A stretch of 64,000 bases of DNA from an uncultured Candidatus Saccharibacteria bacterium. GTDB lineage: Bacteria > Patescibacteriota > Minisyncoccia > Phycocordibacterales > G965230995. The position numbers were made by a program, and so were the translations under genes. The notes under the pieces are model-generated. The model worked only from the letters and a program-made list of their open reading frames with translations. It had not been told where the DNA came from and ran no database searches. How positions within the stretch are numbered: the first letter of the stretch is position 1; each line of letters begins with the position of its first letter. Shown here piece by piece: positions 1 through 64,000 of this stretch. The stretch is from contig OZ246398.1 in NCBI GenBank assembly GCA_965230995.1, positions 400,213 through 464,212 on the forward strand, in the 5' to 3' direction.

Positions 1-569
1 ATTACTTCGTCGTGTAAATTGTGTGATACAAATGTACCGGTAGAAAGCAAAAGAATAAGACTCAAAATCAAAGTGGTCCAACCACCACCGGCATAGTTAT
101 CAAGACTAAAGTAGGGGAGATAATCAAAAATATGCCAGACTCCACGGAAGAACAAAACTATTCCAATTCCACTTATAAAAGCATAGATAATCGGAGTTTT
201 GCTCAGTTGTATCCTGACCTTGTCTTCAAAAATATCAAAAGGCCTAATTATTTTTTTAAATATGCTCATGCGGCTTTTTTCCTATTTTTATGTTTAACAA
301 CCTTTCTTTGTAGAGATTGTTCGTTGTACCCCTGCGCTTCTCTTTCTGTGAGTGGGTCTTCTTCGCGTACAAATTTTGGTTGCCCATCATCTTTCTTTCT
401 AGGTACTTTGTCTATGTTAAATTTATGCCAATCATTTCTCGCGTATGGTTCACTAAAAGCAAGATTTTTTTCCGCCTCGTTCATACCTTCAATGTTCACT
501 GCAAGTGGATTAGGTCGCTCATTATTTTGTGGTTGTTCTCCCATATTCTTATTATATCAAAATTATATT

Positions 570-1139
570 TTATTTGTACTCTTTAATTAAAAGAAGCTCG
601 TCAATAGAATTAATACTGTCTAGTATATCCATTTTAGGTGAACGAAAATCATCTGTTCCCAAAAGGCTTTTAAATTTTTCAAAAGACACAAGTTCAACTG
701 ATATTCTCTCTCCATTATCTAATTTTTGTTCAGTCTGATCTATAACATCCCACGCAAGAAATATATAGACAAACTGTTCTATTTTGTTATGAGGTTGTTT
801 TATTGATATAAGTCTCCAGTTTTTACATACCAATCCTGTCTCTTCCTGTAATTCACGCTTTGCAGCAGTAAATTCGTCTTCGTCATCTACATCATGCATA
901 CCACCTGGGATATCCAAAAATTCTTTTGAATTTGGTTGCATTTGTCTTGTAATTACAATCTTTTCATCTTTGATTGCTATGGCTTTTATGGTATCTGATC
1001 GCTTTAACATTTCAAATGTCGACAATGACCCATCAAACATTTTTTGTTTCCAGTGATAGACATCGTAAATGATACCCTTGAAAACTTTTTCTGCTTCTTT
1101 GGGCACCAGTCTTGCATTTCTTGGAATAATTTTCCTCAT
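570..1139 (-). CDS. NUDIX hydrolase
   Basis: Nudix box GX5EX7REUXEEXGU is present as ...AAKRELQEETGLV... Confidence 0.7.
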   Translation of the reverse strand: MRKIIPRNARLVPKEAEKVFKGIIYDVYHWKQKMFDGSLSTFEMLKRSDTIKAIAIKDEKIVITRQMQPNSKEFLDIPGGMHDVDDEDEFTAAKRELQEETGLVCKNWRLISIKQPHNKIEQFVYIFLAWDVIDQTEQKLDNGERISVELVSFEKFKSLLGTDDFRSPKMDILDSINSIDELLLIKEYK

Positions 1140-1358
1140 AAAAAGATTATATCAATAAAATAGTATTCTTGCCCCTTATGTTAATTGCGGTGACGATGTC
1201 CGGAACTTTGAACCGGTATTCGCCTTAAAGGCCTTATCTTATGGCCGTATTGATAAAATTATACGCCGTTTACGGTTATTTTACAAGGAAAATCCAGCCT
1301 CTTTTGAAGTTCCAGCATTCGCTGTAAAGGTTTATTAATCGGTATTCGCTTAATTTAG

Positions 1359-1577
1359 CTAAAATTGGTCACCCTTCGTGTCTGATTCCTCAATTAGCTT
1401 ACTTTCCTTAAGGTATCGGCTTACCGCATACCACGCAGAGTTTATTATCGGTATCAGCAGTGTCCAGCGTGGGTCATGCTCTACATAAGCCAAAACGATC
1501 GGCAGTATTGATGAGATTCCGGAATACAGGAAAACGATCGCTAGGTGTTTCAAGGCTTCTTTTTGTGGTGTTGTCAT
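1359..1577 (-). CDS. Small membrane protein (two TM helices) distal to the endolysin. Possibly a holin or spanin-like lysis accessory protein.
   Basis: 72 aa and hydrophobic. Sits immediately downstream of the amidase gene in the lysis cassette. Confidence 0.3.
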   Translation of the reverse strand: MTTPQKEALKHLAIVFLYSGISSILPIVLAYVEHDPRWTLLIPIINSAWYAVSRYLKESKLIEESDTKGDQF

Positions 1578-1580
1578 AGT

Positions 1581-2150
1581 TTAATAAATTATTTTCTTTA
1601 TAATGGCCAAACCCTCCTCGATCTTTCTCACACCATCCTCGACTGAGGTATTTGGCGTGTGATCGCTGGCAAGGGCGACAAGCTCGTCCAGTATCCGCTT
1701 GTCGGTTGCGGGACAATTTGGTTTCTTTGAGTAAATCTCAAAATGGCCAACAATGTGATCACGGTCGACCGGTATTTGCCATCGTTGGCAGATCTCGTGG
1801 ATCATCATTGCGCTCGCTTGTTTCATTGCCTCCGTCCAGATGTCATCAGGCTTTCCCTCGTGTTCAATCCCGATCGTATAAAGGTTTGGATTAATCTTTT
1901 GCTTTATTAGCTTCCAAGTTGGTGCATCTACACGGCCAGCGTGCCAAGCAGTATCTTCCTCTCGAACATATTGATGCACCTCACCATTCTTTCCAATGCC
2001 GTAATGAGCACTTACTTGCGATGCTGGATTTGTAAACCACGCATCAGTTCCGGCCAGCGTGCCGTCCATAATGTGAATGACAATTGCTTCCGGTCGATAA
2101 CTATTGCGACCAGCCCAGAAGTTTGGAGACTTTTTTTGAATAATGTTCAT
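1581..2150 (-). CDS. N-acetylmuramoyl-L-alanine amidase (Amidase_2/PGRP family, T7-lysozyme-like endolysin)
   Basis: Motifs AHYGIGKNGEVHQYV and AWHAG, with the H...H...C zinc amidase layout. Lies between the holin-like genes. Confidence 0.75.
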   Translation of the reverse strand: MNIIQKKSPNFWAGRNSYRPEAIVIHIMDGTLAGTDAWFTNPASQVSAHYGIGKNGEVHQYVREEDTAWHAGRVDAPTWKLIKQKINPNLYTIGIEHEGKPDDIWTEAMKQASAMMIHEICQRWQIPVDRDHIVGHFEIYSKKPNCPATDKRILDELVALASDHTPNTSVEDGVRKIEEGLAIIKKIIY

Positions 2151-2154
2151 AATT

Positions 2155-2400
2155 TTATTTATTTACTGTTATTAATAAATTGATCAGGGCGGTTATCAGA
2201 CCTCCCACTGATGCAGTTGCTAAAATCCAAAAGAAACGCTTGAGCCAGTCGACATCAGTCCCGACTTTCGTCACATCCTCTTGCAAGTGAACAAGATGGT
2301 TGTCTTTGATTTCGTTTACAGTTTTCTCGACTCGATCAAGTCGTTCATCTTGTATTTGGTTTTGGTATTCTGTTTTATCCATATTTTTATTTCGGGACAT
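2155..2400 (-). CDS. Holin-like protein (N-terminal coiled coil, C-terminal TM helix)
   Basis: 81 aa with C-terminal hydrophobic segment ILATASVGGLITALINLLI. Sits directly upstream of the endolysin. Confidence 0.4.
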   Translation of the reverse strand: MSRNKNMDKTEYQNQIQDERLDRVEKTVNEIKDNHLVHLQEDVTKVGTDVDWLKRFFWILATASVGGLITALINLLITVNK

Positions 2401-5400
2401 ATGCCCTCTGATACTGTTTTAGGAGACCTCTGTTTTGCAAAGCTTGTTCGATGTTGTCTTGCTGTTCTTGATCACGCCAAAACTTTTCTTTTTCAATGTC
2501 GACCGATTTTGCTTTTGCACCAATGAGTCCGTACAAAAACTTAACCGCACCAGATGTCTTATCATCGGTCAGTTTTCCAGCTGTAGTGTAAAATCTCCCC
2601 AACGCAGTATTTAAGAAATGGAGTTTGTAAGCATTGGCAACATAACTGGTCGATCCGTCTTTGTTTTTCTTTTCTGTTACTTCAAGCCAATCACGGAGTC
2701 CTGGAACTTTACTCATGAACGGATAGACATTGTTATTCGCTTCTATCGATTCACCGGTGAAGAGGTTTTGTCCGGTTCCGGCTTCTATTGGATATTTAAG
2801 GAGTGGAGACAATTCGCCAATAAAGCTGGCCAGAGTTCTTTGTGGGCTTCCTTTATATAGTCTGTTCACATCCTCAACCGGCAACCCTAAGCCATAGAGG
2901 TATTGTGAGAATCCGCCTTTTTCGCCAAGTCTGATCGGCAAACCCTCTCTCATATATGGAGGTAAGATTGGAAATTCCTCTTTTGCTTTTTCTTTATCTG
3001 ATTGCAACCCTTGAACGGCTTTCCCGATTCCAGCATATTTGCCCGGCTGTTTTACCATTTGTTCAAGTTGAAGTGGAATATTGCCCCGAGTCCATTTGTA
3101 GAATGGCAATAAACGCTTCATGATATTCTGTTCGAATGGTGCTAACGATTCCGGTGCATAGTCGAAGTGGAATTGGAACACGGCTTTGGCCGCCTGTTCG
3201 GGTGCATCGCCCTTGATTAAGCGGTCAACAAATAAAGGCAAACGGAGTCTGTTTTCCACGATCTCCATAGCTTTTTTGGGAGTATCCATCAGTTTTGCCA
3301 CTGGACCTTTTCCAATATCTTTTTCGACTTCTTTCATCACATCCAAATAACCGGGCTGTCCCACGACTCCGAGTCTGTTGGCAATATCTCGTATTTGACC
3401 GTAAGTGTATTTAGTCCCAAGTTGCGTGGTTATTGCACCCTCGGCTCCTCTGGCAATTTGATCAGCTTGCAAGTATCGAGTCGGGCTTTTTACTCCAGCA
3501 ATCCAGTTATTGAAAATTCCACCAATTGAGTTTCTTGTATGGAAAGCTGGAAACCATCCAGTGACTGAACCTTTCCAAAAATTCAAAACCTTATCATAAA
3601 GACCGAGAAACTTTTTCGTTGCTTCCTCGTTGGTTAGAACTTTATAAGTGTCATCAACATGCTTTACAATCTGTTCAGGCAAAAGCGTTCCTTTGAGTTG
3701 TGGCACTGAACTTTCAATATATTTGATTCCGTTTTCGTAGATTGGCTTTGTGATCTCTTTGGTTACCATTTTTCCTGTTACTGGATTTTTGATTTCTTTG
3801 GTCATCACTTCAGCTGGTCGGCCAAATTCCTTTCCGACATTGGTTAAGAAATCATAAGTATTCACAGCTTTGATGTGTTCTGCTTTTCGAGCCGCGAAAG
3901 CTTTAAATGCATCACTTTCAAACATCTGACTGACACCGTGTTGCTTTTGGAAGTATTTATTGATTCCGCCAATCGTATCGTTTAACTCTCTTTCTTTTGC
4001 AAAGGGTGTTTTTATTCGCAACGGTTTATTTAATTCACCGGTGATGTTCGCACTTCCTTTTTGCAAGAAATCACGACCCTCTGGTGTTAGGTAGTGGCGG
4101 AGATAATCCGGCAAAGTGTAGTCGAGGAGACCTCGTTCTTTTTCTTTGGTGGCAAATGTTTTGTGTTGGCCTCTTATGTAGTCAGTGATCTCGTTTATAA
4201 CTTTATTACCGGCTTGTGCAGTATCATCGTTTACTTTCATCATTCCATTCCAATATGGTTTCGGGACTTTTACAGCCGTTCCGGAATATAAGCGACTCTG
4301 ATCTTTTCTACCGGTATATAGCATCGCATCCAGTAATTCATCGCCTTGGCTTTCAGGCATGATGAAGTATTGGACTTTTCCTTTTTTGATTACGATCGGA
4401 CTTGGAAGACCTCCAGCATTTTTGAATTTCATCGAGCCGTCTTTAACTTTCACGAAAACATCAACATCATTTGGTTTTAGTTTTCCCTCCACAGAAGATC
4501 CAAACACTTTCATGTCTACGATGTTGTTTCGGTCGACTCCTTTGATATCGCCAAGATCCACGCCTTTGACCATATCTTTGATTGGTTCAAGAGCTCTCGG
4601 TAGTGGCATTTGAGGTTTAGGCACATTCTCAAGTATTTTTCCTACTTCAATTCCAGCTTTATCTCCCAGTTCTTTCTTGGCTGTTTTTCCGAGAGCCGAC
4701 ACTTCCTCAACCGCTTTGCCAACCTCTGATCTTGTTGCCTTGCTGAAGGCGGAGAATTTATCGACATACTGTTGACCAATTCCACCCGGCATGTCTTTAA
4801 TTGATTTGAATGGCACAAATGCTTTACCAGCCAAATCTTTTGCGCCTTGATATAATTTTCCGACCACTGGAGTTTTCTCTACCAGCGTATCTGCGACTTT
4901 GAATGGTGCCGTTACTACACTGCGAGGCAAGATTTGTTTACCCATGAATTTCAATCCATCTTTGGCCAAAAACTTTTCACCGCCTTCCTCGAGTACTTTT
5001 GTGGCAACGGCTTTTCGTCCGGCCTCCTCGCCAAGCTCTAAAATTGATTTTTTAAGCAGACTACTCCCAGCTTTACTCAATGCTACTTCACCAGCTTTAG
5101 TCGCCAGCTTGGCTTCCGCCCCATACCCGAATGTTATGTAAGTGGTTGGATCAAGTAAGACATCGGCGATAAAACCACCGACTGGGTTTTTAATGCCAAG
5201 AGCTTCAGATGGCAAGGTGTGTTCTTGAATTCCTTTCACAATTCCTTTTCCGCTTATAACTCCTCCCACGGCATAGGCACCGGTGTTTAAGACATGAAGA
5301 ATTTTTTGCAGAGTTGATTCTTGAGGTTGGGCATCAGAAACATCAACATTGTTTTTTAAGGCGTAATCTTTAAGTCCGGCCACCGTAGTGATGTTTGGTT

Positions 5401-5572
5401 TGGCAGAAGTTCCGGCAGAAGTGTCCGTCTCAATTTTTGTGTATCCGCCTTGAGCATTTTTACCGTACTTAACATTCCCAGCAGAAGCTGGAACAGAAGT
5501 TTTCACTGTTGCGGTTGGCACCGTGTCAGTGACTATGTATTTTCCGGTTTTTGGGTCTTTAAGATATGCCAT
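2387..5572 (-). CDS. Large virion/ejection protein (1061 aa) with an embedded minimal nucleotidyltransferase (Pol-beta-fold) motif
   Basis: Lies between the tail genes and the lysis cassette. The motif FGSSVEGKLKPNDVDVFV fits the hG[GS]-x(9-13)-DhD NTase signature. Confidence 0.5.
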   Translation of the reverse strand: MAYLKDPKTGKYIVTDTVPTATVKTSVPASAGNVKYGKNAQGGYTKIETDTSAGTSAKPNITTVAGLKDYALKNNVDVSDAQPQESTLQKILHVLNTGAYAVGGVISGKGIVKGIQEHTLPSEALGIKNPVGGFIADVLLDPTTYITFGYGAEAKLATKAGEVALSKAGSSLLKKSILELGEEAGRKAVATKVLEEGGEKFLAKDGLKFMGKQILPRSVVTAPFKVADTLVEKTPVVGKLYQGAKDLAGKAFVPFKSIKDMPGGIGQQYVDKFSAFSKATRSEVGKAVEEVSALGKTAKKELGDKAGIEVGKILENVPKPQMPLPRALEPIKDMVKGVDLGDIKGVDRNNIVDMKVFGSSVEGKLKPNDVDVFVKVKDGSMKFKNAGGLPSPIVIKKGKVQYFIMPESQGDELLDAMLYTGRKDQSRLYSGTAVKVPKPYWNGMMKVNDDTAQAGNKVINEITDYIRGQHKTFATKEKERGLLDYTLPDYLRHYLTPEGRDFLQKGSANITGELNKPLRIKTPFAKERELNDTIGGINKYFQKQHGVSQMFESDAFKAFAARKAEHIKAVNTYDFLTNVGKEFGRPAEVMTKEIKNPVTGKMVTKEITKPIYENGIKYIESSVPQLKGTLLPEQIVKHVDDTYKVLTNEEATKKFLGLYDKVLNFWKGSVTGWFPAFHTRNSIGGIFNNWIAGVKSPTRYLQADQIARGAEGAITTQLGTKYTYGQIRDIANRLGVVGQPGYLDVMKEVEKDIGKGPVAKLMDTPKKAMEIVENRLRLPLFVDRLIKGDAPEQAAKAVFQFHFDYAPESLAPFEQNIMKRLLPFYKWTRGNIPLQLEQMVKQPGKYAGIGKAVQGLQSDKEKAKEEFPILPPYMREGLPIRLGEKGGFSQYLYGLGLPVEDVNRLYKGSPQRTLASFIGELSPLLKYPIEAGTGQNLFTGESIEANNNVYPFMSKVPGLRDWLEVTEKKNKDGSTSYVANAYKLHFLNTALGRFYTTAGKLTDDKTSGAVKFLYGLIGAKAKSVDIEKEKFWRDQEQQDNIEQALQNRGLLKQYQRAYVPK

Positions 5573-5577
5573 AAGTT

Positions 5578-6906
5578 TTAATTTCCGCTACCGAAAAGAC
5601 CCTTGAAGAATCCTTTCGTTCCACCCCACACACTCTTTGCTACTCCCGGTATCTGTTTAGTGAAGACATCTTGTAAGCCAGCCCCGAATTGTTGTGCTGT
5701 TATCGGAGGAGTGTTGTCTATAATTGCTGGTGTACTATTTGCTGTCGCTGATTCCGCTTCGGCTTTTATTTGATCTCTTTTTGTGATCACTTGTCCTCGG
5801 ATACTTTGAGGCACATTACTTATTGAGAAGTTTGGATTATTTAAGAGTTCCAATGCGTAAGCTTCGACATCATTACCGTCGGTTCCTGATCCGCTTCCTG
5901 TTTTTCCTTTGAGCCCGACTACTTTATTTCCTCCCACATCAAGCACGGTTCCGGCTGGAGTATCATTGGCCAGCTGGGCAAGTTTTAAGGCACGGTCAAT
6001 AACATCTTGAGCATCTTTCTTTTCTTGTTCTTTTCCGTATTTTGCAGAGTCAATTAAATTAGCAACATCTTTTTCTGATGCACCGTATACCTGACTTAGA
6101 ATGTCACCGAGCACACTGTACTGATCTTTTTGGAATCCGAGAGTTTTCTCTGCAACAGTTAAAGGCAAGGTTGAGTCCTCATACTGCATTCCGGCCATTT
6201 CTTTTGCGGAGGCATCAGCCGTTCCCATTTCAGTCGCAAGTTTATTTCTTTCATTCAATAATTTTCTATATTCATCTATCAGTGGTTGTTTTTCGGAAGC
6301 TACAAGTCTTTGCGTTTGGCTCTCGGTTACCAAACCATTACTTGCAACAGTTCTGTCTCTGATATCTTTCTCTGAGCTGTTGATTGCTTCCTCCATTGTG
6401 GCCAATCGATCATCCAAACTTTTCAGATTTGTTTGCATCGTATCAATACCTCTCTTAGTTCTTTCTTGTTGATAGATGTCAGATTTTTTCGGCAAATTTT
6501 TGAGGGTATCGAGATAGGAAGTCTGGCTGTCTTGCATGCTTTTTAAGGTGGAATCAAGACCTAGTTCGGACCGGTATTGTTTAAGCAAAGATGTGTTAGA
6601 AGGCACTTCCGTCCCATAAAGGGTGCTTTTAGCTGACACAGAGCTTGTCCCCGGGCTCGAATTTTGGGCAACGGGCGGTGTTACGGTCGAAGAAGGTGTC
6701 ACGGTGGGACTTGGGTTCGGAACGCTTGCCTTAGGGGCAACAACGGGTGAAGTTGGTGATCCGGGCAAATTCAAGGTAGAGCCTGCGTATATCAGGTTGG
6801 CATTCTTGATGGTCGGGTTGGCTTTCATGATCGCATCAACAGTGGTGCCTTGCTGTTTGGCGATTCCCGATAATGTTTGACCTTTTTGTATGGTAATTTG
6901 AGCCAT
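5578..6906 (-). CDS. LysM-domain phage protein with a Pro/Ser/Thr linker and a coiled-coil region. Possibly a tail/ejection protein that binds peptidoglycan.
   Basis: N-terminal LysM: TIQKGQTLSGIAKQQGTTVDAIMKANPTI...NLIYAGSTLNLP. A low-complexity PSPT linker follows. Confidence 0.6.
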   Translation of the reverse strand: MAQITIQKGQTLSGIAKQQGTTVDAIMKANPTIKNANLIYAGSTLNLPGSPTSPVVAPKASVPNPSPTVTPSSTVTPPVAQNSSPGTSSVSAKSTLYGTEVPSNTSLLKQYRSELGLDSTLKSMQDSQTSYLDTLKNLPKKSDIYQQERTKRGIDTMQTNLKSLDDRLATMEEAINSSEKDIRDRTVASNGLVTESQTQRLVASEKQPLIDEYRKLLNERNKLATEMGTADASAKEMAGMQYEDSTLPLTVAEKTLGFQKDQYSVLGDILSQVYGASEKDVANLIDSAKYGKEQEKKDAQDVIDRALKLAQLANDTPAGTVLDVGGNKVVGLKGKTGSGSGTDGNDVEAYALELLNNPNFSISNVPQSIRGQVITKRDQIKAEAESATANSTPAIIDNTPPITAQQFGAGLQDVFTKQIPGVAKSVWGGTKGFFKGLFGSGN

Positions 6907-6912
6907 ATGATT

Positions 6913-7116
6913 TTAAGTTAGCGTTACATACCTCCACACTCCGTTAAAAAATATATAAAACCGTCTTGTACCGCCGTTGTCGTATAAAGCGAAACTGATC
7001 GGGGTTCTCGGTGTGTCGGACGGCGGTGAGTTCAATATCGGAATATCACGGAGAAGATTGAGTATCGAACCCAGATTCGGATCAAATGGTTGATCTTGGT
7101 TTGGTGCGTTGTTCAT
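6913..7116 (-). CDS. Hypothetical small phage protein
   Basis: ORF of 67 aa sitting in the operon context only. Confidence 0.25.
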   Translation of the reverse strand: MNNAPNQDQPFDPNLGSILNLLRDIPILNSPPSDTPRTPISFALYDNGGTRRFYIFFNGVWRYVTLT

Positions 7117-7310
7117 GTTTGTGGAAGTTTCTTATACTCGGCCAAGACCTCATTAATTTGGTCGAGTTGTTTTTGCATTGCAGTGATCTGTTGTTCCAGT
7201 TCGGCTTTTTGTTTTTCTAAAGCCGGAATGTTCACTGTCGAGACATCCTCACGAATGTCTGTCTTTTTTACATTCTCTTGGTCTATTTTTTCCAATGTGA
7301 ATTTTGTCAT
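7113..7310 (-). CDS. Hypothetical coiled-coil phage protein
   Basis: 65 aa with heptad-like, charged, helical sequence. Its stop and start overlap the neighbouring genes. Confidence 0.35.
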   Translation of the reverse strand: MTKFTLEKIDQENVKKTDIREDVSTVNIPALEKQKAELEQQITAMQKQLDQINEVLAEYKKLPQT

Positions 7311-7314
7311 ATGT

Positions 7315-9006
7315 TTATTTGATTATTCTGTCCGGAACGAATACGGCCGACACATCTTTTAACCCCATATCCCACTCACCGGAATATCCGGAGTTACTCC
7401 AGACTTCGACTTTGAATTGAATTTTTTTCGACCTCGCATTGAACCGAAGCATTTTATTTACTTTGCCTTGATTCTCGTTTCCCTTAATCGTTCCAAGTCT
7501 TTTGAAAGGTGTTATCGCCACATAATCTCCGGCTTGCAGATATCCCTGTGAAGTTCCGACATAGTACAAAGTCTCATCCAAATAAATTGTTTTTGTAGCA
7601 TTGTCCATGCTTTTTATGTGCCTGATCTGTCCAGCCGCCGGACCGGCAAGAACAATCACTTCGTCACCGACCTCATACGAACTACCAAAATAAGAAACGG
7701 TAAAGTAATCCGACCCTCCACCGGTCACATATTTTGCTTGATCTCTTATATTTTGTTCGGTGATGTTGTACTTGATTTCAAATCTTGCAAAACTGCTATT
7801 AGGCATCGGTTTGAAAAAGTTCAGGATCATTTGTTTCCATCTTTTGCGAAGATATGGATCGTTATCTATTAGTGGACTAATCCAGTACGCCCCGAATTCG
7901 TAAGGTCTGAATGTTCCAGTATCGTGGTTCACATCGATAATCGACTTATTGCCATCGCTGTACATCACACGGATTGTGTTGTTGTCGACATAGAGTCCGT
8001 ACATTACCGCTAGTCCCGGAGTCACATGGTTAACCGCACCGGTTGATACTCGGTGTTTGAAATAGAGAGCATTGGTTGATGGGTTATAGCACCAAATTCC
8101 GCAATACTGATTTCGACGACTCACATCGTAAGTGTTCGATCCTTTGGCAATTAGAATTGTGCCTTGATAAACTTTCATGCAACCGGCTTTCAGTGAGATG
8201 TAGTCCTCGTGGTTCATTTCCGGGAACTTGTTAAGCTTCTCAATTCCTGAACCGTTAAAGCGACAGATCCAGCCGTCTCGTGTTAAGAAATACAAAACAT
8301 TTTTATCAACAGCACCGGCAAGACTTTGTGTTTGGGTTAATTGCAGGACACGGTTATAAGTTTGCGAATATCCATCCCAGAAAAACAAAGCTGATCCGAA
8401 TGTCGGATGGTGAGCAGAAATAACAAGATAGTCGGTGAGCGGTGCGAGCCACATAATCACATAACCGGTCGGTAGTGTGAGCTTGTTGGGATTCCAAGAG
8501 CTTGCCCCTGTATCCCATGTAGCCAAATAGTTTTTATTTCCGAAACAAATGAATTTCAAGAACTTAGTAATCGGAACATCGTCAAACGCTGTGTTCACAT
8601 TGAACGACTGCCAGTTGTCCACCCAAGTATTTTTATCAAAGCGACCGACCCAAGTACTTCCGGCATAGTACATATAATCGTCATCGGCATATAATCCGCT
8701 TCCTCCCCAGATGTTTGTGCTGTCGTGTACTTCAGTCCAGCTGTTGTAGGTATTCTCAAAAATCTTTCCGTCATCATGATTGACGCAGTAATATCGATAA
8801 TTGAAATAACACATGTAAGTCGGCTGATTCAGTGTTGGAACGCTCACACTGTCGCTCTCTTTGAAAAACTTATTTGCCACTTTCAAATATGGAGGATACT
8901 GATCAAATTCCAATCCGTTCGAAAACCAAAAAGTTCCCTCGGCATTAAGGTTTGAAATACCTTTGTGGAATTGAGATGTTTTCCAAATCTTTTTTGGTAG
9001 TGACAT
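7315..9006 (-). CDS. Phage tail/baseplate-associated protein (hypothetical, 563 aa)
   Basis: Long Trp/Tyr-rich ORF within the tail gene block. No motif recognised. Confidence 0.45.
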   Translation of the reverse strand: MSLPKKIWKTSQFHKGISNLNAEGTFWFSNGLEFDQYPPYLKVANKFFKESDSVSVPTLNQPTYMCYFNYRYYCVNHDDGKIFENTYNSWTEVHDSTNIWGGSGLYADDDYMYYAGSTWVGRFDKNTWVDNWQSFNVNTAFDDVPITKFLKFICFGNKNYLATWDTGASSWNPNKLTLPTGYVIMWLAPLTDYLVISAHHPTFGSALFFWDGYSQTYNRVLQLTQTQSLAGAVDKNVLYFLTRDGWICRFNGSGIEKLNKFPEMNHEDYISLKAGCMKVYQGTILIAKGSNTYDVSRRNQYCGIWCYNPSTNALYFKHRVSTGAVNHVTPGLAVMYGLYVDNNTIRVMYSDGNKSIIDVNHDTGTFRPYEFGAYWISPLIDNDPYLRKRWKQMILNFFKPMPNSSFARFEIKYNITEQNIRDQAKYVTGGGSDYFTVSYFGSSYEVGDEVIVLAGPAAGQIRHIKSMDNATKTIYLDETLYYVGTSQGYLQAGDYVAITPFKRLGTIKGNENQGKVNKMLRFNARSKKIQFKVEVWSNSGYSGEWDMGLKDVSAVFVPDRIIK

Positions 9007-9015
9007 AGTGTTTGT

Positions 9016-9648
9016 TTATACGAGACTGCTTCTTGGAATCTCGGCTTGATCCGAAGCCGTAGACATTCTGGCTAATTCTTGATCTCGCCATTTTCCAATC
9101 ATTATTCTCTCGAAGTTATTTTCTGCCTGTCGTTCAAGCTCGGTGTCGCCCTGTTGGTTGTAGTACATTTTCTTGCCCCACTCGACATAAGCTTGGTGAT
9201 AGAGTTTTTCGACCTCCGGTTCGTCATTGTCAGATGCAAAGTCGTCTGATATTCGGACAAAGACAAACCTCATGGCACTACCGTCGACTGTTGGTGTCGC
9301 TACTGGGTAAAAATAACCGCCCAGCATATACACTGCATGGTCATCAAACTTGTCTCTGTCTCGGAAGTCGATCAGCTTAAAAGGTGTTTTATCAGTTCCG
9401 ATTCTTAGTTCGATAAACGCACGATAGTTTTCCGGTACGGGATATTTCTCTTGGTTAGCAACAGTTGTGAACGGCTGTTCGGTCTTGAGATAATCCCAAT
9501 AGTCAAAAGTCTGATCTCGATCATCTGATGGACGCCAGCTCTGCACTTTTTCATCGGCTCTTTGAACCCATGTGTTAAGTAGTGTTGAGTCAACGGTCTG
9601 ATCATCGACTTCGTTTTTTATTGCTGTTTTAATATCGCCTCTGGTCAT
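9016..9648 (-). CDS. Hypothetical phage structural protein (210 aa)
   Basis: Operon context only. Tightly packed with its neighbours. Confidence 0.4.
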   Translation of the reverse strand: MTRGDIKTAIKNEVDDQTVDSTLLNTWVQRADEKVQSWRPSDDRDQTFDYWDYLKTEQPFTTVANQEKYPVPENYRAFIELRIGTDKTPFKLIDFRDRDKFDDHAVYMLGGYFYPVATPTVDGSAMRFVFVRISDDFASDNDEPEVEKLYHQAYVEWGKKMYYNQQGDTELERQAENNFERIMIGKWRDQELARMSTASDQAEIPRSSLV

Positions 9649-9652
9649 AGTT

Positions 9653-9967
9653 TTAGATGTCAGCTCTTATTGTGATTCCGATTTGTTTATAGCCGGTCTG
9701 AATCTTTCCGTCAGGAAAAGTGACCTCGACCTCTCCCACATAAGTTCCGGCTGTGTTTGTGTCCGATGAAGTCCAGAGATATTTGCATTTACCTTTGGTG
9801 GCATCGGTTATCACGCAAGTGCTACCGCTAATTTTTACTGATCCGCTGGTGGCATCTTTCATGTAGAATTTGACCGTGCATCCAGTTAAATCTACAGGTG
9901 AACCATCTTGAGTCAGATTGAATTCCAACGGTGGCCTTGTATCGTCTTGAACAATTTTTACGCTCAT
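9653..9967 (-). CDS. Small beta-rich phage protein, possibly a fibre distal/receptor-binding or Ig-like domain protein
   Basis: 104 aa. Start overlaps the stop of the repeat fibre gene by 4 bp (9964-9967). Thr/Ser/Gly-rich. Confidence 0.4.
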   Translation of the reverse strand: MSVKIVQDDTRPPLEFNLTQDGSPVDLTGCTVKFYMKDATSGSVKISGSTCVITDATKGKCKYLWTSSDTNTAGTYVGEVEVTFPDGKIQTGYKQIGITIRADI

Positions 9968-11433
9968 AGTTTTATATCTTTATTACCTTTGCCAAGACCG
10001 ACTTCCAATTTTGCTGATTGTAGTGATTGATCTTGTTTGGCATTTTTGACCTCGATGTTTGTCCTAGCGTTAACCAATCCAAGTGACTCTCTGGCATTAA
10101 GCATCAGGACCGAAAGTTTTGCGGAAAGAAATTCAACCGCTATTTTTATACCCTCAATTATTTTCCAAATCCTGAAGCGATAAGTCCAAACTTTTGCGAT
10201 CAAACCTCGGATGTCGAATAGGTATGTCCATTGCTTTCCAGCGGTAATCAGGATGTCTAATTTGTAAGTCCACCATTTTGCGATCTTGCTTAGGATGTCC
10301 AAGATGTATGTTTCAGTTTTGGCAATCAAATTTCTAATATCCAGCACATAGGTTTCGATCTTTGTGGCAAGATTCCGGATGTCTAATTTATAAGATTCCA
10401 GCTTGGCAATAAGAACTCGAATATCCAACACATACCGCATCGCCTTGGCCGTTAAACTCCTGATATTTAAGAGATAGATTGTCTGTCTCAAAACAGTGAT
10501 CAACGAATCAAATAAATATCGGGTGTTTTTGGCAATAAGGTTTTTAATGTCGAGCAAATAACTTTCTGTTTTGCCGGCAATATTTCTTATGTCCAAGATG
10601 TAAGTCCAAGCTTTGGGTATAAGGCTTCTGATGTCGATCAAATATCTCTCGATCTTGGTGGCCAAATTTCTGATATCAAGTTTATATGTTTCTGTTTGTG
10701 TGATTGTATTCCTGATATCTGTCACATAGGCCATTAACTTTTGAGCTATGTTTCTTATGTCCCATTTGTATATCGACTGTTTGAGAACCGTAAGAAAAGA
10801 ATCAAACTTGTAGGTTATTGTTCGTCCGAGAGTGATCAGAGTGTCGAATCGGTATGCAATGCTTTTTGCAGTGATATTTCTGACATCGAGTTTATAAACT
10901 AACCCCAGCCAAGCACCGCCGATTATGTCGAACAAGTATGATGCGGTTTTATTCACCTTTAGACGAATATCTAAAACATAAGTCTCAAGTTTTGTGGCAA
11001 GATTTCTGATATCCAGTTTATAAGTGAGCAGTTTTGCAATAAGTCCGAATACATCGAGGAGATATCTTTCCGTTTTAGCAACGATGATTCTGATGTCGAA
11101 TTTGTATGTCAGACTTTTTGTGACTATTTGGAATATATCCAAAACATAAGATTCCATCTTGGCAATCAGACTCCTAACATCAAACCTGTAAGCAATCGTC
11201 TTGTTTGAAAGTCCGAAAGTATCGAGAATGTAGGTTTCTATTTTTGCTATCAGGTTCTTAATGTCGAGGATATATGTTTTGGCGTGCGAAATCGTGACGA
11301 AACTATCAAGCAAATATGTAATCTGTTTGTTTATCAATCCGAATACATCCAGCACATAACTCACGGCTTTAGCAATTGGCTTTGAGCCAGTGTTATTTAA
11401 TTGGGCTGTGTTGAATTGATAAGCGTTGAACAT
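9964..11433 (-). CDS. Tail fibre shaft protein built from about 28 tandem 14-residue repeats (Y-x-[LF]-D-[IV]-[RF]-x-[LI]-[IA]-x-K-x-x-[TS])
   Basis: Near-perfect 42-bp periodicity across about 1.2 kb of coding sequence. Sits directly beside the beta-helix tailspike gene. Confidence 0.6.
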   Translation of the reverse strand: MFNAYQFNTAQLNNTGSKPIAKAVSYVLDVFGLINKQITYLLDSFVTISHAKTYILDIKNLIAKIETYILDTFGLSNKTIAYRFDVRSLIAKMESYVLDIFQIVTKSLTYKFDIRIIVAKTERYLLDVFGLIAKLLTYKLDIRNLATKLETYVLDIRLKVNKTASYLFDIIGGAWLGLVYKLDVRNITAKSIAYRFDTLITLGRTITYKFDSFLTVLKQSIYKWDIRNIAQKLMAYVTDIRNTITQTETYKLDIRNLATKIERYLIDIRSLIPKAWTYILDIRNIAGKTESYLLDIKNLIAKNTRYLFDSLITVLRQTIYLLNIRSLTAKAMRYVLDIRVLIAKLESYKLDIRNLATKIETYVLDIRNLIAKTETYILDILSKIAKWWTYKLDILITAGKQWTYLFDIRGLIAKVWTYRFRIWKIIEGIKIAVEFLSAKLSVLMLNARESLGLVNARTNIEVKNAKQDQSLQSAKLEVGLGKGNKDIKL

Positions 11434-11437
11434 AGTT

Positions 11438-12991
11438 TTATCCGGAAGCCGGTATGTTAGTACCTCTCACTGAGTTCGTGCCTTGCATGCTTATTTGTGC
11501 GGTCACCGCATCTTTGCAAACATTGCCAATCGCTAAGTTGTAGTCATCGCTCGCACTTTGCTCTCTGATGTGATAAGCGGATTTGTTTGTTTGCGTGGCA
11601 TGTAAGTTGTTTGATGAGATCACATTGTAGGTTGAATACACTGAGCCATTGTTTGAGAGATAGATGCTGTTCGAAGTGTTGTTAGTAGTTCGCGAAGCAT
11701 TATCTATGGCATTTCCAGTTATGGTGTTGTAGGACGATCCATAAAGATATATCCCATGTCCACCGGCCCCGAAGATATGGTTTCCGCTTATAACATTGCT
11801 TACGGTCGTTCCCGAACCGTAATAAAGAGCAATGCCTTGGCTGGTTGGGTATGTGATTGTATTTCCAGTGATCACATTGTATTTGGTGGCGTTGGAACTA
11901 TTACCGACCACAATACTCCAGCTGTCGCCATAGAAGTGATTGCCAGTTACCGTTACTCTTTGAGCACCAACAAGATAAACTCCGTAGTTTGTGCTGGTGA
12001 AGACCATATTGCCTGTGAACACTTCTCGCCAGCCACTGTTCACATAAAAACCGTAGCCATTATTGCGAATGACATTGCCGGTGATTGTGTTGTAGTTGCA
12101 AGCGTTGTCGTATATTCCGTAGGAATTTGAAGCAAGCACATTGCCAACGATGCTGATGTATTGAGAGCTGGTGAATAATCCGATCGCTGTTCCGGTGTTC
12201 GAATAAATGTAGCAATTTTTTATCACGCTATCCTCAATGGCAATAACTTTCATGCAATCTTGTTTTGCACCAGTCAGCCACATGTTTTCTATCGTTAGCT
12301 TGCTGTGCTTGTACGATGCGGTTCCCCAGAGTACGAGCGGACTGTTGGCACCTGATGTTTGATTGGCTTGATTGCCGTCAATCATGAAGTCTCGAACAGT
12401 GATGTTTGTGTAGCTTACACTTCCGCCGTTTCCAATTCTCACCACATCGCCAAGATTGGCGGAATTGGCCACCCGCAAAATTGTTGATACTCCTTCACCC
12501 TCGAGAATCACATTACTTTTTAAGATTTCAACGACACCAGTCAGGTTATAAGTTCCTTTCTTGATTCTGACTATTCCGCCACCCGATGGTAGATTGCTTA
12601 TGGCTTCATTGATCTCTGTCTGATCGGCTGTGCCGTCGCAGTTGTAGTCACCAGAACCGTCGGTTGCGACAATAACTTCGGTTCTTGTTTGAAAGTCGTC
12701 AAAAAGTTTGGCTGTCACCAAAAGTTCAAGGCGTGTGCCTTGAGGCCATTGTTGGGCAGTGGTGTTTTCTTTGGCTCGTTCGATTGTGAATTGATCGGTT
12801 ACGATCGTTGTTACTTTCACAATCTCTCCCACGCTAGGATCACTTGAGTAAAGCGTGGCGTGGAATGGTGCCGATGGAAACTTCGTCCCGTCACCGGTCT
12901 GCACATTGAGGATAGTCGCACCCGAAAGCAGTGGATTGTCCGTGATTGTGCTTTTGGCGTTATTCTTTTTTGTTAAGAAAGTTTTAGCCAT
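11438..12991 (-). CDS. Tailspike / depolymerase with a right-handed parallel beta-helix (pectate-lyase-like)
   Basis: Many PbH1-type repeats such as ...ITGNVIRNNGYGFYV..., ...VTGNHFYGDSWSIVVGN..., ...ITGNTITY... and ...ISGNHIFGAGGHGIYL... Confidence 0.7.
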   Translation of the reverse strand: MAKTFLTKKNNAKSTITDNPLLSGATILNVQTGDGTKFPSAPFHATLYSSDPSVGEIVKVTTIVTDQFTIERAKENTTAQQWPQGTRLELLVTAKLFDDFQTRTEVIVATDGSGDYNCDGTADQTEINEAISNLPSGGGIVRIKKGTYNLTGVVEILKSNVILEGEGVSTILRVANSANLGDVVRIGNGGSVSYTNITVRDFMIDGNQANQTSGANSPLVLWGTASYKHSKLTIENMWLTGAKQDCMKVIAIEDSVIKNCYIYSNTGTAIGLFTSSQYISIVGNVLASNSYGIYDNACNYNTITGNVIRNNGYGFYVNSGWREVFTGNMVFTSTNYGVYLVGAQRVTVTGNHFYGDSWSIVVGNSSNATKYNVITGNTITYPTSQGIALYYGSGTTVSNVISGNHIFGAGGHGIYLYGSSYNTITGNAIDNASRTTNNTSNSIYLSNNGSVYSTYNVISSNNLHATQTNKSAYHIREQSASDDYNLAIGNVCKDAVTAQISMQGTNSVRGTNIPASG

Positions 12992-13007
12992 AACTTTTTA
13001 ATTTCTT

Positions 13008-13787
13008 TTAGGCCGCAGTGTCACCCTCGGATTTCACTTGGGTTGTCGTAGCGGTTACTGCACCGGCACCGGCTGGCCATGTAATGCGATACCACAGTCC
13101 GAAGTTTCCGGCAGGTGCGACATCACCGGACTTCAATCCGGTTGCCTTGCTGGCCATATCGCCACCCTCGGCGTTAACTAATGAGCCACCGGAGTATTTC
13201 TTTCCAAACCATAGGAAGCAAATCTTTTTATTTGTTCCAATAGTTCCTCTTGCTGTGCCTCCCGAACCTTGTTTGATGGTCACGGTTCTTGAGGCAGATA
13301 GAGAGTTGGCATAAACCGCATACACTTTGGAAAATGTAAGCGATCCGACTACTTCGGTCGCACCGTTTAAGGTTAAGGTCTCGGTCTGTCTGTTTCCTGA
13401 TGCATCCTCACCAACAACGGTTAATTGTCTGGTGTCTGCACCGTCAGAAACTACGGCAACAACCGCATTCGCCCCGAACGCCGTCATGTTTCCTTGGCCA
13501 CCGTCGGCATCATCGGCATGATCCAATCCGAATCCGAATGACAATGCAGAGTTGGTTGGTTGGCTTAATAGCCATGAGACTATGTTTTGCCAAGTAAGCG
13601 TTGCGTGGGTGTTCTTTCTGAATATCTTTCGATACTCAGTACCACCGGCAGTCGCTTCGTCACCAGTTATGTCGGTGAACAGGTTGTTATCGGTATTGTC
13701 GACTACTTCAGTCGCCGAAATTCCAGCACCGTCAGAATTGGTTGCTGATGATTTATATTCTTTTAAGTCTGCTGATACGATTGGCAT
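13008..13787 (-). CDS. Hypothetical Gly/Ala/Thr-rich structural protein
   Basis: Positioned between the capsid and tail genes. No motif recognised. Confidence 0.4.
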   Translation of the reverse strand: MPIVSADLKEYKSSATNSDGAGISATEVVDNTDNNLFTDITGDEATAGGTEYRKIFRKNTHATLTWQNIVSWLLSQPTNSALSFGFGLDHADDADGGQGNMTAFGANAVVAVVSDGADTRQLTVVGEDASGNRQTETLTLNGATEVVGSLTFSKVYAVYANSLSASRTVTIKQGSGGTARGTIGTNKKICFLWFGKKYSGGSLVNAEGGDMASKATGLKSGDVAPAGNFGLWYRITWPAGAGAVTATTTQVKSEGDTAA

Positions 13788-13819
13788 AAGTTTGTTTTAG
13801 ATTATCGACCTCTTACGGT

Positions 13820-14176
13820 TTACTTGTCAGTCAAAAGCTCGACCAGTCTTTCTTTTGTTTCAGTGCCGTCGACCTCAACACCTTTTTCTTTTGCCAGAGA
13901 TTGAAGCTCTTTTTTGGTTAGCTTCACAAAGTCTTTGTCGACCGTTGTGTCCTCGACAGGACTGGATTCATCAGACACACGCCAAAAATCTATTTTGAAT
14001 GTGTCTAAGCCCTCAAGTTTTTTGATGAGTTCCTCATCTTTGGTCTCAAATTGACCATCTTCGAATGTAGCGTACACTCCCGGCTGATCGCCGATTTTCA
14101 ATCCGCCCTCAAATATCGGCGTAGCCGGTTTAAGGACGATCTTGAGTCTTTTGATATGGGAATTAAATTTAGCCAT
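13820..14176 (-). CDS. Hypothetical head-associated protein with a C-terminal SAP/Rho-N-like helix-extended-helix motif
   Basis: C-terminus reads LTKKELQSLAKEKGVEVDGTETKERLVELL. Sits next to the MCP gene. Confidence 0.35.
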   Translation of the reverse strand: MAKFNSHIKRLKIVLKPATPIFEGGLKIGDQPGVYATFEDGQFETKDEELIKKLEGLDTFKIDFWRVSDESSPVEDTTVDKDFVKLTKKELQSLAKEKGVEVDGTETKERLVELLTDK

Positions 14177-14280
14177 ATAGTTTTATTAATTAAGTTTTTA
14201 ATTTTTAATCTGGCATCCGCCCTTACTCCTGGCTTCCACAGAGTGGAGGCCAGCGAGTCAGAGCAGAGCCTTGGTCAGGT

Positions 14281-15504
14281 TTAGGCAACACCCTTAAGCA
14301 AAGCGTTCTTTTCGAAGTTGACTCTCTGCAAACCGACTTCGGTTTTGTACTGGTCGACTTCCTCGTCAGCATCGTTGTCTTGAATGTTGGTTTCGAGCGT
14401 GGTGTCTCGACCATTCAAAGGACAATGCTTCAAGGTTGAAAGATCCAATACGACTCCCATACCGGCATACTGATTGTCGAACATCGGATGACGGACAATG
14501 TTCAAGGTACCGAATGAAGACTGGAATTTACGGATTTCTACACCGTAGGTCTTATCGGTTGGAACGACATACATCTTGCTCGTGGCAAAGCCTTCCAAAT
14601 AACCGAGCACGGTATTGCCACAGAAGAAGTACTTCTCGCTTGAACCATACTTAAAGGCATAGTTCTGCAAAAACGATCGGAATTCGGCTTCGGTTAAGCT
14701 CGAGCTTGATTCGTCTTGCACATTTCCAGCAGAGATGATGGATTCCAAGATACCTCCGGTTAAACGGAGAGGTTTACCGTCGGGACCGGTGACTTCTTTC
14801 TTTTCACCGAACCAATATGCGCGTTCGATTTTCTTGGCTTGTTCGATACCATGTTTTGCACGCAGGTATTTCAAGTCCGCACCCGGCGTACCGGACGGAT
14901 AGAGTTTCGAAGCGTTCTCGGTTTGAGTGACACCGAATTTTGTTTTGAAGATTTGGGTATAGTTGGTGACCTTCACGAGTTTAGTCGTGTTGGAATCTCC
15001 AGACTTTGATCCTTCCTCAAAAGCAGGACCGATAACCAACAGCCAGTCGTCATCATTGATGGCGGCCGCCGCAGTGGCACCGGCTCCACGAGTTACGGTG
15101 AGAGTATTCGTGGAATAATTAACATTGGTGACTCTCATGATTTCACCGGTACGAGTGTTTTTAATCAGATCGTACTTGGAGAAAATTGAGGCACCCGGAC
15201 TATCGACAACAATGTCGGTCGCACCTACGAGGTAGCCACCGCCGTTGTTAATTCGAGCCCAGACACCAGAGTACTGATCCTCATATTCAGTAAACTCTGG
15301 GTTATAGACGACTCTTTTTTGAAGAGCCATTCCTTTGAACTTGCCTCCACCGTCACCAATCTTTCCGATTTGGGTCAAGAAAGCAGTGAGCGGTGATTCG
15401 CCTGGTTCAAGAAGGAATATTTTGTCATCGACATCGGGAATACGCTGTGATTGTTCAATCGTCAGCGTGTTTCTCGTTCCGATGAGATGGGTTGGTTCAG
15501 ACAT
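14281..15504 (-). CDS. Major capsid protein (probably HK97-fold)
   Basis: 407 aa. Follows the scaffold-like gene and sits downstream of portal and terminase. The size and position are typical for an MCP. Confidence 0.55.
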   Translation of the reverse strand: MSEPTHLIGTRNTLTIEQSQRIPDVDDKIFLLEPGESPLTAFLTQIGKIGDGGGKFKGMALQKRVVYNPEFTEYEDQYSGVWARINNGGGYLVGATDIVVDSPGASIFSKYDLIKNTRTGEIMRVTNVNYSTNTLTVTRGAGATAAAAINDDDWLLVIGPAFEEGSKSGDSNTTKLVKVTNYTQIFKTKFGVTQTENASKLYPSGTPGADLKYLRAKHGIEQAKKIERAYWFGEKKEVTGPDGKPLRLTGGILESIISAGNVQDESSSSLTEAEFRSFLQNYAFKYGSSEKYFFCGNTVLGYLEGFATSKMYVVPTDKTYGVEIRKFQSSFGTLNIVRHPMFDNQYAGMGVVLDLSTLKHCPLNGRDTTLETNIQDNDADEEVDQYKTEVGLQRVNFEKNALLKGVA

Positions 15505-15563
15505 AATTTTGTTTTATGTTAGAAAGCCGGTAACCGCTCACGAGACCTCAAATCTAATAAGCA

Positions 15564-16475
15564 TTACCTGACTTTGTTTGGGTTGATACTTTCGCCCACA
15601 AGATCGTCAAAGGGATTGTCTTTGGGCGTTTGGCCTTTGGCAGTTGGTGAACCGCCTCCGACACCTGATGCATTTTCACGCTCAAGATTTTTCACTTCCT
15701 CTTTTTTCAAAGCTTCCTCGGTTGCTTTCTTGGCTTGGGCATCCTTGGTGATGGAGTCGTAGGCCAGTTGAAGCGTGCGAGCATTGAACGGTAGTTTTTC
15801 TTTTTCGATGATGTCGAGAACTTTGTGTCCCACCTCTGGGTCTTTGAAGTCCTCGTGACCCTCGATCCACTTATCAATTTCCGCTTTGGTTTTTGCTTTC
15901 GTTTCTCTTTCCTCAAGCTTTTTATCGAGGATAGCTTCTATGTCGGGCGTATCCTCCGGCTCCGATTCGCCGGACTTCATGGTCTCGGCAAGCACCGCTT
16001 TTAGCTGTTCAGCTAATTGCGGATTCTTGACCAATGCTCGATCCAGCACGGAGAGAAACTGTTCATTTTTCTCGTGCAGGGTTTTTAAGTCATTGATCTC
16101 TTTTCCTTGCTCGATGATCTTGGTCTGGGCTTCGTCATACGAGCGTTTAGCATCATCTTCGCTCTTAAACTTTCCCCAGAAGGATTTGTCGCCCTCGGGC
16201 TTTTTGCCGTCGGGACTTTCGCCCTTATCGCTGGGCGTATCGCCAGATTGATCCTTGGGTTGTTCACCCTTAGCGTCTGGTTTTTTGTCAGGTTGCTCTC
16301 CGCTCGGAGTGCCTGACGGAACTGAATTGACCGGTTGTTCCTTTCCGACCGCATCGTCAAAAGACGGAGTCTCTGGCTTTGCGTTTGGATCGGCGCCGGA
16401 ATTGTTTGGTTTTTCCATAGGCGTATTAATTGGCGGATTGTTCTTTTCCAGTCTGACCTCACGAAAGACTTTCAA
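15564..16475 (-). CDS. Scaffolding protein (charged, helical)
   Basis: Low-complexity, Lys/Glu-rich, coiled-coil sequence lying between the portal and MCP genes. Confidence 0.5.
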   Translation of the reverse strand: MKVFREVRLEKNNPPINTPMEKPNNSGADPNAKPETPSFDDAVGKEQPVNSVPSGTPSGEQPDKKPDAKGEQPKDQSGDTPSDKGESPDGKKPEGDKSFWGKFKSEDDAKRSYDEAQTKIIEQGKEINDLKTLHEKNEQFLSVLDRALVKNPQLAEQLKAVLAETMKSGESEPEDTPDIEAILDKKLEERETKAKTKAEIDKWIEGHEDFKDPEVGHKVLDIIEKEKLPFNARTLQLAYDSITKDAQAKKATEEALKKEEVKNLERENASGVGGGSPTAKGQTPKDNPFDDLVGESINPNKVR

Positions 16476-16622
16476 AGCGTCCGTCTGTTAATAAAACCGA
16501 GCCCCTTTGTGGAGGCTCGGTTGGCTTCTCAAGATGTGGAAATCGCCAGAAATCCCATCTCAAGAGGCCAGCTGAACCTCTCAAAATTTTGGCGATTTCC
16601 TTAAATTGTTTTTATCAGGTTT

Positions 16623-16862
16623 TCATACTTTTGGTTTTATAAATTCGTCATGGATTGCTTTTATTCTGAGCAACACGACTCCCAGTCCTTCGGCTCGACC
16701 TTGATAGTGCCGAATGTCATCGGTAGTCAGACCTTTGTTTAATAACCAAGTCTTGGTTATTTCCAATTCATCGGCAATCAAGTCGGACAATGCTTCAAAA
16801 TACTTTGTCTCGTACAAGTTGCTGATGGTTTCCTCGGTTTGTTTGTTTATTTTTTCACTCAT
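16623..16862 (-). CDS. Hypothetical small phage protein
   Basis: 79 aa ORF between portal and scaffold. Confidence 0.3.
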   Translation of the reverse strand: MSEKINKQTEETISNLYETKYFEALSDLIADELEITKTWLLNKGLTTDDIRHYQGRAEGLGVVLLRIKAIHDEFIKPKV

Positions 16863-16866
16863 AGTT

Positions 16867-18816
16867 TTATTGCTTTATTGCGTTTCCTAACATCGCACCC
16901 ATTTCGTTTCCGGGAAGTGACGGTGCTGGAGGTTCGTTTGGATCAATGGCAGGTGCTTCACCTGTAGGGATTGCCGAACCTTGGTCTGTCGGCACAACCG
17001 GTGGTTGTTTTTGTTCAGTGATGTAATTTGTCGGCTCCCAGCCATAATCCTCAAAAAGCTTCATCAGTATTTTGAATTTCTTGATTGAATACACGGTTCC
17101 GGTTTCCGCATCAGTTAATTCGTTCACATCCTTGATCAAACCCCAGAGTTCCAAATCTTTGGCTTTCTTAAGTTCGGAAGATGTGGCCAGTGAGGATGTT
17201 GATTCGAGGGACATCTCGTACTCATCATCGAATAATCCGTTTACGCTTTCATCGGCTTCGGTTATAAGTCCGTGTCTGGTCAAGATTGCTATGGCCTTAT
17301 CGGGCATTACGGACTTCTTTGTCCAAAATTGTTTTATCATGCTGATCCAGTGGTCGAAGTGCATGATGTAAGAATTGCGAAGCATGATCAGGAATAATTT
17401 TACGCCCTCGAGTGTTGCTTCTCGCATGAATGAGGCAACGGTCGCAGTCTCTTTTCTGTCTACACCGGCCGTGGTGGTGAATTCGTCTATACCGACTGCA
17501 ATTCTCATCGCTTCCTTGATGTGGTCTGGTTCTACAAAAGCCGAAGAGTTCACATCACCGAATTTAAGTTCTTTGACTGAGTTCGGGTCGTTAGTCCATA
17601 AGATTCCAAGTGGTTTGACTGTTATGGTTGATTGCTTGTATCCGGGCAGAGCCACCGGTGCGGCCGCAATCATGCTGTGAATTTTCATTGTCACCGCATC
17701 GACTCGTTGGTTGGTTACGGAGTTGAGAAGTTCTTGCAAATGGTCGACAAGCTTCGGAATACCAAGCCAGTAAAATGAGAATGGTCTTGGGAAGAAGCCT
17801 GTTCGGGAATAAGGTTTCTGTTCGTGATCATACGGGTTGTCACCGTCCTTGATTTCTATTGGTGTACCGTCCATTGGCAGGAACACGGTGAACCTCTCGT
17901 CAATCCAGCGTTCAACGACTTCGAATAACTTCTCGCTGGTGATTGGCATTTGGATCGGATTGTTTGGATTGCCCTCAATCGGACTCGATGCTTTTGTTGT
18001 TTCTCTCAAACTCTTTCTAAGTTGGATCAATACTTCTTTTCTCACATAGGCATAGTCGGTGATGTCACCACCGGACTTTGCCACTTCGCCGTCTGTGTTT
18101 AGGAATTGTTTCCACACGCTCTCGTTTACATCCGGATATTGGGACTTCATTTCATCCAGTGTCAGCACATAACGGTGGAATACTGGGAATGGATCGGCAA
18201 TCTTTTTCATTCTCGGATGTGGGTAGAAGTTATAAATATCTACCGGATCAAAATCTGGTCGGAATACAATCTTGGATGTTGATGTTTTAAATATCAGCTT
18301 CTTGATCTTGTCGATTATACCAATTTCTTTCTGTCTCTTTTTCTTAGTTTCTTTTCTGAGGAAGTCTTTTCCGATTGTAGTTCCACAGATAAATACTTGC
18401 AGGAAGAAGTCGATTAAGTCATCACTCATTCCAATCTCCCATAACCACAGCACAAGGTCTTTTAATGCCTCATTGTTTTTACCCTCAAGCTTGAAGTCTG
18501 GTGTTATACCGACTGTCTTTTGTAAAAAGGTTTTGATGTATGAAAAAACTTGAGGAATAAAAACATTTGATTGCCAGACTTCGCCGTCAATTGTCTTTTC
18601 TAATTGTTCGGCACGATCACCGTTGAAAGAGGAGAACAGCTTATAGCCCCGATCAAATTCGGGTTTGTAGTAGTACAGGAAGTTTTTCTTGGCTTCATCG
18701 TACTCACTGTTGAATTTTTGTAGTTCTTTTGTATTTGCCATATTTAATAAAGTTTTATTGTTCGACCTTTGTGTGCAATTGGCATTTCGCTTGGCAATTC
18801 TTTCAATCCTTGCCAT
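16867..18816 (-). CDS. Portal protein
   Basis: 649 aa, immediately downstream of TerL (the two overlap). A position-based call. Confidence 0.55.
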   Translation of the reverse strand: MARIERIAKRNANCTQRSNNKTLLNMANTKELQKFNSEYDEAKKNFLYYYKPEFDRGYKLFSSFNGDRAEQLEKTIDGEVWQSNVFIPQVFSYIKTFLQKTVGITPDFKLEGKNNEALKDLVLWLWEIGMSDDLIDFFLQVFICGTTIGKDFLRKETKKKRQKEIGIIDKIKKLIFKTSTSKIVFRPDFDPVDIYNFYPHPRMKKIADPFPVFHRYVLTLDEMKSQYPDVNESVWKQFLNTDGEVAKSGGDITDYAYVRKEVLIQLRKSLRETTKASSPIEGNPNNPIQMPITSEKLFEVVERWIDERFTVFLPMDGTPIEIKDGDNPYDHEQKPYSRTGFFPRPFSFYWLGIPKLVDHLQELLNSVTNQRVDAVTMKIHSMIAAAPVALPGYKQSTITVKPLGILWTNDPNSVKELKFGDVNSSAFVEPDHIKEAMRIAVGIDEFTTTAGVDRKETATVASFMREATLEGVKLFLIMLRNSYIMHFDHWISMIKQFWTKKSVMPDKAIAILTRHGLITEADESVNGLFDDEYEMSLESTSSLATSSELKKAKDLELWGLIKDVNELTDAETGTVYSIKKFKILMKLFEDYGWEPTNYITEQKQPPVVPTDQGSAIPTGEAPAIDPNEPPAPSLPGNEMGAMLGNAIKQ

Positions 18817-20390
18817 GCAAGCATTGCCGAAATTAATGCATCATCTTTTTGTCCAGTTTCCGCTCCCATGCCGTACTTATTGCTTTCGCTGGTGTGAACG
18901 AATGTCATCATCTGGCTGACGGTTGATTGGCTCGACAAACCAATGTCATCGTCACGCAATCCGGCTATAAAGTCATCGACCATCAGAGGTTTGGTTGTTT
19001 GACTGGTTTTCCAGCCAAGTTCTTTTCTCTTAGTGTTCGTAGCTTTATCAAAAACCGTTCGTTGGTAGATATTCGTGTATTCGGTCTTGAGGGCGTTGAT
19101 TACCGCTAGTCCGTGATTGTTTATTTCAATTACTGCCAGAGCATTGTTGAACAGTTCAGCTGATTGTCTTATTTTCTTGGCAAATAAGTCCGGCTGTATT
19201 TGTCCGATGTAGCTTCCGACCTCTCGTCCGGTCATCTTGTCTATGATCGTGATCGCCGAGTCGTCTTTTCCGATGCCCTCGGCCGGATCGGCACCTAGAC
19301 TGTAGAAATGTCTCAGGTTGGGTTCCTCGTATATCAGGATGTCGTCCAGTTTTCTTATCGGCTGTCTGACGAATTTGCTTTGAGCTTCGATATACTGCTT
19401 CGGAATTACTGCCTTACTTGAAGCAACGAATGATTCCTCAATAGTGGCTGGATATTCTTGTTTGAATTTATCGGTATCGCCACCGCAGAGGTTTTGGATT
19501 GCCCATCTACGCCATTTCAGTTGCTCGTAGGTTAGGTTCTCTTTCGTTCTCAATTCTTTCTCGTATTCGTCCAATGTTTCGGCAAACTTCTTTTTCTCGG
19601 CATCATTTGCGAATGGTTGGCTATATTCGGGCATCAGGTGCCATGGTAGGAATATAAGCTCAAACTCGTTCTTACCGGCTAGAGCATCTTGCACCATTTG
19701 GTAGAAGTATTCGCCGTCACCACCGAAACCGTTGGCCGTTGATTCAAGAAAGACAGCAGTGTTTGGAAGACTTGGGATTGATTGCAGTACTGAGAGCATC
19801 AAGGCTTTGGCATTTTTCCAAAAGGCTACCTCTGAGCCGTGGAAGTTGTGAATGGTTAGACCTCTACCAATTTTTGTCTTATCGGCGGTTGATATAACCA
19901 TTCGGCTTCGCAGTCCGGGATTATTGGTTCGGCCTTTCTCGTCCGGATTCTCAAACACCATTTGCTTTTTGTTGTCGTACCGTCGCATCGGCTTAACATC
20001 AAACGGCAGAAGGTCGTAGAATAGTTTGCTCATTGAGAATATTGCATCGGTTGATTCGGGTTCGTGGGCAACGATCAGTGAATTGGTATTTTCAAATCTC
20101 GCTGTCCGTTCGAATATCAAACCCTCGCAAAGCGTGGACACACCCTCTTGTCTGGCTTTAAGAATAATCATTCTTATTGGCTTCTTTTGGTCTTTAAGCT
20201 GTTTGATTCTCTTATAAATCAGGTACTGAGCGGTATTAAACTTTAAAGGAACAGTTTGCTGGTCTTTGGTCTTTATGAACAGGCACTCCTCAATGAATTC
20301 TCTCGGATCAGCATCGAAAAAATTCACGAAATCCACCAGCGTTTTAACCGTCGGGTGGTCTCTCTCTTGCTTTTCTGAGTATTTGTTCAT
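18744..20390 (-). CDS. Terminase large subunit
   Basis: N-terminal ATPase P-loop variant KARQEGVST, acidic Walker B-like FLESTANGFGG, and a C-terminal RNaseH-like nuclease region. Preceded by a small-subunit-like gene. Confidence 0.7.
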   Translation of the reverse strand: MNKYSEKQERDHPTVKTLVDFVNFFDADPREFIEECLFIKTKDQQTVPLKFNTAQYLIYKRIKQLKDQKKPIRMIILKARQEGVSTLCEGLIFERTARFENTNSLIVAHEPESTDAIFSMSKLFYDLLPFDVKPMRRYDNKKQMVFENPDEKGRTNNPGLRSRMVISTADKTKIGRGLTIHNFHGSEVAFWKNAKALMLSVLQSIPSLPNTAVFLESTANGFGGDGEYFYQMVQDALAGKNEFELIFLPWHLMPEYSQPFANDAEKKKFAETLDEYEKELRTKENLTYEQLKWRRWAIQNLCGGDTDKFKQEYPATIEESFVASSKAVIPKQYIEAQSKFVRQPIRKLDDILIYEEPNLRHFYSLGADPAEGIGKDDSAITIIDKMTGREVGSYIGQIQPDLFAKKIRQSAELFNNALAVIEINNHGLAVINALKTEYTNIYQRTVFDKATNTKRKELGWKTSQTTKPLMVDDFIAGLRDDDIGLSSQSTVSQMMTFVHTSESNKYGMGAETGQKDDALISAMLAWQGLKELPSEMPIAHKGRTIKLY

Positions 20391-20766
20391 AACTTAGGCC
20401 TGTTCCATATAATCCCTTATGTTCAATCGTTTCTTTCGGGCTTCCGAGTTCTCGGTCGAGAATCTCTTTGCACGCCCGAAATTTTACGCCGTCATCGGGA
20501 CTGCCCATAAGGGCAACGAGCATTGAAGCGGCGGTCTCAACGCTCTTTTGCATGATCCATTGGGCTTGCAGTTTTCTATTTTCATTCTGTTCATCTCGGT
20601 ATTTTTCGTACTCATCCTTAAGCAATCCGCCAAAAGTGAACCATTTTTCGACAGTCGAGACCGGAGTTTGTATTTTTCTGGCAATAACAGGATAAGACTC
20701 GCCGTTATATCTAAGGCGAATCGCTTCTTGGTACTTTCCGGTTTTGATGTCGACTTTTTTGCTCAT
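20344..20766 (-). CDS. Terminase small subunit / HTH DNA-binding protein
   Basis: 140 aa with an HTH-like N-terminus. Overlaps the TerL start. Confidence 0.45.
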   Translation of the reverse strand: MSKKVDIKTGKYQEAIRLRYNGESYPVIARKIQTPVSTVEKWFTFGGLLKDEYEKYRDEQNENRKLQAQWIMQKSVETAASMLVALMGSPDDGVKFRACKEILDRELGSPKETIEHKGLYGTGLSYEQILRKARERPPDG

Positions 20767-21572
20767 TTTGTTGCGGTTTGTTGCGGAATGTTGCCGTTAA
20801 GTGTATTTATAAACTGGTTGCACACTTCGGCGATTGCCTCACTCTCGGTCATTTTTGATTGTTTTGACAGGATGTTTAATGCTTCATCTATCACGCCCTT
20901 TTGCGGATTCGTGACATTGAAACTTACAAGGGCAATGGTTTCTCTTTTGGTATTAATATCTTTGACTGCTTTTTCGACCTTTACGCCTTTTGCTTTCGCA
21001 AATGCAGTCACGGCTTTTATAAATTCATCGGCTGATGCTTCAGGGTCTTTGTCTACGATGAAATTCAAAACGACAGTATTTTCTCGCTCGGCTTTTTTGA
21101 GCTCAATCATTTTCTTTTCTATTTCATCTTTCACTAAGTCGAGAGCATCTTTGACATTGATATCTTCCTCGCCAAGATTCTGAGCAATGTCTTTGATTGA
21201 ATATCCGTTTTGGGTTAATTCGTAGGCGAGCTTGCCGAGTTTTAATTGTTGGTTTGATCCGTGAATGTTGTCGGTTAATCCATAAAGTTTGGCTTCGTCC
21301 TCATTCTTGAAATTGTGGATATTAGCTTCGATCTCGGTTTCGCCGAGTTCGCCAAGGACTTTCCAAGTATGGTAACCGCCAACGATCACATATCCGTCTT
21401 TAACTTTCATGTTCGGCCAGACGCCCACTTGTATCGGTTTGGTTTGTCCATACTTAGTTAAAGCTTTTTTCAGCGAAGTAAATTGGCGAGCGTTCATTTC
21501 GTTTGGATTCCACCAGTTCGGAACGCACTCTTTTATTTTCACTATTTTGATTTCTGTTTTTTCTTTTTTCAT
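20763..21572 (-). CDS. ParB-like nuclease (ParB N-terminal domain) protein
   Basis: ParB/Srx-like segment ...YVIVGGYHTWKVL... ParB-NTD is commonly paired with phage DNA MTases. The start overlaps the MTase stop. Confidence 0.55.
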   Translation of the reverse strand: MKKEKTEIKIVKIKECVPNWWNPNEMNARQFTSLKKALTKYGQTKPIQVGVWPNMKVKDGYVIVGGYHTWKVLGELGETEIEANIHNFKNEDEAKLYGLTDNIHGSNQQLKLGKLAYELTQNGYSIKDIAQNLGEEDINVKDALDLVKDEIEKKMIELKKAERENTVVLNFIVDKDPEASADEFIKAVTAFAKAKGVKVEKAVKDINTKRETIALVSFNVTNPQKGVIDEALNILSKQSKMTESEAIAEVCNQFINTLNGNIPQQTATK

Positions 21573-22588
21573 AAAGTTACGATCATGTATTCGATGTTAT
21601 TGCTTTGGTTTCGACCTCCGGCATTCGCCACACTCCATTTGTGATCAAGCATCTGCACTTCGGCTTTGCGGTGTTTCTGCACCATTGCCAAAAGTTTTTC
21701 CGGCTTCACTCCAATGTCCTCTTTGTTTTGTCCAAGTGAGATGACCCATTGAGGAATGTGTTTCGCCGACTCAAACATTTTTTCTAAAAATTCATCAGCA
21801 TCTTTGTTTGAGAAATCACTCGGTTTGTTATCCAGTTTTTTATTGGCGAGAATATTATCTAAAATCCCGTACTCGACTTCGTAGGCAGAAGAGCCAGGAT
21901 AAGGAGGATCAAAATAAACAACATCACCCTGAACAGTTTTAAGAAAATCAAAAACATCTTTTTGGTGTATTTCGTTGTCTTGATGGTTGTCAAAGATTCC
22001 ATGATTAATTTCATCTTTTAATTTTTCCAAAGTCATCATCGGATTTTGTATCATCCGCAAATTTTTCGGGGCGTGGGATTTGGACCGGAGAGGCCACTCC
22101 CATTTTCGAGCTTCCAAGTCCAGTGTGTCCCGGGTGTGAGTAAACTTTCCAAACTGTCGGCAAGATAGAATAAATTTGATTAATAAATGCAATAAAAGAT
22201 AGCGTTTAGTATCATTTTCCACCTTGTTGGCGGAGGCAAATGCATTATCTAAAAAGTCGGCAATCTTGGTGGTGAATACTTTCGGACAATAATTATTTTT
22301 TATAAAGCTGTCGTGTTTTGTTTCAAAAAATAGTCTGGCCAAATCCTCTGATTCAAGTTTGACAGAATTGTTGGCGATAATCGCTCGACCAATGATTACT
22401 GATCGGAAGGCGATGTCATTGCTTATAACTTTGTAGCCTTTTGCTTTTGCATAGAGACTTACTGATCCGCCTCCCAAGAATGCATCAATAAAAATTCCCT
22501 CGGTCTTTTTGATCGGCTTAAAAATGTGCTTGACCAATTTTCTTTTTCCGCCGAAGTAACTCGGCAATGCTTGAAATTTACTAAACAT
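21569..22588 (-). CDS. DNA methyltransferase, amino-MTase (N6-adenine or N4-cytosine)
   Basis: Motif I IDAFLGGGSV and motif IV VYFDPPYPGS (DPPY). Confidence 0.8.
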   Translation of the reverse strand: MFSKFQALPSYFGGKRKLVKHIFKPIKKTEGIFIDAFLGGGSVSLYAKAKGYKVISNDIAFRSVIIGRAIIANNSVKLESEDLARLFFETKHDSFIKNNYCPKVFTTKIADFLDNAFASANKVENDTKRYLLLHLLIKFILSCRQFGKFTHTRDTLDLEARKWEWPLRSKSHAPKNLRMIQNPMMTLEKLKDEINHGIFDNHQDNEIHQKDVFDFLKTVQGDVVYFDPPYPGSSAYEVEYGILDNILANKKLDNKPSDFSNKDADEFLEKMFESAKHIPQWVISLGQNKEDIGVKPEKLLAMVQKHRKAEVQMLDHKWSVANAGGRNQSNNIEYMIVTL

Positions 22589-23150
22589 AATTTTTTAATT
22601 CTCAAATCTCTGGCACGCCCACATCCCTTGTATATTTTTTATTACCCGAACCCTTGAGCTCGGGCAGTGTGAGGTCGATTAACAAGATTGGATGTCGACC
22701 GTTATTGGGCGTGGCAGAGAGCTGGCAACAATCAAACAAAAAAGAGCTCGCGATTGATTACCACAAAAAGTGATAATTAATCGCAAGCTCTTAAACTTGG
22801 AATTCCTTTCAGGATGCCTCGTGAGGCATAACTCTATTTGATTGTTAATTGCATTATACTACTTTTCAAAAAACAGCACAATAGTTTTTTCTGTGCATAA
22901 TTTATTTACTCTCGAACGGGGATCATTTTACATAAAGCCCGCCACCAAGAGTAGAAACCTTTCGGTCTCAACGCACGAGTTTCCCCATACGACCATCCAA
23001 GGATCCCTGATGACGGGTTCTATATCTTGGATGGATTTTTTGCCATGCCTACCGCAGTGCGATAAGTTTAGGCGATTAAATTGTCACTTATTATTTTAAT
23101 ATAAAATGGGTAAAAACACCAGACCGAATTTATTTCCAGAAATGAAGAAG

Positions 23151-23211
23151 GGGTTATCCGCATTGCTGTGGATAACCCCTTTGGAATTTTGTAGCGACCG
23201 CCTTCGGCGGA
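23151..23211 (-). promoter_or_regulatory. Two GC-rich hairpins just 3' of the VR: ggggttatcc-N10-ggataacccc and ccgcc-ttc-ggcgg. Candidate DGR homing-enhancing hairpin/cruciform and IMH region.
   Basis: Perfect 10-bp and 5-bp stems within 100 bp downstream of the VR stop codon. Confidence 0.45.
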
Positions 23212-23271
23212 AATTCAAGGATCAAATGACAAGGAGTCAAAAGACCCAAGAATTCAAGCACTCAAGGATCA

Positions 23272-24156
23272 CTACTGCGAGACAAGACCGGAAGCCGAAC
23301 CGTAGCCGTCGTTGGCACCGTCGACCCAGTGCGCGACGAACCTGACCTTGCCGTCGTAGAACCCGAAGCACGGAGACCCCGAGAAGCCGCCACCGGCACC
23401 CGGTGCGAACTCGTCCCCGGCACAGTCGATCCAGAGATCGTCATAGTGCTGGAGTCGTTCCGGATGCGTCAGGATCATGATCCCGATGGCGAAAGCCCCG
23501 AGACCGAACTCGCTGGCGCTCATGACTTCGCGTGCCCGGCGAACCGAACGGCCCCTGTGACGGAGACCGAACTGAGCCGAAACGACGAGAATGTCGTGAT
23601 CCTTCTGCTCGTCGCCGAGCTTCTGGAACGCCTTGGCCGACTTCTGCGACTGACGGAGATACTGCGGACCGAGCTGGCCTTCACGGTAATTGTAGAACGC
23701 ACCGTTTCGGGTCTGCTTGATCAGGTCGAGCACCTTCTGCACGGCTTCGCCGTATGTCGGGGCGATCTTCTCCCACCTCGGAATGGCGAACCATCCTTCG
23801 GCGTTCGGGGGAAGATCCTGCTCGGCCAGCTTCTCATCGGCGTAGCCAATCCCGGGGAACAACTCGTGCAACCGGTTGGTCTGCTCGGTGATTCCTTTGG
23901 GCTTGTAGCCGGAGAGGTAGCCGTAGTTGGATTCCGTTTCCTCGTCTGCGAACTGATTGCTCACAGAGAGTTCACGGACGGCCGTCACGATCCTTGCTTG
24001 GAATTCGTCGCCGTTTTCGATGAGCTTCTGAAGCCCGTCCTTGTCGAGACCCGTTTCTTTGAGCGCACGCTCGGCGGCGTCCTCGACGAACCTGAAGTAC
24101 TGCTTTTTCTGTCCTTCGGTGATGCTGGTGTTGGTGATCGATGTTTTCATCGTCAT
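23272..24156 (-). CDS. DGR target (variable) protein. The VR occupies the C-terminal ~44 codons. GC-rich gene.
   Basis: The 3' terminal 131 bp (23275-23405) is the reverse complement of TR 24632-24762, with only A-to-N differences. Confidence 0.8.
   Translation of the reverse strand: MTMKTSITNTSITEGQKKQYFRFVEDAAERALKETGLDKDGLQKLIENGDEFQARIVTAVRELSVSNQFADEETESNYGYLSGYKPKGITEQTNRLHELFPGIGYADEKLAEQDLPPNAEGWFAIPRWEKIAPTYGEAVQKVLDLIKQTRNGAFYNYREGQLGPQYLRQSQKSAKAFQKLGDEQKDHDILVVSAQFGLRHRGRSVRRAREVMSASEFGLGAFAIGIMILTHPERLQHYDDLWIDCAGDEFAPGAGGGFSGSPCFGFYDGKVRFVAHWVDGANDGYGSASGLVSQ
23275..23405 (-). repeat. DGR variable repeat (VR)
   Basis: Aligns to the TR across ~131 bp. About 19 mismatches, all at TR adenines. 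Confidence 0.85.
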
Positions 24157-24631
24157 CCTCCTTCTTTTTTGAATTCCCAGAGTCGCTCTGGTCAGCGTCT
24201 TGCCTCTTTGTGAGGCGAGCGTGCTGGATACAAAAACCGCTTATATCCAATACGCCAACCTCACAAAATCGCTATATTTAGCCTTTTTGAAAGAACATTT
24301 AACTTCATGTCAGTATAGCAAATATCAACGGTTTTGTCAAGCGTTTTAATGCTACCTGATTTTAGGGTATAATAGCACTGAGTATAGGCTAATGCACGGC
24401 CGTTTAAGGATTGCCGGCGCCGAACTCTCTCATCAAGAGATAAACAACCGGAGTCTTGGGGATCACGGTTTCCAAGAGTGTGTTGCATTGAGGAGATACT
24501 GCTTGCTTTTGTTCAGAACGGGTTCCTTTGCTGGATACCGTCGAATCAAATTCAGGATTGAGAGCATATAGTTCCGTTGCCAACGGGAAGTAAAGCTCGA
24601 GGTCTGGTGACAAGGACGAACAAAAGCAAAA

Positions 24632-24762
24632 TTCCGGATGCCGATGGCGACTTCTCGAAGTCTCCGTACTTCAAGTTCAACGACGGCAAGGTCAAGTTCG
24701 ACACGAACTGGGTCGACAATGCCAACGACAACTACGGTTCGGCTTCCGGTCTTGTCTCGAAG
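24632..24762 (+). repeat. DGR template repeat (TR)
   Basis: Adenine-rich (AAC/AAG codons) counterpart of the VR. Same strand as the RT gene, 410 bp upstream of the RT start. Confidence 0.85.
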
Positions 24763-24808
24763 TCACTCCTCTTTTTAAGAAAGGGTACCCTCACGGGTAC
24801 CCTTTCTC

Positions 24809-25159
24809 TTACTCGGCTTTCACCGAGCGAATCCATCCTCCCAGCATTCTTCCGATTTCATCGATTACGCTTTCAAGTATCATATATTTTTTAGCGTCTA
24901 TCGTTTTTGTGTCCTTCATTAGTCGAATGAAGACTCTTAGCATGTTGAGCTTGAGGCTGGCCTTTTCAAGTGTTGGCAATTTTTCTTTTTTCTGCTCTCC
25001 ACTTGCTTTCATTATACTTTCCAAAACATCTAAAATCGCACACTCGGACTTTTCAAAAACCGTGAAGCGATCTTGTTTGGGAACGAGTTTGCGATACTCA
25101 TTGAATGTTTTGTATAAGTCATAGCTTTTCTTAAAAATAGGAATATCAAAGTCATTCAT
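24809..25159 (-). CDS. avd: Avd, the accessory variability determinant (four-helix-bundle family)
   Basis: 116 aa and basic. The C-terminus ...IDEIGRMLGGWIRSVK resembles the Avd/S23-IVS family ending. Lies between the TR and the RT. Confidence 0.7.
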   Translation of the reverse strand: MNDFDIPIFKKSYDLYKTFNEYRKLVPKQDRFTVFEKSECAILDVLESIMKASGEQKKEKLPTLEKASLKLNMLRVFIRLMKDTKTIDAKKYMILESVIDEIGRMLGGWIRSVKAE

Positions 25160-25171
25160 AGTTTTAATTTT

Positions 25172-26221
25172 ATGAGAGTTTATACTAATTTATTCGAGAA
25201 AATAATTTCAATCCCTAATATTTTTACTTCGTGGGAAGAATTCAAAAGCGACAAACGCAAGAAGGCGGATGTCCAAGAATTTGAATTTAACCTTGAGCCG
25301 AATTTGTTTGCTCTTTACCGTGATTTAAAGGGCAAAAGATATGTTCATTCTCCATACTCTGGATTTTATATTTATGATCCAAAGGTCAGGCATGTCCATA
25401 AGGCTTCAGTGCGTGATCGTATTTTGCATCATGCTATTTTTCGCATTCTTAATCCGCTTTACGACAAGACTTTTATAGCGAATTCGTTCTCATGCCGAAT
25501 AAACAAAGGAACGCATAAAGGAGTATTGGCTGTTGAGCGAATGATTCGAAGCGAAAGTCGAAATTTTACCAGACCGTGTTTTGCCTTAAAGTGTGATGTC
25601 AGAAAATTTTTTGACAGCATTGACCATCGCACCTTACTAAGCATTCTCGGTAAAAAAATAACAGATCAAGACACTATGTGGCTTTTGAACAGGGTTGTGG
25701 AAAGTTACTCGGCCAGTCAGACTAATTTATTCGATAGGCAGGGTTTACCCATAGGCAATTTAACCTCGCAACTTTTCGCGAATGTTTACATGAATGAATT
25801 TGATCAATTCGTGAAGCATAAACTTAAGGTTGTCAATTATGCTCGATACACCGACGACTTCGTTATTGTCTCGACCGACAGAGCGTATCTTGAAAATATC
25901 CTAGATCCAATCAAGGAGTTTTTGGATAAAAATTTACAATTGTCGCTCCATCCCAATAAGGTATCGATCCGGGCGTGTCATCAGGGCGTTGACTTCTTGG
26001 GATATGTCGCTTTCCCGTACCACCGTCTTGTAAGAGCAAGAACAAAACGGAGAATATTCCGCAAGATGAAAGAACGCATCGCCATGTTCAGAAGCGGAAC
26101 AATCAGCGAGGATGCTCTTTCGCAATCTTTGCGATCATATTTGGGTGTTCTTTCCCATGCCAACGCCCACCAACTTTCAGAAGGCCTTAAGAATCAGTAT
26201 TGGTTTTGGTTGCACGATTAA
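25172..26221 (+). CDS. DGR reverse transcriptase
   Basis: RT domain with catalytic YTDD and the DGR-specific motif GLPIGNLTSQLFANVY ([I/L]GxxxSQ). Confidence 0.9.
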   Translation: MRVYTNLFEKIISIPNIFTSWEEFKSDKRKKADVQEFEFNLEPNLFALYRDLKGKRYVHSPYSGFYIYDPKVRHVHKASVRDRILHHAIFRILNPLYDKTFIANSFSCRINKGTHKGVLAVERMIRSESRNFTRPCFALKCDVRKFFDSIDHRTLLSILGKKITDQDTMWLLNRVVESYSASQTNLFDRQGLPIGNLTSQLFANVYMNEFDQFVKHKLKVVNYARYTDDFVIVSTDRAYLENILDPIKEFLDKNLQLSLHPNKVSIRACHQGVDFLGYVAFPYHRLVRARTKRRIFRKMKERIAMFRSGTISEDALSQSLRSYLGVLSHANAHQLSEGLKNQYWFWLHD

Positions 26222-26416
26222 AAAACCCCGCAAACCATCCTTTGCGTATACAAACGCAAAAAGTCCTTTGCGAGGCTCTCTTGGATGGTTTTGCGACCAT
26301 GCCCTGATTCGGGTTTAGGCCTTATTCGGTTGTTTGCCTATTTTAGCAGGAAAAATCAATAATTGGCAGAATGTCTGTAAATATTGGCAATACTTGCCCA
26401 CAGTAGCTGGACTTGC

Positions 26417-26545
26417 ATTTACCGCTGTAATCCGTTATAATCCACTATATGGTGTATAGCGTTAAATCAATACGGCTCGACATTGTTTTTACCGCTGTAA
26501 TCCGTTATAATTAACTGTATAAACTATAGCGTTAAAATTATTAAT
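26417..26545 (+). repeat. Two tandem ~70-bp direct repeats (tttaccgctgtaatccgttataat...tatagcgttaaa) upstream of fic. Possible duplicated promoter/operator.
   Basis: Visible duplication at 26417-26470 and 26487-26545. Each copy contains a tataat. Confidence 0.5.
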
Positions 26546-26552
26546 CAAATCT

Positions 26553-27623
26553 ATGTCTATGGACAACATTTTTAACAAATTTGATCATCGAATAAAAAAT
26601 CTTGACCCACACATTGTGGCTATTTTGGCTGAGATTGACGGAATTCGAGGCGAATTTAAATCTGGCTTGCGAATGACTCCCCAGGCAATTACTAATCTCA
26701 AAAAATCTACACTGATCACTTCAGCCGGTGCTTCTACTCGTATTGAGGGTGCAAAGCTTACCGACGAAGAGGTGGAGAAAGTCATGAGAGGTCTTGCTAT
26801 CTCAAAGTTTGCTGATCGTGATTCTCAAGAGGTTCAGGGATATTTGGAAACACTCCAAAATGTTTTTGATAGTTATCAGGATTTACCACTTAGGGAAAGT
26901 TTGATCACCTCACTCCACAATCAGCTTCTTAAGTATTCGCACAAAGACGACACTCATCGTGGCAGTTACAAAAAGAAAGAGAATACTGTCGGAGTACTTG
27001 GACCGGATGGAAACATTGCAAAGATAATGTTTGAAACCACGCCGGCTTTTCTAACCGGCAAAGAGATGCAGGAACTTGTCGAATGGACAAATGATGCTTT
27101 TGAGAAGAATCGTTTCCACAATCTTTTAATTATCGCAAACTTTGTTGTTGAATTTTTGAAGATCCACCCATTTGAAGATGGTAATGGTCGTCTTTCTCGT
27201 GTTCTCACGAATCTTTTACTTTTGCGATCAGGTTATCAGTTCGTTCAGTATGTCTCACACGAGCAATTAGTTGAACATAGAAAAGACGAATATTATATTG
27301 CACTCCGTAAATCTCAAGAAACATTCAAAACCGACCACGATACAATTTCGCCATGGCTTAATTTCTTTTTATCAGTTATTAGAGAACAAGCCGTGAAGGC
27401 ACTATCGTATCTGGAAGAAGAAAAGATTGAGGACACTCTCTCTCCCAAGCAATATGAGGTATGGAAATATCTCACAGGTGTTGAACAGGCAGGACCGGGT
27501 GAGATTGTGAAGGAAACGAACATAGCACTCGGAACGGTACGCCAAGCACTCGACCGGTTGGTTGAACTTGGTAAGGTCAAGCGTGTCGGGCGTGGCCGAG
27601 GTACGAGGTATGTAAAAATATAA
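26553..27623 (+). CDS. Fic/Doc family protein (AMPylation-type) with a C-terminal winged-helix domain
   Basis: Canonical Fic motif HPFEDGNGRLSRVL. Confidence 0.85.
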   Translation: MSMDNIFNKFDHRIKNLDPHIVAILAEIDGIRGEFKSGLRMTPQAITNLKKSTLITSAGASTRIEGAKLTDEEVEKVMRGLAISKFADRDSQEVQGYLETLQNVFDSYQDLPLRESLITSLHNQLLKYSHKDDTHRGSYKKKENTVGVLGPDGNIAKIMFETTPAFLTGKEMQELVEWTNDAFEKNRFHNLLIIANFVVEFLKIHPFEDGNGRLSRVLTNLLLLRSGYQFVQYVSHEQLVEHRKDEYYIALRKSQETFKTDHDTISPWLNFFLSVIREQAVKALSYLEEEKIEDTLSPKQYEVWKYLTGVEQAGPGEIVKETNIALGTVRQALDRLVELGKVKRVGRGRGTRYVKI

Positions 27624-27630
27624 ACTTTAA

Positions 27631-28158
27631 TTGGAAATCGCTATGAAAAAACAAGAAGATAAAAAAGAGGAAAATATACATCAGGAAGGTAAACGATATT
27701 TGAAGAAATTTGAAATCGTTGAGACTGATGTCGAACTACCTATTCAGGGTCAGGTTCGTGATCCTGAGGACTTATATAAATTTCTCAAAGACTTGGAAAA
27801 CGAAAATGTTTCCAAGATTATTGGAATTTATCTTGATGACAAAAACTTATTCCTCGGTCATCAAGTTTTCCTCGGATCATCTCCCAAGAATTTCGATACT
27901 CAAATGCTTTGGCATTACTTCTCTCTATTCTTGGCCAAGAAGTTTATTATACTCATGAACCACCCCGGCTCTATTGATCCGACTCCGGATGAAGCGGACC
28001 GAAAGCTTATACGGTCATTGCAAGCCGACTCTCAGGTTTTGTCATTCCATCCTAACTTCGAGGACTTTATTATCGTTTCAAAACGGTCATACTTTAGCGT
28101 GTCAACAAATGATGGCACTGCATGTCATTGTGGTCATCAGGAATACATTCCAGAATAA
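27631..28158 (+). CDS. RadC-like JAB-domain protein (DUF2466 family)
   Basis: JAB/RadC motif ...ILMNHPGSIDPTPDEADRKL..., in the form HNHPSG..PS..D. Confidence 0.6.
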   Translation: MEIAMKKQEDKKEENIHQEGKRYLKKFEIVETDVELPIQGQVRDPEDLYKFLKDLENENVSKIIGIYLDDKNLFLGHQVFLGSSPKNFDTQMLWHYFSLFLAKKFIILMNHPGSIDPTPDEADRKLIRSLQADSQVLSFHPNFEDFIIVSKRSYFSVSTNDGTACHCGHQEYIPE

Positions 28159-28230
28159 ATTTATATTTTACGAAAGCATAAAAACAAATTAATTGGTCAC
28201 GGACTAATTAAAAATTCATCATCAATCATT

Positions 28231-29217
28231 ATGCCAAAAAAGAAATTCGATATTAAAAAAGCAAAATTTATTGACTTATTCGCTGGAATAGGAGGCTTTA
28301 GATATGCACTTGAATCCCATGGGTTAGAATGTGTCTATACTTCCGAATGGGACAAGTATGCACAGATGACTTATGAGGCCAATTTTGGAGAAACACCAGA
28401 TGGAGATATAACAAAAGTCGATGAGAAAAAAATTCCAAAACACAATATTATCTGTGCGGGATTTCCATGTCAGGCTTTTAGCATATCCGGTAAACAGCGA
28501 GGTTTTGAAGACACAAGAGGAACGCTGTTTTTTGATGTAGCGAGGATTGCTAAATATCATAAACCGGAAATTTTGTTTTTAGAGAATGTTAAAAATTTTG
28601 CAAAACACAACGATGGACAAACATTAGAGGTAATAAAGAAAACTCTTGATGAACTCAACTATAATGTTTTTTACAAAGTTTTGAATGCGAGTCAATATGG
28701 TGCTCCGACATCAAGGGAGAGAGTCTATATTATTTGTTTTAGAAAGGATTTGGGTGTAGATGATTTTTCTTTTCCCTTACCGGTCAATAAACCAGTAAAG
28801 CTCAAGGATTATCTTGTGGATGACAAGGAGTCGGCTTCATATGTAATAAAAAGAGACGATATAAAAATTAGAGAAAAAAATATAACAGCCGATATCTTCG
28901 GAAATTATTCACAAGGACCGATACGAATTGGCACAATAAATAATGGTGGCCAGGGTGAACGAATTTATAGTGACCTTGGACACGCCATAACCTTTTCAGC
29001 TTATGGAGGCGGTGCTGGTAGTAGAACGGGAGCTTATCTTATAAATGGTAAGGTTAGAAAACTCACGCCCAAGGAATGTTCAAGAGTGATGGGGTTTCCG
29101 GAAAACTTTAAAATACCAGTGAATAAAACCCAGGCTTACAAGCAATTTGGCAATAGCGTGGTTGTGCCAGTCTTGAAGCAAATTATGAAACAGATAATTT
29201 TAACAATAGAAAAATAA
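28231..29217 (+). CDS. DNA (cytosine-5)-methyltransferase
   Basis: Motif I LFAGIGGF, motif IV GFPCQAFS, ENV motif, and QRGFEDTRGTLFFD. Confidence 0.9.
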   Translation: MPKKKFDIKKAKFIDLFAGIGGFRYALESHGLECVYTSEWDKYAQMTYEANFGETPDGDITKVDEKKIPKHNIICAGFPCQAFSISGKQRGFEDTRGTLFFDVARIAKYHKPEILFLENVKNFAKHNDGQTLEVIKKTLDELNYNVFYKVLNASQYGAPTSRERVYIICFRKDLGVDDFSFPLPVNKPVKLKDYLVDDKESASYVIKRDDIKIREKNITADIFGNYSQGPIRIGTINNGGQGERIYSDLGHAITFSAYGGGAGSRTGAYLINGKVRKLTPKECSRVMGFPENFKIPVNKTQAYKQFGNSVVVPVLKQIMKQIILTIEK

Positions 29218-29218
29218 T

Positions 29219-29986
29219 ATGCCTATAAATAAAGATTTAAAGAAAGCGATCCTTTTAGGATCAAATACCGCTAGAGGCGGTTTTAGAAACGAAGATGATG
29301 TTGTCGAAAAATTTAACAACTGGAAAACCGACGAAGATGCTCAAAAGTGGTTAGAGACTATGGGTTATCCAATTAAGGAAATAGAGAGGGTTGAAGCAAT
29401 AAAATTGCACGGTTATAAAACCGATGTCCAAGTTCAAATTACAATTTATTTAAAAAAAGCAATTTCGGCTGAAAATATTTCAATAAAACTCGTCAGCAAT
29501 CCTCAAGGATTTAATCAGGTTGATAAAAGATGGGTAGAAAATTATATTGAAATGTGGGAAATTCCTTCTGATTTGGCGAAAGTGTTAAAGCAATTTACCG
29601 GCGAGATTCTCCCAGAAAATACAGACGGATTACGAGATCCTCGAAGACTATTTTTGGATGAAATGAGCAAAGCAGTACAAAATAAAATAATTGATTTTTT
29701 TACAAAAAATAAAATTCTCGTAGTTTCGGATATTCTAAAAGGAAGAGGAAAATTTTCAGCCGGTTGGATGCTTGTAGTGTTAAAATCAAAAGACGAAAGC
29801 AGATGGGTATTAAAATCAATAAACCACGCCATGAATGTGTTCGCGGAAGGCGAAGTTAGAATTACTCCACAAGGTAGCTTAAAAATTGGTAAAATTGGCA
29901 TGCAAAGAAAAGGTGGAGATGGTGGTCGAGATTCCGCAAAGATGTTGCAATTTAAGATAAATCCAGTTGAGCTCTTTAAAGATTAG
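29219..29986 (+). CDS. Putative type II restriction endonuclease partnered with the C5-MTase
   Basis: Its start (29219) lies 2 bp after the MTase stop (29217), placing it in the same operon. It has no MTase motifs. A possible PD-(D/E)xK-like segment is D...ISIK. Confidence 0.4.
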   Translation: MPINKDLKKAILLGSNTARGGFRNEDDVVEKFNNWKTDEDAQKWLETMGYPIKEIERVEAIKLHGYKTDVQVQITIYLKKAISAENISIKLVSNPQGFNQVDKRWVENYIEMWEIPSDLAKVLKQFTGEILPENTDGLRDPRRLFLDEMSKAVQNKIIDFFTKNKILVVSDILKGRGKFSAGWMLVVLKSKDESRWVLKSINHAMNVFAEGEVRITPQGSLKIGKIGMQRKGGDGGRDSAKMLQFKINPVELFKD

Positions 29987-30028
29987 TGACAAGGCATTTT
30001 TCAAAAATATTTAACTTCAAAATAAGTT

Positions 30029-30820
30029 ATGGATTTAGAATCTTTCAAATTACCAGCCCTTGAGGCACTGGCAAAAATAATAGGAGATCATTTCACCGGC
30101 ACAGAGGTTTCCGAGTTATTTCGCAAAGCTGGTTTTCCAGAGATTCGCCATGATGGAGGGACAAAATGGAGGTTTGTATATTCTGCGATGGAACAAATGC
30201 AAAAACAGCAGTACGGAAGCCACAACATAGCAAAGTTAATCCAACAAGTATGTGATCCTCAAGAATACTTTTCATCCCCAGACGCTCATGAGGATGTTTG
30301 TAAAAAGGTAAATAACATTTTGAGCTTCTATGGATTGGCTGTAGGTAATGATGGAAAATTAAGAAAAACTGGAGATAAGGCCACCTCACTCGCCAAAACA
30401 ATCCCCGAAAATGCAAAAATTTTTGATGATCGTCATTTTCACACAAAGATTAATCAACATGCTCGTAAATTGTTTACTGAGGGCAATTATTTTCATGCTG
30501 TTTTCGAATGTTGCAAAGTCTATGACAAAGAGGTTCAAGATAAATCCAAGATGTCTGGTTACGGAGCTCGATTAATGGAAACAGCACTTGCAACAACGGG
30601 CACAATTAAACTTAACAGTCAGATCAATCGCACTGAGGTCAATGAACAAGAAGGAGTAATGCATCTCTCGGTCGGATTGATGCGTGCCATAAGAAATCCC
30701 CAGGCTCACGAACCAGCCCTTGATTGGCCGATTATTAGAGATGAAGCCTTAGACCTTTTGTCTTTTCTTAATTTCTTGTTTAGAAAATTAGACAAAGCAG
30801 TCTACTTCAATAATAATTAA
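30029..30820 (+). CDS. HEPN-domain protein (TIGR02391/Hypoth_Ymh-like), a putative abortive-infection RNase
   Basis: C-terminal Rx4H HEPN motif in ...LMRAIRNPQAHEP... Sits next to the R-M system. Confidence 0.45.
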   Translation: MDLESFKLPALEALAKIIGDHFTGTEVSELFRKAGFPEIRHDGGTKWRFVYSAMEQMQKQQYGSHNIAKLIQQVCDPQEYFSSPDAHEDVCKKVNNILSFYGLAVGNDGKLRKTGDKATSLAKTIPENAKIFDDRHFHTKINQHARKLFTEGNYFHAVFECCKVYDKEVQDKSKMSGYGARLMETALATTGTIKLNSQINRTEVNEQEGVMHLSVGLMRAIRNPQAHEPALDWPIIRDEALDLLSFLNFLFRKLDKAVYFNNN

Positions 30821-30828
30821 CACTTTTT

Positions 30829-33804
30829 ATGAGTAATCTATACCAAAGAGGATCGGAGTGGCGAAAGTGGGATTTGCATGTTCACACCCCAAAATCAATA
30901 ATTCAAGAATATGGCGGAGATACAAAAGCAGTATGGGACGCATTTATTTTAAAAATAGCATCTTTACCACCCGAAATTAAAGTGATTGCAGTCACGGACT
31001 ATTTATTTTGTGACGGGTATGAATATTTACTTACAAGACGAGGTGAGTTTACAAATATTGAACTATTAATTCCAAATATAGAATTTAGACTTAATACTTT
31101 TAGTGGGACGGCCAACAACACTCGTAGACATAATTTTCATGTACTATTTGATCCAACCGTTAGTGTGCAAGATATTAGGGATCAGCTTTTAAATTGTCTA
31201 TCGAGTGGGTATAAAATAGAAGATAATACTAAATGGGAACAAACACCAACGAGACGATCGTTGGAAGATCTCGGCAAACAAATTAAGGCGGCGGCTCCGA
31301 CAGGAAACACTATACATAGCAAAACTGATCTTGAAGTAGGATTTGATAATATTACCTACGACAGAGATACAATTTATGAATTATTAAGCAAAAATTGTTT
31401 TACTGGAAAATTTGTAACTGCCATAGGTTATTCTGAATGGGATCATTCTCGATGGGATCAGTCAGCTGTTGAAAAGAGAGACTTGATAAATTCTGCGAAC
31501 TTTTGTCTTACATCTCTTGATGACCCATCTAAAATAAGTGAGAATCGCCAAGACCTCGAAACAAACAAATTAAACAGTATTGTTTTACATTCATCTGATG
31601 CACACAAACTTGATCGTGTCGGTCAGTCAATGCTCTGGGTTAAAGCTGATCCGACATTCGCTGGTCTCAAACAGGTACTAAATGAACCAGAAGCCCGTGT
31701 TTTTATTGGCGAGACACCTCCCAACCTTAAACCAGATCACAAAGTAATAAAAAAAATATCTATTCCACTATCTAATGGATGGTTTGCCAATGACTTTGAA
31801 TTAGAATTAAATCGGGACTTAATAACAGTTATTGGTGGCCGTGGTTCAGGTAAATCTGCCCTAGCGGAGGCGATTGCCTATGGCGCTGGAAGTAAAGATA
31901 ACAGTGATGATGCATTTTTAAAGAAAGCTTCGAAACATAAAAATTCTATAGCTGGAACTAAAATTAAAATTGACTGGGCAGATGGATCGTCTACAGAATT
32001 TGAAGTCGGGAAACTTACAGAGGATCAAGGGCTTGTTCAGTATTTACCGCAAGGAGCTGTGGAAGATCTATGCTCACACCGTAATAGTGAAAAGTTACAG
32101 AAACAAATCGAGAATGTTATTTTTCAAAAGCTTGATGACACCGAACGAATGGGTGCTTCAGATTTTGATGAACTCAGGACACGAATACTTAGTGGCTTTA
32201 AATATGAAAAAGAACAGGTTGTCGAAAAAATCCATGACATCAATCATAAGATAGGTGAGCTAGTTTCTGTACTCCGGAATCTACCGGAAAAGGAAAAACA
32301 GCTCGGCGAGAAAAAAGCCGAACTTGAAAGATTAAACAAAAGTTTGCCAGAATTGCCAGCTGAAGATAAAAAAGGACAAGAAGAACTTGCCAAACTCGCA
32401 GAAGTTAAGAAAAAGTATGAGGCCAAAATAGTTGAGCTTCAAGGTAAACTAAATAAAATTAGTGATGTTGAGACTAAAGTTAAAATTTTTAAATCTAAAA
32501 TTAAAGAATTTAAAGATGAAATTGATGTTTTGCTTACTGGGCTAGGTCTATCGGAGTCAGATGTATTTACCGTTACATTTAATGAAGACGCTATAAAAAA
32601 ATCTCTTGATTCAGAGAAGAATGAAATTGCCGAACATCTAAAAACTATTAAACAAGGAAAGAAACGGGAGGTCGCCCAGCTTCTTTCTATTGAAGAATCT
32701 GAATTACCTTTTGATAACTTGCAGGACTTGAACAAAGGTATAGAAGATAAACAGAAAGAGACGAGAGCTTTTGAAACTACAAAATTAAAATATCAGCAAC
32801 AAAAGAAAACTATTTTAACGGTTGAGAGTACAATTAAGGCAATTGATGGAGAAATTACTCGAATAAAGTCAGAATCAACCCCGGAAAAAGAACGACTGGA
32901 GAAAGAACGCTTTGGAGCTTATAGCAGTTATTTTGAGCTACTTAAAAGCGAAAAATCTAAAATGGAAGAGTTGTATAAACCACTACAAGATTCACTTTTA
33001 GCTGGAACAGATACTGATAAAAAATTGGTTTTTGAAGCACAAATTAATTATCGACTTGAACTTCATAATAAGGCAGGTCTCGATATTATTGACAGGTCAC
33101 GCAAAGGAAACTTCCGAGAAATTGATAGCTTAAAAAAGGTTCTCAGTGAGCACTCAGATGAATTTATAAGGCACGAGTTTGATCTGACTATTCTTGAAAC
33201 AAAATTAAAAGCGACTCTGGATAATTTTTTAACATTTGAGGAAAATGAAATTCTTATTGAAGATCAGCTAAGAGAAAATCACAATCTTGAAGACTTTTAT
33301 AATTGGTTATTTGATCCTACTTATTTTGAGATTATTTCATCGCTTAAGTTTGACGATACCGATCTTTATTTGCTCTCACCTGGACAGAAAGGAATTATCC
33401 TTCTGATTTTATATCTTAAGATTGATGAGGATGATTACAGGCCATTAATAATCGACCAGCCTGAGGAGAATCTTGATAATCTTTCCGTATATAGGGATTT
33501 AATTGAGTATTTCAGAGACAGAAAGCAGTTCAGGCAAATTATAATGGTTACGCATAATCCCAACCTTGTTGTAAATACTGATGCAGAACAAATTGTTGTC
33601 GCAAATTATAATGGCAAGCGAACGCCAAAACTCGAATATTGTTCGGGCTCTCTTGAGGATCAGGCAAGAAAAATACCCGATGTAGAAATTGAAAAATTCG
33701 AAGATGGGATAATTGAACAAGTTTGCAATATACTTGAGGGTGGTGAACCGGCATTTGCAAAGAGAAAAAAGAAATATCAAATTTCAATAAGAAGTAAAAT
33801 TTAA
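30829..33804 (+). CDS. PHP-domain fused to an ABC/SMC-like ATPase with a long coiled-coil insert ('Ppl'-like antiphage protein)
   Basis: N-terminal PHP motif WDLHVHTPKS, Walker A VIGGRGSGKSALAE, a coiled coil of roughly 250 aa, ABC signature LSPGQKGIILL, and Walker B/D-loop LIIDQPEENLD. Confidence 0.6.
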   Translation: MSNLYQRGSEWRKWDLHVHTPKSIIQEYGGDTKAVWDAFILKIASLPPEIKVIAVTDYLFCDGYEYLLTRRGEFTNIELLIPNIEFRLNTFSGTANNTRRHNFHVLFDPTVSVQDIRDQLLNCLSSGYKIEDNTKWEQTPTRRSLEDLGKQIKAAAPTGNTIHSKTDLEVGFDNITYDRDTIYELLSKNCFTGKFVTAIGYSEWDHSRWDQSAVEKRDLINSANFCLTSLDDPSKISENRQDLETNKLNSIVLHSSDAHKLDRVGQSMLWVKADPTFAGLKQVLNEPEARVFIGETPPNLKPDHKVIKKISIPLSNGWFANDFELELNRDLITVIGGRGSGKSALAEAIAYGAGSKDNSDDAFLKKASKHKNSIAGTKIKIDWADGSSTEFEVGKLTEDQGLVQYLPQGAVEDLCSHRNSEKLQKQIENVIFQKLDDTERMGASDFDELRTRILSGFKYEKEQVVEKIHDINHKIGELVSVLRNLPEKEKQLGEKKAELERLNKSLPELPAEDKKGQEELAKLAEVKKKYEAKIVELQGKLNKISDVETKVKIFKSKIKEFKDEIDVLLTGLGLSESDVFTVTFNEDAIKKSLDSEKNEIAEHLKTIKQGKKREVAQLLSIEESELPFDNLQDLNKGIEDKQKETRAFETTKLKYQQQKKTILTVESTIKAIDGEITRIKSESTPEKERLEKERFGAYSSYFELLKSEKSKMEELYKPLQDSLLAGTDTDKKLVFEAQINYRLELHNKAGLDIIDRSRKGNFREIDSLKKVLSEHSDEFIRHEFDLTILETKLKATLDNFLTFEENEILIEDQLRENHNLEDFYNWLFDPTYFEIISSLKFDDTDLYLLSPGQKGIILLILYLKIDEDDYRPLIIDQPEENLDNLSVYRDLIEYFRDRKQFRQIIMVTHNPNLVVNTDAEQIVVANYNGKRTPKLEYCSGSLEDQARKIPDVEIEKFEDGIIEQVCNILEGGEPAFAKRKKKYQISIRSKI

Positions 33805-33805
33805 T

Positions 33806-34555
33806 ATGTCAGAATACTACACAGCACAAAGGGTAAAAGGTTTATATGATTCAAAGGTTACCGAACCTTTTAAATTATCACGATCAAAGATTGATCTGTT
33901 CTTAAATTGTCCAAGATGTTTTTATTACGATCGCAAACTTGGTGTCGGCCGTCCACCGGGTTTTCCTTTTGCCCTCAATTCGGCAGTTGACCATCTCTTA
34001 AAACTTGAGTTTGATATTCATCGTGCAAATGGCACGAAACATCCTCTTATAGAAAAGTATGGAGTTGATGCTCGTCCGGTTGCCCACGAGGATTTGGATA
34101 AATGGCGACATAACTTTACCGGCATTCAACACTTGCACGAACTTACAAACTTTTTGATATTTGGTGCGATTGATGATCTTTGGATAAATTCTAAGGGTGA
34201 ATACATTGTTGTTGATTATAAGTCCACTTCAAAAGATGAAGATATCACGGAGTTGAATAAAGATTGGCAAATCGGCTATAAGAGACAAATGGAGGTTTAT
34301 CAATGGTTACTTCGCCAAAATGGATACAAGGTTTCTAATACTGGATATTTTGTTTACTGCAACGGACAGACTGATCGGAAGGCATTTGATGGAAAGCTTG
34401 AGTTTGATATCACATTGATTCCTTATGAGGGCGATGATTCGTGGGTAGAAAAAACTATCATTCAGGCACACAATTGTTTAAATAGTGAAAAAATTCCCGA
34501 AGCCAGTTTAGAATGTGATTACTGTAATTATGTTCGGGCAATAAATAGCAAATAA
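33806..34555 (+). CDS. Cas4/RecB-like PD-(D/E)xK nuclease with a 4-Cys cluster
   Basis: N-terminal CPRC, catalytic GAIDD...EYIVVDYKS (D...D/E-x-K), and C-terminal CDYC. Starts 2 bp after the ATPase stop. Confidence 0.65.
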   Translation: MSEYYTAQRVKGLYDSKVTEPFKLSRSKIDLFLNCPRCFYYDRKLGVGRPPGFPFALNSAVDHLLKLEFDIHRANGTKHPLIEKYGVDARPVAHEDLDKWRHNFTGIQHLHELTNFLIFGAIDDLWINSKGEYIVVDYKSTSKDEDITELNKDWQIGYKRQMEVYQWLLRQNGYKVSNTGYFVYCNGQTDRKAFDGKLEFDITLIPYEGDDSWVEKTIIQAHNCLNSEKIPEASLECDYCNYVRAINSK

Positions 34556-34559
34556 AATA

Positions 34560-34733
34560 TGTCAGACGATATTGAAAAAGAAATCGAGAATGATGACGCT
34601 CCCACCGAAGAAGTGGCAGAGTTAATGGAAAGTCATGATCTCGACAAGGAAGAAGCCGAGCATGTTCAGGAAATTATGGAGGAATACGGGTTAGATGAGG
34701 ATGATGCGGTGGAACTGTCGGACGAGCTGTAGA
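34560..34733 (+). CDS. Very acidic 57-aa protein (MSDDIEKEIENDDAPTEEVAELMESHDLDKEEAEHVQEIMEEYGLDEDDAVELSDEL). Possible DNA mimic or regulator.
   Basis: ORF with ATG 4 bp after the nuclease stop. Over 40% Asp/Glu. Missed by the 60-aa ORF cutoff. Confidence 0.35.
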
Positions 34734-34809
34734 AAGCTCGCCCAAGGGGCAAACAAACGGCAAAAAAGGGGCTCAAAAAGGGCTCCTTTTGCTTTATAAC
34801 ACCGTTAAG

Positions 34810-35100
34810 TCAGAAGATGCCGTCAAGTATGTCGAAACTGTTTGATAAAAGATCTATAGCTGTCGGAAGGAACAAGACAAAGATGATCATGGTCAGCTTG
34901 GTTCCGGGATATTTACTTCCTTTGTGATCATCGACTGGAAGCAAAATAATCTCGACCTTTTTTCTTATACACACTTTAACTGGTTTCTGACAGTGGGGAC
35001 ATCGGGTTATAAACACAGCTTCGGAATTGAAGACCGCATCACGAAAAATAACCTTTGTGCAATGAGGACAATTGCCGACATTTGTTTCATCTTTGTCCAT
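34810..35100 (-). CDS. Zinc-ribbon (CPHC...CPHC) small membrane protein
   Basis: Two CxxC pairs plus a C-terminal TM helix. Confidence 0.3.
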   Translation of the reverse strand: MDKDETNVGNCPHCTKVIFRDAVFNSEAVFITRCPHCQKPVKVCIRKKVEIILLPVDDHKGSKYPGTKLTMIIFVLFLPTAIDLLSNSFDILDGIF

Positions 35101-35204
35101 ACTGTTTTTTATTTGTGGGCTTTTTGGGCCCTGATCATAAATGATTAATAAACGACCATTTAATAGCCCGGGTTCGACCTCCTCCCCGAACCGTTAAAAG
35201 CAAT

Positions 35205-35783
35205 CTAAGTATCCTTGACTGCCTCCCATCGTTGCCCCGTCCACATATGCTTCCTGCCGTCTATGATTTTTATCTTTACCCCTCCGATGGACATTTTTTC
35301 TGCTAACATCGACCTGATCTCTTTTAAGTTATCCACAGTTTTTTTATTGTCGCCGTAATTCTTTTTATTTAAATCTTTTTCTTTATTCTTGTTAGTAGTT
35401 CCGGCTGACCGATCCCACCGGTCTGTATGACCGAACTGCCGGTCAGGCTGACCGATCTTATTTAAGTTCGGTCTATCTGACCTATCTACTTTCAACAGGT
35501 AATACACATTGGAAAATTTTCGGCGTTTCTTGTTTATCAGTCCAAGTTTGATCATCTGGCGGATACCTCTTTGCACACTGGAAACGCTCGAGCCAATTCT
35601 GTCGGCAATAAGCTTGTGGGATGGAAAACAAAAACCCTCCTGATTGGCATGTTCAGCGAGGCAATTATAAATAGCAATACCAATCGGTTTGATTTCGCTT
35701 CCGTACTCATCGAGAAGTACTTTACTGATCCAAAACCAATCGCCATTTCTTAAATCTCTTACTTTTATTTTATCGTCCGACAT
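35205..35783 (-). CDS. HTH DNA-binding protein, probably a phage replication initiator/organizer-like protein
   Basis: HTH segment HKLIADRIGSSVSSVQRGIRQMIKLGLI with a basic linker. Lies between the cro side and the defence block. Confidence 0.4.
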   Translation of the reverse strand: MSDDKIKVRDLRNGDWFWISKVLLDEYGSEIKPIGIAIYNCLAEHANQEGFCFPSHKLIADRIGSSVSSVQRGIRQMIKLGLINKKRRKFSNVYYLLKVDRSDRPNLNKIGQPDRQFGHTDRWDRSAGTTNKNKEKDLNKKNYGDNKKTVDNLKEIRSMLAEKMSIGGVKIKIIDGRKHMWTGQRWEAVKDT

Positions 35784-35972
35784 GGCCGTAATAAAAAGGT
35801 GGACCGACCCACAGATCGCACCTTATTCCTCCCTTCACGCCTGGCGTCATTGAGGGGAGAGTAAGGCGCTATCTACCACTCTCTGGATTTCGGTAGAGCA
35901 CGGTCGATGTTGTCCATTGCTCTACAGAAGTCACGCCGGATAGTTGGATTCTCTAATTCACGGATTGTAAAA

Positions 35973-36251
35973 TTACTCAGCAAGCTCTCCCTCCTCGCCA
36001 AGAGTTCTCTCCGAGTCGGTGGTTTCCGAGTCATCCGTTTCCAGATTCTCTGAATTAATCTTTTGATTAGAATTCTCGTTGTCATACTTTTTGATGTGAT
36101 CTAAATGCTCCAGTAGCATGAATGCCATGCGTTTGAAGCCAGCATGGACACGCCAAACTTCTTGCTTACTTGGTTCTCGGCCGAGCACCTCTGACAAGGC
36201 GTTTTTGGTAAGCTCAATGAGAGCTTCCTCATCCTTTGTTGGTTTGGACAT
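35973..36251 (-). CDS. Hypothetical small protein downstream of cro
   Basis: 92 aa with an acidic C-terminus. Overlaps the alternative ORF 35873-36085 in another frame, so only one of the two can be real. Confidence 0.3.
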   Translation of the reverse strand: MSKPTKDEEALIELTKNALSEVLGREPSKQEVWRVHAGFKRMAFMLLEHLDHIKKYDNENSNQKINSENLETDDSETTDSERTLGEEGELAE

Positions 36252-36330
36252 GTGATTTGGTTCATAAGAGTGACCTCACACTTTTATTGACCCCACACAG
36301 TCTTTTCAATTAAGCGTTTTTGCTTAATCT

Positions 36331-36537
36331 CTAAGGCAAAAAAATATCCTCTACTTTTACCCCCAACGCTAGGGCAATTCTTTGGGCGGTTTCCAAATTC
36401 GGCCGTTTTCGTCCGGTCTCATATCGGCTGATCGCTGTGTTATGTTTAAAGCCAAGAATACGGGCTAGTTTGTATTGCGTTAGCCCTTTCTCGATTCTAA
36501 GATCCCTCAGTCGTATGTTGGTTGGTGTTTTTTTCAT
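36331..36537 (-). CDS. cro: Cro-like XRE-family HTH regulator
   Basis: 68 aa with the HTH LTQYKLARILGFKHNTAISRYETG. Divergent from the cI-like gene. Confidence 0.7.
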   Translation of the reverse strand: MKKTPTNIRLRDLRIEKGLTQYKLARILGFKHNTAISRYETGRKRPNLETAQRIALALGVKVEDIFLP

Positions 36538-36568
36538 AGTTTGATAAATTAGACCTCTATAGTCATAT

Positions 36569-36627
36569 TAAGCAATTTTGCTTAATTCGTCAATTACCCC
36601 TCTTGTGGATAAGCATATTTGCTTAAT
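36569..36627. promoter_or_regulatory. cI/cro operators: palindromes ttaagcaattttgcttaa (36569-36586) and ataagcatatttgcttaa (36610-36627). The second overlaps a -35/-10 (ttgctt-17-tatact) for cI.
   Basis: Perfect dyad symmetry with consensus TTAAGCA-N4-TGCTTAA. A third copy, ttaagcgtttttgcttaa, lies at 36310-36327. Confidence 0.6.
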
Positions 36628-36691
36628 ATTTACATATTTGCTATACTGGACTAATATAAAGTTAAGCAGTTAGTTAATTAATTATAAAAAT

Positions 36692-37414
36692 ATGTCATTT
36701 GGCTCATATCTAAAAAAACAGAGAGAAACCAACAAATGGACGGCCAAGGATATCGCTGATCGCCTTGGTTTTTCGGCCAGTTATGTCAGTCAGTTGGAAA
36801 ACGATGCCAGACTCCCTTCTCAGAAGCAGTTGGGGCTTTTGGCTAAGGCTTACGAGGTCGACGAGGACGAATTAAAAAAACAGTGGACCGAATCAAAGAT
36901 CCATAAGGTCAGCATTTCTACAAACTATAAATTCAACATCAAAGACGCTGGCGAGAAGCGTGTTGAAGAAATGACTCACAAACTGGAAGCAGGTTTGGAG
37001 GAATTAAAAAAGACGATCACAGCCGATGAAGTGGCACATTACAAAATGCCACTGTTCAATACCATTCCAGTGGAAGATCTCGATCTGCATCTCAAACATG
37101 CGGAGGAATTTATTTTTATTCCTAAGAACGGGATTGTTCGTGATCACCGTATATTCGGCATTCGTGTTTCCGATGTTCAATTTCCGGAGGCAGGTATAAT
37201 CGAAGGCGACCTGATTATGCTTGATGCGGACATTGAGGCAAGTGACGGAGACATTGTAGTGTTGTCTACGCCAGACGGTCTGGTCATGACTTACTTCAAA
37301 AAGCGTGGTGACTTTTTGGAGATTGCGACCAGCAATAAAGGTTTTCAAAAAAGTTATCCGGACAAGAGTGTCCGATTAATAGGTCGGCTAATTTATCACA
37401 TAAAAAAATACTAA
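36692..37414 (+). CDS. cI: CI-like repressor: N-terminal XRE HTH plus a C-terminal S24 (LexA-like) peptidase domain
   Basis: HTH WTAKDIADRLGFSASYVSQLE, and a C-terminal ...GIRVSDVQF...GIIEGDLIMLD...DGDIVVL... beta-barrel region. Confidence 0.6.
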   Translation: MSFGSYLKKQRETNKWTAKDIADRLGFSASYVSQLENDARLPSQKQLGLLAKAYEVDEDELKKQWTESKIHKVSISTNYKFNIKDAGEKRVEEMTHKLEAGLEELKKTITADEVAHYKMPLFNTIPVEDLDLHLKHAEEFIFIPKNGIVRDHRIFGIRVSDVQFPEAGIIEGDLIMLDADIEASDGDIVVLSTPDGLVMTYFKKRGDFLEIATSNKGFQKSYPDKSVRLIGRLIYHIKKY

Positions 37415-37459
37415 CCCCAGGGCTCGCCAAGAGCCCTGCTGTTTTTTATAGCAAACATT

Positions 37460-39166
37460 ATGAGTACAAATTATTTAATTTACGGCCGTGTTTCTACCTC
37501 TCGTCAGGCCGAACGAGAATTAAGTATTCCGGCACAGGTCAAAGCGTGCCAAAAGTATGGAATGGATCATCATTGGAATTTACTTCCCGATGGCATCTAC
37601 GAGGAAAAAGGCGAATCCGCAAGAACGACTGATCGTCCACAGCTCCAGAAAATGCTTCATCGAGCAAAGACGGACAGCAAGGTTGATGTCATCTTAGTCC
37701 ACAAGCTTGATCGTATGTGTCGCAATGTGGCTGATTACGCCGCCATTAAGATGATGCTTAAAAAGCACGATGCCAAACTCGTTTCAGTGGTTGAACAATT
37801 CGATGAGTCCTTTTCCGGTGAGCTGGTTGAGAACATCATGGCATCGATTGCTCAATGGACTTCACAAAACATCAGCTGGGAGGTCAGGAAGGGTCTTAAA
37901 GAGGCCGTAGAGCGTGGCAGGTTCCCGGGGTATGCACCAATTGGGTATACGAACGATAAAAAGACCAAGTCTCTTATTATTGATAATATTCGAGCCCCTT
38001 ATATAAAACTGGCTTTTGAACTTTACGCCACCGGCAAGTATTCATACGATTCTTTGTCTGCCGAACTTAATAAGCGGGGTCTAAAAAGTAAATCCGGCAA
38101 ACATGTTAATCGCAAATCAATTGAGCATTTTCTTTGCAATCCAATTTACTATGGTTTGATAAAAACTCGATCAGCTACTTGTCAGGCAAACTTTCCGCCT
38201 CTAATTTCTAAAAAACTTTTTGATGATGTTCAGGAGGTAGTCCAACAGCACAATCATTATGCAGACCGTACTCGCAAGCACTCGTATCCTATGGCAGGGT
38301 TTATGAGATGTGCTGTGTGTGGGTCTACGCTCTGCGGACAGATGCAAAAGGGTCATCTTTATTATTCTTGTACTCACTGGCAGGACAAAAACTGTACTGA
38401 ACGCAAATACATGCGATGGGAGGTTGTTGAGGAACAGGTTGCAAACCATTTATCACGGGTTCATTTACCTGATAAGTTTAAGAAGGTACTCGATTCATAT
38501 TTCCAATATTTTGCAAAAGAACGACTCGAACAGGAGGATAAAGAACGCAAGAGTCTCAAGCGTGAGCTTATAAGAGTTCAACAGCAGATTCGCAATATCG
38601 TTGTGGATCGTTCTCAGCGTATCATTGACGCCGATGTCTTTATAAAGATTCAGGACGAGCTTCTTAAGGAGAAGGAAATGTATCAGGATCGCTTGGGTGT
38701 ACTTGAGGGCAAATCTGATAAATTCGTGCAGAAATTTAATGAGTTACTGGACTTCACGGATCATGCCGACAAGGTGTTTAACACCAGCTCAATGCATCAA
38801 AAACGCACTCTGATGAAGCTTTGTTTTGAGGGGTTCACTGTCAGTAATCAAAAACTGACGCCGATATGGACGCCAGTCTTTGATGTTCTTATGGATTTGC
38901 AAGTTTCCAAACTCGAACCACCGAAACCGTCAAAGGGCTTGAAAACCCTTGCAGTTTCTAAGGTTCAAAGTTGGAAATCTGGCGGAAGAGGAGGGATTCG
39001 AACCCTCGATGGGCTTTCGCCCATACCAGTTTTCGAAACTGGGACATTCAGCCTCTCTGCCACTCTTCCGTATGTAGATAGCCTATCACTTTTTGCATTT
39101 TTTACAAAAAATGTTATATTATTCCAGTCGGTTTGGTGTCTACCAAATCCACGGCCTTATCGTTAA
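37460..39166 (+). CDS. Large serine recombinase (phage integrase)
   Basis: Catalytic motif IYGRVSTSRQ, a recombinase domain, and the zinc ribbon CAVCGSTLCGQ...YYSCTHW...C. 568 aa. Confidence 0.85.
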   Translation: MSTNYLIYGRVSTSRQAERELSIPAQVKACQKYGMDHHWNLLPDGIYEEKGESARTTDRPQLQKMLHRAKTDSKVDVILVHKLDRMCRNVADYAAIKMMLKKHDAKLVSVVEQFDESFSGELVENIMASIAQWTSQNISWEVRKGLKEAVERGRFPGYAPIGYTNDKKTKSLIIDNIRAPYIKLAFELYATGKYSYDSLSAELNKRGLKSKSGKHVNRKSIEHFLCNPIYYGLIKTRSATCQANFPPLISKKLFDDVQEVVQQHNHYADRTRKHSYPMAGFMRCAVCGSTLCGQMQKGHLYYSCTHWQDKNCTERKYMRWEVVEEQVANHLSRVHLPDKFKKVLDSYFQYFAKERLEQEDKERKSLKRELIRVQQQIRNIVVDRSQRIIDADVFIKIQDELLKEKEMYQDRLGVLEGKSDKFVQKFNELLDFTDHADKVFNTSSMHQKRTLMKLCFEGFTVSNQKLTPIWTPVFDVLMDLQVSKLEPPKPSKGLKTLAVSKVQSWKSGGRGGIRTLDGLSPIPVFETGTFSLSATLPYVDSLSLFAFFTKNVILFQSVWCLPNPRPYR

Positions 39167-39233
39167 ATGAAACAAGAAGAGTTATCGACTATGTTGAATT
39201 TAAAAGGCGGGGTTTACAATTGAATATATAAAT

Positions 39234-39308
39234 GGCCTTATCGTCTAACGGTCAGGACACGGCCTTTTCAAGGCTGTAATCGGGGTTCGATTCCCCGTAA
39301 GGTCACCA
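39234..39308 (+). tRNA. tRNA-Glu (anticodon UUC), with CCA encoded
   Basis: Cloverleaf: acceptor ggcctta/taaggtc, anticodon stem cggcc/ggctg with loop uuUUCaa, and T-arm cggggTTCGAttccccg. Confidence 0.8.
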
Positions 39309-39312
39309 GTAC

Positions 39313-39343
39313 AAAAAAGAGCACACGTTAGTGTGCCTTTTTT
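39313..39343 (+). terminator. Rho-independent terminator after tRNA-Glu
   Basis: aaaaaagaGCACACgttaGTGTGCctttttt. Confidence 0.7.
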
Positions 39344-39346
39344 GTT

Positions 39347-39482
39347 TGGTGACCTTAAGCAAGCAAATAATTTTGCTTGCGTCGGGGAATCGAAAAGGTT
39401 TCCTTTATTTATGAAAAGCTTTGCTTTGAATAAATAGGAAACCTATACTGTCCATGTAATGGAAGATTCCCCGTAAGGTCAC
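39347..39482. repeat. tRNA-Glu-associated composite. It comprises an inverted copy of the tRNA 3' half with a 24-nt hairpin insertion (39347-39394), the shared 20-mer atactgtccatgtaatggaa (39445-39464), and an 18-bp direct copy of the tRNA 3' end (39465-39482).
   Basis: Direct sequence comparison with tRNA 39289-39308. The same architecture follows tRNA-Lys. Confidence 0.75.
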
Positions 39483-39552
39483 TAAAAGGAGATGTATTCT
39501 TGGTGTATTTTAGGGTGTTTTAACAAGTTCTCAGAGCTGATATAATTAAATT

Positions 39553-39786
39553 ATGGAAAACACACCAAGTTTTGAAAAAGAGAGACCTTTACCATTTCGC
39601 ACAATAAGAAAAATAGTGCTTGAAATTTTACCAACAGGAGAACATGTAGAAGAGGTAATAGAGTGCAACGGTAGTCATCACAGGAAATGTGTAGATGAGA
39701 TTACATATGACTCTGCTGGAAATATTACATATGCAGATCAGCGTTCTAGGGATGAACTTGGTGAATGTGATTGCGCTAAGTCCTAA
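39553..39786 (+). CDS. Hypothetical Cys-containing small protein
   Basis: ORF of 77 aa. No motif recognised. Confidence 0.3.
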   Translation: MENTPSFEKERPLPFRTIRKIVLEILPTGEHVEEVIECNGSHHRKCVDEITYDSAGNITYADQRSRDELGECDCAKS

Positions 39787-39907
39787 TGCTTTAAAATTAG
39801 TTTCTTCTGCTGTATTTTGGTATATTATCGGTTGGATTTTAGGATTTTTTGTTGATGTTACCAAACGAATGATTGCTTAATTGATTGAATGTAGCGTCTG
39901 TTTTTAA

Positions 39908-40675
39908 TTGGTTAAAATGAAAACCTCAAGAAAAATAGTCGCAATAGGTGGTGGAGAAATAGGACGGCCGGGCTTTCCTGTCGAAACTACTTTGATTGAT
40001 AAAGAAATAATTAGACTTTCTGGTAAAAGTAAACCAAACCTACTTTTTATCCCAACTGCCAGCTCTGATTCCGAAGGATATTTTAAAGTAGTAGAAAAAC
40101 ATTTTGGAAAAAGACTTGGTTGCAATGTATCTTGTTTATGGCTGATAAAAGAAAAACCATCTAAAGATAAAATTTCTGAAGCAATAAATTCTGCCGATAT
40201 AATCTATGTTGGTGGTGGTAATACATTAAAAATGATCCGCATTTGGCGGAAATATGGCGTTGATAAAATGCTTATCAAGGCATGGAAAAATGGCACAGTC
40301 CTATCTGGTCTGAGCGCCGGTTCTATATGCTGGTTTTCTAATGGATTATCTGATTCTAGAAGATTTAAGAATCCTAATGCTGGGCTCATAAAAGTAAGTG
40401 GACTTGGTTTGATACCTGCTCTACATTCACCACATTTTGATTCTGAGCCAGAGAGAAGAGTCGAGCTATCAAGGATAATGAAGAACACAAAAGGAGTTGC
40501 TATCGCTCTTGAAAATTGCTGTGCGATAGAATTCGTGGATGATAAATATCGCGTAATTGTATCTAAACCAAAAGCCAAAGCTTATAAAACATATTATAAA
40601 AAAGGAAAATATTACGAAGAGGAAATTTTAAGAGAAAATAATTTTCAAGATATGAATTTACTACTTGAAAAGTAG
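39908..40675 (+). CDS. Peptidase S51 family (cyanophycinase / dipeptidase E-like)
   Basis: Motifs IYVGGGNT and GLSAGSICW (nucleophile Ser). Confidence 0.75.
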   Translation: MVKMKTSRKIVAIGGGEIGRPGFPVETTLIDKEIIRLSGKSKPNLLFIPTASSDSEGYFKVVEKHFGKRLGCNVSCLWLIKEKPSKDKISEAINSADIIYVGGGNTLKMIRIWRKYGVDKMLIKAWKNGTVLSGLSAGSICWFSNGLSDSRRFKNPNAGLIKVSGLGLIPALHSPHFDSEPERRVELSRIMKNTKGVAIALENCCAIEFVDDKYRVIVSKPKAKAYKTYYKKGKYYEEEILRENNFQDMNLLLEK

Positions 40676-40709
40676 TGGGGGATAAGATTTTGTACAGATA
40701 TGTACAAAA

Positions 40710-41330
40710 TTGTATTTGTTGTGTATAATAATTGTGGAATTGAGGCTTGAAACTTTGTGTCACAAACTGACGGAGGCTCACATGAGTGCTTTCACTGACG
40801 GCGTTGTTCGCGCAGCTGACGGGGTGTTCGGGATCCAACTCAACCGTGAATGGTTCGTCAAGAACGGCTGGAAGATCGCCACGGCTGCCCTCCTGATCGT
40901 CACGGTTGTCTTTGTGAAGTTGTACCTCACAACCAAGGACAAGCTTGAGGGCTATCAGGCTCATGAAGCGGAGCTGTACGTTCCGCCCATCACTGGTGGG
41001 CAGACGAGCATCTCCAAGCTCGTGTACACCGGCAAGGTGTACCCGAGCGAGGTCTATCAGGTCGTTGCTAACGGCAGGGTGATAGTGAGTGAGCCGGATG
41101 GCCTGCCGCTCGTCAACGTGAACATCCGTCTGCTCGACGGGTCGGTTACGGACCGGACGGTCGTCTTTTCGGGAAGCGACCAAGAGATGAGCAGTGTCCA
41201 GTTTGGAACTCTGCTGGACTACGCGGTTAGGCTCGTCAACTCGACACCTGTCTCGCCCGGCACAGGCATGATCGAAATCGTTTTCCCGATCAGGGACACG
41301 GCATTGCCTGTTACTCTCATCGGGCAGTAG
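40710..41330 (+). CDS. GC-rich membrane-anchored hypothetical protein. The likely true start is the ATG at 40782.
   Basis: The high-GC ORF has an N-terminal TM helix, KIATAALLIVTVVFV. The antisense ORF 40563-41183 is judged spurious. Confidence 0.4.
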   Translation: MYLLCIIIVELRLETLCHKLTEAHMSAFTDGVVRAADGVFGIQLNREWFVKNGWKIATAALLIVTVVFVKLYLTTKDKLEGYQAHEAELYVPPITGGQTSISKLVYTGKVYPSEVYQVVANGRVIVSEPDGLPLVNVNIRLLDGSVTDRTVVFSGSDQEMSSVQFGTLLDYAVRLVNSTPVSPGTGMIEIVFPIRDTALPVTLIGQ

Positions 41331-41424
41331 TCACACCCACCCAAGGGGCAGGAAATCTGCTCCGCAAGGGTGGGTTTTCTGTATATAGTTTTGATAAAAA
41401 ACGATATTTTGGTATAAATATCTG

Positions 41425-42168
41425 ATGGATATACAACCAATTGTGCTTGCTGGAGGAAAGGGGACGAGGATGGAAAGTGAATTACCAAAAGTCTTGGTAC
41501 CTCTCAAAGGTAAACCATTAGTTTCTTATTTATTCGATACTATCGAAAGTATAAAAGATTTACCCAAACCAATCGCTGTGATTGGTTATGGCAGGGAAGA
41601 GGTAAAAAAAGTTTTAGGAGACAGATGTCTTTACGCGGTGCAAGAAGAACAGCTCGGCACGGGGCACGCTGTTTCTTGTGCTCTTGATCAAGTGAGCATG
41701 CCATCTGTAATTGTAATGTATGGAGATATGCCTTTTATCTCAAAAGATGATTTGCTGAAAATGATCGATACTCACAATAGAGAAAAAAATGTTCTCACTA
41801 TGGTGACTGTAACCGTTCCAGATTTTAATGAAGAAAGAAAAAATGTTGAAAGATATGGTAGAGTAATTAGAAAAGATGGAAAAGTAGTAGAGACTATTGA
41901 ATATAAAGACGCAAGCGAAGAGATTAGGTTGATAAAAGAACTTACACCGTCATATTTTGTTTTTGATACAAAATGGCTCAAAGATAGTATAGGAATGATA
42001 AAAGCTGAAAATGTTCAGCACGAATATTATCTTCCAGATTTGGTCAAAATAGCTATTATGCAGGGAAAAACCATATCTACTGTAACTCTTGATTACAAGA
42101 GCGTTTTAGGGGCAAATACAAGGCAAGAATTGGCTGTTTTAGAGGATATTTTGGATAAAAAGAGATAA
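41425..42168 (+). CDS. Sugar-phosphate nucleotidyltransferase (GlmU N-terminal-like NTP-transferase)
   Basis: N-terminal motif LAGGKGTRMESELPKVL. Confidence 0.7.
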   Translation: MDIQPIVLAGGKGTRMESELPKVLVPLKGKPLVSYLFDTIESIKDLPKPIAVIGYGREEVKKVLGDRCLYAVQEEQLGTGHAVSCALDQVSMPSVIVMYGDMPFISKDDLLKMIDTHNREKNVLTMVTVTVPDFNEERKNVERYGRVIRKDGKVVETIEYKDASEEIRLIKELTPSYFVFDTKWLKDSIGMIKAENVQHEYYLPDLVKIAIMQGKTISTVTLDYKSVLGANTRQELAVLEDILDKKR

Positions 42169-42199
42169 TTTAAACAAAAACGCCGTTAGGCGTTTTTGT

Positions 42200-43123
42200 T
42201 TATCTTCGTCTTAGCCATTGATATAAATCTTCGAGGGCTCTTACTGCGTCACCTGCTGCTATGTTGTTTTGGTGATAGAGTCCATCTGTACAATCTCCCG
42301 CTGCCCATATTCCGTCCGTGGAGGTTCTCTGAGTCTTTGGATCTACGATAATTTGTTTAATCTCGTTCATTGATACAATGCCTTCGGCATAATTTGTTGC
42401 GGGTATTAAACCAATCTCAACAAATATACCTTTTACGGGAAGCTCGAATAATTCACTATTAGTTTTGTTTTTAAGTGTTATACTCTCTACAAATTTATCG
42501 CCTTTAATTTCCACAACATCAGTATTCACTAGAGCCTTTACATTTTTGTGTGCAAGAACTTTTGATACGGTTATTTCATCAGCACGGAATTTTTCGCTTC
42601 GGTTTATGACTGTAACTGTTTTGCAGTATGCAAGAAGCTGTGCAGTTGATTCGAAACCTGCGTTTCCTGCACCAATTACAGCAACATCTTGGCCAGAGAA
42701 AAGAGGTCCATCGCAAGATGCACAATATGTAAGTCCCTTGTTTTCAAATTTATCTGCTCCTGGAACTGTTAATTTTCTGCGACTACTGCCTGTCGCAATT
42801 AAAACGCTTTTTGTATTGAATTGGTTTTTCTCGGTGGATACAACAAAAGTGCCGTCATCATTTTTTTTGATAGATTGAACTCTTTCTCCGGTGTGAATCT
42901 TTAGGATGTCGCCTTCGTATTTTCGAACGTGATTTTCAAAACTTTTTGCCAAATCTCTACCAGATATTGAAGGTGTACCAATCCAATTTTGAATATCGTC
43001 TGACACAGAAGACTGCCCGCCGAATTCTTCGGTTATGAGAAGTGTTTTTAAAAGCTTTCTTGAGGCATAAACTGCACCTGCTGTTCCACCCGGACCTCCA
43101 CCAATTATTACAAGATCGTACAT
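42200..43123 (-). CDS. trxB: Thioredoxin-disulfide reductase
   Basis: FAD motif VIIGGGPGG, redox-active CASCDG, and NADPH motif GAGNAG. Confidence 0.85.
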   Translation of the reverse strand: MYDLVIIGGGPGGTAGAVYASRKLLKTLLITEEFGGQSSVSDDIQNWIGTPSISGRDLAKSFENHVRKYEGDILKIHTGERVQSIKKNDDGTFVVSTEKNQFNTKSVLIATGSSRRKLTVPGADKFENKGLTYCASCDGPLFSGQDVAVIGAGNAGFESTAQLLAYCKTVTVINRSEKFRADEITVSKVLAHKNVKALVNTDVVEIKGDKFVESITLKNKTNSELFELPVKGIFVEIGLIPATNYAEGIVSMNEIKQIIVDPKTQRTSTDGIWAAGDCTDGLYHQNNIAAGDAVRALEDLYQWLRRR

Positions 43124-43184
43124 AGCTGTTTGTTAAATGTTATTAAACCATTTTAACAGATAGGTGGAGAAAGGACAAAAGAAG

Positions 43185-43205
43185 TGCCCCCGCCGTAGGC
43201 GGGGG
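43185..43205. terminator. Bidirectional GC hairpin terminator between trxB and ftsZ
   Basis: gcccccgcc-gta-ggcgggggc. Confidence 0.6.
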
Positions 43206-43216
43206 CGCTTCAATTC

Positions 43217-44380
43217 TTATTTTATTTTAGATCTTCGCAAGAAAGCTGGAACTGCACCCCAATCGTCATCGTCATCTTCTGTATTTTCTGTCTTCTTTTT
43301 TTGTTCAGGTTCTTTTTCTGGGTTTGGTATCGAATTAAAGATTCTGCCTTTTTTTTGCTCTGGTTCCTTGTCTTTCTTTTCAATGTGTTCAACAGAAATT
43401 GATGGTCGTCTGGTTATCTGTTGTCCTTCTGGAAAACCAGATGCAATGACTGTTATTTTTACTTCACCTTTCTTTAATTTGTCATCGTAAATAGTACCAA
43501 AGATTATTTTTGCATCTGGATCTGCTGATTCTGTGATAATTTTTGCGGCGTCTTGTATTTCGAACATTGTGAGATCCTCACCGCCAGAAATTGAGAACAA
43601 AACACCCTTTGCTCCATTGATTGATATATCAAGAAGGGGAGAGTTGATTGCCATTTTTGCTGCCTCTTCTGCTCGTTTTTCACCAGTCGCAGTTCCAATT
43701 CCCATTAGTGCCGGTCCAGCATTTTCCATAATCGCCCTAATATCAGCAAAGTCTATGTTAATCTTTCCGGGTGTTGTAATGAGATTAGAAATTCCTTCAA
43801 CTGCCTGTCTCAAGATTTCATCACACATAGCGAATGCGCTGATTGCTGTTGTGTTTTTGTCTATATTTACCAAAAGCCTGTCATTTGGAATGACTATTAT
43901 TGCATCAACATTTTGTTTAAGTTCTGTGAGACCAGCATCTGCGAGTCTCATTCTCTGTTGTCCTTCAAAGAAAAAAGGTTTTGTTACAACAGCAACTGTG
44001 AGGGCACCGAGCTCTTTCGCTGTTCTTGCAATAATAGGGGAAACACCTGTTCCGGTTCCGCCACCAAGCCCACCTGCAATAAAAACCATATCAGCACCCT
44101 TGATTGATTCCTGAATTTCTTCGAGTGTTTCTTCGGCTGCTCTTTTGCCAATATCAGGATTCATTCCGGTTCCTAATCCTCGTGTCAGATTTTTGCCGAT
44201 GTGAATTTTTTTCTTTGCTGAGGAATTATGCAAATCTTGTGAATCGGTATTAATCGCAATGAAATCAACTCCTTTAACTTTGGAATTGATCATATGGTTG
44301 GTTGCATTTTTTCCCGATCCTCCAACGCCAATGACTTTTATTCTGGCGAATGCTTCTACTTCTGGTTTTACTTGTGGCAT
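43217..44380 (-). CDS. ftsZ: Cell division protein FtsZ
   Basis: Tubulin signature GGLGGGTGTG, NTDSQDL, and a C-terminal acidic tail. Confidence 0.9.
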   Translation of the reverse strand: MPQVKPEVEAFARIKVIGVGGSGKNATNHMINSKVKGVDFIAINTDSQDLHNSSAKKKIHIGKNLTRGLGTGMNPDIGKRAAEETLEEIQESIKGADMVFIAGGLGGGTGTGVSPIIARTAKELGALTVAVVTKPFFFEGQQRMRLADAGLTELKQNVDAIIVIPNDRLLVNIDKNTTAISAFAMCDEILRQAVEGISNLITTPGKINIDFADIRAIMENAGPALMGIGTATGEKRAEEAAKMAINSPLLDISINGAKGVLFSISGGEDLTMFEIQDAAKIITESADPDAKIIFGTIYDDKLKKGEVKITVIASGFPEGQQITRRPSISVEHIEKKDKEPEQKKGRIFNSIPNPEKEPEQKKKTENTEDDDDDWGAVPAFLRRSKIK

Positions 44381-44489
44381 ATTGTGGTTTGTCCGTTTAA
44401 TATTGGATATATAATATCAGATGAGGTGGTAAATAGAAACATCTTGAAAAAGCAATTTATTTGTGTTTTTATTGGCAACCAGTTTTGTA

Positions 44490-45662
44490 TTATGGGAGAA
44501 ATTGTTTGAACCAAGAACCAATTTTTTTGATTGCAGTATCCATATTAAATACAGGATGAGAGATTTCATTTTCTGAAAGTCCCAAAACACATAATCCATA
44601 GGCGACAGACCAAAAAGCATCGTCAATATTTTCCTTTGTGTCATAGGAACTAAGTCCTGCAATTCGAGAGGGAAGTTTCAAAACTGATTTTGCAAGATCG
44701 CTTGCTGTAGTTACGCCAGCGCTTCCTCCTGTTAGGATTATTCCAGCAGGCAGTAACCCGCTTCTGCCTATTTTTTTGAGATGACTGTCTATCAGTTCAA
44801 ACATATCATTTAATCTGGCTTCTACTATTTCTTCGAGTTTTTTTCGCGGGTAGAGAGATGTGCCTATTCCGTGTTTTTTTATTTCTTCGGCTTCTTCGAG
44901 AGATATTTTTAATCCTAAAGCTATGTCGTTTGTAATGTCAGCCCCACCGATAGGAAATACTTCGAGTGAAATCGGAATGTTATTTTCAAAGACGACGATA
45001 GAGAGTGTTTCTGCACCGATATTGGCAAGAACGCACCCAGCCATCTTTTGGGCTTTTGAAAGGGTAATGAAGCTAGCAGCAATTGGTGAAGCTAAAACAT
45101 CAATAACGTGAACGCCGGCACTTTCGGTTGCCTCGATCAAGTCTTCCAAATGTCTTTCGATTGCTGTTATGAAAAGAATAGTTGCTTCTAATTTTACCCC
45201 CCGCATCCCAGCTGGGTGTCCTAGTACGGGTTTGTCATCGATTCTATATTCAAGCGGAATTGTGTGTACGATTTTGCGATTGATAGATTCTGATTTTGGT
45301 ATTGCTTCTTGTGCTATTTCTGTAACTTTTTCTAGGTCTAATTCTGTAATTTCTAAATCCGCTTTTGATATGATAACGGAACCTTTTGATGTAACGCTAG
45401 AAAGACCAACTCCACCGATAGATAAATAGGCGTTTTCTATTGCAACACCAGCAGTTCTTTCGGCTTCCGTGACGGCCTGTCTGACGCTTCTGCCGACATC
45501 TGCGCTGTTTATAAGATAACCATGACGAAGGCCTTTTGATTCTGCAAGTCCAGTTCCGATTATATGAGGAAAACGCTGGCCAACGCCTTTTGTGTATTCT
45601 GTCACAACTACTTTTACTTGTGACGAACCTATATCAATGCCAGCAGTAATAATCTTTTTCAT
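44490..45662 (-). CDS. ftsA: Cell division protein FtsA
   Basis: Actin-like ATPase start GIDIGSSQVKVVV. Sits upstream of ftsZ. Confidence 0.85.
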   Translation of the reverse strand: MKKIITAGIDIGSSQVKVVVTEYTKGVGQRFPHIIGTGLAESKGLRHGYLINSADVGRSVRQAVTEAERTAGVAIENAYLSIGGVGLSSVTSKGSVIISKADLEITELDLEKVTEIAQEAIPKSESINRKIVHTIPLEYRIDDKPVLGHPAGMRGVKLEATILFITAIERHLEDLIEATESAGVHVIDVLASPIAASFITLSKAQKMAGCVLANIGAETLSIVVFENNIPISLEVFPIGGADITNDIALGLKISLEEAEEIKKHGIGTSLYPRKKLEEIVEARLNDMFELIDSHLKKIGRSGLLPAGIILTGGSAGVTTASDLAKSVLKLPSRIAGLSSYDTKENIDDAFWSVAYGLCVLGLSENEISHPVFNMDTAIKKIGSWFKQFLP

Positions 45663-45760
45663 AGAAAAATAGCCTTACTTGATATTGTACTAAATATATA
45701 CACACACGAAAAGGCACAGTAAAAATATTTACCTGTGAATAAGATTAATTTAAAAATAAT

Positions 45761-46147
45761 TTAGATTGAAAACTTGTTTCTAAAATCAGCTTCTATTTTT
45801 TCCATTTTTTCTCCGTGGTCATATCCAAGCAAATGTACAAGTCCGTGTAAAAAAACAAATTCCAAATAATTTTCTGATGTCCTGCCAAATAATTTTGATT
45901 TTTTATCTGCTATCTCTATACAAATATATATTTCTCCCATTTCATCTGAAATAGGGAAAGATAAAATGTCCGTCGCTCTATCTATGCCCCTGTGTTTTTT
46001 GTTTAAAGATTGAATTTTCTTTTTTCCAACAAAAGTCAGATCAAGTTCGTATTGATTTTTTAAAACAGAATTTTTTATCTGCTCAAAACGCAAGCTGGGA
46101 AGCTTGCGTTTTGTTGTGTTGTAGATGTTTGTATTACCTTGGTTCAT
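45761..46147 (-). CDS. ybeY: rRNA maturation endoribonuclease YbeY
   Basis: Motif HGLVHLLGYDH. Confidence 0.85.
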   Translation of the reverse strand: MNQGNTNIYNTTKRKLPSLRFEQIKNSVLKNQYELDLTFVGKKKIQSLNKKHRGIDRATDILSFPISDEMGEIYICIEIADKKSKLFGRTSENYLEFVFLHGLVHLLGYDHGEKMEKIEADFRNKFSI

Positions 46148-46389
46148 TATTGTCTCCTGAAAGTAGGCATTGGCATTTTTCCAAGCTTTATTTGTTCCTC
46201 GATATTTTCCTTGAATTTTATTGCCTGAACTTTTTCTTTGTTCTTTCGGAATTTTGTAACAGGTCTTCCGCTGTATCTGATTCCTCTAACCCTAGGAAGA
46301 ACACCTGAGTTTTGAACTTTTTTTGTGAAGCGTCGCAATATGCTGCCCGCTGTTTCGTTTTCTTTTCGTTTTACTTCAACGTTTATCAT
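46147..46389 (-). CDS. rpsU: 30S ribosomal protein S21
   Basis: A small basic protein with the conserved S21 core ...AGSILRRFTKKVQNSGVLPRVRG... Confidence 0.6.
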   Translation of the reverse strand: MINVEVKRKENETAGSILRRFTKKVQNSGVLPRVRGIRYSGRPVTKFRKNKEKVQAIKFKENIEEQIKLGKMPMPTFRRQ

Positions 46390-46475
46390 AGTGGCTGTAA
46401 TCCTAACACAACTTTAAAAACAGTTCAAGTGCTAAAAAGGCTATTTTTGCCCTTGTTTTAAGCCATTTTTTAGGG

Positions 46476-47648
46476 TTATTTAGAAGAAGGCTTTTTGAGC
46501 TTTTTTAAATATTCAACAATTTTATCTAGACCGACGTTAGTTTGTGATCTTGTTTCGATGTCTCTTACAACAACACTTTTCTCTAAAGCCTCCATTTGTC
46601 CCATAATTAGCATATGGGAAGCTCCTGCTCTTTCGGCACCAGCCATTTGTGCTGTTATTTTGTCTCTCGTTAGGTTGTGACCGATTCTGATTTTGTTTTT
46701 TCGGAGGAGATCTATGATGTTTAAAGCACGAAGTCTTGCTTCAAAACCAAGCTGAATGAAATAAAAGTCAGCTTTTTTCATTCTCGAAATTGTTGTGTAT
46801 GAAATTTTCTTTTTTCTTGGAAAATTAATCTCTACCGACAAAGCAGGTAAATCTTTTTTCCAGCCCAAATCTTTTGAAATGTGATTGTATCTTGTTCCGG
46901 TTGCAAAAATTGTGTCAGTTTTTTGAGTCTTTCCTGGAATTTTAATTTCAAATATTGTATGGACACAAATGCCTCTTTCTCCGACGAGAAATGGATCTAT
47001 CTTGTATGGGATTTCTAGTACTTCTAGGAATTCTAGAACTTCTTTGAAATGTTTTCGGCTAATATCAGAAAGACAATTCATCGCTTTTGGAGCGTTGTTC
47101 TTGAATTCTTCTGCTTTCGGATCATCTGTTCTGTAAATATTCCAAATATCCTTTTTGAATAGTTGTCTTAGTCCAGATGAAAGTGTGCTCATATTTTTTC
47201 TGTAATATGAAGCGAGTTCTCTTTCGAGTCTTGCAAATGATTCTTTGTCTCCAACACTGTTTATACTAACGTAAGCATCTTTGTAGCCGTCGTCTTCGAT
47301 TATAGACATTGCTGTTTTTATTGCGATTGCATCAGAAATACTTTGGAGAGTCCCGACTATTTCGAGTGCGATTTCAGAATGTTTTGGATTTTTTCTTTTT
47401 AGACCTTTTTTGAGCGGTAGTTCGTATGAAAGGAGAATTGGTTGAGCTTCTTTTTTGACAAGATTGCTTTCAATGTAAAACGAAAGAAAAGATAATTTTG
47501 AATTATATAAATCTGAATGTTTAGGTGACTTTTGTGTCATCTCTGGAGTTTCTATTGGTGTAAAACCAAAGAAATGAGCAGTCTCAAGCTCGTGTGATAT
47601 TTTATCAATAATGTATTTTGGTGGTGTCTTTTTTGTTTCGTTTTTCAT
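46476..47648 (-). CDS. Histidyl-tRNA synthetase-like protein (class II core remnant plus anticodon-binding domain). Could be a divergent HisRS or a HisZ-like paralog.
   Basis: C-terminal class II anticodon-binding-domain-like region, plus a GTRYNHISKDLG segment reminiscent of the HisRS GGRYD motif. Motifs 1 and 2 are not clearly visible. Confidence 0.4.
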   Translation of the reverse strand: MKNETKKTPPKYIIDKISHELETAHFFGFTPIETPEMTQKSPKHSDLYNSKLSFLSFYIESNLVKKEAQPILLSYELPLKKGLKRKNPKHSEIALEIVGTLQSISDAIAIKTAMSIIEDDGYKDAYVSINSVGDKESFARLERELASYYRKNMSTLSSGLRQLFKKDIWNIYRTDDPKAEEFKNNAPKAMNCLSDISRKHFKEVLEFLEVLEIPYKIDPFLVGERGICVHTIFEIKIPGKTQKTDTIFATGTRYNHISKDLGWKKDLPALSVEINFPRKKKISYTTISRMKKADFYFIQLGFEARLRALNIIDLLRKNKIRIGHNLTRDKITAQMAGAERAGASHMLIMGQMEALEKSVVVRDIETRSQTNVGLDKIVEYLKKLKKPSSK

Positions 47649-47653
47649 AAAGT

Positions 47654-48256
47654 TTAATTGTTATCTCCCGGAAATATTCCAATCGTAGTTAAAGGGAGAA
47701 GTCTCAGAAATGGTCTACCGACAATGTTGTCTCTTGGAACAGCGCCCCAGAATCTCGAATCAGAGCTCACCGCTCTATTGTCGCCCATAACAAAAAATTG
47801 ATCAGAATTTAATGTGAGTTCTGCGTCGTCATATTTTTTAAATTTTAAATAAGGCTCGTCTAAAACAAACCCCTTTGGATTTTCCTTGTTTATGATTGTG
47901 ACAATTCCGTTTTCAACCTTTACTGTTTCTCCAGGAAGTCCGATTACTCTTTTTATAAAAAATTGTTTTGGGTCACGAGGGTATTTAAAAATAATTACCG
48001 AGCCTCTCTTTGGTTCTGTCAGGTGATACGATAATTGGTCAACTATTAAATACTGACCGTTATGAAATGTTGGGTCCATTGAAGCTCCTTCGACAATAAA
48101 TGGCTGGGCGACGAATATTCGGAAGGGAATTATTATAAAGACGACAATTAGAAAAAACTTGAAAAGTTCACCAAAAAAACCGCTTTCCTTGGCTTTTTTT
48201 GGTGACTCCGCAACCTGCTCGGTGGGGGTTTTCTGCATTTCGCTATTGTAATACAC
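47654..48256 (-). CDS. lepB: Signal peptidase I
   Basis: S26 motifs EGASMDPTF and GDNRAVSSDSRFWG. Confidence 0.85.
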   Translation of the reverse strand: MYYNSEMQKTPTEQVAESPKKAKESGFFGELFKFFLIVVFIIIPFRIFVAQPFIVEGASMDPTFHNGQYLIVDQLSYHLTEPKRGSVIIFKYPRDPKQFFIKRVIGLPGETVKVENGIVTIINKENPKGFVLDEPYLKFKKYDDAELTLNSDQFFVMGDNRAVSSDSRFWGAVPRDNIVGRPFLRLLPLTTIGIFPGDNN

Positions 48257-48312
48257 TATTTGTTTTATAGCAAAGGCTGGTCGTTTTTTGTTTTCTGGCT
48301 TATACTTATTTT

Positions 48313-48906
48313 GTGAAATACATTATTGGACTCGGGAATCCAGGAGCAAAATACGAATATACTAGACACAATGTCGGAGCAATGATTCTAGATCATGTCC
48401 GCAGGATATTTTCGATGGATAGATGGGAGAAAGATAATATGAGAAATGCTTTCGTCTCGAAAGGAAAAATAAACGAACACGATGCTGTGCTTATTTTTCC
48501 TCAGACTTTTATGAATAATTCTGGGCAAAGTATAAAAGATTTATCTGGTACAGAAAAAATAAAAGACATTGTGGTTATCCATGATGATATTGATTTGCCA
48601 TTTGGAACACTTCGAATTTCAAGAGATAGGGGAACCGGAGGTCATAATGGAATTGAATCTATTGTCTCTCATTTAAAAACAAAAGACTTTGTGAGGATCC
48701 GCGTTGGTGTTACTCCGGTTAGAGATGGGGAATTAAAAAAACCAAAAGGCGACGAAGAAATAGAAAAATTCGTTCTCGGTAGTCTGGGTCAGACAGAAAG
48801 AGATGCTATTTCGGAATTATCAAAAAAGATTGCAGAAATTTTGAATGTAATTTTTAGTAAAGGGGATAGTGAGGCTATGAATCTTTTTAATGGTTTAAAA
48901 GATTGA
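48313..48906 (+). CDS. pth: Peptidyl-tRNA hydrolase
   Basis: N-terminus YIIGLGNPGAKYEYTRHNVG. Confidence 0.85.
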   Translation: MKYIIGLGNPGAKYEYTRHNVGAMILDHVRRIFSMDRWEKDNMRNAFVSKGKINEHDAVLIFPQTFMNNSGQSIKDLSGTEKIKDIVVIHDDIDLPFGTLRISRDRGTGGHNGIESIVSHLKTKDFVRIRVGVTPVRDGELKKPKGDEEIEKFVLGSLGQTERDAISELSKKIAEILNVIFSKGDSEAMNLFNGLKD

Positions 48907-48954
48907 TTTTTTTTGTATAACTATTGTATAATATAAGAGAAGGGGGGGGAACAA

Positions 48955-49092
48955 ATGAAAAACTTTCTCCACAGTGTGACACTCACGCAAGTCCTGTTCT
49001 ATATTATGCTGGCGGTAGGAATCTTCGCGATTGCCTACCGCGTCTTCACCGGTCATCCCGAAGCCTTGCAGTTCGCTTGGCCTCTTGGGTGA
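48955..49092 (+). CDS. Putative 45-aa membrane peptide (MKNFLHSVTLTQVLFYIMLAVGIFAIAYRVFTGHPEALQFAWPLG)
   Basis: A strong RBS, agggggggaacaaATG. Sits in a locally GC-rich patch and is followed by a strong terminator. Confidence 0.25.
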   Translation: MKNFLHSVTLTQVLFYIMLAVGIFAIAYRVFTGHPEALQFAWPLG

Positions 49093-49138
49093 CAAAGTTT
49101 TACCCCCCCCGCGCACGTCGCGGGGTTTCGCTATATAA

Positions 49139-49176
49139 AGAAAAACACCGCCACAAAGTGGCGGTGTTTTTCTTTT
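49139..49176. terminator. Bidirectional rho-independent terminator (pth side and rpsA side)
   Basis: aaaaaCACCGCCACaaaGTGGCGGTGtttttcttttt. Confidence 0.8.
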
Positions 49177-49181
49177 TTGTA

Positions 49182-50285
49182 TTATTTGTTTCCAGAATAT
49201 GTCAGAGTCATCTTTTGGTCCTTTGGATCAAACAGAGTGATCTTGAATTTGTATGTTTTTCCAAGCTCTAGGGCTTCTCTCAATTTTTCTTCACCACCGA
49301 AATCTGAGATGTGGACCAATCCAGCAACTCCTTCTTCGATTGAAACGAGTGCTCCGTGTTTGTTGAATTTGATAACAACACCAGATACGTCCAAATCTTT
49401 CTTGTATTTCTTTGATGCTTCAACCCAAGGATTTTCTTTGAGAGCCTTGATTGAGAGAGAAATTTTTCCTTCTTTAATTTCTATTACCTTTACGTTTACT
49501 TTGTCTCCAACTCTAAACATTGCTCTTGGATCTTCGACAAGTCCCCAGTCAATTTCAGAAATGTGGACAAGCCCTTCTAAACCTTCTTCGATTTTTACGA
49601 ATACTCCAAAGTCAACGACTCCGGTGACTTCACCCTTGATGACATCACCAAGATTGTATTTGTCGATTATTCTTTCTTTATTTTTCTCTTCTGGATCTTT
49701 TTCAGAAAAGATTAGCTTTCCTTCTTTTGGAACTGCTGTGATTATAGAAACAGACAATTTGCCTCCAATGAATTTTCGCAATTCTTCCAAAATCTTGTCT
49801 TTGTCTCCGTCAGAAACTCGAGGATAGTGCTCGGTTTTGAGCTGAGAAGCGGGAAGAAATCCGTGGATACCTTGCCAGTTGATGATAAGACCTCCTTTGT
49901 TTGCTTCGACAACAGGAAGCTCGAGAACTTTTTTATCTCGGATTGCTTCTTCTGCTTCTTCCCAAATCAAAGCTTGTCTTGCTTCTTTTAGAGATATTTC
50001 TATGTAACCTTCTTTGTTGTCCAAAGAAACAACCTTTCCGGCTACTTTGTCTCCGATATTTATCTTTTTGATAATATCTCTTGCGATTATGAACTCTCGT
50101 CCAAAAATCATTCCCGTTCCAAATGGGGGAAGATCAACAAAAAGAGCATTTTTCTCTATGCCTATAACTTCACCTTCTACGACATCTCCAGGAAGTGGTG
50201 GGTTCTGTACGTCAGCCATTTTTGCCGACATAATTGTCACAACTTCTGCAGGAGCTTCTACAGTAGTATCTTGTTTTTTTGCCAT
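49182..50285 (-). CDS. rpsA: 30S ribosomal protein S1 (short form, 4 S1 domains)
   Basis: Four S1 repeats with GxV...G.I.....FGAFV-type cores. 367 aa. Confidence 0.85.
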   Translation of the reverse strand: MAKKQDTTVEAPAEVVTIMSAKMADVQNPPLPGDVVEGEVIGIEKNALFVDLPPFGTGMIFGREFIIARDIIKKINIGDKVAGKVVSLDNKEGYIEISLKEARQALIWEEAEEAIRDKKVLELPVVEANKGGLIINWQGIHGFLPASQLKTEHYPRVSDGDKDKILEELRKFIGGKLSVSIITAVPKEGKLIFSEKDPEEKNKERIIDKYNLGDVIKGEVTGVVDFGVFVKIEEGLEGLVHISEIDWGLVEDPRAMFRVGDKVNVKVIEIKEGKISLSIKALKENPWVEASKKYKKDLDVSGVVIKFNKHGALVSIEEGVAGLVHISDFGGEEKLREALELGKTYKFKITLFDPKDQKMTLTYSGNK

Positions 50286-50492
50286 TTTTTGAAGATAAAT
50301 AGGGGCTTGTGTGGACGGTTATGTTAATTTGTCCTCCCAAGTTTTACTCTATATATCCTTTCTGCTAATTTTGTAAAACAAAAGCAGAACGACAATATAT
50401 CATATAAATATGTTTTTTACAATATAAACAAAAACCCAGCTGATGCTGGGTTTTTGATAATTAATATCTTTTCGTTCCGTATCTTTCCGCTG

Positions 50493-51995
50493 TTATTTTT
50501 GAGGTATAGCTCCTTGTAATACTTTGAACGAACCATCACTTGAATCCTTCAGGATAGTCTTTCCATCTTTGATTGTGACTTCAATTTTATAATTATCACC
50601 AGGCACAACATATTCAGGAATTTTGACCGATTCGTAGCCATCATTTTTCATATCAGTAGTTGTTGGTTGAAGTACGTATTCGTTCGTTGGACTATATAGC
50701 CTAATCTGGGAAAGTTTTGAAGTTGTTCTCGTAAAGCTGGTTGTCCATCGTATCGCAGTGCTACTATTTGTGTACATTACGTCATCTGCACTGTTTGGAA
50801 GAACAACGCTGATATATTCACCTTTCAAATCGTCTGGGTTCTCTGGAGCGACGATCGTAAAGTATTGACTGTATGAATCAAGACTAAATTTTTTGCTTAG
50901 CTTTGAAACAATATGTAATCTGTATATTCCAGGTTCAATCTTTTTTAGATTTATAGTTGTAGCTCCTTTTTCCACAATTCCTTTTTTCAATTTTATATCA
51001 GTATCAGAACCTTTCTTTTGAAGATACAAAGTGTTAGAAAGTGTTTGTGGCTCGCTATCTTCGTCGTCTCCAAAAATACTTCCTGTTGCAAAGCTTAGAG
51101 GATTTATGACGTTTTCTACTACCTTTAGAGCACCTTTGACGTCAAAAGCTCTTAGAGATGTAAAGTTTAATGTAACGAAAACTCCATAAGCTTGCGGACT
51201 AAGTACAGACAATACTGCTATACCTTCTTTTGAAAGACCTGTAATTTTTGATGCTTCTGTTGGGTCTAGTAGAGATAGAAAATCTGGGTCAGTTCTTGAA
51301 AGCAGTAGCAAGTCATCATCTGAAAGACCAAGAATTTTTGCTCGGTCTTCCTCAGGAATTTTTTTCAAGTCTAAACTGGCACCACCTTTGTCTACACCGT
51401 ATGTAGGTACAATCTTTGCACCAGCATATTTTGCTTTTGTATCTTGGTCTTTATTTAACCCTTTCCTAAAGTTTGCAGTCCAGGTGATTTTTTGTTTTGA
51501 ACCTGCAACCCATTTTTCTCCGCCAACTGGTGAAGTAATTGTCAAAAGGGGATCAGGTCTTTTTGCGATTTCAACCTTATATTGGCTAACAGAGAAAATA
51601 TGAGGCTTACCTTTTGGCATATATCCAATCTTTACGTAATATTCGCCATATTCTACTTTTTCAAGTGCTTTGGGTGCGATAGCGGCTTTTTCTTTGTAGG
51701 CAGGCTTGCTCCTGGCTATCAATATATCTCCCTTGTCTTTTGAAGGGTTATTGTTTTTTGAAAGATATACACTGACTCGGTTTGCTTTTTTAAAGCCACT
51801 GGCTTTCCATCTAACATCGATACTAGTTGCTTTTTTCCACACCTCGCGTGTCTTTGGGTATGTCATTACAAGTGATTTTGTGGTACCTGTGGTTTGCGCT
51901 TGTAAAATCAAATGCGGAGTAAGAGATACAACCACTGTAAAGAGAATGAGAATTGCAACTGTTACAAAAAATTTTTTTGAAAATCTAGAATTCAT
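50493..51995 (-). CDS. Secreted/surface hypothetical protein with a signal peptide
   Basis: N-terminal TM/signal segment FVTVAILILFTVVVSL. 500 aa with no recognisable catalytic motif. Confidence 0.45.
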   Translation of the reverse strand: MNSRFSKKFFVTVAILILFTVVVSLTPHLILQAQTTGTTKSLVMTYPKTREVWKKATSIDVRWKASGFKKANRVSVYLSKNNNPSKDKGDILIARSKPAYKEKAAIAPKALEKVEYGEYYVKIGYMPKGKPHIFSVSQYKVEIAKRPDPLLTITSPVGGEKWVAGSKQKITWTANFRKGLNKDQDTKAKYAGAKIVPTYGVDKGGASLDLKKIPEEDRAKILGLSDDDLLLLSRTDPDFLSLLDPTEASKITGLSKEGIAVLSVLSPQAYGVFVTLNFTSLRAFDVKGALKVVENVINPLSFATGSIFGDDEDSEPQTLSNTLYLQKKGSDTDIKLKKGIVEKGATTINLKKIEPGIYRLHIVSKLSKKFSLDSYSQYFTIVAPENPDDLKGEYISVVLPNSADDVMYTNSSTAIRWTTSFTRTTSKLSQIRLYSPTNEYVLQPTTTDMKNDGYESVKIPEYVVPGDNYKIEVTIKDGKTILKDSSDGSFKVLQGAIPQK

Positions 51996-52130
51996 ATTTG
52001 TTAATAAACGAATAAACTTTGTTCAATTATAGCACTTTATCTTGAATAACAATATAAAATTGGGGATATAAAATAGAAGTGATTGAGAAAGCCAGTTTTT
52101 TTGTTATAATGTTTCCATAAAATAAAAGTT

Positions 52131-52769
52131 ATGATCATCACTCATCAAGGCGGGGAATCTATAAAGGTACAGTTTAGCGATACAATATTGGCGTTTAATC
52201 CAATTTCAAAATCTTCAAAATTAAAAAGCCAAAGTTTCGGCTCGGATATTGTTTTGGTGACCCTGAACCATCCAGATATGAACGGTATAGAAAATGCTAC
52301 CAGAGGTGATCGTGCTCCATTTGTTGTTAGGGGGCCAGGTGAATATGAAATCCAAGGTGTCTTTATTAGAGGTTTTGCCTCAAAGAGCACTTACGGAGGA
52401 AAAGAATCCATAAACACTATATATTGTGTCACGATAGAAGATATGAATATTGTCTATTTAGGTGCTGTTGATACAACAGAAGTTCCTCCTGAAATAATGG
52501 AAAGTGTCGATAATGTAGATATTGTTTTTGTCCCAATTGGTGGTGGAGGTGTCTTGTCTGCAAGTGAAGCTCACAAACTAGCTCTAAAATTTGAACCAGA
52601 ATTAATTATTCCTATACATTACGAAGGAATAGAGGCAGAAAAAGATGCTCTTAAAACTTTTGTAAAAGAAGGCGGTGATGAAAAAGCTTCTCCAGTAGAA
52701 AAATTAACTATAAAGAAGAAAGATATTGCAGACAAAGATGGTGAGGTTGTTGTCTTAAAGGCAATATAG
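52131..52769 (+). CDS. Metallo-beta-lactamase-fold hydrolase (UPF0173-like)
   Basis: MIITHQGGESI... start with conserved His/Asp positions (HPD, IPIHY). Confidence 0.65.
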   Translation: MIITHQGGESIKVQFSDTILAFNPISKSSKLKSQSFGSDIVLVTLNHPDMNGIENATRGDRAPFVVRGPGEYEIQGVFIRGFASKSTYGGKESINTIYCVTIEDMNIVYLGAVDTTEVPPEIMESVDNVDIVFVPIGGGGVLSASEAHKLALKFEPELIIPIHYEGIEAEKDALKTFVKEGGDEKASPVEKLTIKKKDIADKDGEVVVLKAI

Positions 52770-52771
52770 AT

Positions 52772-53056
52772 ATGGAATGGTTAAAAAAAATTAGAAATAA
52801 AGAACCGGAAACGAGAAAAGGTATTGCGCTTGCTTTGGCTTTGATCATAACAGTAGTCTTTGCTGTTCCTTGGTTTTATTACAAATATGTCGCAGAAAAA
52901 CCTCCGATTTCTATGGAAACTATCGGTTCACCTTTTGCAAGTGTCGCGGGTGTCTTTAGTAAACCACTAGGAAAAATGATAAAAGAGGGGAAAGACAAAA
53001 TTTTTAATTCTGTTTCTAATCTATTTCTAGGTGAGGACGAATACGAGAAAAAATAG
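52772..53056 (+). CDS. Small membrane protein
   Basis: 94 aa with one TM helix. Translationally coupled to the upstream gene. Confidence 0.35.
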   Translation: MEWLKKIRNKEPETRKGIALALALIITVVFAVPWFYYKYVAEKPPISMETIGSPFASVAGVFSKPLGKMIKEGKDKIFNSVSNLFLGEDEYEKK

Positions 53057-53109
53057 AATGGCGTTTACCCTTCAAATATGATAAAATAGTCGAATAATAT
53101 TTTTAATGT

Positions 53110-55587
53110 ATGGCTAAAAAAGAAGACAAAAAACCAGAAAATGACGGACTTCCAGCAGAGATAAACCCTCGTATTTCTGTGGTTTCTAGAAATGTTGTCG
53201 ATGAAATGAAAGAATCTTTCATTGACTATGCGATGTCTGTTATTACAGAAAGAGCCTTGCCAGACGTCAGGGACGGTCTCAAACCAGTACACCGAAGAAT
53301 ACTATATTCTATGTACGAAAATGGGCATACTTTTAATGCAAAATTTGTAAAAAGTGCGCGTATTGTTGGAGACGTGCTTGGAAAATATCACCCACACGGT
53401 GATGCGGCTGTTTACGAATCAATGGTTAAATTGGCACAAGATTTTGCTACCAGATATCCTTTGATACTTGGACAAGGAAACTTTGGTTCAATCGACGGCG
53501 ACAATGCCGCTGCTATGAGATACACCGAGGCAAAAATGTCTAAAATGGCAAATGAGCTTCTTCGTGATATCGACAAAGAAACAGTTCCTTTTCATCCAAA
53601 CTACGACGCCACAAGAAAAGAGCCGGGCGTTTTGCCTACTGCAGTTCCGAATTTGCTTCTCAATGGTACTTTGGGAATTGCTGTCGGTATGGCAACAAAC
53701 ATTCCTCCTCACAATTTGGGGGAATTATGCAATGCCATAATTCATATGATAGATAATCCGAATGCTACAGCCGAGGATTTGCTTTCTTTCGTAAAAGGTC
53801 CAGATTTTCCAACTGGATGTATTATATTCAACCAAAAAGACATACAGCACGCCTATGCAACAGGTAGGGGCGGAATAGTCACTCGTGGTGTTGCAGAAAT
53901 AGTTGAATCAAAAGCCGGAAGTTACCAAATCATCATTACATCAATACCATATAGAGTTAACAAAGCAGATTTGATTGTAAAAATTGCTGATTTGGTTAGA
54001 GAAAAGAAAATTGACGGTATAAAAGACGTCAGAGACGAATCAACAAAAGACATCAGAGTGGTGATTGAACTCAAGGGCAACAGCCATCCTCAAAAAGTCC
54101 TTAACTTTTTATACAAGCATACACAACTAGAAGAAACCTTCCACTTGAATATGGTGGCGCTTGTTGATGGTGTACCTCAGACTCTTTCACTGAAGGGAAT
54201 CCTTGAGCATTTTATTGATCACAGACTTGTTGTTATTAAAAAACGAACTGAATACGATCTCGCAAGGGCTCTCGAAAGAGAACATATTCTCCTCGGTTTG
54301 AAAAAAGCTCTCGATCATATTGATGAAATTATCAAAACCATCAAGGCCTCAAAAGACACACAATCTGCTCACGAGAACTTGATGAAAAAATTCAAATTCT
54401 CTGACAGGCAGGCAACTGCAATTTTGGAAATGAAACTCCAAAGATTGGCAGGTCTAGAAAGAAAGAAAATCGAAGACGAATTGCTTGCTGTACAGGAATT
54501 AATCGAAAAATTAAAGAAAATTCTTTCTTCAAAGAAAGAGATGACAAACATCATCAAAACAGAATCGACAGAAATCATCGAAAAATTTGCTGATGAAAGA
54601 AAAACAAGAATCATAAAACAAGGTGCAAAAGTCCTCTCAGTCGAAGACCTGGTTCCAGACGAAGAACAGACACTTGTGTTGACTTCTGGCGGGTATGTAA
54701 AAAGAACCAGCCCAGATGAATTCAAAAGACAAAAACGAGGCGGGGTAGGTGTCGTTGATTTGGATACCAAAGAGGAAGACTTTGTCACGACGTTCCTAAC
54801 TGCAAGCACTCACAGCGATGTCTTGTTCTTTACCGACAAAGGTAAAGCATACCAAGTAAAAATGTATGATTTGCCAGAAGGAAAAAGAGCCACAAAAGGA
54901 AAATCTATTATCAACTTTATCGGAATGGCAGAAGATGAAAAAGTCACTTCAGTTTTGGCGATGCCAAAGGAAATAAAAGAGATGGATTTTTCTGTTTTGA
55001 TGGTAACAAAACACGGGGTTACTAAAAAAGTCGATGCAAAGAGCTTCCATGATGTAAGACGAAACGGCATAATCTCAATTAAACTCGCAGATGGAGATGA
55101 ACTCATTTCTGTATCATTTGTGGGTGGAAAAGACACCATAGTGGTTGTAACCAAAAACGGTCAATCAATTAGGTTTTCATCTGATGATGTTAGAGAAATG
55201 GGTAGGGGTGCAGCAGGTGTAAGAGCAATTAAACTCGGCAAGGGTGACGAAGTAGTTGCTTCAGGTAGAATTCTTGAAAATGCAAAAGTCGACTTGCTCG
55301 TACTTATGGAAAACGGATACGGAAAAAAGACACCAATTGATGAATACAAAGTCCAGAATAGAGGTGGTTCAGGTATAAAGACAGCAAAGGTAACAACAAA
55401 AACAGGAAAATTGATATCCGCACACGTTGTAACTGCAGAAGAAGCCGAAATTGTCACAATTTCAAAGAAGAGCCAGGTGATTAGAACGGGAATAGACGAA
55501 ATACCCACTCTCGGTAGACAGACTCAAGGGGTTAGAATAATGAAACTCCGCGATGGTGATGGTATAGCTTCTCTCATTTGTTTGTAG
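53110..55587 (+). CDS. gyrA: DNA gyrase subunit A
   Basis: Active-site region [12 protein letters not shown], a QRDR-like HPHGD, and C-terminal beta-pinwheel repeats. Confidence 0.95.
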
Positions 55588-55592
55588 AAATA

Positions 55593-55623
55593 AAAAGCCC
55601 CGCGCTTCGCGCGGGGCTTTTTA
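55593..55623 (+). terminator. Rho-independent terminator after gyrA
   Basis: aaaaaGCCCCGCGCttcGCGCGGGGCttttt. Confidence 0.85.
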
Positions 55624-55674
55624 GATCTCCACAGTTATTTTTCTATTTTCTTTTGTAAGTGTTATAATTTAACA

Positions 55675-56202
55675 ATGTTTACAGATCCAGTATCTAATCT
55701 AGATTCTTTTGGTATTGAGCCGGGTATGAAGATTGCCGATATGGGAGCCGGCTCGGGTTTTTATTCAATAGAAGCAAGCAAACGTGTTGGTGATACGGGC
55801 AGGGTATATGCAATCGAAGTCCAAAAAGAAATTCTTGCAAAAATAAAAAATGATGCCGAGAAACTTGGGATTACAAATATAGAATATATCTGGGGAGATA
55901 TAGAAGCACCCAACGGAACAAAAATAGGAAACAATGTTGTCGACGCTATTTTTCTTTCAAATACTCTATTTCAGGTTGAAGACAAAAAAGGTGTTGTGCA
56001 TGAAGCACGTAGAATACTTAAACCTCGTGGTAAAATTTTGATCTTAGATTGGGCAGATTCTTTTGGTGGAATGGGACCATCTCAAAATATGCTCGTCCCC
56101 AAAGAAGATGTTCGCAAAATGTTCGAGGAATCCGGTTTTGTTTTTGTAAAAGAATTTGATCCAGGGGATCATCATTATGCATTAGTAATGAAAAAACAAT
56201 GA
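55675..56202 (+). CDS. Class I SAM-dependent methyltransferase
   Basis: Motif I IADMGAGSGFYS. Confidence 0.75.
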   Translation: MFTDPVSNLDSFGIEPGMKIADMGAGSGFYSIEASKRVGDTGRVYAIEVQKEILAKIKNDAEKLGITNIEYIWGDIEAPNGTKIGNNVVDAIFLSNTLFQVEDKKGVVHEARRILKPRGKILILDWADSFGGMGPSQNMLVPKEDVRKMFEESGFVFVKEFDPGDHHYALVMKKQ

Positions 56203-57488
56203 CAAAATTTCAACTTATTCTAACAATGGTTTTCGGTGCCTTTATTATTATTGGCGTCATCTTCTTTTCACTCGGAAGATCCGGATCAAACCAAGCTATA
56301 TCAAAAGTCTTGGTATGGGGCTACCTTCCAGAAAATCAATTTCAAGAAATTCTAAAACAGACGGGTGTAAGCGATGATAAAAACTTTTCTGTTACATACG
56401 AACAGATAGACAGAGATAATTTTGATGATAATTTTGTTAACGCCCTAGCCGATGGCTATGGTCCTGATGTTTTGTATATTGGTCAAGATCAAATATTAAA
56501 ACAAAAAAACAGGCTTGCGCTGATACCTTACGAATATTATCCGTTAAGAAACTTCCAGAATACTTTTACAGAGGGAACAGAAATTATGCTTGCTGATGGT
56601 GGAATCAGGGCGATACCTATCACAGTAGACCCCTTGGTTTTGTATTGGAATAGAGATACTTTTGCTGAAGCTGGTTTGGTTAACCCACCAAAAAATTGGC
56701 CAGAGTTAACATATGAAATGATTTTTCCGTTCACAAAAAAAGACGGTCCCGTGACATTGCTCCAAAGCGCTATTCCTTTGGGTACGTGGAGTAATCTAAA
56801 TCACGCAAAAGGAATTCTATCTGCTTTGATTATGCAATCCGGTGGCAATGTTACTTCTAAAATGGCATCGGGTGTTGTATCTGCTCTTGGAAATAGAATT
56901 GCAAATGGTGCTAGACCAGCTGAATCCGCCCTCAATTTCTTTGTTGATTTTTCAAATCCACAAACTAATTTCTATACTTGGAACGGGGCATTGTCTAATT
57001 CAATAGATTATTTTGCTTCTGGTAGATCAGCAATGTATATTGGGCTCGCTTCTGATCTTGAAAAAATTAAACAAAGAAATCCTAATCTTAATTTTGATGT
57101 GACCGAATTACCTCAGTCTCCAGAGAGAAAAAGAGCCGTGACCTATGGTGAGATTATGTCGCTTGCAATTCCATCAAGTACATCAAATTTTGCCAGCGCA
57201 CTTAATTTTATAAATGCTGTTTCGACAAAAGAAGGCACTTTAATTCATTCGAGAGTTCTCGGTTCTGCACCATCTAGAAAAGATGCGTTACTTGAACCAG
57301 ACCCAGCAAATGCTTTTGAATCAGTTTTCTTTAATTCTGCAAAATATGCTCTTTCCTGGCTTGACCCAGACAAAACAGAAACCGATAATATTTTTTCTGA
57401 TATGATAAAGAGCGTCACAAGCGGACAGAAAAGAATTAGCGACTCTGTATCGACCGCAAATCAAGAGCTTGTAAACATTCTCAAATAA
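56199..57488 (+). CDS. Membrane-anchored extracellular solute-binding-protein-like protein
   Basis: N-terminal TM segment followed by an SBP-like periplasmic domain. Operonic with the pilin-like genes. Confidence 0.5.
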   Translation: MTKFQLILTMVFGAFIIIGVIFFSLGRSGSNQAISKVLVWGYLPENQFQEILKQTGVSDDKNFSVTYEQIDRDNFDDNFVNALADGYGPDVLYIGQDQILKQKNRLALIPYEYYPLRNFQNTFTEGTEIMLADGGIRAIPITVDPLVLYWNRDTFAEAGLVNPPKNWPELTYEMIFPFTKKDGPVTLLQSAIPLGTWSNLNHAKGILSALIMQSGGNVTSKMASGVVSALGNRIANGARPAESALNFFVDFSNPQTNFYTWNGALSNSIDYFASGRSAMYIGLASDLEKIKQRNPNLNFDVTELPQSPERKRAVTYGEIMSLAIPSSTSNFASALNFINAVSTKEGTLIHSRVLGSAPSRKDALLEPDPANAFESVFFNSAKYALSWLDPDKTETDNIFSDMIKSVTSGQKRISDSVSTANQELVNILK

Positions 57489-57489
57489 A

Positions 57490-57882
57490 ATGAAAAAACT
57501 TTTTGCACATATAATAATCCTGTTTATAGTAATCATTCCAGTTGCTTTTCCAATATTTGCACTAGCACAGGGCAATGCACCAAGCCTAATAGTTTGTGAT
57601 GGTGTTACAGAACCCTGCACATTTAAACATGTCATAGAATTAGCGCAGGCGGTTATGAATTTTCTATTATATATTTCTACATTTATAGCTGCGGGAATGT
57701 TTATCTATTCAGGTTTTCTATATGTGACAGCAGGTGATGATTCTGGAAAAGTCACCACAGCAAAGGGAATCTTTAAAAGTGTTGCACTCGGTTATATCAT
57801 TATGTTATCTGCGTGGGTAATTGTTTATACGCTCGTAAATGCGCTATCAGAAAACCCAGAATACCTAAAATATTTTAAATAA
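57490..57882 (+). CDS. TrbC/VirB2-like pilin family paralog 1
   Basis: A signal peptide plus two hydrophobic helices flanking a charged loop. Confidence 0.5.
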   Translation: MKKLFAHIIILFIVIIPVAFPIFALAQGNAPSLIVCDGVTEPCTFKHVIELAQAVMNFLLYISTFIAAGMFIYSGFLYVTAGDDSGKVTTAKGIFKSVALGYIIMLSAWVIVYTLVNALSENPEYLKYFK

Positions 57883-57886
57883 TAAT

Positions 57887-58369
57887 ATGAAAAAAAATCT
57901 AAGATTTATTGCGATAGTCGGGTTAATGTCATTTCTATTTATATCAAATGTTATTACGATACCTGCTCTGGCACAGACTGAGCCTGCAAAGGGTTCAGTG
58001 ATGAATGATGGTACCGGTTCACCCGAAAAAGGATCTGTTATGAATTCTCCTTCTACAGGTCAAACAACGGGGGATACTTCTGGTGGATTAAAGATAAAAA
58101 ATCCGCTTGGTGACAAGGTAAATACTTTACCTGATCTTTTGATTTTGATTATAGACAAAATTGTTCTACCAATTGGCGGGATTATTGTTGCCTTTATGAT
58201 TATTTATACTGGCTTTAAATTCGTAATGGCACAGGGTGATCCTGGGGAACTGACTAAAGCAAAGCAAAGCCTTATGAATACATTAATTGGTGCCGCTATT
58301 ATATTGGGAGCATTGTCTATTTCAATAATAATAAAATCAATAGTAGATGATATAATCAAGGTTATATGA
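57887..58369 (+). CDS. TrbC/VirB2-like pilin family paralog 2
   Basis: Same architecture. Core reads ...IVAFMIIYTGFKFVMAQGDPGELTKAKQSLMNTLIGAAIILGA... Confidence 0.5.
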   Translation: MKKNLRFIAIVGLMSFLFISNVITIPALAQTEPAKGSVMNDGTGSPEKGSVMNSPSTGQTTGDTSGGLKIKNPLGDKVNTLPDLLILIIDKIVLPIGGIIVAFMIIYTGFKFVMAQGDPGELTKAKQSLMNTLIGAAIILGALSISIIIKSIVDDIIKVI

Positions 58370-58749
58370 AAAAGTATATTTTATCATTTTTACTCCTTGC
58401 ACCGTTCATTGCGAGTGCAAAAATATCAAATTTCAAAGAACTTCTCGATTTATTTTTTGAGTATGCAACCCAAATAGTTTTTCTAATATCAGTTTTGATA
58501 CTGCTTGCGTTTATGTGGGGTGTTGCCGATTTTATCAGAAAAACTGGTAGCGGTGATGACTTGGCAGAAGCAAAAAAAAGACTTTTGTGGGGTGTGATTG
58601 CAGTTTTTGTTGCGTTTTCTTTATGGGGAATATTATCATTTCTTTCAAATGATATATTTGGACCAACACAAGTCGATGTTGCTCCGCAAATATCAGAAGA
58701 TAAAATATTTCAATTTTTTCCTCGCAATAGCACACAAAATGGCCAATAA
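58366..58749 (+). CDS. TrbC/VirB2-like pilin family paralog 3
   Basis: Core reads ...LAFMWGVADFIRKTGSGDDLAEAKKRLLWGVIAVFVAFSLWGIL... Confidence 0.5.
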   Translation: MKKYILSFLLLAPFIASAKISNFKELLDLFFEYATQIVFLISVLILLAFMWGVADFIRKTGSGDDLAEAKKRLLWGVIAVFVAFSLWGILSFLSNDIFGPTQVDVAPQISEDKIFQFFPRNSTQNGQ

Positions 58750-58752
58750 TTT

Positions 58753-59577
58753 ATGAAAAAAATATTTCTCATACTTTCAATAATATTTGTTCCAATGCTA
58801 GCATCTGCCGATGGTGGTTTGGGTTCTCTGCTCAAAGCAATTACAGATATAGCAGAAATGCTCATTCCTATAGTCGCATCGCTTGCTCTACTATATTTTT
58901 TTTGGGGTGTTGCAGAATATGTTCGTGGTGTTGGCGCTTCGGGAAAAGAAGAGGGAAGATCAAAAATGTTTTGGGGCGCTATTGGATTGTTTGTAATGAT
59001 GTCTATTTGGGGACTTGTTAATTTCATAAGCTCAGATTTTTTGGGTATCAAACCAACTTCTTCGGGTGGTTCATATAGCAGTAGTTACAATAATCCAAGA
59101 TTAAATCAAAATACGCCAGTTCCTCCTTGTTATGACACAAGAACAGGAAAGACCGTTGTTAGAAACCCAAATGGTAGTGTGACATATACAATAGGGAACA
59201 AAGACCTTGATCCTTGCAAAACAGACGCAACCAATCAGATAATCAATCTAACAGCCTTTACAATAAATAAGACATGGAGTGCTACAAAATGGACGGCTTC
59301 TAAAATAAAAAATGGCGCAGTCGGTACATTCGAATGGGTTTTTGGTAGCAATAATAAAACTCAAGATACACAAACACAAAACCCTCCAGCAGAAAACACG
59401 AATCCAGCGGATGACGGTACAGATAACGGTATGCTAGAAAGTTACAGAATCGACGGTACAGATGATGTGGATGATTCAAATGTTGATGTTGCCACTGATG
59501 AACCACTAGAAGACGAAGGGGATACAACATATCCAACAGATGGACCAGACGAGAATTGGATGGGCCCCAACGATTAA
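58753..59577 (+). CDS. TrbC/VirB2-like pilin paralog 4 with an extended, acidic C-terminal tail
   Basis: Core ...LALLYFFWGVAEYVRGVGASGKEEGRSKMFWGAIGLFVMMSIWGLVNFI... plus a 170-aa Asn/Thr/Asp-rich tail. Confidence 0.5.
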   Translation: MKKIFLILSIIFVPMLASADGGLGSLLKAITDIAEMLIPIVASLALLYFFWGVAEYVRGVGASGKEEGRSKMFWGAIGLFVMMSIWGLVNFISSDFLGIKPTSSGGSYSSSYNNPRLNQNTPVPPCYDTRTGKTVVRNPNGSVTYTIGNKDLDPCKTDATNQIINLTAFTINKTWSATKWTASKIKNGAVGTFEWVFGSNNKTQDTQTQNPPAENTNPADDGTDNGMLESYRIDGTDDVDDSNVDVATDEPLEDEGDTTYPTDGPDENWMGPND

Positions 59578-59663
59578 TCCACATTGTATCGTTGCTTGCT
59601 TGTTTAAATCGTATTATTATTAGCTAAAGCGTTATATTCGCTAATTTATTAATAAAAGTTTAT

Positions 59664-60023
59664 ATGAAAAAATATTTTCTTGCAGTCTCACTAATTGTTC
59701 TTCCTGTAATCGTATTGGCGGCTGATTCTAATGGTTATTTATCAGATTTGAAATCAATTGTAAGTTCTATTGGAAGGATTATTGGACTTCTCATCCCAAT
59801 CGTATTTGCTCTTGCTCTCCTATATTTCTTCTGGGGATTGGCAAAATACATCCTTGCTTCAGGTGAAGGAAAAGAAGAAGGAAGAAATACTATGATTTGG
59901 GGTGTTGTTGCATTGTTCGTAATGGCATCAATTTGGGGGATAGTTAGTTTTATACAAAAGGCTTTTGGTGTTACCAATAATGCGGATGCTACTGTTCCTA
60001 CTGTAGTTATACCAAAAAAATAA
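59664..60023 (+). CDS. TrbC/VirB2-like pilin paralog 5
   Basis: Core LIPIVFALALLYFFWGLAKYILASGEGKEEGRNTMIWGVVALFVMASIWGIV is identical to paralog 6. Confidence 0.55.
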   Translation: MKKYFLAVSLIVLPVIVLAADSNGYLSDLKSIVSSIGRIIGLLIPIVFALALLYFFWGLAKYILASGEGKEEGRNTMIWGVVALFVMASIWGIVSFIQKAFGVTNNADATVPTVVIPKK

Positions 60024-60079
60024 CAATAAAATTAATTATTTAATTACAAATTATTCGCAAATTTATTAATAAAATTTAT

Positions 60080-60430
60080 ATGAAAAAAAATATTTTTTTA
60101 GCATTGCTAATGGTTCTGCCGTACTTTGTTTCAGCACAGGAACAACTGAAAAATGTAGAGGGGATAGTAGGATCAATAGGAGATATTGTTAATTTACTCA
60201 TCCCAATAGTGTTTGCCCTAGCTCTCCTATATTTCTTCTGGGGATTGGCAAAATACATCCTTGCTTCAGGTGAAGGAAAAGAAGAAGGAAGAAATACTAT
60301 GATTTGGGGTGTTGTTGCATTGTTCGTAATGGCATCAATTTGGGGGATAGTTAGATTTATTCAAAGCGCTTTCAATATTGATAATGAAAATCCAGCAACT
60401 CAAAATGCGCCGGGAATAAAAAAACAATAG
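60080..60430 (+). CDS. TrbC/VirB2-like pilin paralog 6
   Basis: Shares about 160 bp of near-identical DNA with paralog 5, including the upstream promoter/RBS. Confidence 0.55.
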   Translation: MKKNIFLALLMVLPYFVSAQEQLKNVEGIVGSIGDIVNLLIPIVFALALLYFFWGLAKYILASGEGKEEGRNTMIWGVVALFVMASIWGIVRFIQSAFNIDNENPATQNAPGIKKQ

Positions 60431-60473
60431 TGTTACGATATTGTTGTGGTTAATTATTTTCCTTTAAACAAAA

Positions 60474-60710
60474 ATGTTACCCGTAATTAATGTAATTCTA
60501 GACAAGATAGTCAATCCGATAATTTGGGTAATGTTTACGGTAGCTTTGATTGTCTTTCTGTGGGGTATATTCAAATTCCTCTCGAGCGACGAAGGTGGGG
60601 AAGGACGAACAAAAGGAAAAGATTCAATGGTTTGGGGAATTGTAGGGTTTCTAATTATGGTTGGAGTCTGGGGAATAATCGCATTCGTAAAAGAAACACT
60701 AAAGCTTTAA
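60474..60710 (+). CDS. TrbC/VirB2-like pilin paralog 7 (lacks a signal peptide)
   Basis: Core ...ALIVFLWGIFKFLSSDEGGEGRTKGKDSMVWGIVGFLIMVGVWGII... Confidence 0.45.
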   Translation: MLPVINVILDKIVNPIIWVMFTVALIVFLWGIFKFLSSDEGGEGRTKGKDSMVWGIVGFLIMVGVWGIIAFVKETLKL

Positions 60711-60773
60711 AATAAAAAAAAGACAGGGGCGGTCCGCGCGTTGCGGTCCGCCCCTTCGTCGTACCAGCCTTCC

Positions 60774-61388
60774 TTATTGGCTGTTGTTTATAGGTTCAAC
60801 GATTTCGATCTTGATCTCTGCCCCGCTGGGCGAGAGACCCTTCACCCAGAGTAGCGTGAAGGTGCCTTTCGGTTTGTGTTTACCTTCCGTCTTTTCCTCG
60901 TCAACACCGAAGTTCTCGTACCATACGACTTCCTCGGAGACATGCTCCGAGATGAAATCGTTGACACGAATCAGGGCCCTACCCTTGTTAGAGTAAACCT
61001 TGAAGGGGCGTCCGTCGATGTCGAACGGCTCAGAGATCTCTCCTTGGGCTACCGTGACAGTTCTCGATGCGATAACTCTCACGTTCTCGGTGTCAACCTT
61101 ATTGGCAACCTTCGCCTGTACAGCGGTGTTGGTGGTACGAGGGCGCATGTCGTTCATCGCGCCGTTCGTGAACACTCCACTGCATGTTGAGATAAGGCAG
61201 ACGAGCGACAGCAACGCCAGGTACCACAGAATGCTGTGCGATGCCTTCGTGGTCCCCTTCGCAGAGGTAGCCGTTCCCGGAGTGGCTGATCCGCCAGTAC
61301 CCGAGCCCTTTTTCTTCTTGAAGAAGATCACAATCGCCGCTACCACAAACACTGCCAGAACCCCGATCATAACCTGTCTGACTTCCAT
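60774..61388 (-). CDS. GC-rich membrane protein. One TM helix, a Gly/Thr-rich linker, then a second TM helix.
   Basis: ORF with biased codon usage. Sits upstream of the SPFH gene on the same strand. Confidence 0.45.
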   Translation of the reverse strand: MEVRQVMIGVLAVFVVAAIVIFFKKKKGSGTGGSATPGTATSAKGTTKASHSILWYLALLSLVCLISTCSGVFTNGAMNDMRPRTTNTAVQAKVANKVDTENVRVIASRTVTVAQGEISEPFDIDGRPFKVYSNKGRALIRVNDFISEHVSEEVVWYENFGVDEEKTEGKHKPKGTFTLLWVKGLSPSGAEIKIEIVEPINNSQ

Positions 61389-61500
61389 AGAACTCCTCCT
61401 GTTTCCATATTATTATATCATACATACAGTTTATATGTCAAGTACGAAAAAGCGCCGGGGTTTAGCCGGCGCCGTGAATGGCAAGTGTCTGTCGGGGGTC

Positions 61501-62496
61501 CTAATCCCCGTCAGGAACTATCTTTCCACCCGGTGCGTACGTAATGTGAGTCGCATCGGAGAGCCCGATCATCGCTGCTGCAACGGTCTCCGGGTTCTTG
61601 AGCACTGCGTGGATGCGCTCCACCTGGCTCGCCTCAGCCTGTGCGATGCCTTGTGTCTCCTCAACCTTGGCCTCAGCCAAACCCTTGGCCTCCTTGACCC
61701 TGATCGCAGCAAGCTTATCCTCCTTTTCGATCTCTGGTCCTTGACGAACTCTCGCTGCATCTGCTTGTTGATGTGAAGCAGCAAGGTCGGTGAAGCTCTG
61801 ACGCAGAGCCTTCTCTGATGCCGAGTCGTCCCTCTTGGTAATTGTGGCATCAGTTACCTTTAGGGCGAAGCTAGAGTTGTTGAGAGACTGTTGAAGGCCA
61901 ACCTTTCCAGCTTCACTTACTGTTTCGACCTGGGCATCAGTCATTGACTTGACCAATATTTCCAGGTGGCTGGTAACACTTTCCTTCACCAAGAAGATGA
62001 TCTTTGCTTCAGCTTCAGGTTGGGGAAGAATATTGCCATCTGTTGTGAGCAAGTGCTGTTGGATGAAATCAATACAGGTTGGGTTTTCTGTATCGATTGA
62101 CACCATGACACGAAAGTCCAGGTCCTTCTGTCTGCGTGTATGGCTAGCTGTCAAACTGCCATCAGGGTTTAGGATGTTTATTTCAACATCCTTCTTCTGA
62201 CCCACTAAGGTGAAGACCAGTGGCAATGTTCCCTTGACCTTGAAACAAGGATTCAACCCGTACATGATACGAATTGGATTTGCCCAGTGCATCTTCGCCA
62301 CGTGACGGTGGTACATTCCCGGTAACACTATGCCCATAAAGGCTGTGTTTACGAGGGGGTTGTATACACCACGAGGTACATTGTTTACGAAGACAACACT
62401 GAGTGTCCCGCCGTTTACTTCATGATACGACGAGACAATCAGAAGGACGACAAACGCGATGGCAATGAGGATTCCGAGCGTGGTAGTGGTGAACAT
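61501..62496 (-). CDS. SPFH/band-7 (stomatin/flotillin-like) domain protein with a C-terminal Ala/Glu-rich coiled coil
   Basis: N-terminal TM helix, an SPFH-like core, and an AEAKVEETQGIAQAEASQVE helical tail. Confidence 0.65.
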   Translation of the reverse strand: MFTTTTLGILIAIAFVVLLIVSSYHEVNGGTLSVVFVNNVPRGVYNPLVNTAFMGIVLPGMYHRHVAKMHWANPIRIMYGLNPCFKVKGTLPLVFTLVGQKKDVEINILNPDGSLTASHTRRQKDLDFRVMVSIDTENPTCIDFIQQHLLTTDGNILPQPEAEAKIIFLVKESVTSHLEILVKSMTDAQVETVSEAGKVGLQQSLNNSSFALKVTDATITKRDDSASEKALRQSFTDLAASHQQADAARVRQGPEIEKEDKLAAIRVKEAKGLAEAKVEETQGIAQAEASQVERIHAVLKNPETVAAAMIGLSDATHITYAPGGKIVPDGD

Positions 62497-62712
62497 GGTA
62501 GCTCTCCTTGCGTTACGGTTGGCTTGTGTGTAGAACAGTTCAGGCTATATTATATTACATAATTGTGTAAAAGTCAAGCAAAAAGAGAGCTATAAATAAC
62601 GATATTTTTGCCATATTTATTTCCATTGTTTTTGTCGATTATTAATATTCCTCTTAAATTCTTTGTTTTTTTGCGTAAATATGATAAAGTTTTCTTTGTT
62701 GATTTTAAAAAT

Positions 62713-62785
62713 GCGCTCATAGCTCAGCTGGTAGAGCAGTCGCCTCTTAAGCGAACGGTCGTAGGTTCGATTCCTACTGGGCGCA
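62713..62785 (+). tRNA. tRNA-Lys (anticodon CUU)
   Basis: D-arm UAGCUCAGCUGGUAGAGCA, anticodon loop cuCUUaa, T-arm guaggTTCGAUUccuac, acceptor gcgctca/tgggcgc. Confidence 0.8.
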
Positions 62786-62799
62786 CATCGCAATAATAG

Positions 62800-62834
62800 A
62801 AAAACACCTCTGATTTTAAAGGTGTTTTTCTTTT
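62800..62834 (+). terminator. Rho-independent terminator after tRNA-Lys
   Basis: aaaaaCACCtctgattttaaaGGTGtttttctttt. Confidence 0.75.
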
Positions 62835-62928
62835 GCGATGTGCGAGCCGGACCGTAGCGGAGCGGAGGGAGGCGGGGTCGCGACTTTCTGCCGAGAACAC
62901 GAGGCAGAAAAGTAGTGACCACAATGTT

Positions 62929-63062
62929 TGTGCGCCCAAGCAAGTCCGGGGGACTTGCGTGTAGGAATCGAAAGGCTTTTGAGCTGATTTTAGAGTTCGA
63001 GGAACGAGAACGAATAAAATCACCAAAAGGCATACTGTCCATGTAATGGAAGATTCCTACTG
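62929..63062. repeat. tRNA-Lys-associated composite. It comprises an inverted copy of the tRNA 3' half with a 21-nt hairpin insertion (62929-62972), the shared 20-mer atactgtccatgtaatggaa (63032-63051), and an 11-bp direct copy of the tRNA 3' end (63052-63062).
   Basis: Direct comparison with tRNA-Lys 62766-62787. Parallels the tRNA-Glu locus. Confidence 0.75.
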
Positions 63063-63127
63063 AATGAAAGTGACTTGTCCTTCGTTCACAAAAGACGAAA
63101 GTTGTGACCACAAGCAAAAAATAAATT

Positions 63128-63547
63128 TTGTATTTGCATTTTGATATTATTGGGAATAGAATTAATATGTATCGAGACAAACCGACTCGACAGTTTGTAC
63201 ACCTAGAAGTGGAGGAGGTCATGACTACTAGTGCTAGGGTTGACATGAGTAGGTTTGAGAGTGTACTCAAGCCACAATTGGGCCCGCTGTGGGGCAGGGC
63301 CTTGACTATCTTCGAAGGTTACGGTCCGGCCCTGAGTTGGTGTGTGACCAAGTCTCTTGATCTTGCCGTTGATCGGGGAAAAGTGGAGGAGGTGCTAGGT
63401 ATTCTGGAAAGACACTACCGGGACCATCTCTCGTTTCAACACCCTGACATTCGTGGCGCGATCGAAGGGGCCTCTGGTGACCTCACCAACACTATGTTCA
63501 GGCAGATCTTTGAGGTGGTGCTTAAGAAGGCACCTTGTGCGGGGTGA
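63128..63547 (+). CDS. Hypothetical protein in a moderately GC-rich region
   Basis: ORF of 139 aa. No motif recognised. Confidence 0.3.
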   Translation: MYLHFDIIGNRINMYRDKPTRQFVHLEVEEVMTTSARVDMSRFESVLKPQLGPLWGRALTIFEGYGPALSWCVTKSLDLAVDRGKVEEVLGILERHYRDHLSFQHPDIRGAIEGASGDLTNTMFRQIFEVVLKKAPCAG

Positions 63548-63757
63548 GGCATCGCCTCGCCTCGCTATGTTGACCAGTCTTCGGTGACTTCACCATCGGC
63601 TGGTCTTCTTTTTTTGCTAGGGTAAATCCTATGCAACGAAGGTCGCGACCTCGCCTCGGTCTGTTGCAAAATTAAAATAAACAATATAACTGGACAAAAT
63701 TAAGAAAATGTTATAGTGTAATTTGCGAACAGTTCTCAAAATAGAAGGGAGAACGCC

Positions 63758-64000
63758 ATGGCTGGCCATAAACTGGTAGAACATCTGACAACCATCGAGG
63801 ACGGACTGAGGAATGAACACGGTGCAACAATTATCGGTATGCCGATAACCGTCATCATCGAAAACGGCAATGTCGAGCCCGACGACGAATGGGCCTTGTT
63901 CCGTCTGACGGACGCCGGTATGTGGGCTTACTTCGTAGTTGGGTGTGAGATGGCAGAAGCTATCCTGTCGATTTTAATCGACGACAAGCCTGCAGTCGAA
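63758..64000 (+). CDS. Hypothetical protein. Partial, runs off the window end.
   Basis: ATG at 63758 preceded by gaagggagaacgcc (RBS). The ORF is still open at 64000. Confidence 0.3.
   Translation, partial: MAGHKLVEHLTTIEDGLRNEHGATIIGMPITVIIENGNVEPDDEWALFRLTDAGMWAYFVVGCEMAEAILSILIDDKPAVE

Follow-up and report, generated by a model that had tools for sequence, protein, structure and literature searches.

The DNA analysed here is a stretch of 64,000 nucleotides (the window) in which prophage matches were obtained to a major head protein, a head–tail adaptor (connector), a large terminase, a tail fibre and an endolysin, and in which a CI-like repressor and a large serine recombinase adjoin tRNA-Ser and tRNA-Glu. 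The sequence supports placing the DGR on a prophage in the Patescibacteria genome of an ultra-small (CPR) bacterium. The features of the DGR and its immediate surroundings are collected in Table 1.

Table 1. Observed and predicted features in and around the DGR cassette (window coordinates)
Feature	Position	Strand	Details
LOOT RNA (Rfam RF03000), full-length	22954..23074	-	∼200 nt downstream of target stop, same strand
Palindromic hairpin, 16 bp	23147..23182		∼90 nt past target stop; read from sequence
DGR variable (target) protein gene	23272..24156	-	294 aa; ORF list, AlphaFold models, homologs
Variable repeat (VR)	23274..23403	-	codons 252–294 plus first base of stop codon; inverted match to TR
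Inverted repeat, 27-nt arms	24207..24267		presumed target 5′ UTR; repeat search
Predicted sigma-70-like promoter, TTGACA-17-TG-TATACT	24312..24340	-	11/12 consensus matches only; ∼155 nt upstream of target start
Template repeat (TR)	24634..24763	+	RT strand; inverted relative to VR
Strong GC hairpin, AAGAAAGGGTACCC-TCAC-GGGTACCCTTTCT	24777..24808		between TR 3′ end and Avd stop; read from sequence
Avd accessory protein gene	24809..25159	-	antisense, between TR and RT; Pfam bAvd 6e-17
DGR reverse transcriptase (RT), 349 aa	25172..26221	+	Pfam RVT_1; phrog_1423 2e-114

The open reading frame that the initial annotation had named as a DGR target is indeed a real target, within a complete DGR cassette. 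TR and VR align over 130 nt with 18 mismatches, every one of them at a TR adenine, and genes for Avd and a DGR-type RT lie nearby. Since the VR takes up residues 252–294 of 294 (43 codons), it sits at the extreme C-terminus of the protein, as had also been proposed; its 3′ limit is the first base of the stop codon, with hairpins 55–125 nt downstream. The 30 TR adenines all fall at codon positions 1 or 2 and none at the third. There are 20 mutable codons, corresponding to ∼10^17.5 protein variants, and five of the TR codons are AAG, which can mutate to TAG. Among the changes in VR relative to TR, A→G dominates. The Avd protein scores 83.5 bits with NCBIfam DivGenRetAVD (equivalog cut-off 80) and matches the PHROG ‘Avd protein of DGR’, and the translation of 25172–26221 contains both IGNLTSQ, the DGR-typical (I/L/V)GxxxSQ motif, and the catalytic YTDD. 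The same TR(+)/Avd(-)/RT(+) module is also seen in relatives. On a 958-kb contig of Ga0265297 there are matches with 93% identity to the target protein and 96% identity to the RT.

Comparison with two related loci shows where the targets differ. The VR of one (L006, 88% amino acid identity) has 26 differences from the window VR, of which 21 are at TR-adenine positions. For the closest relative (L007) the corresponding figures are 28 and 17, and nucleotide identity, ∼0.89–0.98 over most of the scaffold, drops to ∼0.75 in the VR. What is observed here is the anatomy of the cassette, and it is on the basis of established DGR biology that we infer its operation: a short TR RNA would be transcribed from the + strand, the RT/Avd complex would copy it into cDNA while misreading adenines, and the cDNA would replace the inverted VR 1.2 kb away, so that 20 codons within the last 43 residues would be rewritten. 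The hairpin beyond the target stop could be terminator-like, or could be a cruciform element of the kind often carried by DGR target sites, and that between TR and Avd is possibly a two-way terminator or an element of the DGR RNA.

The LOOT RNA behind the target scores 76.5 bits, against an Rfam gathering score of 46.4, and is placed identically in relatives. In an alignment of 19 distinct sequences, 93.6% of cells are paired and 32 of the 38 pairs show compensatory changes. The RNA lies at a fixed distance behind the target gene in a third of its occurrences. The LOOT motif is reportedly described in the supplement of Weinberg et al. 2017. A further Rfam match, to ciliate telomerase RNA at 22734–22875, was taken as chance (27.9 bits, gathering score 52).

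The target protein and its likely role

The target open reading frame cannot be extended: upstream of it, a stop is reached before any in-frame ATG, GTG or TTG. A Shine–Dalgarno sequence, AAGGAGG, abuts the first ATG but stands 6 nt ahead of the second, at 24150, and because of this spacing the true start is probably M3, giving a product of 292 aa. The full target was modelled by AlphaFold with a pLDDT of 81 and a pTM of 0.75, and residues 85–294 with values of 79 and 0.84. The predicted layout is an N-terminal three-helix region (∼14–63), a linker, and an alpha/beta domain (∼89–250) which runs on into the beta-strands of the VR. In the models, two beta-hairpins of the VR carry conserved hydrophobic residues (F, F, V, F, W) in alternation with mutable positions, a predicted pattern that matches the design of a diversified binding face.

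No signal peptide was found, in keeping with the initial annotation: the N-terminus is polar (mean KD hydropathy of the first 25 residues −0.72) and there is no alternative upstream start. The accompanying claim that there is no transmembrane segment stands with a qualification. The only hydrophobic stretch, residues 211–229, has a KD19 of 1.78, which is above the classical threshold. It includes two serines and a glutamate, and AlphaFold models it as a strand and a buried helix (221–230) with pLDDT 82–93, so that it is probably not a transmembrane segment. On sequence and model alike, then, the target appears to lack the signal peptide, lipobox or membrane anchor of a secreted or membrane-anchored DGR adhesin.

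For a phage-borne target the absence of a signal peptide is expected, Mtd of phage BPP-1 being a tail protein that is assembled in the cytoplasm. The target might likewise be a virion component, serving the prophage as receptor-binding protein or tail-fibre adaptor, and cytoplasmic assembly like that of Mtd would then explain the missing signal peptide. The location of the DGR inside a prophage and the common orientation of the target with the packaging and structural genes are in line with this, and the N-terminal helical region of the model could serve as a docking module. The target also gives weak local fold matches, over ∼42 residues, to phage ‘tail collar fibre’ proteins. However, methylase and ParB-like genes stand between the target and the structural genes, the tail fibre gene (11438–12991) lies in the structural block while the target is outside it, and neither by position nor by homology, there being no PHROG match, does the target belong to a tail module. 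About half of its homologs have no phage genes within 8 kb, one example lying between ftsX and ftsZ, and the CPR clade-2 DGRs are classed as almost entirely cellular (Roux et al. 2021, PMC8144416). We therefore regard a virion role as distinctly unlikely.

The protein has no Pfam, NCBIfam or PHROG match and no PDB sequence match. The lack of a canonical FGE-sulfatase or C-type lectin (CLec) sequence signature, remarked on in the initial annotation, extends to the family: the target itself has no match to FGE-sulfatase, DUF1566 or related Pfam families, and none of 88 diverse relatives matches the lectin, FGE or DUF1566 families in Pfam even at E ≤ 1. Structural searches with Foldseek gave little more. 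The full target model returned nothing with E < 1 from the PDB or BFVD. For the domain model (85–294), alignments of more than 115 columns with TM ≥ 0.35 were obtained only to the LOX-1 CTLD, mannose-binding protein A and the C-terminal domain of Bd2740, with TM scores, normalised by target length, of 0.35–0.46 and E-values of 2–7, which are non-significant. TaqVP (42 columns) and the tail collar fibre proteins match the ∼42-residue VR part, also non-significantly (E > 1). A profile of the target family found no match among PDB sequences, and aligning it to Mtd with hhalign gave a probability of 0.25%.

From these weak alignments, the C-terminal ∼200 residues probably form a C-type-lectin-like domain that has diverged very far. 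This assignment could be wrong, because all the fold matches have E > 1, the PDB profile search was empty and the Mtd alignment scored so low, and the VR domain could be a non-CLec fold. A non-CLec fold is not established either, since C-type lectin domains are the only structures with which the domain-only model can be aligned along its length, and weakly. The AlphaFold prediction and fold search suggested in the initial annotation thus gave a mixed answer, with no confident CLec match but with CTLDs as the sole long, if weak, alignments. A confident CLec or FGE fold together with a signal peptide from an upstream start was to have marked a conventional target; neither was found, and there is no in-frame upstream start. 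As far as such weak indications allow, the target is probably a soluble ligand binder in phage–host or symbiont–host conflict; a tail fibre or a secreted adhesin of the classical kind is less likely.

A CPR-wide family with a GC-rich coding sequence

The target had been described as unusual, but the homolog search gives the opposite picture. It returned 3404 matches, the best 120 at 70–91% identity over the full length, and the family comprises 1776 clusters at 50% identity from at least 297 GTDB species. The homologs, in their thousands and 55–91% identical, are found in Patescibacteria/CPR. The best 80 are mostly titled CPR/Patescibacteria MAGs, with a minority labelled Gammaproteobacteria, Flavobacteriales, Loktanella or Humimicrobiaceae, which we read as mis-binned contigs. 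Judged by its sequence, the target is a typical representative of a CPR family that is very large and uncharacterised, with proteins of ∼290 aa and a highly conserved scaffold, and it belongs to the standard CPR type of DGR target. RT and Avd are adjacent to the target in 39 of the 80 best loci; in other loci the target occurs with a TR alone amid housekeeping genes. Beyond the DGR parts there are no conserved neighbours, only varied mobile-element genes, and mobile contexts (ParB-methylase, type III R-M, serine recombinase, prophage) are frequent. A sliding-identity scan for mosaicism or recombination was suggestive for L006 (0.74–0.98) but not decisive, and a signal in another locus (L027) proved artefactual, having come from a wrong start or a frameshift.

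The initial annotation was right about the strong GC-richness of the gene in an otherwise AT-rich element. The target is 59.7% GC, compared with 40.4% for the rest of the window, and its GC3 is 0.77, compared with 0.37–0.49 in neighbouring genes; six host genes (rpsA, ftsZ, ftsA, gyrA, an aminoacyl-tRNA synthetase and lepB) have values of 0.27–0.35. The TR is 54.6% GC and the VR 66.9%. GC1, GC2 and amino acid composition are GC-shifted too. Across the family, GC4 is 0.675 in targets and 0.419 in flanking genes, with the target higher in 66 of 69 loci, and the step in GC coincides with the start and stop codons. A comparison within the same 38 loci gives a GC3 of 0.41 for RT, 0.43 for Avd and 0.73 for the target. 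GC-richness is therefore a family-wide trait confined to the coding sequence, although GC3 of the target ranges from 0.33 to 0.90 among loci, and one recent transfer does not account for it. The proposal that target and TR were acquired together from another lineage, as a one-off event, is not supported by this comparison, as 66 of the 69 loci are GC-rich within the bounds of the coding sequence and RT and Avd are not. No such GC-richness is seen in other genes that lie ahead of LOOT RNAs.

At four-fold degenerate sites of the target, A is the most depleted base (0.108, or 0.42 times the 0.259 of flanking genes), T is reduced to 0.68-fold, and C and G are raised 1.82- and 1.36-fold. The loss of A would fit collateral mutagenesis by the DGR, in which read-through cDNA or reverse-transcribed target mRNA converts the whole gene and strips adenines from the coding strand, raising GC. 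Against this, T is depleted as well, and C gains more than G even though A→G dominates the VR changes. Targets that are co-oriented with TR/RT do not differ from inverted ones (p = 0.52), nor do those with a TR within 8 kb (GC3 0.73) from those without (0.71), and no enrichment is seen in the 5′ UTR or in the stretch from the stop codon to TR. Collateral mutagenesis is accordingly very unlikely.

Constraint from an overlapping antisense gene or a structured mRNA deserves next to no weight. A 294-aa antisense open reading frame (23329–24213, + strand) does cover the whole gene, but it is open because TTA, CTA and TCA codons are avoided in the target: the frame is at least 90% open in just 32 of 72 homologs and has 3–13 stops in the less GC-rich members, and we rejected it as a gene. 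A structured target mRNA was rejected on its folding energy (z-score −0.59 relative to dinucleotide shuffles). High-expression codon bias was rejected likewise, the host rpsA, ftsZ and gyrA genes having GC3 of 0.28–0.33 and 4–8% G at four-fold sites.

A more serious alternative is that the target, with its TR, is foreign, having been transferred recently and repeatedly from an unsampled reservoir of GC-rich hosts or phages into AT-rich CPR genomes and then decaying towards AT. On terminal branches, synonymous changes in the target run GC→AT in 444 cases and AT→GC in 165, although parsimony polarisation of such changes is biased in skewed sequences. The shift in GC1, GC2 and amino acid composition, the wide spread of GC3 among loci, which would suit copies that have decayed to different degrees, and the frequent mobile contexts all point the same way. 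Yet none of the 80 best loci, most of them titled CPR MAGs, has GC-rich flanks (maximum 0.56), the RT and Avd of the same cassette are host-like in composition, and the GC step falls exactly at the ends of the coding sequence. Target GC4 also tracks host GC4 (rho 0.48). The equilibrium GC3 implied by substitution counts in the same loci is 0.56–0.66 for the target, much above the 0.37–0.40 for RT. Repeated import thus seems unlikely. The present GC3 at scored sites (0.72–0.81) is nonetheless above the implied equilibrium, and this, with the GC→AT excess, indicates that part of the GC-richness is a decaying legacy.

These equilibrium values fit better with the other explanation offered in the initial annotation, a constraint on codons or composition. 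The substitution patterns suggest a bias particular to this gene, favouring codons that end in G or C and above all codons that do not end in A; it would uphold the GC-richness at least in part, and could be caused by selection or by recombination-linked biased conversion. Our best overall explanation, to which we give a probability of roughly 0.6, is a CPR-type prophage DGR variable protein, a probable CLec-like soluble binder, whose gene is subject to its own GC bias. The initial annotation is, as a whole, partly supported.

A more far-reaching reading, which we hold tentatively and at somewhat less than even odds, is that a CPR-wide family keeps a private, CDS-bounded GC-rich composition through an active gene-specific process, that this and the LOOT RNA form an undescribed layer of DGR target biology, and that the VR domain is possibly non-CLec. 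The private composition amounts to 68% GC and 11% A at four-fold sites, compared with 42% GC in neighbouring genes. Random pairs of family members have a median dS of ∼1.3, and if this composition is truly kept across such near-saturated synonymous divergence, an active gene-specific process would be needed. Candidates are GC-biased conversion arising from unusually frequent whole-gene recombination among mobile copies, and selection for A/T-poor codons tied to life as a retroelement target.

Few known organisms are as rich in DGRs as CPR bacteria. The ligands and the site of action of the CPR variable proteins, which have neither export signal nor known domain, are acknowledged to be an open question (Roux et al. 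2021, PMC8144416). The window offers a compact and complete example, with predicted promoter, target, TR, Avd and RT on a prophage, from a family big enough for comparative work. A single-gene compositional island that is conserved across a phylum bears on how base composition is kept up in bacteria, whether by selection, biased conversion or transfer, and could act as a simple detector for this CPR target family. The island and LOOT, so far an orphan motif, are two handles on the family; neither the confinement of GC-richness to the CDS nor the neighbouring LOOT RNA turned up in the literature searched. Both leave DGR biology standing, and the element is a conventional DGR.

Comparison with known DGR systems

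DGRs with unannotated target protein clusters were reportedly found in CPR/Patescibacteria by Paul et al. 2017. The nearest counterpart to the window is the CPR ‘clade 2’ of Roux et al. 2021 (PMC8144416), which is alike in its RT/Avd/TR/VR cassette, adenine-specific mismatches, host lineage and C-terminal VR. The clade-2 targets likewise have no transmembrane segments or recognisable domains, and novel CLec variants have been predicted among them (PMC8144416). In contrast to the window copy, which is on a prophage, clade 2 is described as almost entirely cellular (PMC8144416).

The BPP-1 system resembles that of the window in being phage-borne, in the absence of a signal peptide, in a VR formed by the last ∼40 residues, in the adjacent Avd and RT, and in TR adenines that avoid third codon positions. 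It differs in arrangement: Mtd is in the tail module and mtd-avd-TR-brt are all co-oriented, whereas in the window the target is inverted relative to TR/RT, with Avd antisense between TR and RT. The window TR, unlike that of BPP-1, has AAG codons able to give stops, and Mtd and the window target have no sequence or profile similarity. The CLec-fold variable proteins TvpA, TaqVP and AvpA share with the target a C-terminal VR in which conserved residues alternate with variable ones along beta-strands, and the structural alignments to CTLDs and TaqVP are those weak, non-significant ones given above. The VR motif, however, differs, that of the window family being F-x3-P-x-F-x-F-x2-G-x-V-x-F...GSASG, and the FGE-sulfatase/DUF1566 types left no Pfam signal in the 88 relatives.

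A last comparison is with the DGR-diversified intracellular ‘antigen sensors’ of multicellular bacteria. These are reportedly large multidomain NTPase/effector proteins. The window target, at 294 aa, differs in having no recognisable effector domain. In Dore et al. 2024 (PMC10907252), the antigen sensors are, like the target, described as being without export signals, and are proposed to serve in conflict systems.

A complete DGR with adenine-specific divergence

The two copies of a 130-nt inverted repeat, compared in register, differ at 18 positions, and all 18 are adenines in the plus strand copy. That every mismatch falls on a plus strand adenine marks this copy as the template repeat (TR); the 3' end of the target ORF is then the variable repeat (VR). 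With an accessory protein (Avd) and a reverse transcriptase (RT), this pair, whose divergence is specific to adenines, makes up a complete DGR, in the order target(-), TR(+), Avd(-), RT(+), so that the target is inverted relative to TR and RT, and Avd lies antisense between these two. On NCBIfam DivGenRetAVD, where the cut-off is 80, the Avd protein reaches 83.5 bits. The DGR target with C-terminal VR described in the initial annotation is therefore borne out and, indeed, all of its factual parts were confirmed (ORF, VR/TR pair, lack of export signals and of sequence signatures, GC content and prophage).

Features of the DGR, of its prophage and of related loci (L numbers); positions are those of the window or of the named locus
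Feature	Position	Strand	Remarks
LOOT RNA (Rfam RF03000)	22954-23074	-	full-length; 76.5 bits against gathering score 46.4
Target ORF	23272-24156	-	294 aa; no upstream extension possible
VR	23274-23403	-	paired with TR
TR	24634-24763	+	paired with VR
Mutable AAG codons in TR	24658-24763		codons 260, 265, 270, 272, 294
Avd gene	adjoins TR	-	116 aa; Pfam bAvd, NCBIfam DivGenRetAVD, PHROG 'Avd protein of DGR'
RT gene	adjoins Avd	+	349 aa; DGR-typical IGNLTSQ motif, YTDD
TR-to-RT module	24634-26221
Major head protein, head-tail adaptor (connector), large terminase, tail fibre, endolysin	2.4-20.4 kb	-
Two direct repeats	26413-26536		54 nt each, 83% identical, 70 nt apart
Fic gene	26553-27623		just downstream of the repeats
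Defence-type cargo	28231-34555		C5 methylase and R.HinP1I endonuclease, Hypoth_Ymh protein, 991-aa SMC/AAA protein, PD-(D/E)XK nuclease
Prophage right end	36692-39308		CI-like repressor (HTH + S24 peptidase), large serine recombinase
HinP1I-type R-M pair, Fic, RadC, CI-like repressor, large serine recombinase	near tRNA-Ser and tRNA-Glu		host genes beyond
L002 target	~6001-6867
L002 TR	~7294-7403
LOOT, L006	9050-9177
LOOT, L008	3614-3742, 4291-4416
LOOT, L016	7576-7709
LOOT, L033	9043-9179		also in L086-L149
LOOT, L037	2414-2548, 6747-6881		two copies
LOOT, L073	6136-6521		two copies

Translation of the target probably starts at M3, because the Shine-Dalgarno sequence AAGGAGG abuts the first ATG directly and stands 6 nt ahead of the ATG at 24150. 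A sigma-70-like promoter-like site lies 155 nt upstream of the gene, and hairpins are present 3' of both VR and TR. The TR (54.6% GC) preserves the VR reading frame, and none of its 30 adenines occupies a third codon position; its 20 mutable codons would allow ∼10^17.5 protein variants. The usual AAY codon design avoids stops through adenine mutagenesis, unlike AAG (Lys), of which the TR has five codons, mutable to TAG. By established DGR biology, TR RNA would be copied by RT and Avd with misincorporation at adenines, and the cDNA would then replace the VR. The inverted orientation of the target should be no obstacle, since homing acts in trans on the VR.

The DGR sits inside the prophage, with defence-type cargo downstream of it. 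At the right end, the 3' end of the recombinase gene overlaps tRNA-Ser(CGA), with tRNA-Glu next, and this junction is the likely integration site.

The target family and the linked LOOT RNA

Among 5.8 billion proteins searched, 3404 homologs of the target came up, the best 120 of which are 70–91% identical over their full length; an exhaustive HMMER search yielded 1776 clusters at 50% identity. Two peptide patterns alone find homologs in 297 GTDB species genomes. Most of the best 80 GTDB matches carry Patescibacteria/CPR MAG titles, and the few with other labels look like mis-binned contigs. The scaffold (residues 1–250) is highly conserved and the last ∼40 residues vary, the VR keeping a fixed frame, F-x3-P-x-F-x-F-x2-G-x-V-x-F-x3-W...GSASG. 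One homolog (P0026, 373 aa) has an internally duplicated central domain. A near-complete, CPR-sized contig of 957,791 bp (L117, Ga0265297_10000004) encodes a target, RT and Avd respectively 93, 96 and 99% identical to those of the window.

RT and Avd accompany the target in 39 of 80 loci, always as a TR(+)/Avd(-)/RT(+) module, with the target either co-oriented with it or inverted, as in the window (both types among L006, L014, L016 and others). Other loci have the target with a TR alone, or with neither, within 8 kb. In one such case (L002/L003/L010), target and TR are flanked by ftsX and housekeeping genes of the ftsZ region; the pair has 15 TR/VR mismatches, all at A, and no RT or Avd within 6–8 kb, so that it either depends on an RT located elsewhere and working in trans or is orphaned. 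In close relatives, the VR differences fit recent DGR activity: they fall at TR-adenine positions in 21 of 26 cases in L006 and 17 of 28 in L007, and the latter is ∼0.89–0.98 identical to the window in nucleotides over most of the scaffold and ∼75% in the VR.

A LOOT RNA follows the target stop in the window by ∼200 nt. Six copies served to build a covariance model, which detected 20 copies in 17 of 82 sources (window and target loci). Covariation is strong, with 93.6% of cells paired and compensatory changes in 32 of 38 pairs. Inverted-type cassettes always have LOOT on the strand of the target, 160–200 nt downstream of it, and some co-oriented ones have it ∼280 nt upstream on the opposite strand; from this placement it is therefore opposite to the RT in every RT-bearing locus, save for the second, inverted copy in L008. 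Two copies are present in some loci, either in tandem or as identical direct repeats separated by 4.3 kb. Of 64 LOOT loci found by a pattern scan run independently, 21 had a target homolog 166–204 nt ahead, always on the same strand, and the others were preceded by other genes (Fic-like and others) at 22–49 nt. Judged by these arrangements, LOOT looks like a candidate element at the 3' side of accessory-gene cassettes in mobile CPR DNA, its commonest partner being the DGR target.

GC-richness bounded by the coding sequence

The target is, as the initial annotation had it, strongly GC-rich in an AT-rich element (59.7%, with 40.4% in the remainder of the window), with a GC3 of 0.77 that is unchanged outside the VR; neighbouring genes, including RT and Avd, have 0.37–0.49. 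Across 80 species-level loci the homologs average 57.8% GC (GC3 0.72) and the flanks 41%, and in the same 38 loci GC3 is 0.41 for RT, 0.43 for Avd and 0.73 for the target. At the 5' boundary GC climbs within 50 nt of the start codon, and at the 3' boundary it falls as soon as the stop is passed. Four-fold sites in 69 loci read A.108, C.416, G.258, T.217 in the target and A.259, C.229, G.191, T.322 in flanking genes, with four-fold GC higher in the target in 66. In the 64 metagenomic loci found independently via LOOT, target homologs have GC3 0.71–0.87, and the other genes preceding LOOT a host-like 0.33–0.56.

Family members paired at random have nearly saturated synonymous divergence (median dS ∼1.3; four-fold mismatch 0.58 against 0.70 expected at saturation). 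By parsimony, terminal branches of the target carry 444 GC→AT and 165 AT→GC synonymous changes. The implied per-site equilibrium GC3 is 0.56–0.66 for the target and 0.37–0.40 for RT in the same loci, both estimates being drawn towards 0.5 by parsimony bias. Because of this difference, the target is under a gene-specific GC-favouring bias; its present GC3 is above equilibrium and some decay is under way. We give a probability of roughly one half to selection on codon or nucleotide composition and GC-biased conversion by frequent recombination, taken together. Conversion would be limited to the coding sequence because the flanks differ and recombination is possible only within the conserved CDS. 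Repeated import of the target from an unsampled GC-rich reservoir is a doubtful alternative: none of the flanks observed was GC-rich (at most 0.56), the composition of RT and Avd is like that of the host, and target GC4 follows host GC4 (rho 0.48).

Several other causes were tried and rejected: an overlapping antisense gene, a structured target mRNA (z = -0.59), and high-expression codon usage, given that host rpsA, ftsZ, ftsA and gyrA have GC3 of 0.28–0.33. Strand-specific collateral adenine mutagenesis fails likewise, as neither target orientation nor TR presence has an effect; it is also contradicted by the depletion of T along with A and by a rise in C exceeding that in G. We found no published description of the anomaly in the literature searched. 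Both the GC-richness, which spans the family and is bounded by the CDS, and the linkage to LOOT are genuine and merit a short follow-up.

Fold, role and comparison with known targets

The polar N-terminus of a non-extendable ORF upholds the claim that the target has no signal peptide. The accompanying claim of no TM segment is probably right: there is one hydrophobic stretch, at residues 211–229 (KD19 = 1.78), which AlphaFold models as a strand and a buried helix (pLDDT 82–93). Also as claimed, there is no canonical FGE/CLec signature, searches of Pfam, NCBIfam, PHROGs and PDB sequences having returned nothing; neither sequence nor profile routes led to a fold. The full-length model (56-sequence alignment; pLDDT 81, pTM 0.75) opens with an N-terminal region of three helices, continues through an ill-defined linker into an alpha/beta domain and ends in beta-hairpins bearing the VR. 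Foldseek found nothing at E < 1 for it in PDB and BFVD, and TaqVP and several phage 'tail collar fibre' proteins aligned over ∼42 residues only. A second model, of residues 85–294 (pLDDT 79, pTM 0.84), likewise had no significant Foldseek match. Its only near-full-length alignments at TM ≥ 0.35 (target-length normalised) are to C-type lectin domains (LOX-1 twice, mannose-binding protein A) and the Bd2740 C-terminal domain, over 115–125 columns with TM 0.35–0.46 and E 2–7. From these models we lean towards a very divergent CLec-like C-terminal domain. The combination of a confident CLec fold and a signal peptide was looked for and not found.

The target may be a soluble binder with a diversified hairpin face. 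It occurs in prophage, mobile-island and plain chromosomal contexts in equal measure, and this, with its position outside the tail module, makes a virion receptor-binding protein improbable. Because there is also no export signal, we would tentatively opt for a role inside the cell, or one with some other non-classical deployment, in phage–host or symbiont–host conflict.

The interpretation put forward in the initial annotation is upheld in part, and the GC results alter it. The description of the target as unusual did not hold up, given its 3404 homologs and the survey of Roux et al. 2021 (PMC8144416). There, CPR 'clade 2' DGR targets typically lack a TM segment or recognisable domain, whether they are truly non-membrane is left open, and their VR domains are predicted to be novel CLec variants; a cytoplasmic-looking target is therefore the norm in this lineage. 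The family is huge and already known, though uncharacterised, and the target in the window is an ordinary member of it; the element is a conventional CPR-type DGR, its target resembling those of 'clade 2' in having no recognisable domain.

Follow-up and report, generated by a model that had tools for sequence, protein, structure and literature searches.

Three adjacent genes in a Patescibacteria prophage, encoding a TrlF-family protein, a Cas4-like nuclease and a small acidic protein, are probably independent pieces of a defence island

Do three closely spaced genes on one strand of a Patescibacteria prophage constitute a new multi-gene anti-phage system, or do they merely adjoin one another? 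The genes lie in a 64,000-nucleotide stretch of contig OZ246398.1 (hereafter the window; Table 1) and were originally predicted to form a three-gene variant of the Ppl system, comprising a PHP-ABC ATPase, a Cas4-like nuclease (here NUC) and an acidic peptide (here ac57). All three ORFs are present, with the quoted motifs in the 991-aa protein, yet the intergenic gaps, given as 2 and 4 bp, are in fact 1 nt (33805) between the first and second genes and 3 nt (34556-34558) between the second and third. Such spacing, together with co-orientation, would also fit an operon of interacting proteins. Our analyses nevertheless favour, with a probability of roughly 0.75, the reading that TrlF, NUC and ac57 belong independently to a defence island carried by the prophage and do not make up a new three-gene anti-phage system. 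We found no experimental study of any of the three proteins in the literature searched.

Table 1 Coordinates of the genes discussed, as positions in the window
Feature	Position	Strand	Remarks
Fic gene (SoFic-like)	26553-27623	+	conserved left flank of cargo slot
RadC-like gene	27631-28158	+	conserved left flank of cargo slot
C5 cytosine methyltransferase	28231-29217	+	DNA_methylase 2.8e-98; PADLOC MTase_II
R.HinP1I-like endonuclease	29219-29986	+	R-HINP1I 3.4e-81; PADLOC REase_II
Hypoth_Ymh (HEPN-type) gene, PD-Lambda-3_B-like	30029..30820	+	Pfam Hypoth_Ymh 2.3e-30; PADLOC PD-Lambda-3_B 1.9e-36
TrlF-family gene	30829..33804	+	991 aa; PHP (aa ~1-300), then Rad50/SMC-like ABC head
Cas4/EXO5/AddB-type PD-(D/E)XK nuclease gene (NUC)	33806..34555	+	249 aa; PDDEXK_1 match
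Acidic protein gene (ac57)	34559..34732	+	57 aa; last gene of + strand block
96-aa ORF	34810-35100	-	backbone
HTH_36 replication-initiator-like gene	35205-35783	-	Pfam/PHROGs
92-aa ORF	35973-36251	-	backbone
Cro-like HTH gene	36331-36537	-	Pfam/PHROGs
cI-like HTH + S24 peptidase gene	36692-37414	+	Pfam/PHROGs
Large serine integrase	37460-39166	+	Pfam/PHROGs
tRNA-Glu(ttc)	39234..39308	+	ARAGORN, Rfam; right-hand prophage/host junction

Judged by sequence, the product of the first gene is a full-length member of the TrlF family, matching the NCBIfam TrlF model NF045780 at 589.6 bits (curated cutoff 350 bits), with aa 7-984 on profile positions 1-944, and its homologues carry the source-database label 'TrlF family AAA-like ATPase'. 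The Ppl-like architecture anticipated for it, a PHP domain followed by an ABC/SMC ATPase that a coiled coil divides, is supported by motifs (WDLHVHT at aa 14-20, GGRGSGKS at 336-343, LSPGQK at 849-854 and LIIDQPEE at 873-880), by conservation, by an AF2 model (pLDDT 83) and by Foldseek. In domain searches the ABC/SMC part stood (Pfam SMC_N, AAA_23 and AAA_21), whereas the PHP part had no Pfam match. Despite this, the PHP assignment is upheld by its metal ligands, with D15, H19, E85, H104 and D257 invariant and at least 90% conservation of H17 and H259 across 39 homologues, and by Foldseek, in which the first ~300 residues match RNase AM, a PHP enzyme (9etk, E 1.1e-4). The same 39 homologues conserve all of the Walker A, Q-loop, signature, Walker B and H-loop motifs, and the ATPase head, whose two parts are separated by ~280 aa of coiled coil, matches the heads of SMC, Rad50, JetC and MukB (E-values from 4e-12). 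The gene adds another member to an already known family, and is predicted to encode a Ppl-related nuclease-ATPase that functions in defence on its own. If Ppl and Rad50/SMC proteins are a guide, TrlF most likely acts alone: its heads would dimerise upon ATP, the coiled coil and heads may sense a feature of the DNA (free ends, for example) or nucleotide status, and the PHP domain would then degrade phage DNA as a metal-dependent exonuclease.

Comparison of gene neighbourhoods, which the original prediction itself named as its potential refutation, came out against a TrlF-NUC-ac57 module. Neither NUC nor ac57 nor the Ymh gene was adjacent to TrlF at any of 80 diverse TrlF-family metagenome loci, where the upstream neighbours (72 genes) fall into 69 families and the downstream neighbours (75 genes) into 71; the TrlF family is without a conserved neighbour. 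Even among five close TrlF relatives, NUC is missing beside four, which are 72-79% identical to the window protein (L168, L169, L170, L087), and present in one (L167). A dedicated three-gene defence system, with the peptide as a DNA mimic, antitoxin or regulator, could draw on the short gaps along a single strand and on the recurrence of the order TrlF then NUC in L001, L011, L047 and L167. However, ac57 is not found downstream in L001, L011 or L167, the exact trio is seen in the window only and is absent from every other sampled locus, ac57 follows various unrelated genes elsewhere, and 65 different families occur upstream of NUC. We consider such a system highly improbable, and the neighbourhood data have already largely refuted it; moreover, the 991-aa protein belongs to the TrlF family and is not Ppl proper.

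A TrlF-like or SMC-like ATPase is among the commoner upstream neighbours of NUC, occurring in this position in the window, L001, L011, L047, L167, L050 and probably L029, and on the viral contigs L179/L180 and L181. Because these ATPases recur, a facultative functional link between TrlF and NUC may exist in Patescibacteria. Part of the TrlF-like genes concerned are divergent paralogues of 25-32% identity (overall range 25-93%), and a TrlF-like gene precedes NUC in only about 5-6 of about 80 loci.

The second gene does encode a Cas4-like PD-(D/E)XK nuclease, as had been proposed. It matches Pfam PDDEXK_1 (5.9e-15, 56.3 bits, cutoff 22), its best PDB match in Foldseek is Cas4 SSO0001 (4ic1), followed by EXO5, MGME1 and AdnAB, with lambda Exo also matched, and its catalytic motifs are conserved (D123/D124, D137-Y-K139, Q161..Y165), with D123, D124, D137, K139, Q161 and Y165 invariant. 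Across 75 sequences C35, C38, C185, C237 and C240 are present in all and C224 in 99%. NUC is probably an autonomous exonuclease, stabilised by Fe-S or Zn, that processes DNA ends. Homologues number more than 8000, with the top 120 at 80-96% identity, and the subfamily is spread over many Patescibacteria classes, with two copies in some genomes. Across about 80 Patescibacteria loci NUC retains 64-99% identity, with 30% of columns invariant, and DNA conservation ends at the ORF borders; very strong purifying selection presumably acts on a function of its own.

We examined the best 80 of 266 NUC loci, with genes called by a crude longest-ORF method. In 79 non-redundant loci containing the NUC family, the next most frequent co-occurring family was found in 14, while upstream flanks comprised 65 families in 76 loci and downstream flanks 69 in 77. 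Known systems that are complete and self-sufficient lie upstream, among them AbiP2 reverse transcriptases (five cases, best 6.8e-174), the HerA of SIR2-HerA (four cases, best 1e-241) and type I/III restriction subunits; by domain, RVT_1 occurs six times, ResIII and SMC_N five times each, DUF87 four times, and UvrD and HsdR twice each. One explanation is that NUC is a promiscuous common effector for any upstream NTPase-type defence gene, whether TrlF, an AbiP2-type reverse transcriptase, HerA or a helicase; this would amount to a Patescibacteria-specific design of 'plug-in sensor plus common nuclease'. Its neighbours are about 87-88% co-oriented with median gaps of 5-7 nt (~88% and ~7 nt for upstream genes), ~40% of the upstream genes are large NTP-dependent nucleic-acid enzymes, and TrlF paralogues recur among them, all as this explanation would expect. 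However, the same upstream systems function elsewhere with no nuclease of this kind, NUC also borders housekeeping genes (UvrA, MscL, glutamate dehydrogenase, TspO), L176 lacks NUC despite having the same phage backbone and a TrlF paralogue, and the high identity and many invariant columns argue for a single fixed function and not for adaptation to many partners. We regard a promiscuous effector as unlikely.

The more unusual feature here than either TrlF or the trio is a hyperconserved NUC inside hypervariable, defence-rich gene arrays. NUC is in every case a solo gene, and it is equally conserved in loci without the window's phage backbone. Tentatively, with odds somewhat below even, it could mark the defence hotspots of Patescibacteria phages and islands throughout the lineage, as a landmark or homology anchor, and less probably it could be a nuclease module common to many sensors. 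As such a landmark, it would consequently be usable as a marker for new defence genes in Patescibacteria.

The original placement of the genes as prophage cargo is supported by three phage genes in the window, for an SU10-type capsid protein, a cI-like repressor and a large serine integrase, the last of them next to tRNA-Glu; the prophage also holds a diversity-generating retroelement. Host genes, including FtsZ, FtsA and GyrA, start right of this tRNA, beside which the temperate phage is integrated in a probable Patescibacteria (CPR) genome. The lysogeny and replication backbone (34810..39166) keeps its order at 54-100% identity in L002, L007-L013, L033, L176 and L181, and in L002, L012 and L013 the corresponding place is taken by Fic/RadC homologues of 87-97% identity, with differing cargo between RadC and NUC. 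L002 and L012 carry type III restriction-modification and SIR2-HerA, then NUC, an S49 peptidase and ac57; L009 carries genes of 1027, 382 and 547 aa, then NUC and ac57; L013 has four other genes as cargo on the same backbone; and in L176 ac57 directly follows a 961-aa TrlF paralogue. Across related elements the cargo includes AbiP2, SIR2-HerA, restriction-modification and TIR genes. Conserved flanks around variable cargo of known defence systems, the pattern by which a prophage defence hotspot is recognised, are thus present. In the window itself, the methyltransferase and R.HinP1I-like endonuclease form a type II restriction-modification pair (28231..29986), and the Ymh gene, 8 nt upstream of TrlF, is separate cargo that occurs at no other TrlF or NUC locus examined.

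We suggest that the window's 26.5-34.7 kb region is a + strand block of cargo expressed in the lysogen of a temperate phage, and that it would represent a string of independent modules: Fic, RadC-like, the HinP1I-type pair, Ymh/HEPN, TrlF, solo NUC and ac57. RadC, NUC and ac57 would be fixed landmarks of the phage lineage, between which defence genes are exchanged, in a slot A from RadC to NUC and a slot B from NUC to ac57. TrlF would accordingly adjoin NUC through its position as the final cargo gene of slot A, and not through a joint function. An alternative is that NUC serves recombination or repair as an exonuclease of phage or host, or acts as an anti-defence factor, and flanks a recombination hotspot, with ac57 as a DNA-mimic anti-restriction factor serving the phage and not the host. 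NUC does match phage exonuclease families in PHROGs (phrog_31195, 4.3e-20), occurs on IMG/VR contigs and shares the folds of EXO5, MGME1, AdnAB and lambda Exo, and the acidity of ac57 would suit the second role; yet NUC lies among defence genes, in a block that runs opposite to the lytic genes, and further features of ac57, given below, also speak against it. We deem this alternative very unlikely.

The third gene, for its part, encodes a genuine small acidic protein that is conserved, its 126 homologues being 55-60 aa long. Asp and Glu account for 26 of its 57 residues (46%), in agreement with the more than 40% first noted, and Lys and Arg together for 2. This composition alone suggests a DNA-mimic or antitoxin role. 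However, ac57 has no family match in Pfam, PADLOC, NCBIfam or PHROGs, known anti-restriction families included, and its invariant non-acidic residues (P15, M23, H26, L28, A33, V36, M40), hydrophobic and His residues among them, suggest that it adopts a specific fold and is not simply a polyanion of a generic kind. It contains two similar ~17-aa repeats, and may be a folded helical phage protein. It tracks the backbone genes of the prophage (for replication, repressor and serine integrase) and is found without TrlF and without NUC: it adjoins the 96-aa and HTH_36 genes in the window, L002-L004, L009, L010, L012 and L176/L177 with differing upstream genes, and elsewhere is preceded by a 547-aa gene and NUC, an S49 peptidase, a TIR_2 gene and a 102-aa gene, TspO or a 101-aa ORF.

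Defence systems of Patescibacteria are poorly charted, and CRISPR is reportedly rare in these bacteria. Our reading of independent pieces removes a tempting false lead, in that operon-like tight spacing in compact Patescibacteria and phage genomes is no sign of a functional system, and it assigns a TrlF-family gene related to Ppl to a defence island in a Patescibacteria prophage. NUC and the phage backbone bracket interchangeable defence cargo, and could be practical anchors for defence-gene mining in uncultivated Patescibacteria.

Among known systems, the TrlF family takes its name from trlF, a gene of the temperature-restriction locus in Photorhabdus laumondii, which sits in a trlR-trlF-trlG operon whose TrlG carries AlbA_2 and HATPase_c_4 domains; that study gave TrlF no function because every mutation mapped to trlG (PMC7554251). 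The window protein shares with this family the PHP N-terminus, the ATPase and a full-length match above cutoff. Unlike in the Photorhabdus operon, no TrlG or TrlR lies beside it, its neighbours being Ymh and the PDDEXK nuclease, and operon context is not part of the NCBIfam TrlF definition. Ppl is described as an exonuclease that acts on ssDNA in the 3'-5' direction, with nucleotide levels and 3'-OH ends as its gate (PMC12904381). Like Ppl, the window TrlF combines PHP and ATPase in one polypeptide, from a single gene with no conserved partner; unlike Ppl, it scores 111.8 bits against NF042955 (cutoff 1000), with the best stretch at aa 839-980 (the C-terminal ~140 residues), and 84 bits against PADLOC PDLC02208, again best at the C-terminus. 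It belongs to a sister family of Ppl.

NUC, for its part, resembles Cas4, EXO5 and AddB/AdnB-type Fe-S nucleases in fold, in its D..DxK..QxxxY motifs and in conserved cysteines at both termini. It differs from Cas4 in its cysteine arrangement (C35-x2-C38, C185, C224, C237-x2-C240, that is CxxC...CxxC plus two more, against the canonical C...CxxCx5C) and in scoring below the Cas4 cutoffs (TIGR00372 35.8 vs 65; PF01930 19.4 vs 22.7); no CRISPR array was found in the window, and the scanned genes gave no significant Cas-family match besides NUC's own Cas4 matches. At the level of the whole island, the defence hotspots of temperate phages and satellites (P2/P4-type) hold variable defence cargo between conserved core genes. 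The present island differs from these in its host lineage, Patescibacteria, and in that its landmark NUC also occurs in loci without this phage backbone, and it resembles them in that Fic/RadC, NUC, ac57 and the lysogeny module flank varying known defence systems.

We find that the adjacency of the TrlF gene and the nuclease gene downstream of it is best explained if TrlF, a gene that stands alone, was placed like a cassette beside a conserved landmark nuclease, a reading to which we give about three chances in four. The original prediction had instead grouped three genes, namely TrlF (a PHP-ABC ATPase), NUC (a Cas4/EXO5-like PD-(D/E)XK nuclease) and ac57 (a small acidic protein), into a possible new multi-gene variant of Ppl. 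All three ORFs are present on the same strand, with gaps of 1 nt (TrlF-NUC) and 3 nt (NUC-ac57), every motif quoted for the 991-aa protein is found in its sequence, and ac57 does exceed 40% Asp/Glu (26 of 57 residues). As one system, the proposal fails: the neighbourhoods of NUC, TrlF and ac57 homologues do not keep the trio, which is no real unit.

Features of the prophage region and its junction with host DNA
Feature	Position	Strand	Details
Phage structural genes	1-22.6 kb	-	SU10 major capsid protein (4.4e-40), portal-like, beta-helix protein, Dam methylase
LOOT RNA	22954-23074	-	Rfam, 76.5 bits vs gathering score 46.4
Retroelement target ORF	23272-24156	-	294 aa, 55% GC
Variable repeat	23274-23403		3' end of target ORF
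Template repeat	24634-24763
bAvd	24809-25159	-
Retroelement reverse transcriptase	25172-26221	+
Cargo block	after diversity-generating retroelement	+	Fic, RadC, C5 methyltransferase, R.HinP1I, Ymh (PD-Lambda-3_B-like), TrlF, NUC, ac57
Hypoth_Ymh (HEPN-type) protein	30029-30820		full-length PD-Lambda-3_B match, 1.9e-36
TrlF ORF	30829-33804	+	991 aa
NUC ORF	33806-34555	+	249 aa
ac57 ORF	34559-34732	+	57 aa
Backbone minus-strand genes	after cargo block	-	96-aa ORF, replication-initiator-like HTH_36, 92-aa ORF, Cro-like HTH
cI-like repressor, then large serine integrase	integrase 37460-39166
tRNA-Glu	39234-39308	+	ARAGORN, Rfam; 68 nt past integrase ORF

The architecture first read for the 991-aa protein, PHP plus ABC/SMC ATPase, is right, as conserved residues of both parts and structural matches indicate. 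In an alignment of 39 TrlF homologues (46-88% identity), the PHP metal ligands D15, H19, E85, H104 and D257 are invariant, H17 and H259 are conserved at 90% or more, and the ATPase motifs are also kept (Walker A G336-S343, Q408, signature L849-G852, Walker B D876-E879, H909). The AlphaFold model (pLDDT 83) resembles SMC, Rad50, JetC and MukB heads (E-values from 4e-12), and over its N-terminal ~300 residues it resembles RNase AM, a PHP enzyme (E 1.1e-4); a PDB sequence search returned Rad50, SMC and AriA fragments and nothing else. Pfam detects the ATPase weakly and its PHP model does not match the protein, so the PHP assignment draws on the conserved ligands and the fold. The Ppl-like label holds for the architecture but not for the family: the NCBIfam TrlF model matches at full length (NF045780, 589.6 bits vs a cutoff of 350, aa 7-984), whereas the NCBIfam Ppl model gives 111.8 bits where 1000 are required, best over the C-terminal ~140 residues, and the PADLOC Ppl model behaves likewise (84 bits). 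The protein belongs to the TrlF family, which is related to Ppl but distinct from it. On the model of Ppl and of Rad50/SMC proteins, TrlF would probably couple ATP-dependent head engagement and the sensing of a DNA feature to PHP exonuclease activity.

NUC, Ymh and ac57 are found in none of 80 TrlF-family loci from metagenomes (27-72% identity), the flanks of which hold 69 families at 72 upstream positions and 71 at 75 downstream positions; since these neighbours are almost all different, a single-gene unit fits the family. Among closer relatives, NUC is present in L167 (82% identity) and absent from L168 (79%), L170 (74%), L169 (72%) and L087 (72%). That TrlF, NUC and ac57 form a dedicated three-gene system is hardly credible, given that the trio occurs in the window alone among the sampled loci and that ac57 is absent downstream in L001, L011 and L167, where TrlF and NUC stand together. 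Pairing Ymh with TrlF in the manner of PD-Lambda-3 was also rejected, Ymh being missing from all other TrlF/NUC loci and no PD-Lambda-3_A match being detected; with that partner undetected, Ymh may stand alone as an orphan or belong to a variant abortive-infection module. The literature searched offered nothing useful on the composition of PD-Lambda-3. A separate observation concerns a 961-aa TrlF paralogue (L176:3112-5994, and L177; 28% identity over the ATPase), whose N-terminus reads WDLQTQT in place of WDLHVHT, such that the PHP histidines are lost; it directly precedes ac57 in the same prophage backbone, and NUC is absent.

NUC matches PDDEXK_1 (5.9e-15) and scores below Cas4 cutoffs; its AlphaFold model (pLDDT 80) is closest to Cas4 SSO0001, then to EXO5, MGME1, AdnAB and Cas4-Cas1-Cas2, while a PDB sequence search gave no match. 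A CRISPR association was rejected, as no array was found. Homologues number more than 8000 matches (the best 120 being 80-96% identical), with Patescibacteria lineages throughout the named sources, and the wider family comprises 320 clusters at 50% identity (E <= 1e-30). Close relatives occupy 266 loci of a representative-genome collection, the best 80 of which (72-96% identity to the query) span many Patescibacteria classes; 75 proteins from these 80 share 64-99% pairwise identity (median 75%), and 30% of columns are invariant, the catalytic residues and six Cys among them. Conservation of the DNA ends at the ORF borders, and no conserved flanking sites of att or cassette type were found. NUC probably has a DNA-end-processing function of its own, under strong constraint. 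It occurs twice in one metagenome-assembled genome (ADurb.Bin326: L013 and L042) and as tandem paralogues in L041.

To compare neighbourhoods, ORFs in all loci were called by a simple longest-ORF method and the proteins clustered. Of the resulting families, that of NUC occurs in 79 non-redundant loci and the next commonest in only 14; no conserved partner emerged within 10 kb on either side, the families in 14/79 loci being phage backbone genes. Immediately upstream lie 65 families in 76 loci, and immediately downstream 69 in 77. These neighbours are ~87% same-strand with median gaps of 5-7 nt, and tight, same-strand packing is therefore the norm whatever the neighbour. Upstream genes include AbiP2-type reverse transcriptases (five, best 6.8e-174), HerA of SIR2-HerA (four, best 1e-241), type I and III restriction subunits, UvrD helicases and TrlF/SMC-like ATPases (five), as well as UvrA and MscL; downstream genes include TIR, S49 peptidase, NYN, TspO and glutamate dehydrogenase. 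Directly before NUC, a TrlF-like gene is limited to the window and to L001, L011 and L047 (74-93% identity), to L050 (32%) and probably to L029; outside this set, L167 has the same arrangement, as do, with distant paralogues (25-31%), viral contigs L179/L180 and L181. This recurrence of NTPase-type genes, divergent TrlF paralogues included, immediately upstream is what speaks for NUC as an effector nuclease shared among upstream genes, which we consider unlikely; a phage recombination or anti-defence role is less likely still. The solo nuclease, hyperconserved across Patescibacteria although the defence-rich arrays around it are hypervariable, is the one feature possibly worth separate follow-up (the observation covers the window copy and loci L001-L086 and L178-L182).

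The acidic protein is a real gene, with 126 homologues of 55-60 aa in which the non-acidic residues P15, M23, H26, L28, A33, V36 and M40 are invariant, and it contains two similar ~17-aa units, EEVAELMESHDLDKEEA and QEIMEEYGLDEDDAVEL (alignment A5). In same-backbone loci it constantly adjoins the 96-aa and HTH_36 backbone genes, and the preceding gene varies. Across the sampled loci, what precedes it is NUC (L009, L010), an S49 peptidase (L002, L012), a TIR gene with a 102-aa gene (L016, L019), the 961-aa TrlF paralogue (L176/L177), TspO (L171-L173) or a 101-aa ORF (L174).

The description of these genes as prophage cargo was correct: phage structural genes, repressor and integrase surround the block, and the same backbone recurs in L002, L007-L013, L033, L176 and L181 (54-100% protein identity), each with other cargo. 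The layout is a defence hotspot with conserved landmarks. Past tRNA-Glu lie the host genes FtsZ, FtsA, GyrA and others. A search with the tRNA-Glu region found neither the attachment site nor the left prophage end; the only repeat to surface, within host DNA, was an exact 26-nt direct repeat (39445-39470 and 63032-63057) flanking ~23.6 kb of apparently host sequence (FtsZ, FtsA, GyrA, tRNA-Lys). A tRNA-Ser(cga) called at 38980-39069 (-) by ARAGORN and Rfam falls within the 3'-terminal part of the integrase ORF. Just 5' of the Fic gene, two 54-nt direct repeats (26413-26536; 83% identical, 70 nt apart) contain TATAAT-like boxes and may serve the cargo block as promoter or operator. A complete diversity-generating retroelement (23272-26221) lies between the structural genes and the cargo block; its template and variable repeats differ at 18 of 130 nt, all 18 at template adenines. 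The target gene and variable repeat are followed, ~200 nt downstream, by the LOOT RNA match; the literature searched yielded nothing useful on this RNA and no tie between it and such retroelements.

The name TrlF derives from the Photorhabdus trlR-trlF-trlG locus, where mapping traced the phenotype to trlG and trlF was left without an assigned role (PMC7554251); this TRL paper was the only one using the name in the literature searched. Whereas that locus has trlR and trlG, TrlF of the window stands without an adjacent TrlG or TrlR, and it adds a new member to an already known family.

Follow-up and report, generated by a model that had tools for sequence, protein, structure and literature searches.

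A widespread and apparently undescribed family of structured non-coding modules behind tRNA genes of Patescibacteria, possibly mobile

The CTX attP(+) site, used by XerCD, and the attC sites of integrons are folded single-stranded sites in which inverted copies of the target, together with a spacer, mimic the chromosomal target. In folded single-stranded DNA recombination sites, one strand carries a bulge or an extra hairpin. The mobile archaeal tRNA introns of the Thermoproteales occupy positions that include 59/60, and exon pairing is required. The sequence analysed here, which lies behind a tRNA-Glu gene of a Candidatus Saccharibacteria bacterium, can be compared with these systems and with several others. 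It is apparently one copy of a widespread and undescribed non-coding family of Patescibacteria, whose units we call modules.

Like CTX attP(+) and attC, the module has two inverted target copies that are predicted to fold into a target-mimicking duplex, but its target is the T-stem/acceptor region of a tRNA instead of dif or attI, no link to Xer or IntI was found, and it carries essentially no cargo. With the archaeal tRNA introns it shares the occurrence of related short sequences at many tRNA genes, T-loop included, whereas the module is bacterial, has no evident bulge-helix-bulge, and leaves an upstream tRNA that is complete without splicing. The likeness to tRNA-targeting integrative elements and CIMEs extends to the position at the 3′ part of a tRNA gene, the intact tRNA, the direct repeat, the tandem accumulation and the lack of a protein. 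In contrast to them, no integrase partner was found for the module, its interior folds as a covarying single strand, the target is present in it as an antisense as well as a sense copy, and one core stands behind at least 18 tRNAs with its arms re-matched.

Introns of group I and of group II, with their IGS and EBS, and the IS110 bridge RNA are, like the module, structured segments interrupted by target-complementary guides that flank a hairpin, and in the module, too, the complement spans the insertion junction. Unlike these guide-carrying elements, the module has no known ribozyme core or recombinase gene, and its target gene is uninterrupted. As regards IS110, the two antisense segments of the module (a′ and t′) flank a hairpin (H1) and match the target, but both pair with the same strand and with an internal sense copy; furthermore, no DEDD/serine recombinase gene lies beside the module, the flanks being housekeeping. 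MITEs and REP-like repeats resemble the module in being short and non-coding, with a high degree of structure and multiple copies, and they are mobilised in trans, which would hold for the module by inference; but the module has no fixed TIRs, its inverted arms are target-derived and site-specific, and it is strictly specific for tRNA and orientation. Assignment as a MITE was rejected, the inverted arms being tRNA-specific and the direct-repeat length variable, with neither a family-wide TIR nor a fixed TSD.

The window, that is, the whole stretch of 64,000 nucleotides that was analysed, contains two modules. The original prediction had placed behind tRNA-Glu a terminator, an inverted copy of the tRNA 3′ half with a hairpin inserted in it, a 20-mer and an 18-nt repeat of the tRNA 3′ end, and all of them are found at the positions that it gave; it had also rightly assigned a large serine recombinase to the neighbouring prophage. 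The features of the tRNA-Glu locus are as follows.

39234-39308, + strand: intact tRNA-Glu(UUC) gene (ARAGORN; Rfam tRNA, 61.4 bits).
39289-39306, + strand: DR1, the upstream direct-repeat copy, i.e., the last 18-20 nt of tRNA-Glu, G57 to C74 (repeat search).
39313-39345, no strand assigned: bidirectional intrinsic terminator after tRNA-Glu, with its stem-loop at 39321-39336.
39347-39357, + strand: a′, antisense of the acceptor 3′ strand, discriminator and CCA, TGGTGACCTTA, the exact complement of TAAGGTCACCA.
39359-39380, + strand: hairpin H1, GCAAGCAAA/TTTGCTTGC, then GT (fold; covariation across 65 modules).
39383-39394, + strand: t′ and T-loop complement, CGGGGAATCGAA (CGGGG AATC GAA), the exact complement of TTCGATTCCCCG.
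39396-39444, + strand: H2, a long hairpin of 49 nt (fold, covariation).
39445-39464, + strand: the 20-mer ATACTGTCCATGTAATGGAA, formed by the junction AUACUG, hairpin H3 (39451-39463) and an A.
39465-39482, + strand: DR2, sense copy of tRNA-Glu G57 to C74 (repeat search, fold).

The tRNA 3′ end and the antisense arm together make a long palindrome with the terminator at its midpoint, and H1 with its GT exactly separates the two antisense segments. The 18-nt direct repeat (39289-39306 and 39465-39482) has a chance expectation of 0.03, and the 20-mer occurs twice in the window (39445-39464 and 63032-63051) and in none of 100 shuffles. Folding of the region, which the original prediction had proposed as a check, gives a closed multi-branched structure, in which the whole tRNA-Glu unit closes as a single fold of −64.1 kcal/mol (z = −11.7); the fold of the minus strand is weaker. 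The predicted fold is made up of an a′/a helix of 11 bp (a′ with 39474-39484), H1, a t′AAUC/GAUUt helix of 9 bp, H2 and H3. The 9-bp helix, P1, pairs the first 9 nt of 39383-39394 with 39465-39473. In H2, a lower stem and a 5′ bulge are followed by an A/T-rich middle stem, and a tandem GA/GA internal loop precedes the apical stem. In this fold of the single-stranded, tRNA-sense form, the two arms pair, and the main helix is a duplex copy of the T-stem/acceptor 3′ strand of the host tRNA.

The second module is located behind tRNA-Lys(CUU), where the complete architecture of the tRNA-Glu locus recurs, re-matched to tRNA-Lys. This full architecture, as well as H2 and the hairpin within the 20-mer, was missing from the original prediction.

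62713-62786, + strand: tRNA-Lys(CUU), host of the second module (ARAGORN, Rfam).
62800-62831, no strand assigned: terminator hairpin behind tRNA-Lys (feature 62800-62844).
62833-62844, no strand assigned: initial part of the antisense arm, complementary to the tRNA-Lys end and trailer.
62845-62928, + strand: small unrelated element, member of a second family (…GGGTCGCGA-hairpin-GTGACCACAA).
62929-62938, + strand: a′ of the tRNA-Lys module, TGTGCGCCCA.
62940-62958, + strand: H1 of the tRNA-Lys module, then GT.
62961-62972, + strand: t′ and T-loop complement of the tRNA-Lys module, GTAGGAATCGAA.
62973-63031, + strand: H2 of the tRNA-Lys module.
63032-63051, + strand: 20-mer with H3.
63052-63062, + strand: DR2 of tRNA-Lys, GATTCCTACTG, which ends after 2 nt of the acceptor strand.

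Beyond the window, the exact 20-mer was found in 29 stretches of a collection of species-representative genomes, all of them Patescibacteria/CPR MAGs (Paceibacterota, Saccharibacteria, Taylorbacteria, Nomurabacteria and Minisyncoccia), and in 59 metagenome stretches. Among these 88 loci, those with a named organism belong to Patescibacteria in every case. A same-strand tRNA accompanies 60 of the 92 copies, and its end usually lies 112-145 nt ahead of the 20-mer. The hosts include at least 18 tRNA species: Ala, Ser(gga, tga), Arg(gcg, tct), Glu, Asn, Lys(ttt, ctt), Pro, Leu(taa, gag, tag), Thr, Gln, Gly, Tyr and His. The unit measures about 130-180 nt (typically about 140), with a conserved core of about 75 nt, and its order is constant: tRNA, a hairpin that is usually a terminator, a′, H1, t′ with the T-loop complement, H2, the 20-mer and a sense copy that starts at G57. 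H1 or a′ can be missing; H1 is absent from the Ser(gga), Ser(tga) and Gln copies.

The antisense arms fit the local tRNA. Over 42 compact copies, the median exact run is 11.5 nt for the acceptor/trailer part and 12 nt for the T-arm part, compared with about 5-6 nt in shuffled controls. The direct repeat is of variable length, with a median exact run of 10 nt (range 4-19, 42 modules). The antisense arm is complementary to the genomic trailer rather than to the mature CCA end, and a reading as a primer-binding site of retroviral type was rejected on this ground. A tRNA-like gene was also rejected, given that ARAGORN and Rfam call the upstream tRNA only and that the fold retains only the acceptor/T-stem helix topology.

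From 44 cores a covariance model was made, and it recovered 126 copies across the 96 fetched loci. In the window it identifies only the two modules described, with the match at tRNA-Lys covering 62961-63062, so that two of the three tRNA genes of the window bear one. In the fetched loci, 81 of the 124 tRNA genes with enough flank have a same-strand copy within 450 nt downstream, a density that is biased upward by the retrieval of loci through the exact 20-mer. The same bias affects the invariance of the 20-mer, which is unchanged across distinct lineages of Patescibacteria in loci fetched by that very sequence.

The stems of the core vary in sequence while their loops remain fixed. H2 has 27 distinct outer helices among 56 non-redundant cores (mean z of −4.5 against shuffles) and retains its tandem GA/GA internal loop, and compensatory double changes occur in 15 of the 17 consensus pairs of H2 and H3 (RNAalifold). 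H1, a hairpin of 9 bp, keeps a constant distance from t′ and has many stem sequences. In diverged copies, the stem of H3 is UCCA/UGGA, GAAAC/GUUUC, UUCC/GGAA, AAUC/GAUU or GACCA/UGGUC around a constant UGUAA loop. Covariation of the three stems with fixed loops indicates a folded single strand, not arms bound by protein as a duplex. The module had been suggested to be a miniature or decayed integrative element; its insertion-like character and its boundary, a direct repeat of the tRNA 3′ end, hold, but decay is not supported, given the covariation of the three hairpins and the 20-mer, which is invariant across distinct lineages.

As regards the strand, the plus strand is favoured by 155 kcal/mol when H2 is summed over the cores and has 33 G·U pairs compared with 19, and H1 has 24 G·U pairs on the plus strand against 9 on the minus strand; an RNA read from the minus strand is disfavoured by the stability and by these counts. 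We favour an RNA of tRNA sense over ssDNA as the probable active form, although G·T and G·A pairs can also form in ssDNA, so that RNA is favoured and not proven.

We think that the family may consist of small non-coding, non-autonomous mobile elements that colonise the tRNA genes of Patescibacteria, a reading to which we would give a probability of roughly 0.45. The evidence comes from the comparison of loci. A mixture of filled and empty sites is seen within one syntenic cluster, Cys-Leu(taa)-Lys(ctt)-Leu(tag): the site after Leu(taa) is empty in locus L053, with a spacer of 59 nt, and filled in L069, L013 and L018, and the site after Lys(ctt) is filled in L053, L013 and L018. The Arg(gcg) site is empty in L062. 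The original prediction depended on the existence of empty sites and of 20-mers outside the two loci of the window; the empty sites at Leu(taa) of L053 and Arg(gcg) of L062 and the 88 further loci provide both. For the window itself, exact-protein look-ups of S51, FtsZ and P0001 returned no close relatives in which filled and empty sites could be compared, and the nearest homologues of S51 are 69% identical and have no synteny to the window.

For 35 modules, the nearest core from another locus shares at least 90% identity, and in 19 of these cases it stands behind a different tRNA. The near-identical pairs include Lys(ttt)/Leu(taa) (97%), Tyr/Arg(tct) (96%) and Gln/Arg(gcg) (93%), and in an alignment of seven copies, H1 and the H2-H3 segment are conserved, in contrast to the terminator, the direct copy, a′ and t′, all of which differ. 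Gene conversion between old modules could in principle also produce near-identical cores at different tRNAs. Tandem and nested copies are present as well. In L059 and L027 the complete copy adjoins the tRNA and a truncated or more diverged copy lies farther off, which is the order expected from serial insertion at the tRNA.

A live alternative, although we consider it unlikely, is that the module serves the host as a cis-acting RNA element in tRNA transcription units. In the read-through RNA, the antisense arm would compete with the 5′ strands of the tRNA or pair with the sense copy, giving a two-state structure for termination, 3′ processing, quality control or tRNA sensing, and the conserved core would bind a putative lineage-wide protein. 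A role for the host would also be consistent with the very dense occupation of these streamlined genomes and with the strict orientation of the module along the tRNA: the module is always on the tRNA strand and directly behind the tRNA, about two thirds of the tRNA genes in the fetched loci have one, and the invariance of the 20-mer across distinct lineages and the fit of the antisense arm to the genomic trailer instead of the mature CCA end agree with this, as do the G·U bias and tandem G·A loops, which point to RNA. On the other hand, sites are filled or empty within one syntenic cluster, copies persist far from tRNAs behind island cargo, and there are tandem, nested and truncated copies. 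It also speaks against a host element that a terminator usually separates the tRNA from the module, that H1 or a′ is sometimes missing, and that near-identical cores occur at different tRNAs. A T-box riboswitch was rejected, with no Rfam match and with downstream genes that are unrelated or other tRNAs.

The copies far from tRNAs deserve separate consideration. Of the copies whose upstream sequence is long enough, about 17 lack a tRNA within 1.5 kb. The DNA upstream of these orphans carries conflict-system cargo (SMEK/ABC-3C, DUF3800, HNH) and ends in a conserved arm that is not that of the module and in an altered block resembling a tRNA 3′ end. We interpret the orphans as the product of large islands: by integrating into the tRNA, these would have taken away its old 3′ end, the terminator and the module. 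The upstream blocks were also considered as an intron-containing tRNA-Asn (PMC13011429), which was discarded, since neither a 5′ exon nor a T-arm of tRNA-Asn is found within 1.5 kb.

Genuine islands enter the same tRNAs in these genomes, and this is one of the points in favour of a CIME-like leftover of a tyrosine-integrase element, in which attL and attR remain after deletion of the interior, perhaps mobilised in trans by a related integrase. The direct repeat of the tRNA 3′ end and the tandem accretion beside tRNAs, as at att sites, would also be accounted for. Nevertheless, the genuine islands have arms unlike the module, which argues against the module as a generic att arm. Besides, no integrase is found near any copy, no large island bounded by module halves occurs among about 75 informative loci, and the hairpin stems covary while the loops stay fixed. 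We know of no att arm that re-matches to each target tRNA around a shared core, as the arms do here for 18 tRNAs. We regard this explanation as very unlikely, and the specific proposal that the repeats are attL and attR of a tyrosine integrase is not supported by the comparison of about 90 copies, which have no linked recombinase and whose arms are re-matched per tRNA around a common core.

The two tRNA-derived copies suggest a probable insertion site. A native-looking terminator often follows the downstream sense copy (L011, L015, L019, L059, L064), which is frequently shortened, and in about three quarters of the copies 1-2 extra nt are found exactly between positions 59 and 60 of the downstream copy. 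The upstream tRNA copy, which is intact by necessity, forms with the antisense arm a near-perfect palindrome through the trailer. The simplest reading is entry at the T-loop; the alternative is that a unit with both arms was inserted after the native terminator.

For a mobile element that enters at the T-loop, the following course may be proposed. The element would enter at the junction of positions 59 and 60 and supply a replacement 3′ end with a hairpin or terminator, leaving a complete tRNA upstream, while the old 3′ end of the tRNA would be displaced downstream and become the direct copy. Successive entries would pile up as tandem or nested copies. The core would travel between tRNA genes through a single-stranded intermediate, RNA or possibly ssDNA, its arms being rebuilt from, or selected for, each new target, and a mobilising factor encoded elsewhere (a recombinase, a nuclease or a reverse transcriptase) would be involved.

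A more far-reaching version, which we find doubtful, is that the module represents a new kind of mobile element in which a protein-less structured RNA or ssDNA core of roughly 100 nt targets the universal T-loop of tRNA genes and its guide arms, one antisense and one sense, are rewritten for each target. Transposition would then be target-templated and effectively self-reprogramming, and the core could either have catalytic activity of its own or draw in an enzyme of the host, such as a reverse transcriptase, nuclease or ligase. We can point to no mechanism by which a′, t′ and the direct copy would be rewritten while H1 separates a′ from t′. Part of an answer might be that only the 5-nt t′ is internal and variable, with T-stems that differ by few changes, and that the T-loop complement and GA(N) are near-universal. 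The arms could also be generated by fold-back synthesis at the terminator together with strand switching at the palindromic TTCGAA. In L064 a direct-inverted-direct layout surrounds a different core, so the layout may come from a general process.

This touches on the idea that the modules are passive by-products of replication template switching at the terminator and at the TTCGAA palindromes of the T-loop, that is, triplications without function. The direct-inverted-direct layout, the turn-round points at a hairpin and at a palindromic T-loop and the imprecise junction at 59/60 would all be expected from it, but the conserved H1/H2/H3 core, its covariation and its recurrence at 88 loci from many lineages are left unexplained. 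As a full account it is extremely unlikely, the conserved core having largely refuted it, but the tRNA-specific arms may still have arisen in this way.

Patescibacteria tRNA genes commonly hold group I introns according to PMC13011429, the nearest paper that we found, which makes no mention of the module. An intron-like or ribozyme element is worth weighing, in which the three-way junction of H2 and H3 would act as a putative catalyst of cleavage and ligation in the T-loop; a related possibility is a tRNA-minihelix decoy for a tRNA-binding enzyme or toxin. The order a′-t′-AAUC-GAA is a contiguous complement of the UUC|GAUU-T stem-acceptor junction, similar to the internal guide of a group I intron (P1 and P10), though no other feature of the module is intron-like. 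This guide-like complement spans the T-loop junction, its GAA is invariant and unpaired, and the three-way junction is compact with invariant joining nucleotides. Against this, an intron of group I or group II would need a far larger core, the upstream tRNA is complete and scores normally, so splicing is not needed, and the downstream "exon" is often truncated. Moreover, Rfam ribozyme and intron models gave no match to the window loci even at E ≤ 10, and the hammerhead, hairpin, twister, twister-sister, pistol, hatchet and HDV models gave none in permissive scans of both window loci. We consider ribozyme and decoy quite unlikely. Hammerhead, hairpin-ribozyme and K-turn readings of the core were also tried by eye and abandoned, as the motifs do not fit.

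Searches for known families and for partners of the module covered several collections. In Rfam 15, neither a scan of the window at gathering thresholds nor permissive scans of both window loci and six orphan loci, at E ≤ 10 or E ≤ 0.5, matched the module; they returned only tRNAs and one unrelated LOOT RNA. The 20-mer has no match in viral contigs, INPHARED phages or PLSDB plasmids, and full-text literature searches gave no description of the module, which we rate as a new kind of element. All-against-all clustering of ORFs around 92 copies showed no protein family common to the flanks, only housekeeping synteny (IF-2, RbfA, S20, RuvA, HU, RNase Y, TsaD). No recombinase is linked to the module among about 90 copies, and neither an excised form nor a transposition intermediate nor a mobilising enzyme was seen for it. 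The DGR of the prophage was considered as a mobiliser and dismissed, because a reverse transcriptase is present but no TR/VR pair was found. An HTH protein family of 220-230 aa, with no informative Pfam match, is encoded near 5 loci.

If the preferred reading of mobile elements holds, a large part of the tRNA genes in many Patescibacteria bear an unannotated structured element, which is relevant to the annotation of these minimal genomes and to tRNA expression. A shared core with arms re-matched to at least 18 tRNAs would imply that target sequence is copied into, or selected in, a mobile element, and such a target-copying principle would be of interest for programmable insertion. The module would also be a new marker for the history of insertion at tRNA loci, including that of the islands that leave orphans. 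With a defined predicted fold, an invariant 20-mer and a covariance model, it would be a concrete and testable RNA candidate in a lineage with almost no known ncRNA biology.

A last observation concerns the small element of the second family at the tRNA-Lys locus. At 62845-62928, it is inserted in the antisense arm of the tRNA-Lys module, and TGTGCG is found on its flanks.

The layout of the modules behind tRNA-Glu and tRNA-Lys also occurs around another core at a tRNA-Ser(tga) gene (minus strand, 1-230 of L064, one of the fetched loci that carry the 20-mer), where the tRNA 3' end, an antisense arm and a sense copy follow one another in the same direct-inverted-direct order, with arms of 18-20 nt. 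The arms enclose a different core of ~105 nt that lacks H1, and the native terminator of the tRNA is placed after the downstream copy. Besides these 3' copies, partial 5' copies of tRNA-Glu were found 80-210 nt upstream of the tRNA-Glu gene, with a length of 11 nt in the window versus 33-34 nt in relatives:

window 39153-39163, partial 5' copy of tRNA-Glu
L004 1358-1390, partial 5' copy of tRNA-Glu
L075 1474-1507, partial 5' copy of tRNA-Glu
L079 1894-1927, partial 5' copy of tRNA-Glu

In L079, an H2/H3-like core (GTACTG CTTC TGTAA GAAG) and a duplicated leader lie between the partial copy and the tRNA-Glu gene. This points to a mirror-image variant of the module, which would enter the anticodon loop.

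The 11-nt copy in the window is also the place where the ORF of a large serine recombinase ends, after running antisense through the entire tRNA-Ser(cga) (38980-39069), and thus the prophage junction is probably inside the 3' end of the integrase gene. The prophage, which also encodes a beta-helix protein, a LysM protein and a Dam methylase, comprises the following features:

~1-39166, prophage
14281-15504, SU10-type major capsid protein
22954-23074, minus strand, full-length LOOT RNA (RF03000, 76.5 bits)
25172-26221, reverse transcriptase gene (RVT_1)
28231-29986, C5 methylase and R.HinP1I
30829-34555, SMC-like ATPase and PD-(D/E)XK nuclease
36692-37414, cI-like repressor
37460-39166, large serine recombinase, 568 aa

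After the reverse transcriptase gene come two 54-nt direct repeats (26413-26536 region) and a Fic gene. A TR/VR pair, as is typical of diversity-generating retroelements, was looked for and not found.

In the tRNA-Lys module, the antisense arm is split by a member of a second family of small structured elements, which has no Rfam entry and is also present in L009, L014, L017, L041 and L056:

window 62845-62928, second-family element
window ~63060-63117, second-family element

Its consensus is …GGAG-hairpin-CACGAGC.AGGGTCG(C/T)GA-hairpin-…(C/G)TGACCACAA. The element within the arm has TGTGCG on either side, a pair that looks like a target-site duplication. Both flanks of tRNA-Lys (60600-62500 and 63200-63700) have a GC content of 0.45-0.57, against about 0.30-0.36 elsewhere, and the downstream copy ends early, at 63062. 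Foreign DNA may have been integrated on both sides of tRNA-Lys, possibly with the downstream copy as attachment site.

In several loci, defence-gene islands have at their right end a conserved arm of ~60 nt (TCCAAATCCCCCAC…CCAATTAAA) and, after it, an altered tRNA-Asn-like 3' block (…GTTCG…CCAAGCGAGCC):

L005 2289-2345, arm and tRNA-Asn-like block
L008 4893-4955, arm and tRNA-Asn-like block

Similar blocks occur in L023, L031, L034 and L071. The arm with its block is probably the attR side of an island family targeting tRNA-Asn. In addition, five loci (L010, L021, L068, L079 and L087) encode an unannotated protein family of 220-230 aa at a distance of no more than about 2 kb from a module, with the L021 copy just upstream of tRNA-Gly. 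Pfam gave a weak HTH_7 match and nothing else for these proteins, which have an N-terminal HTH and a motif, LGIGIYVGEGSK, that is reminiscent of LAGLIDADG homing endonucleases.
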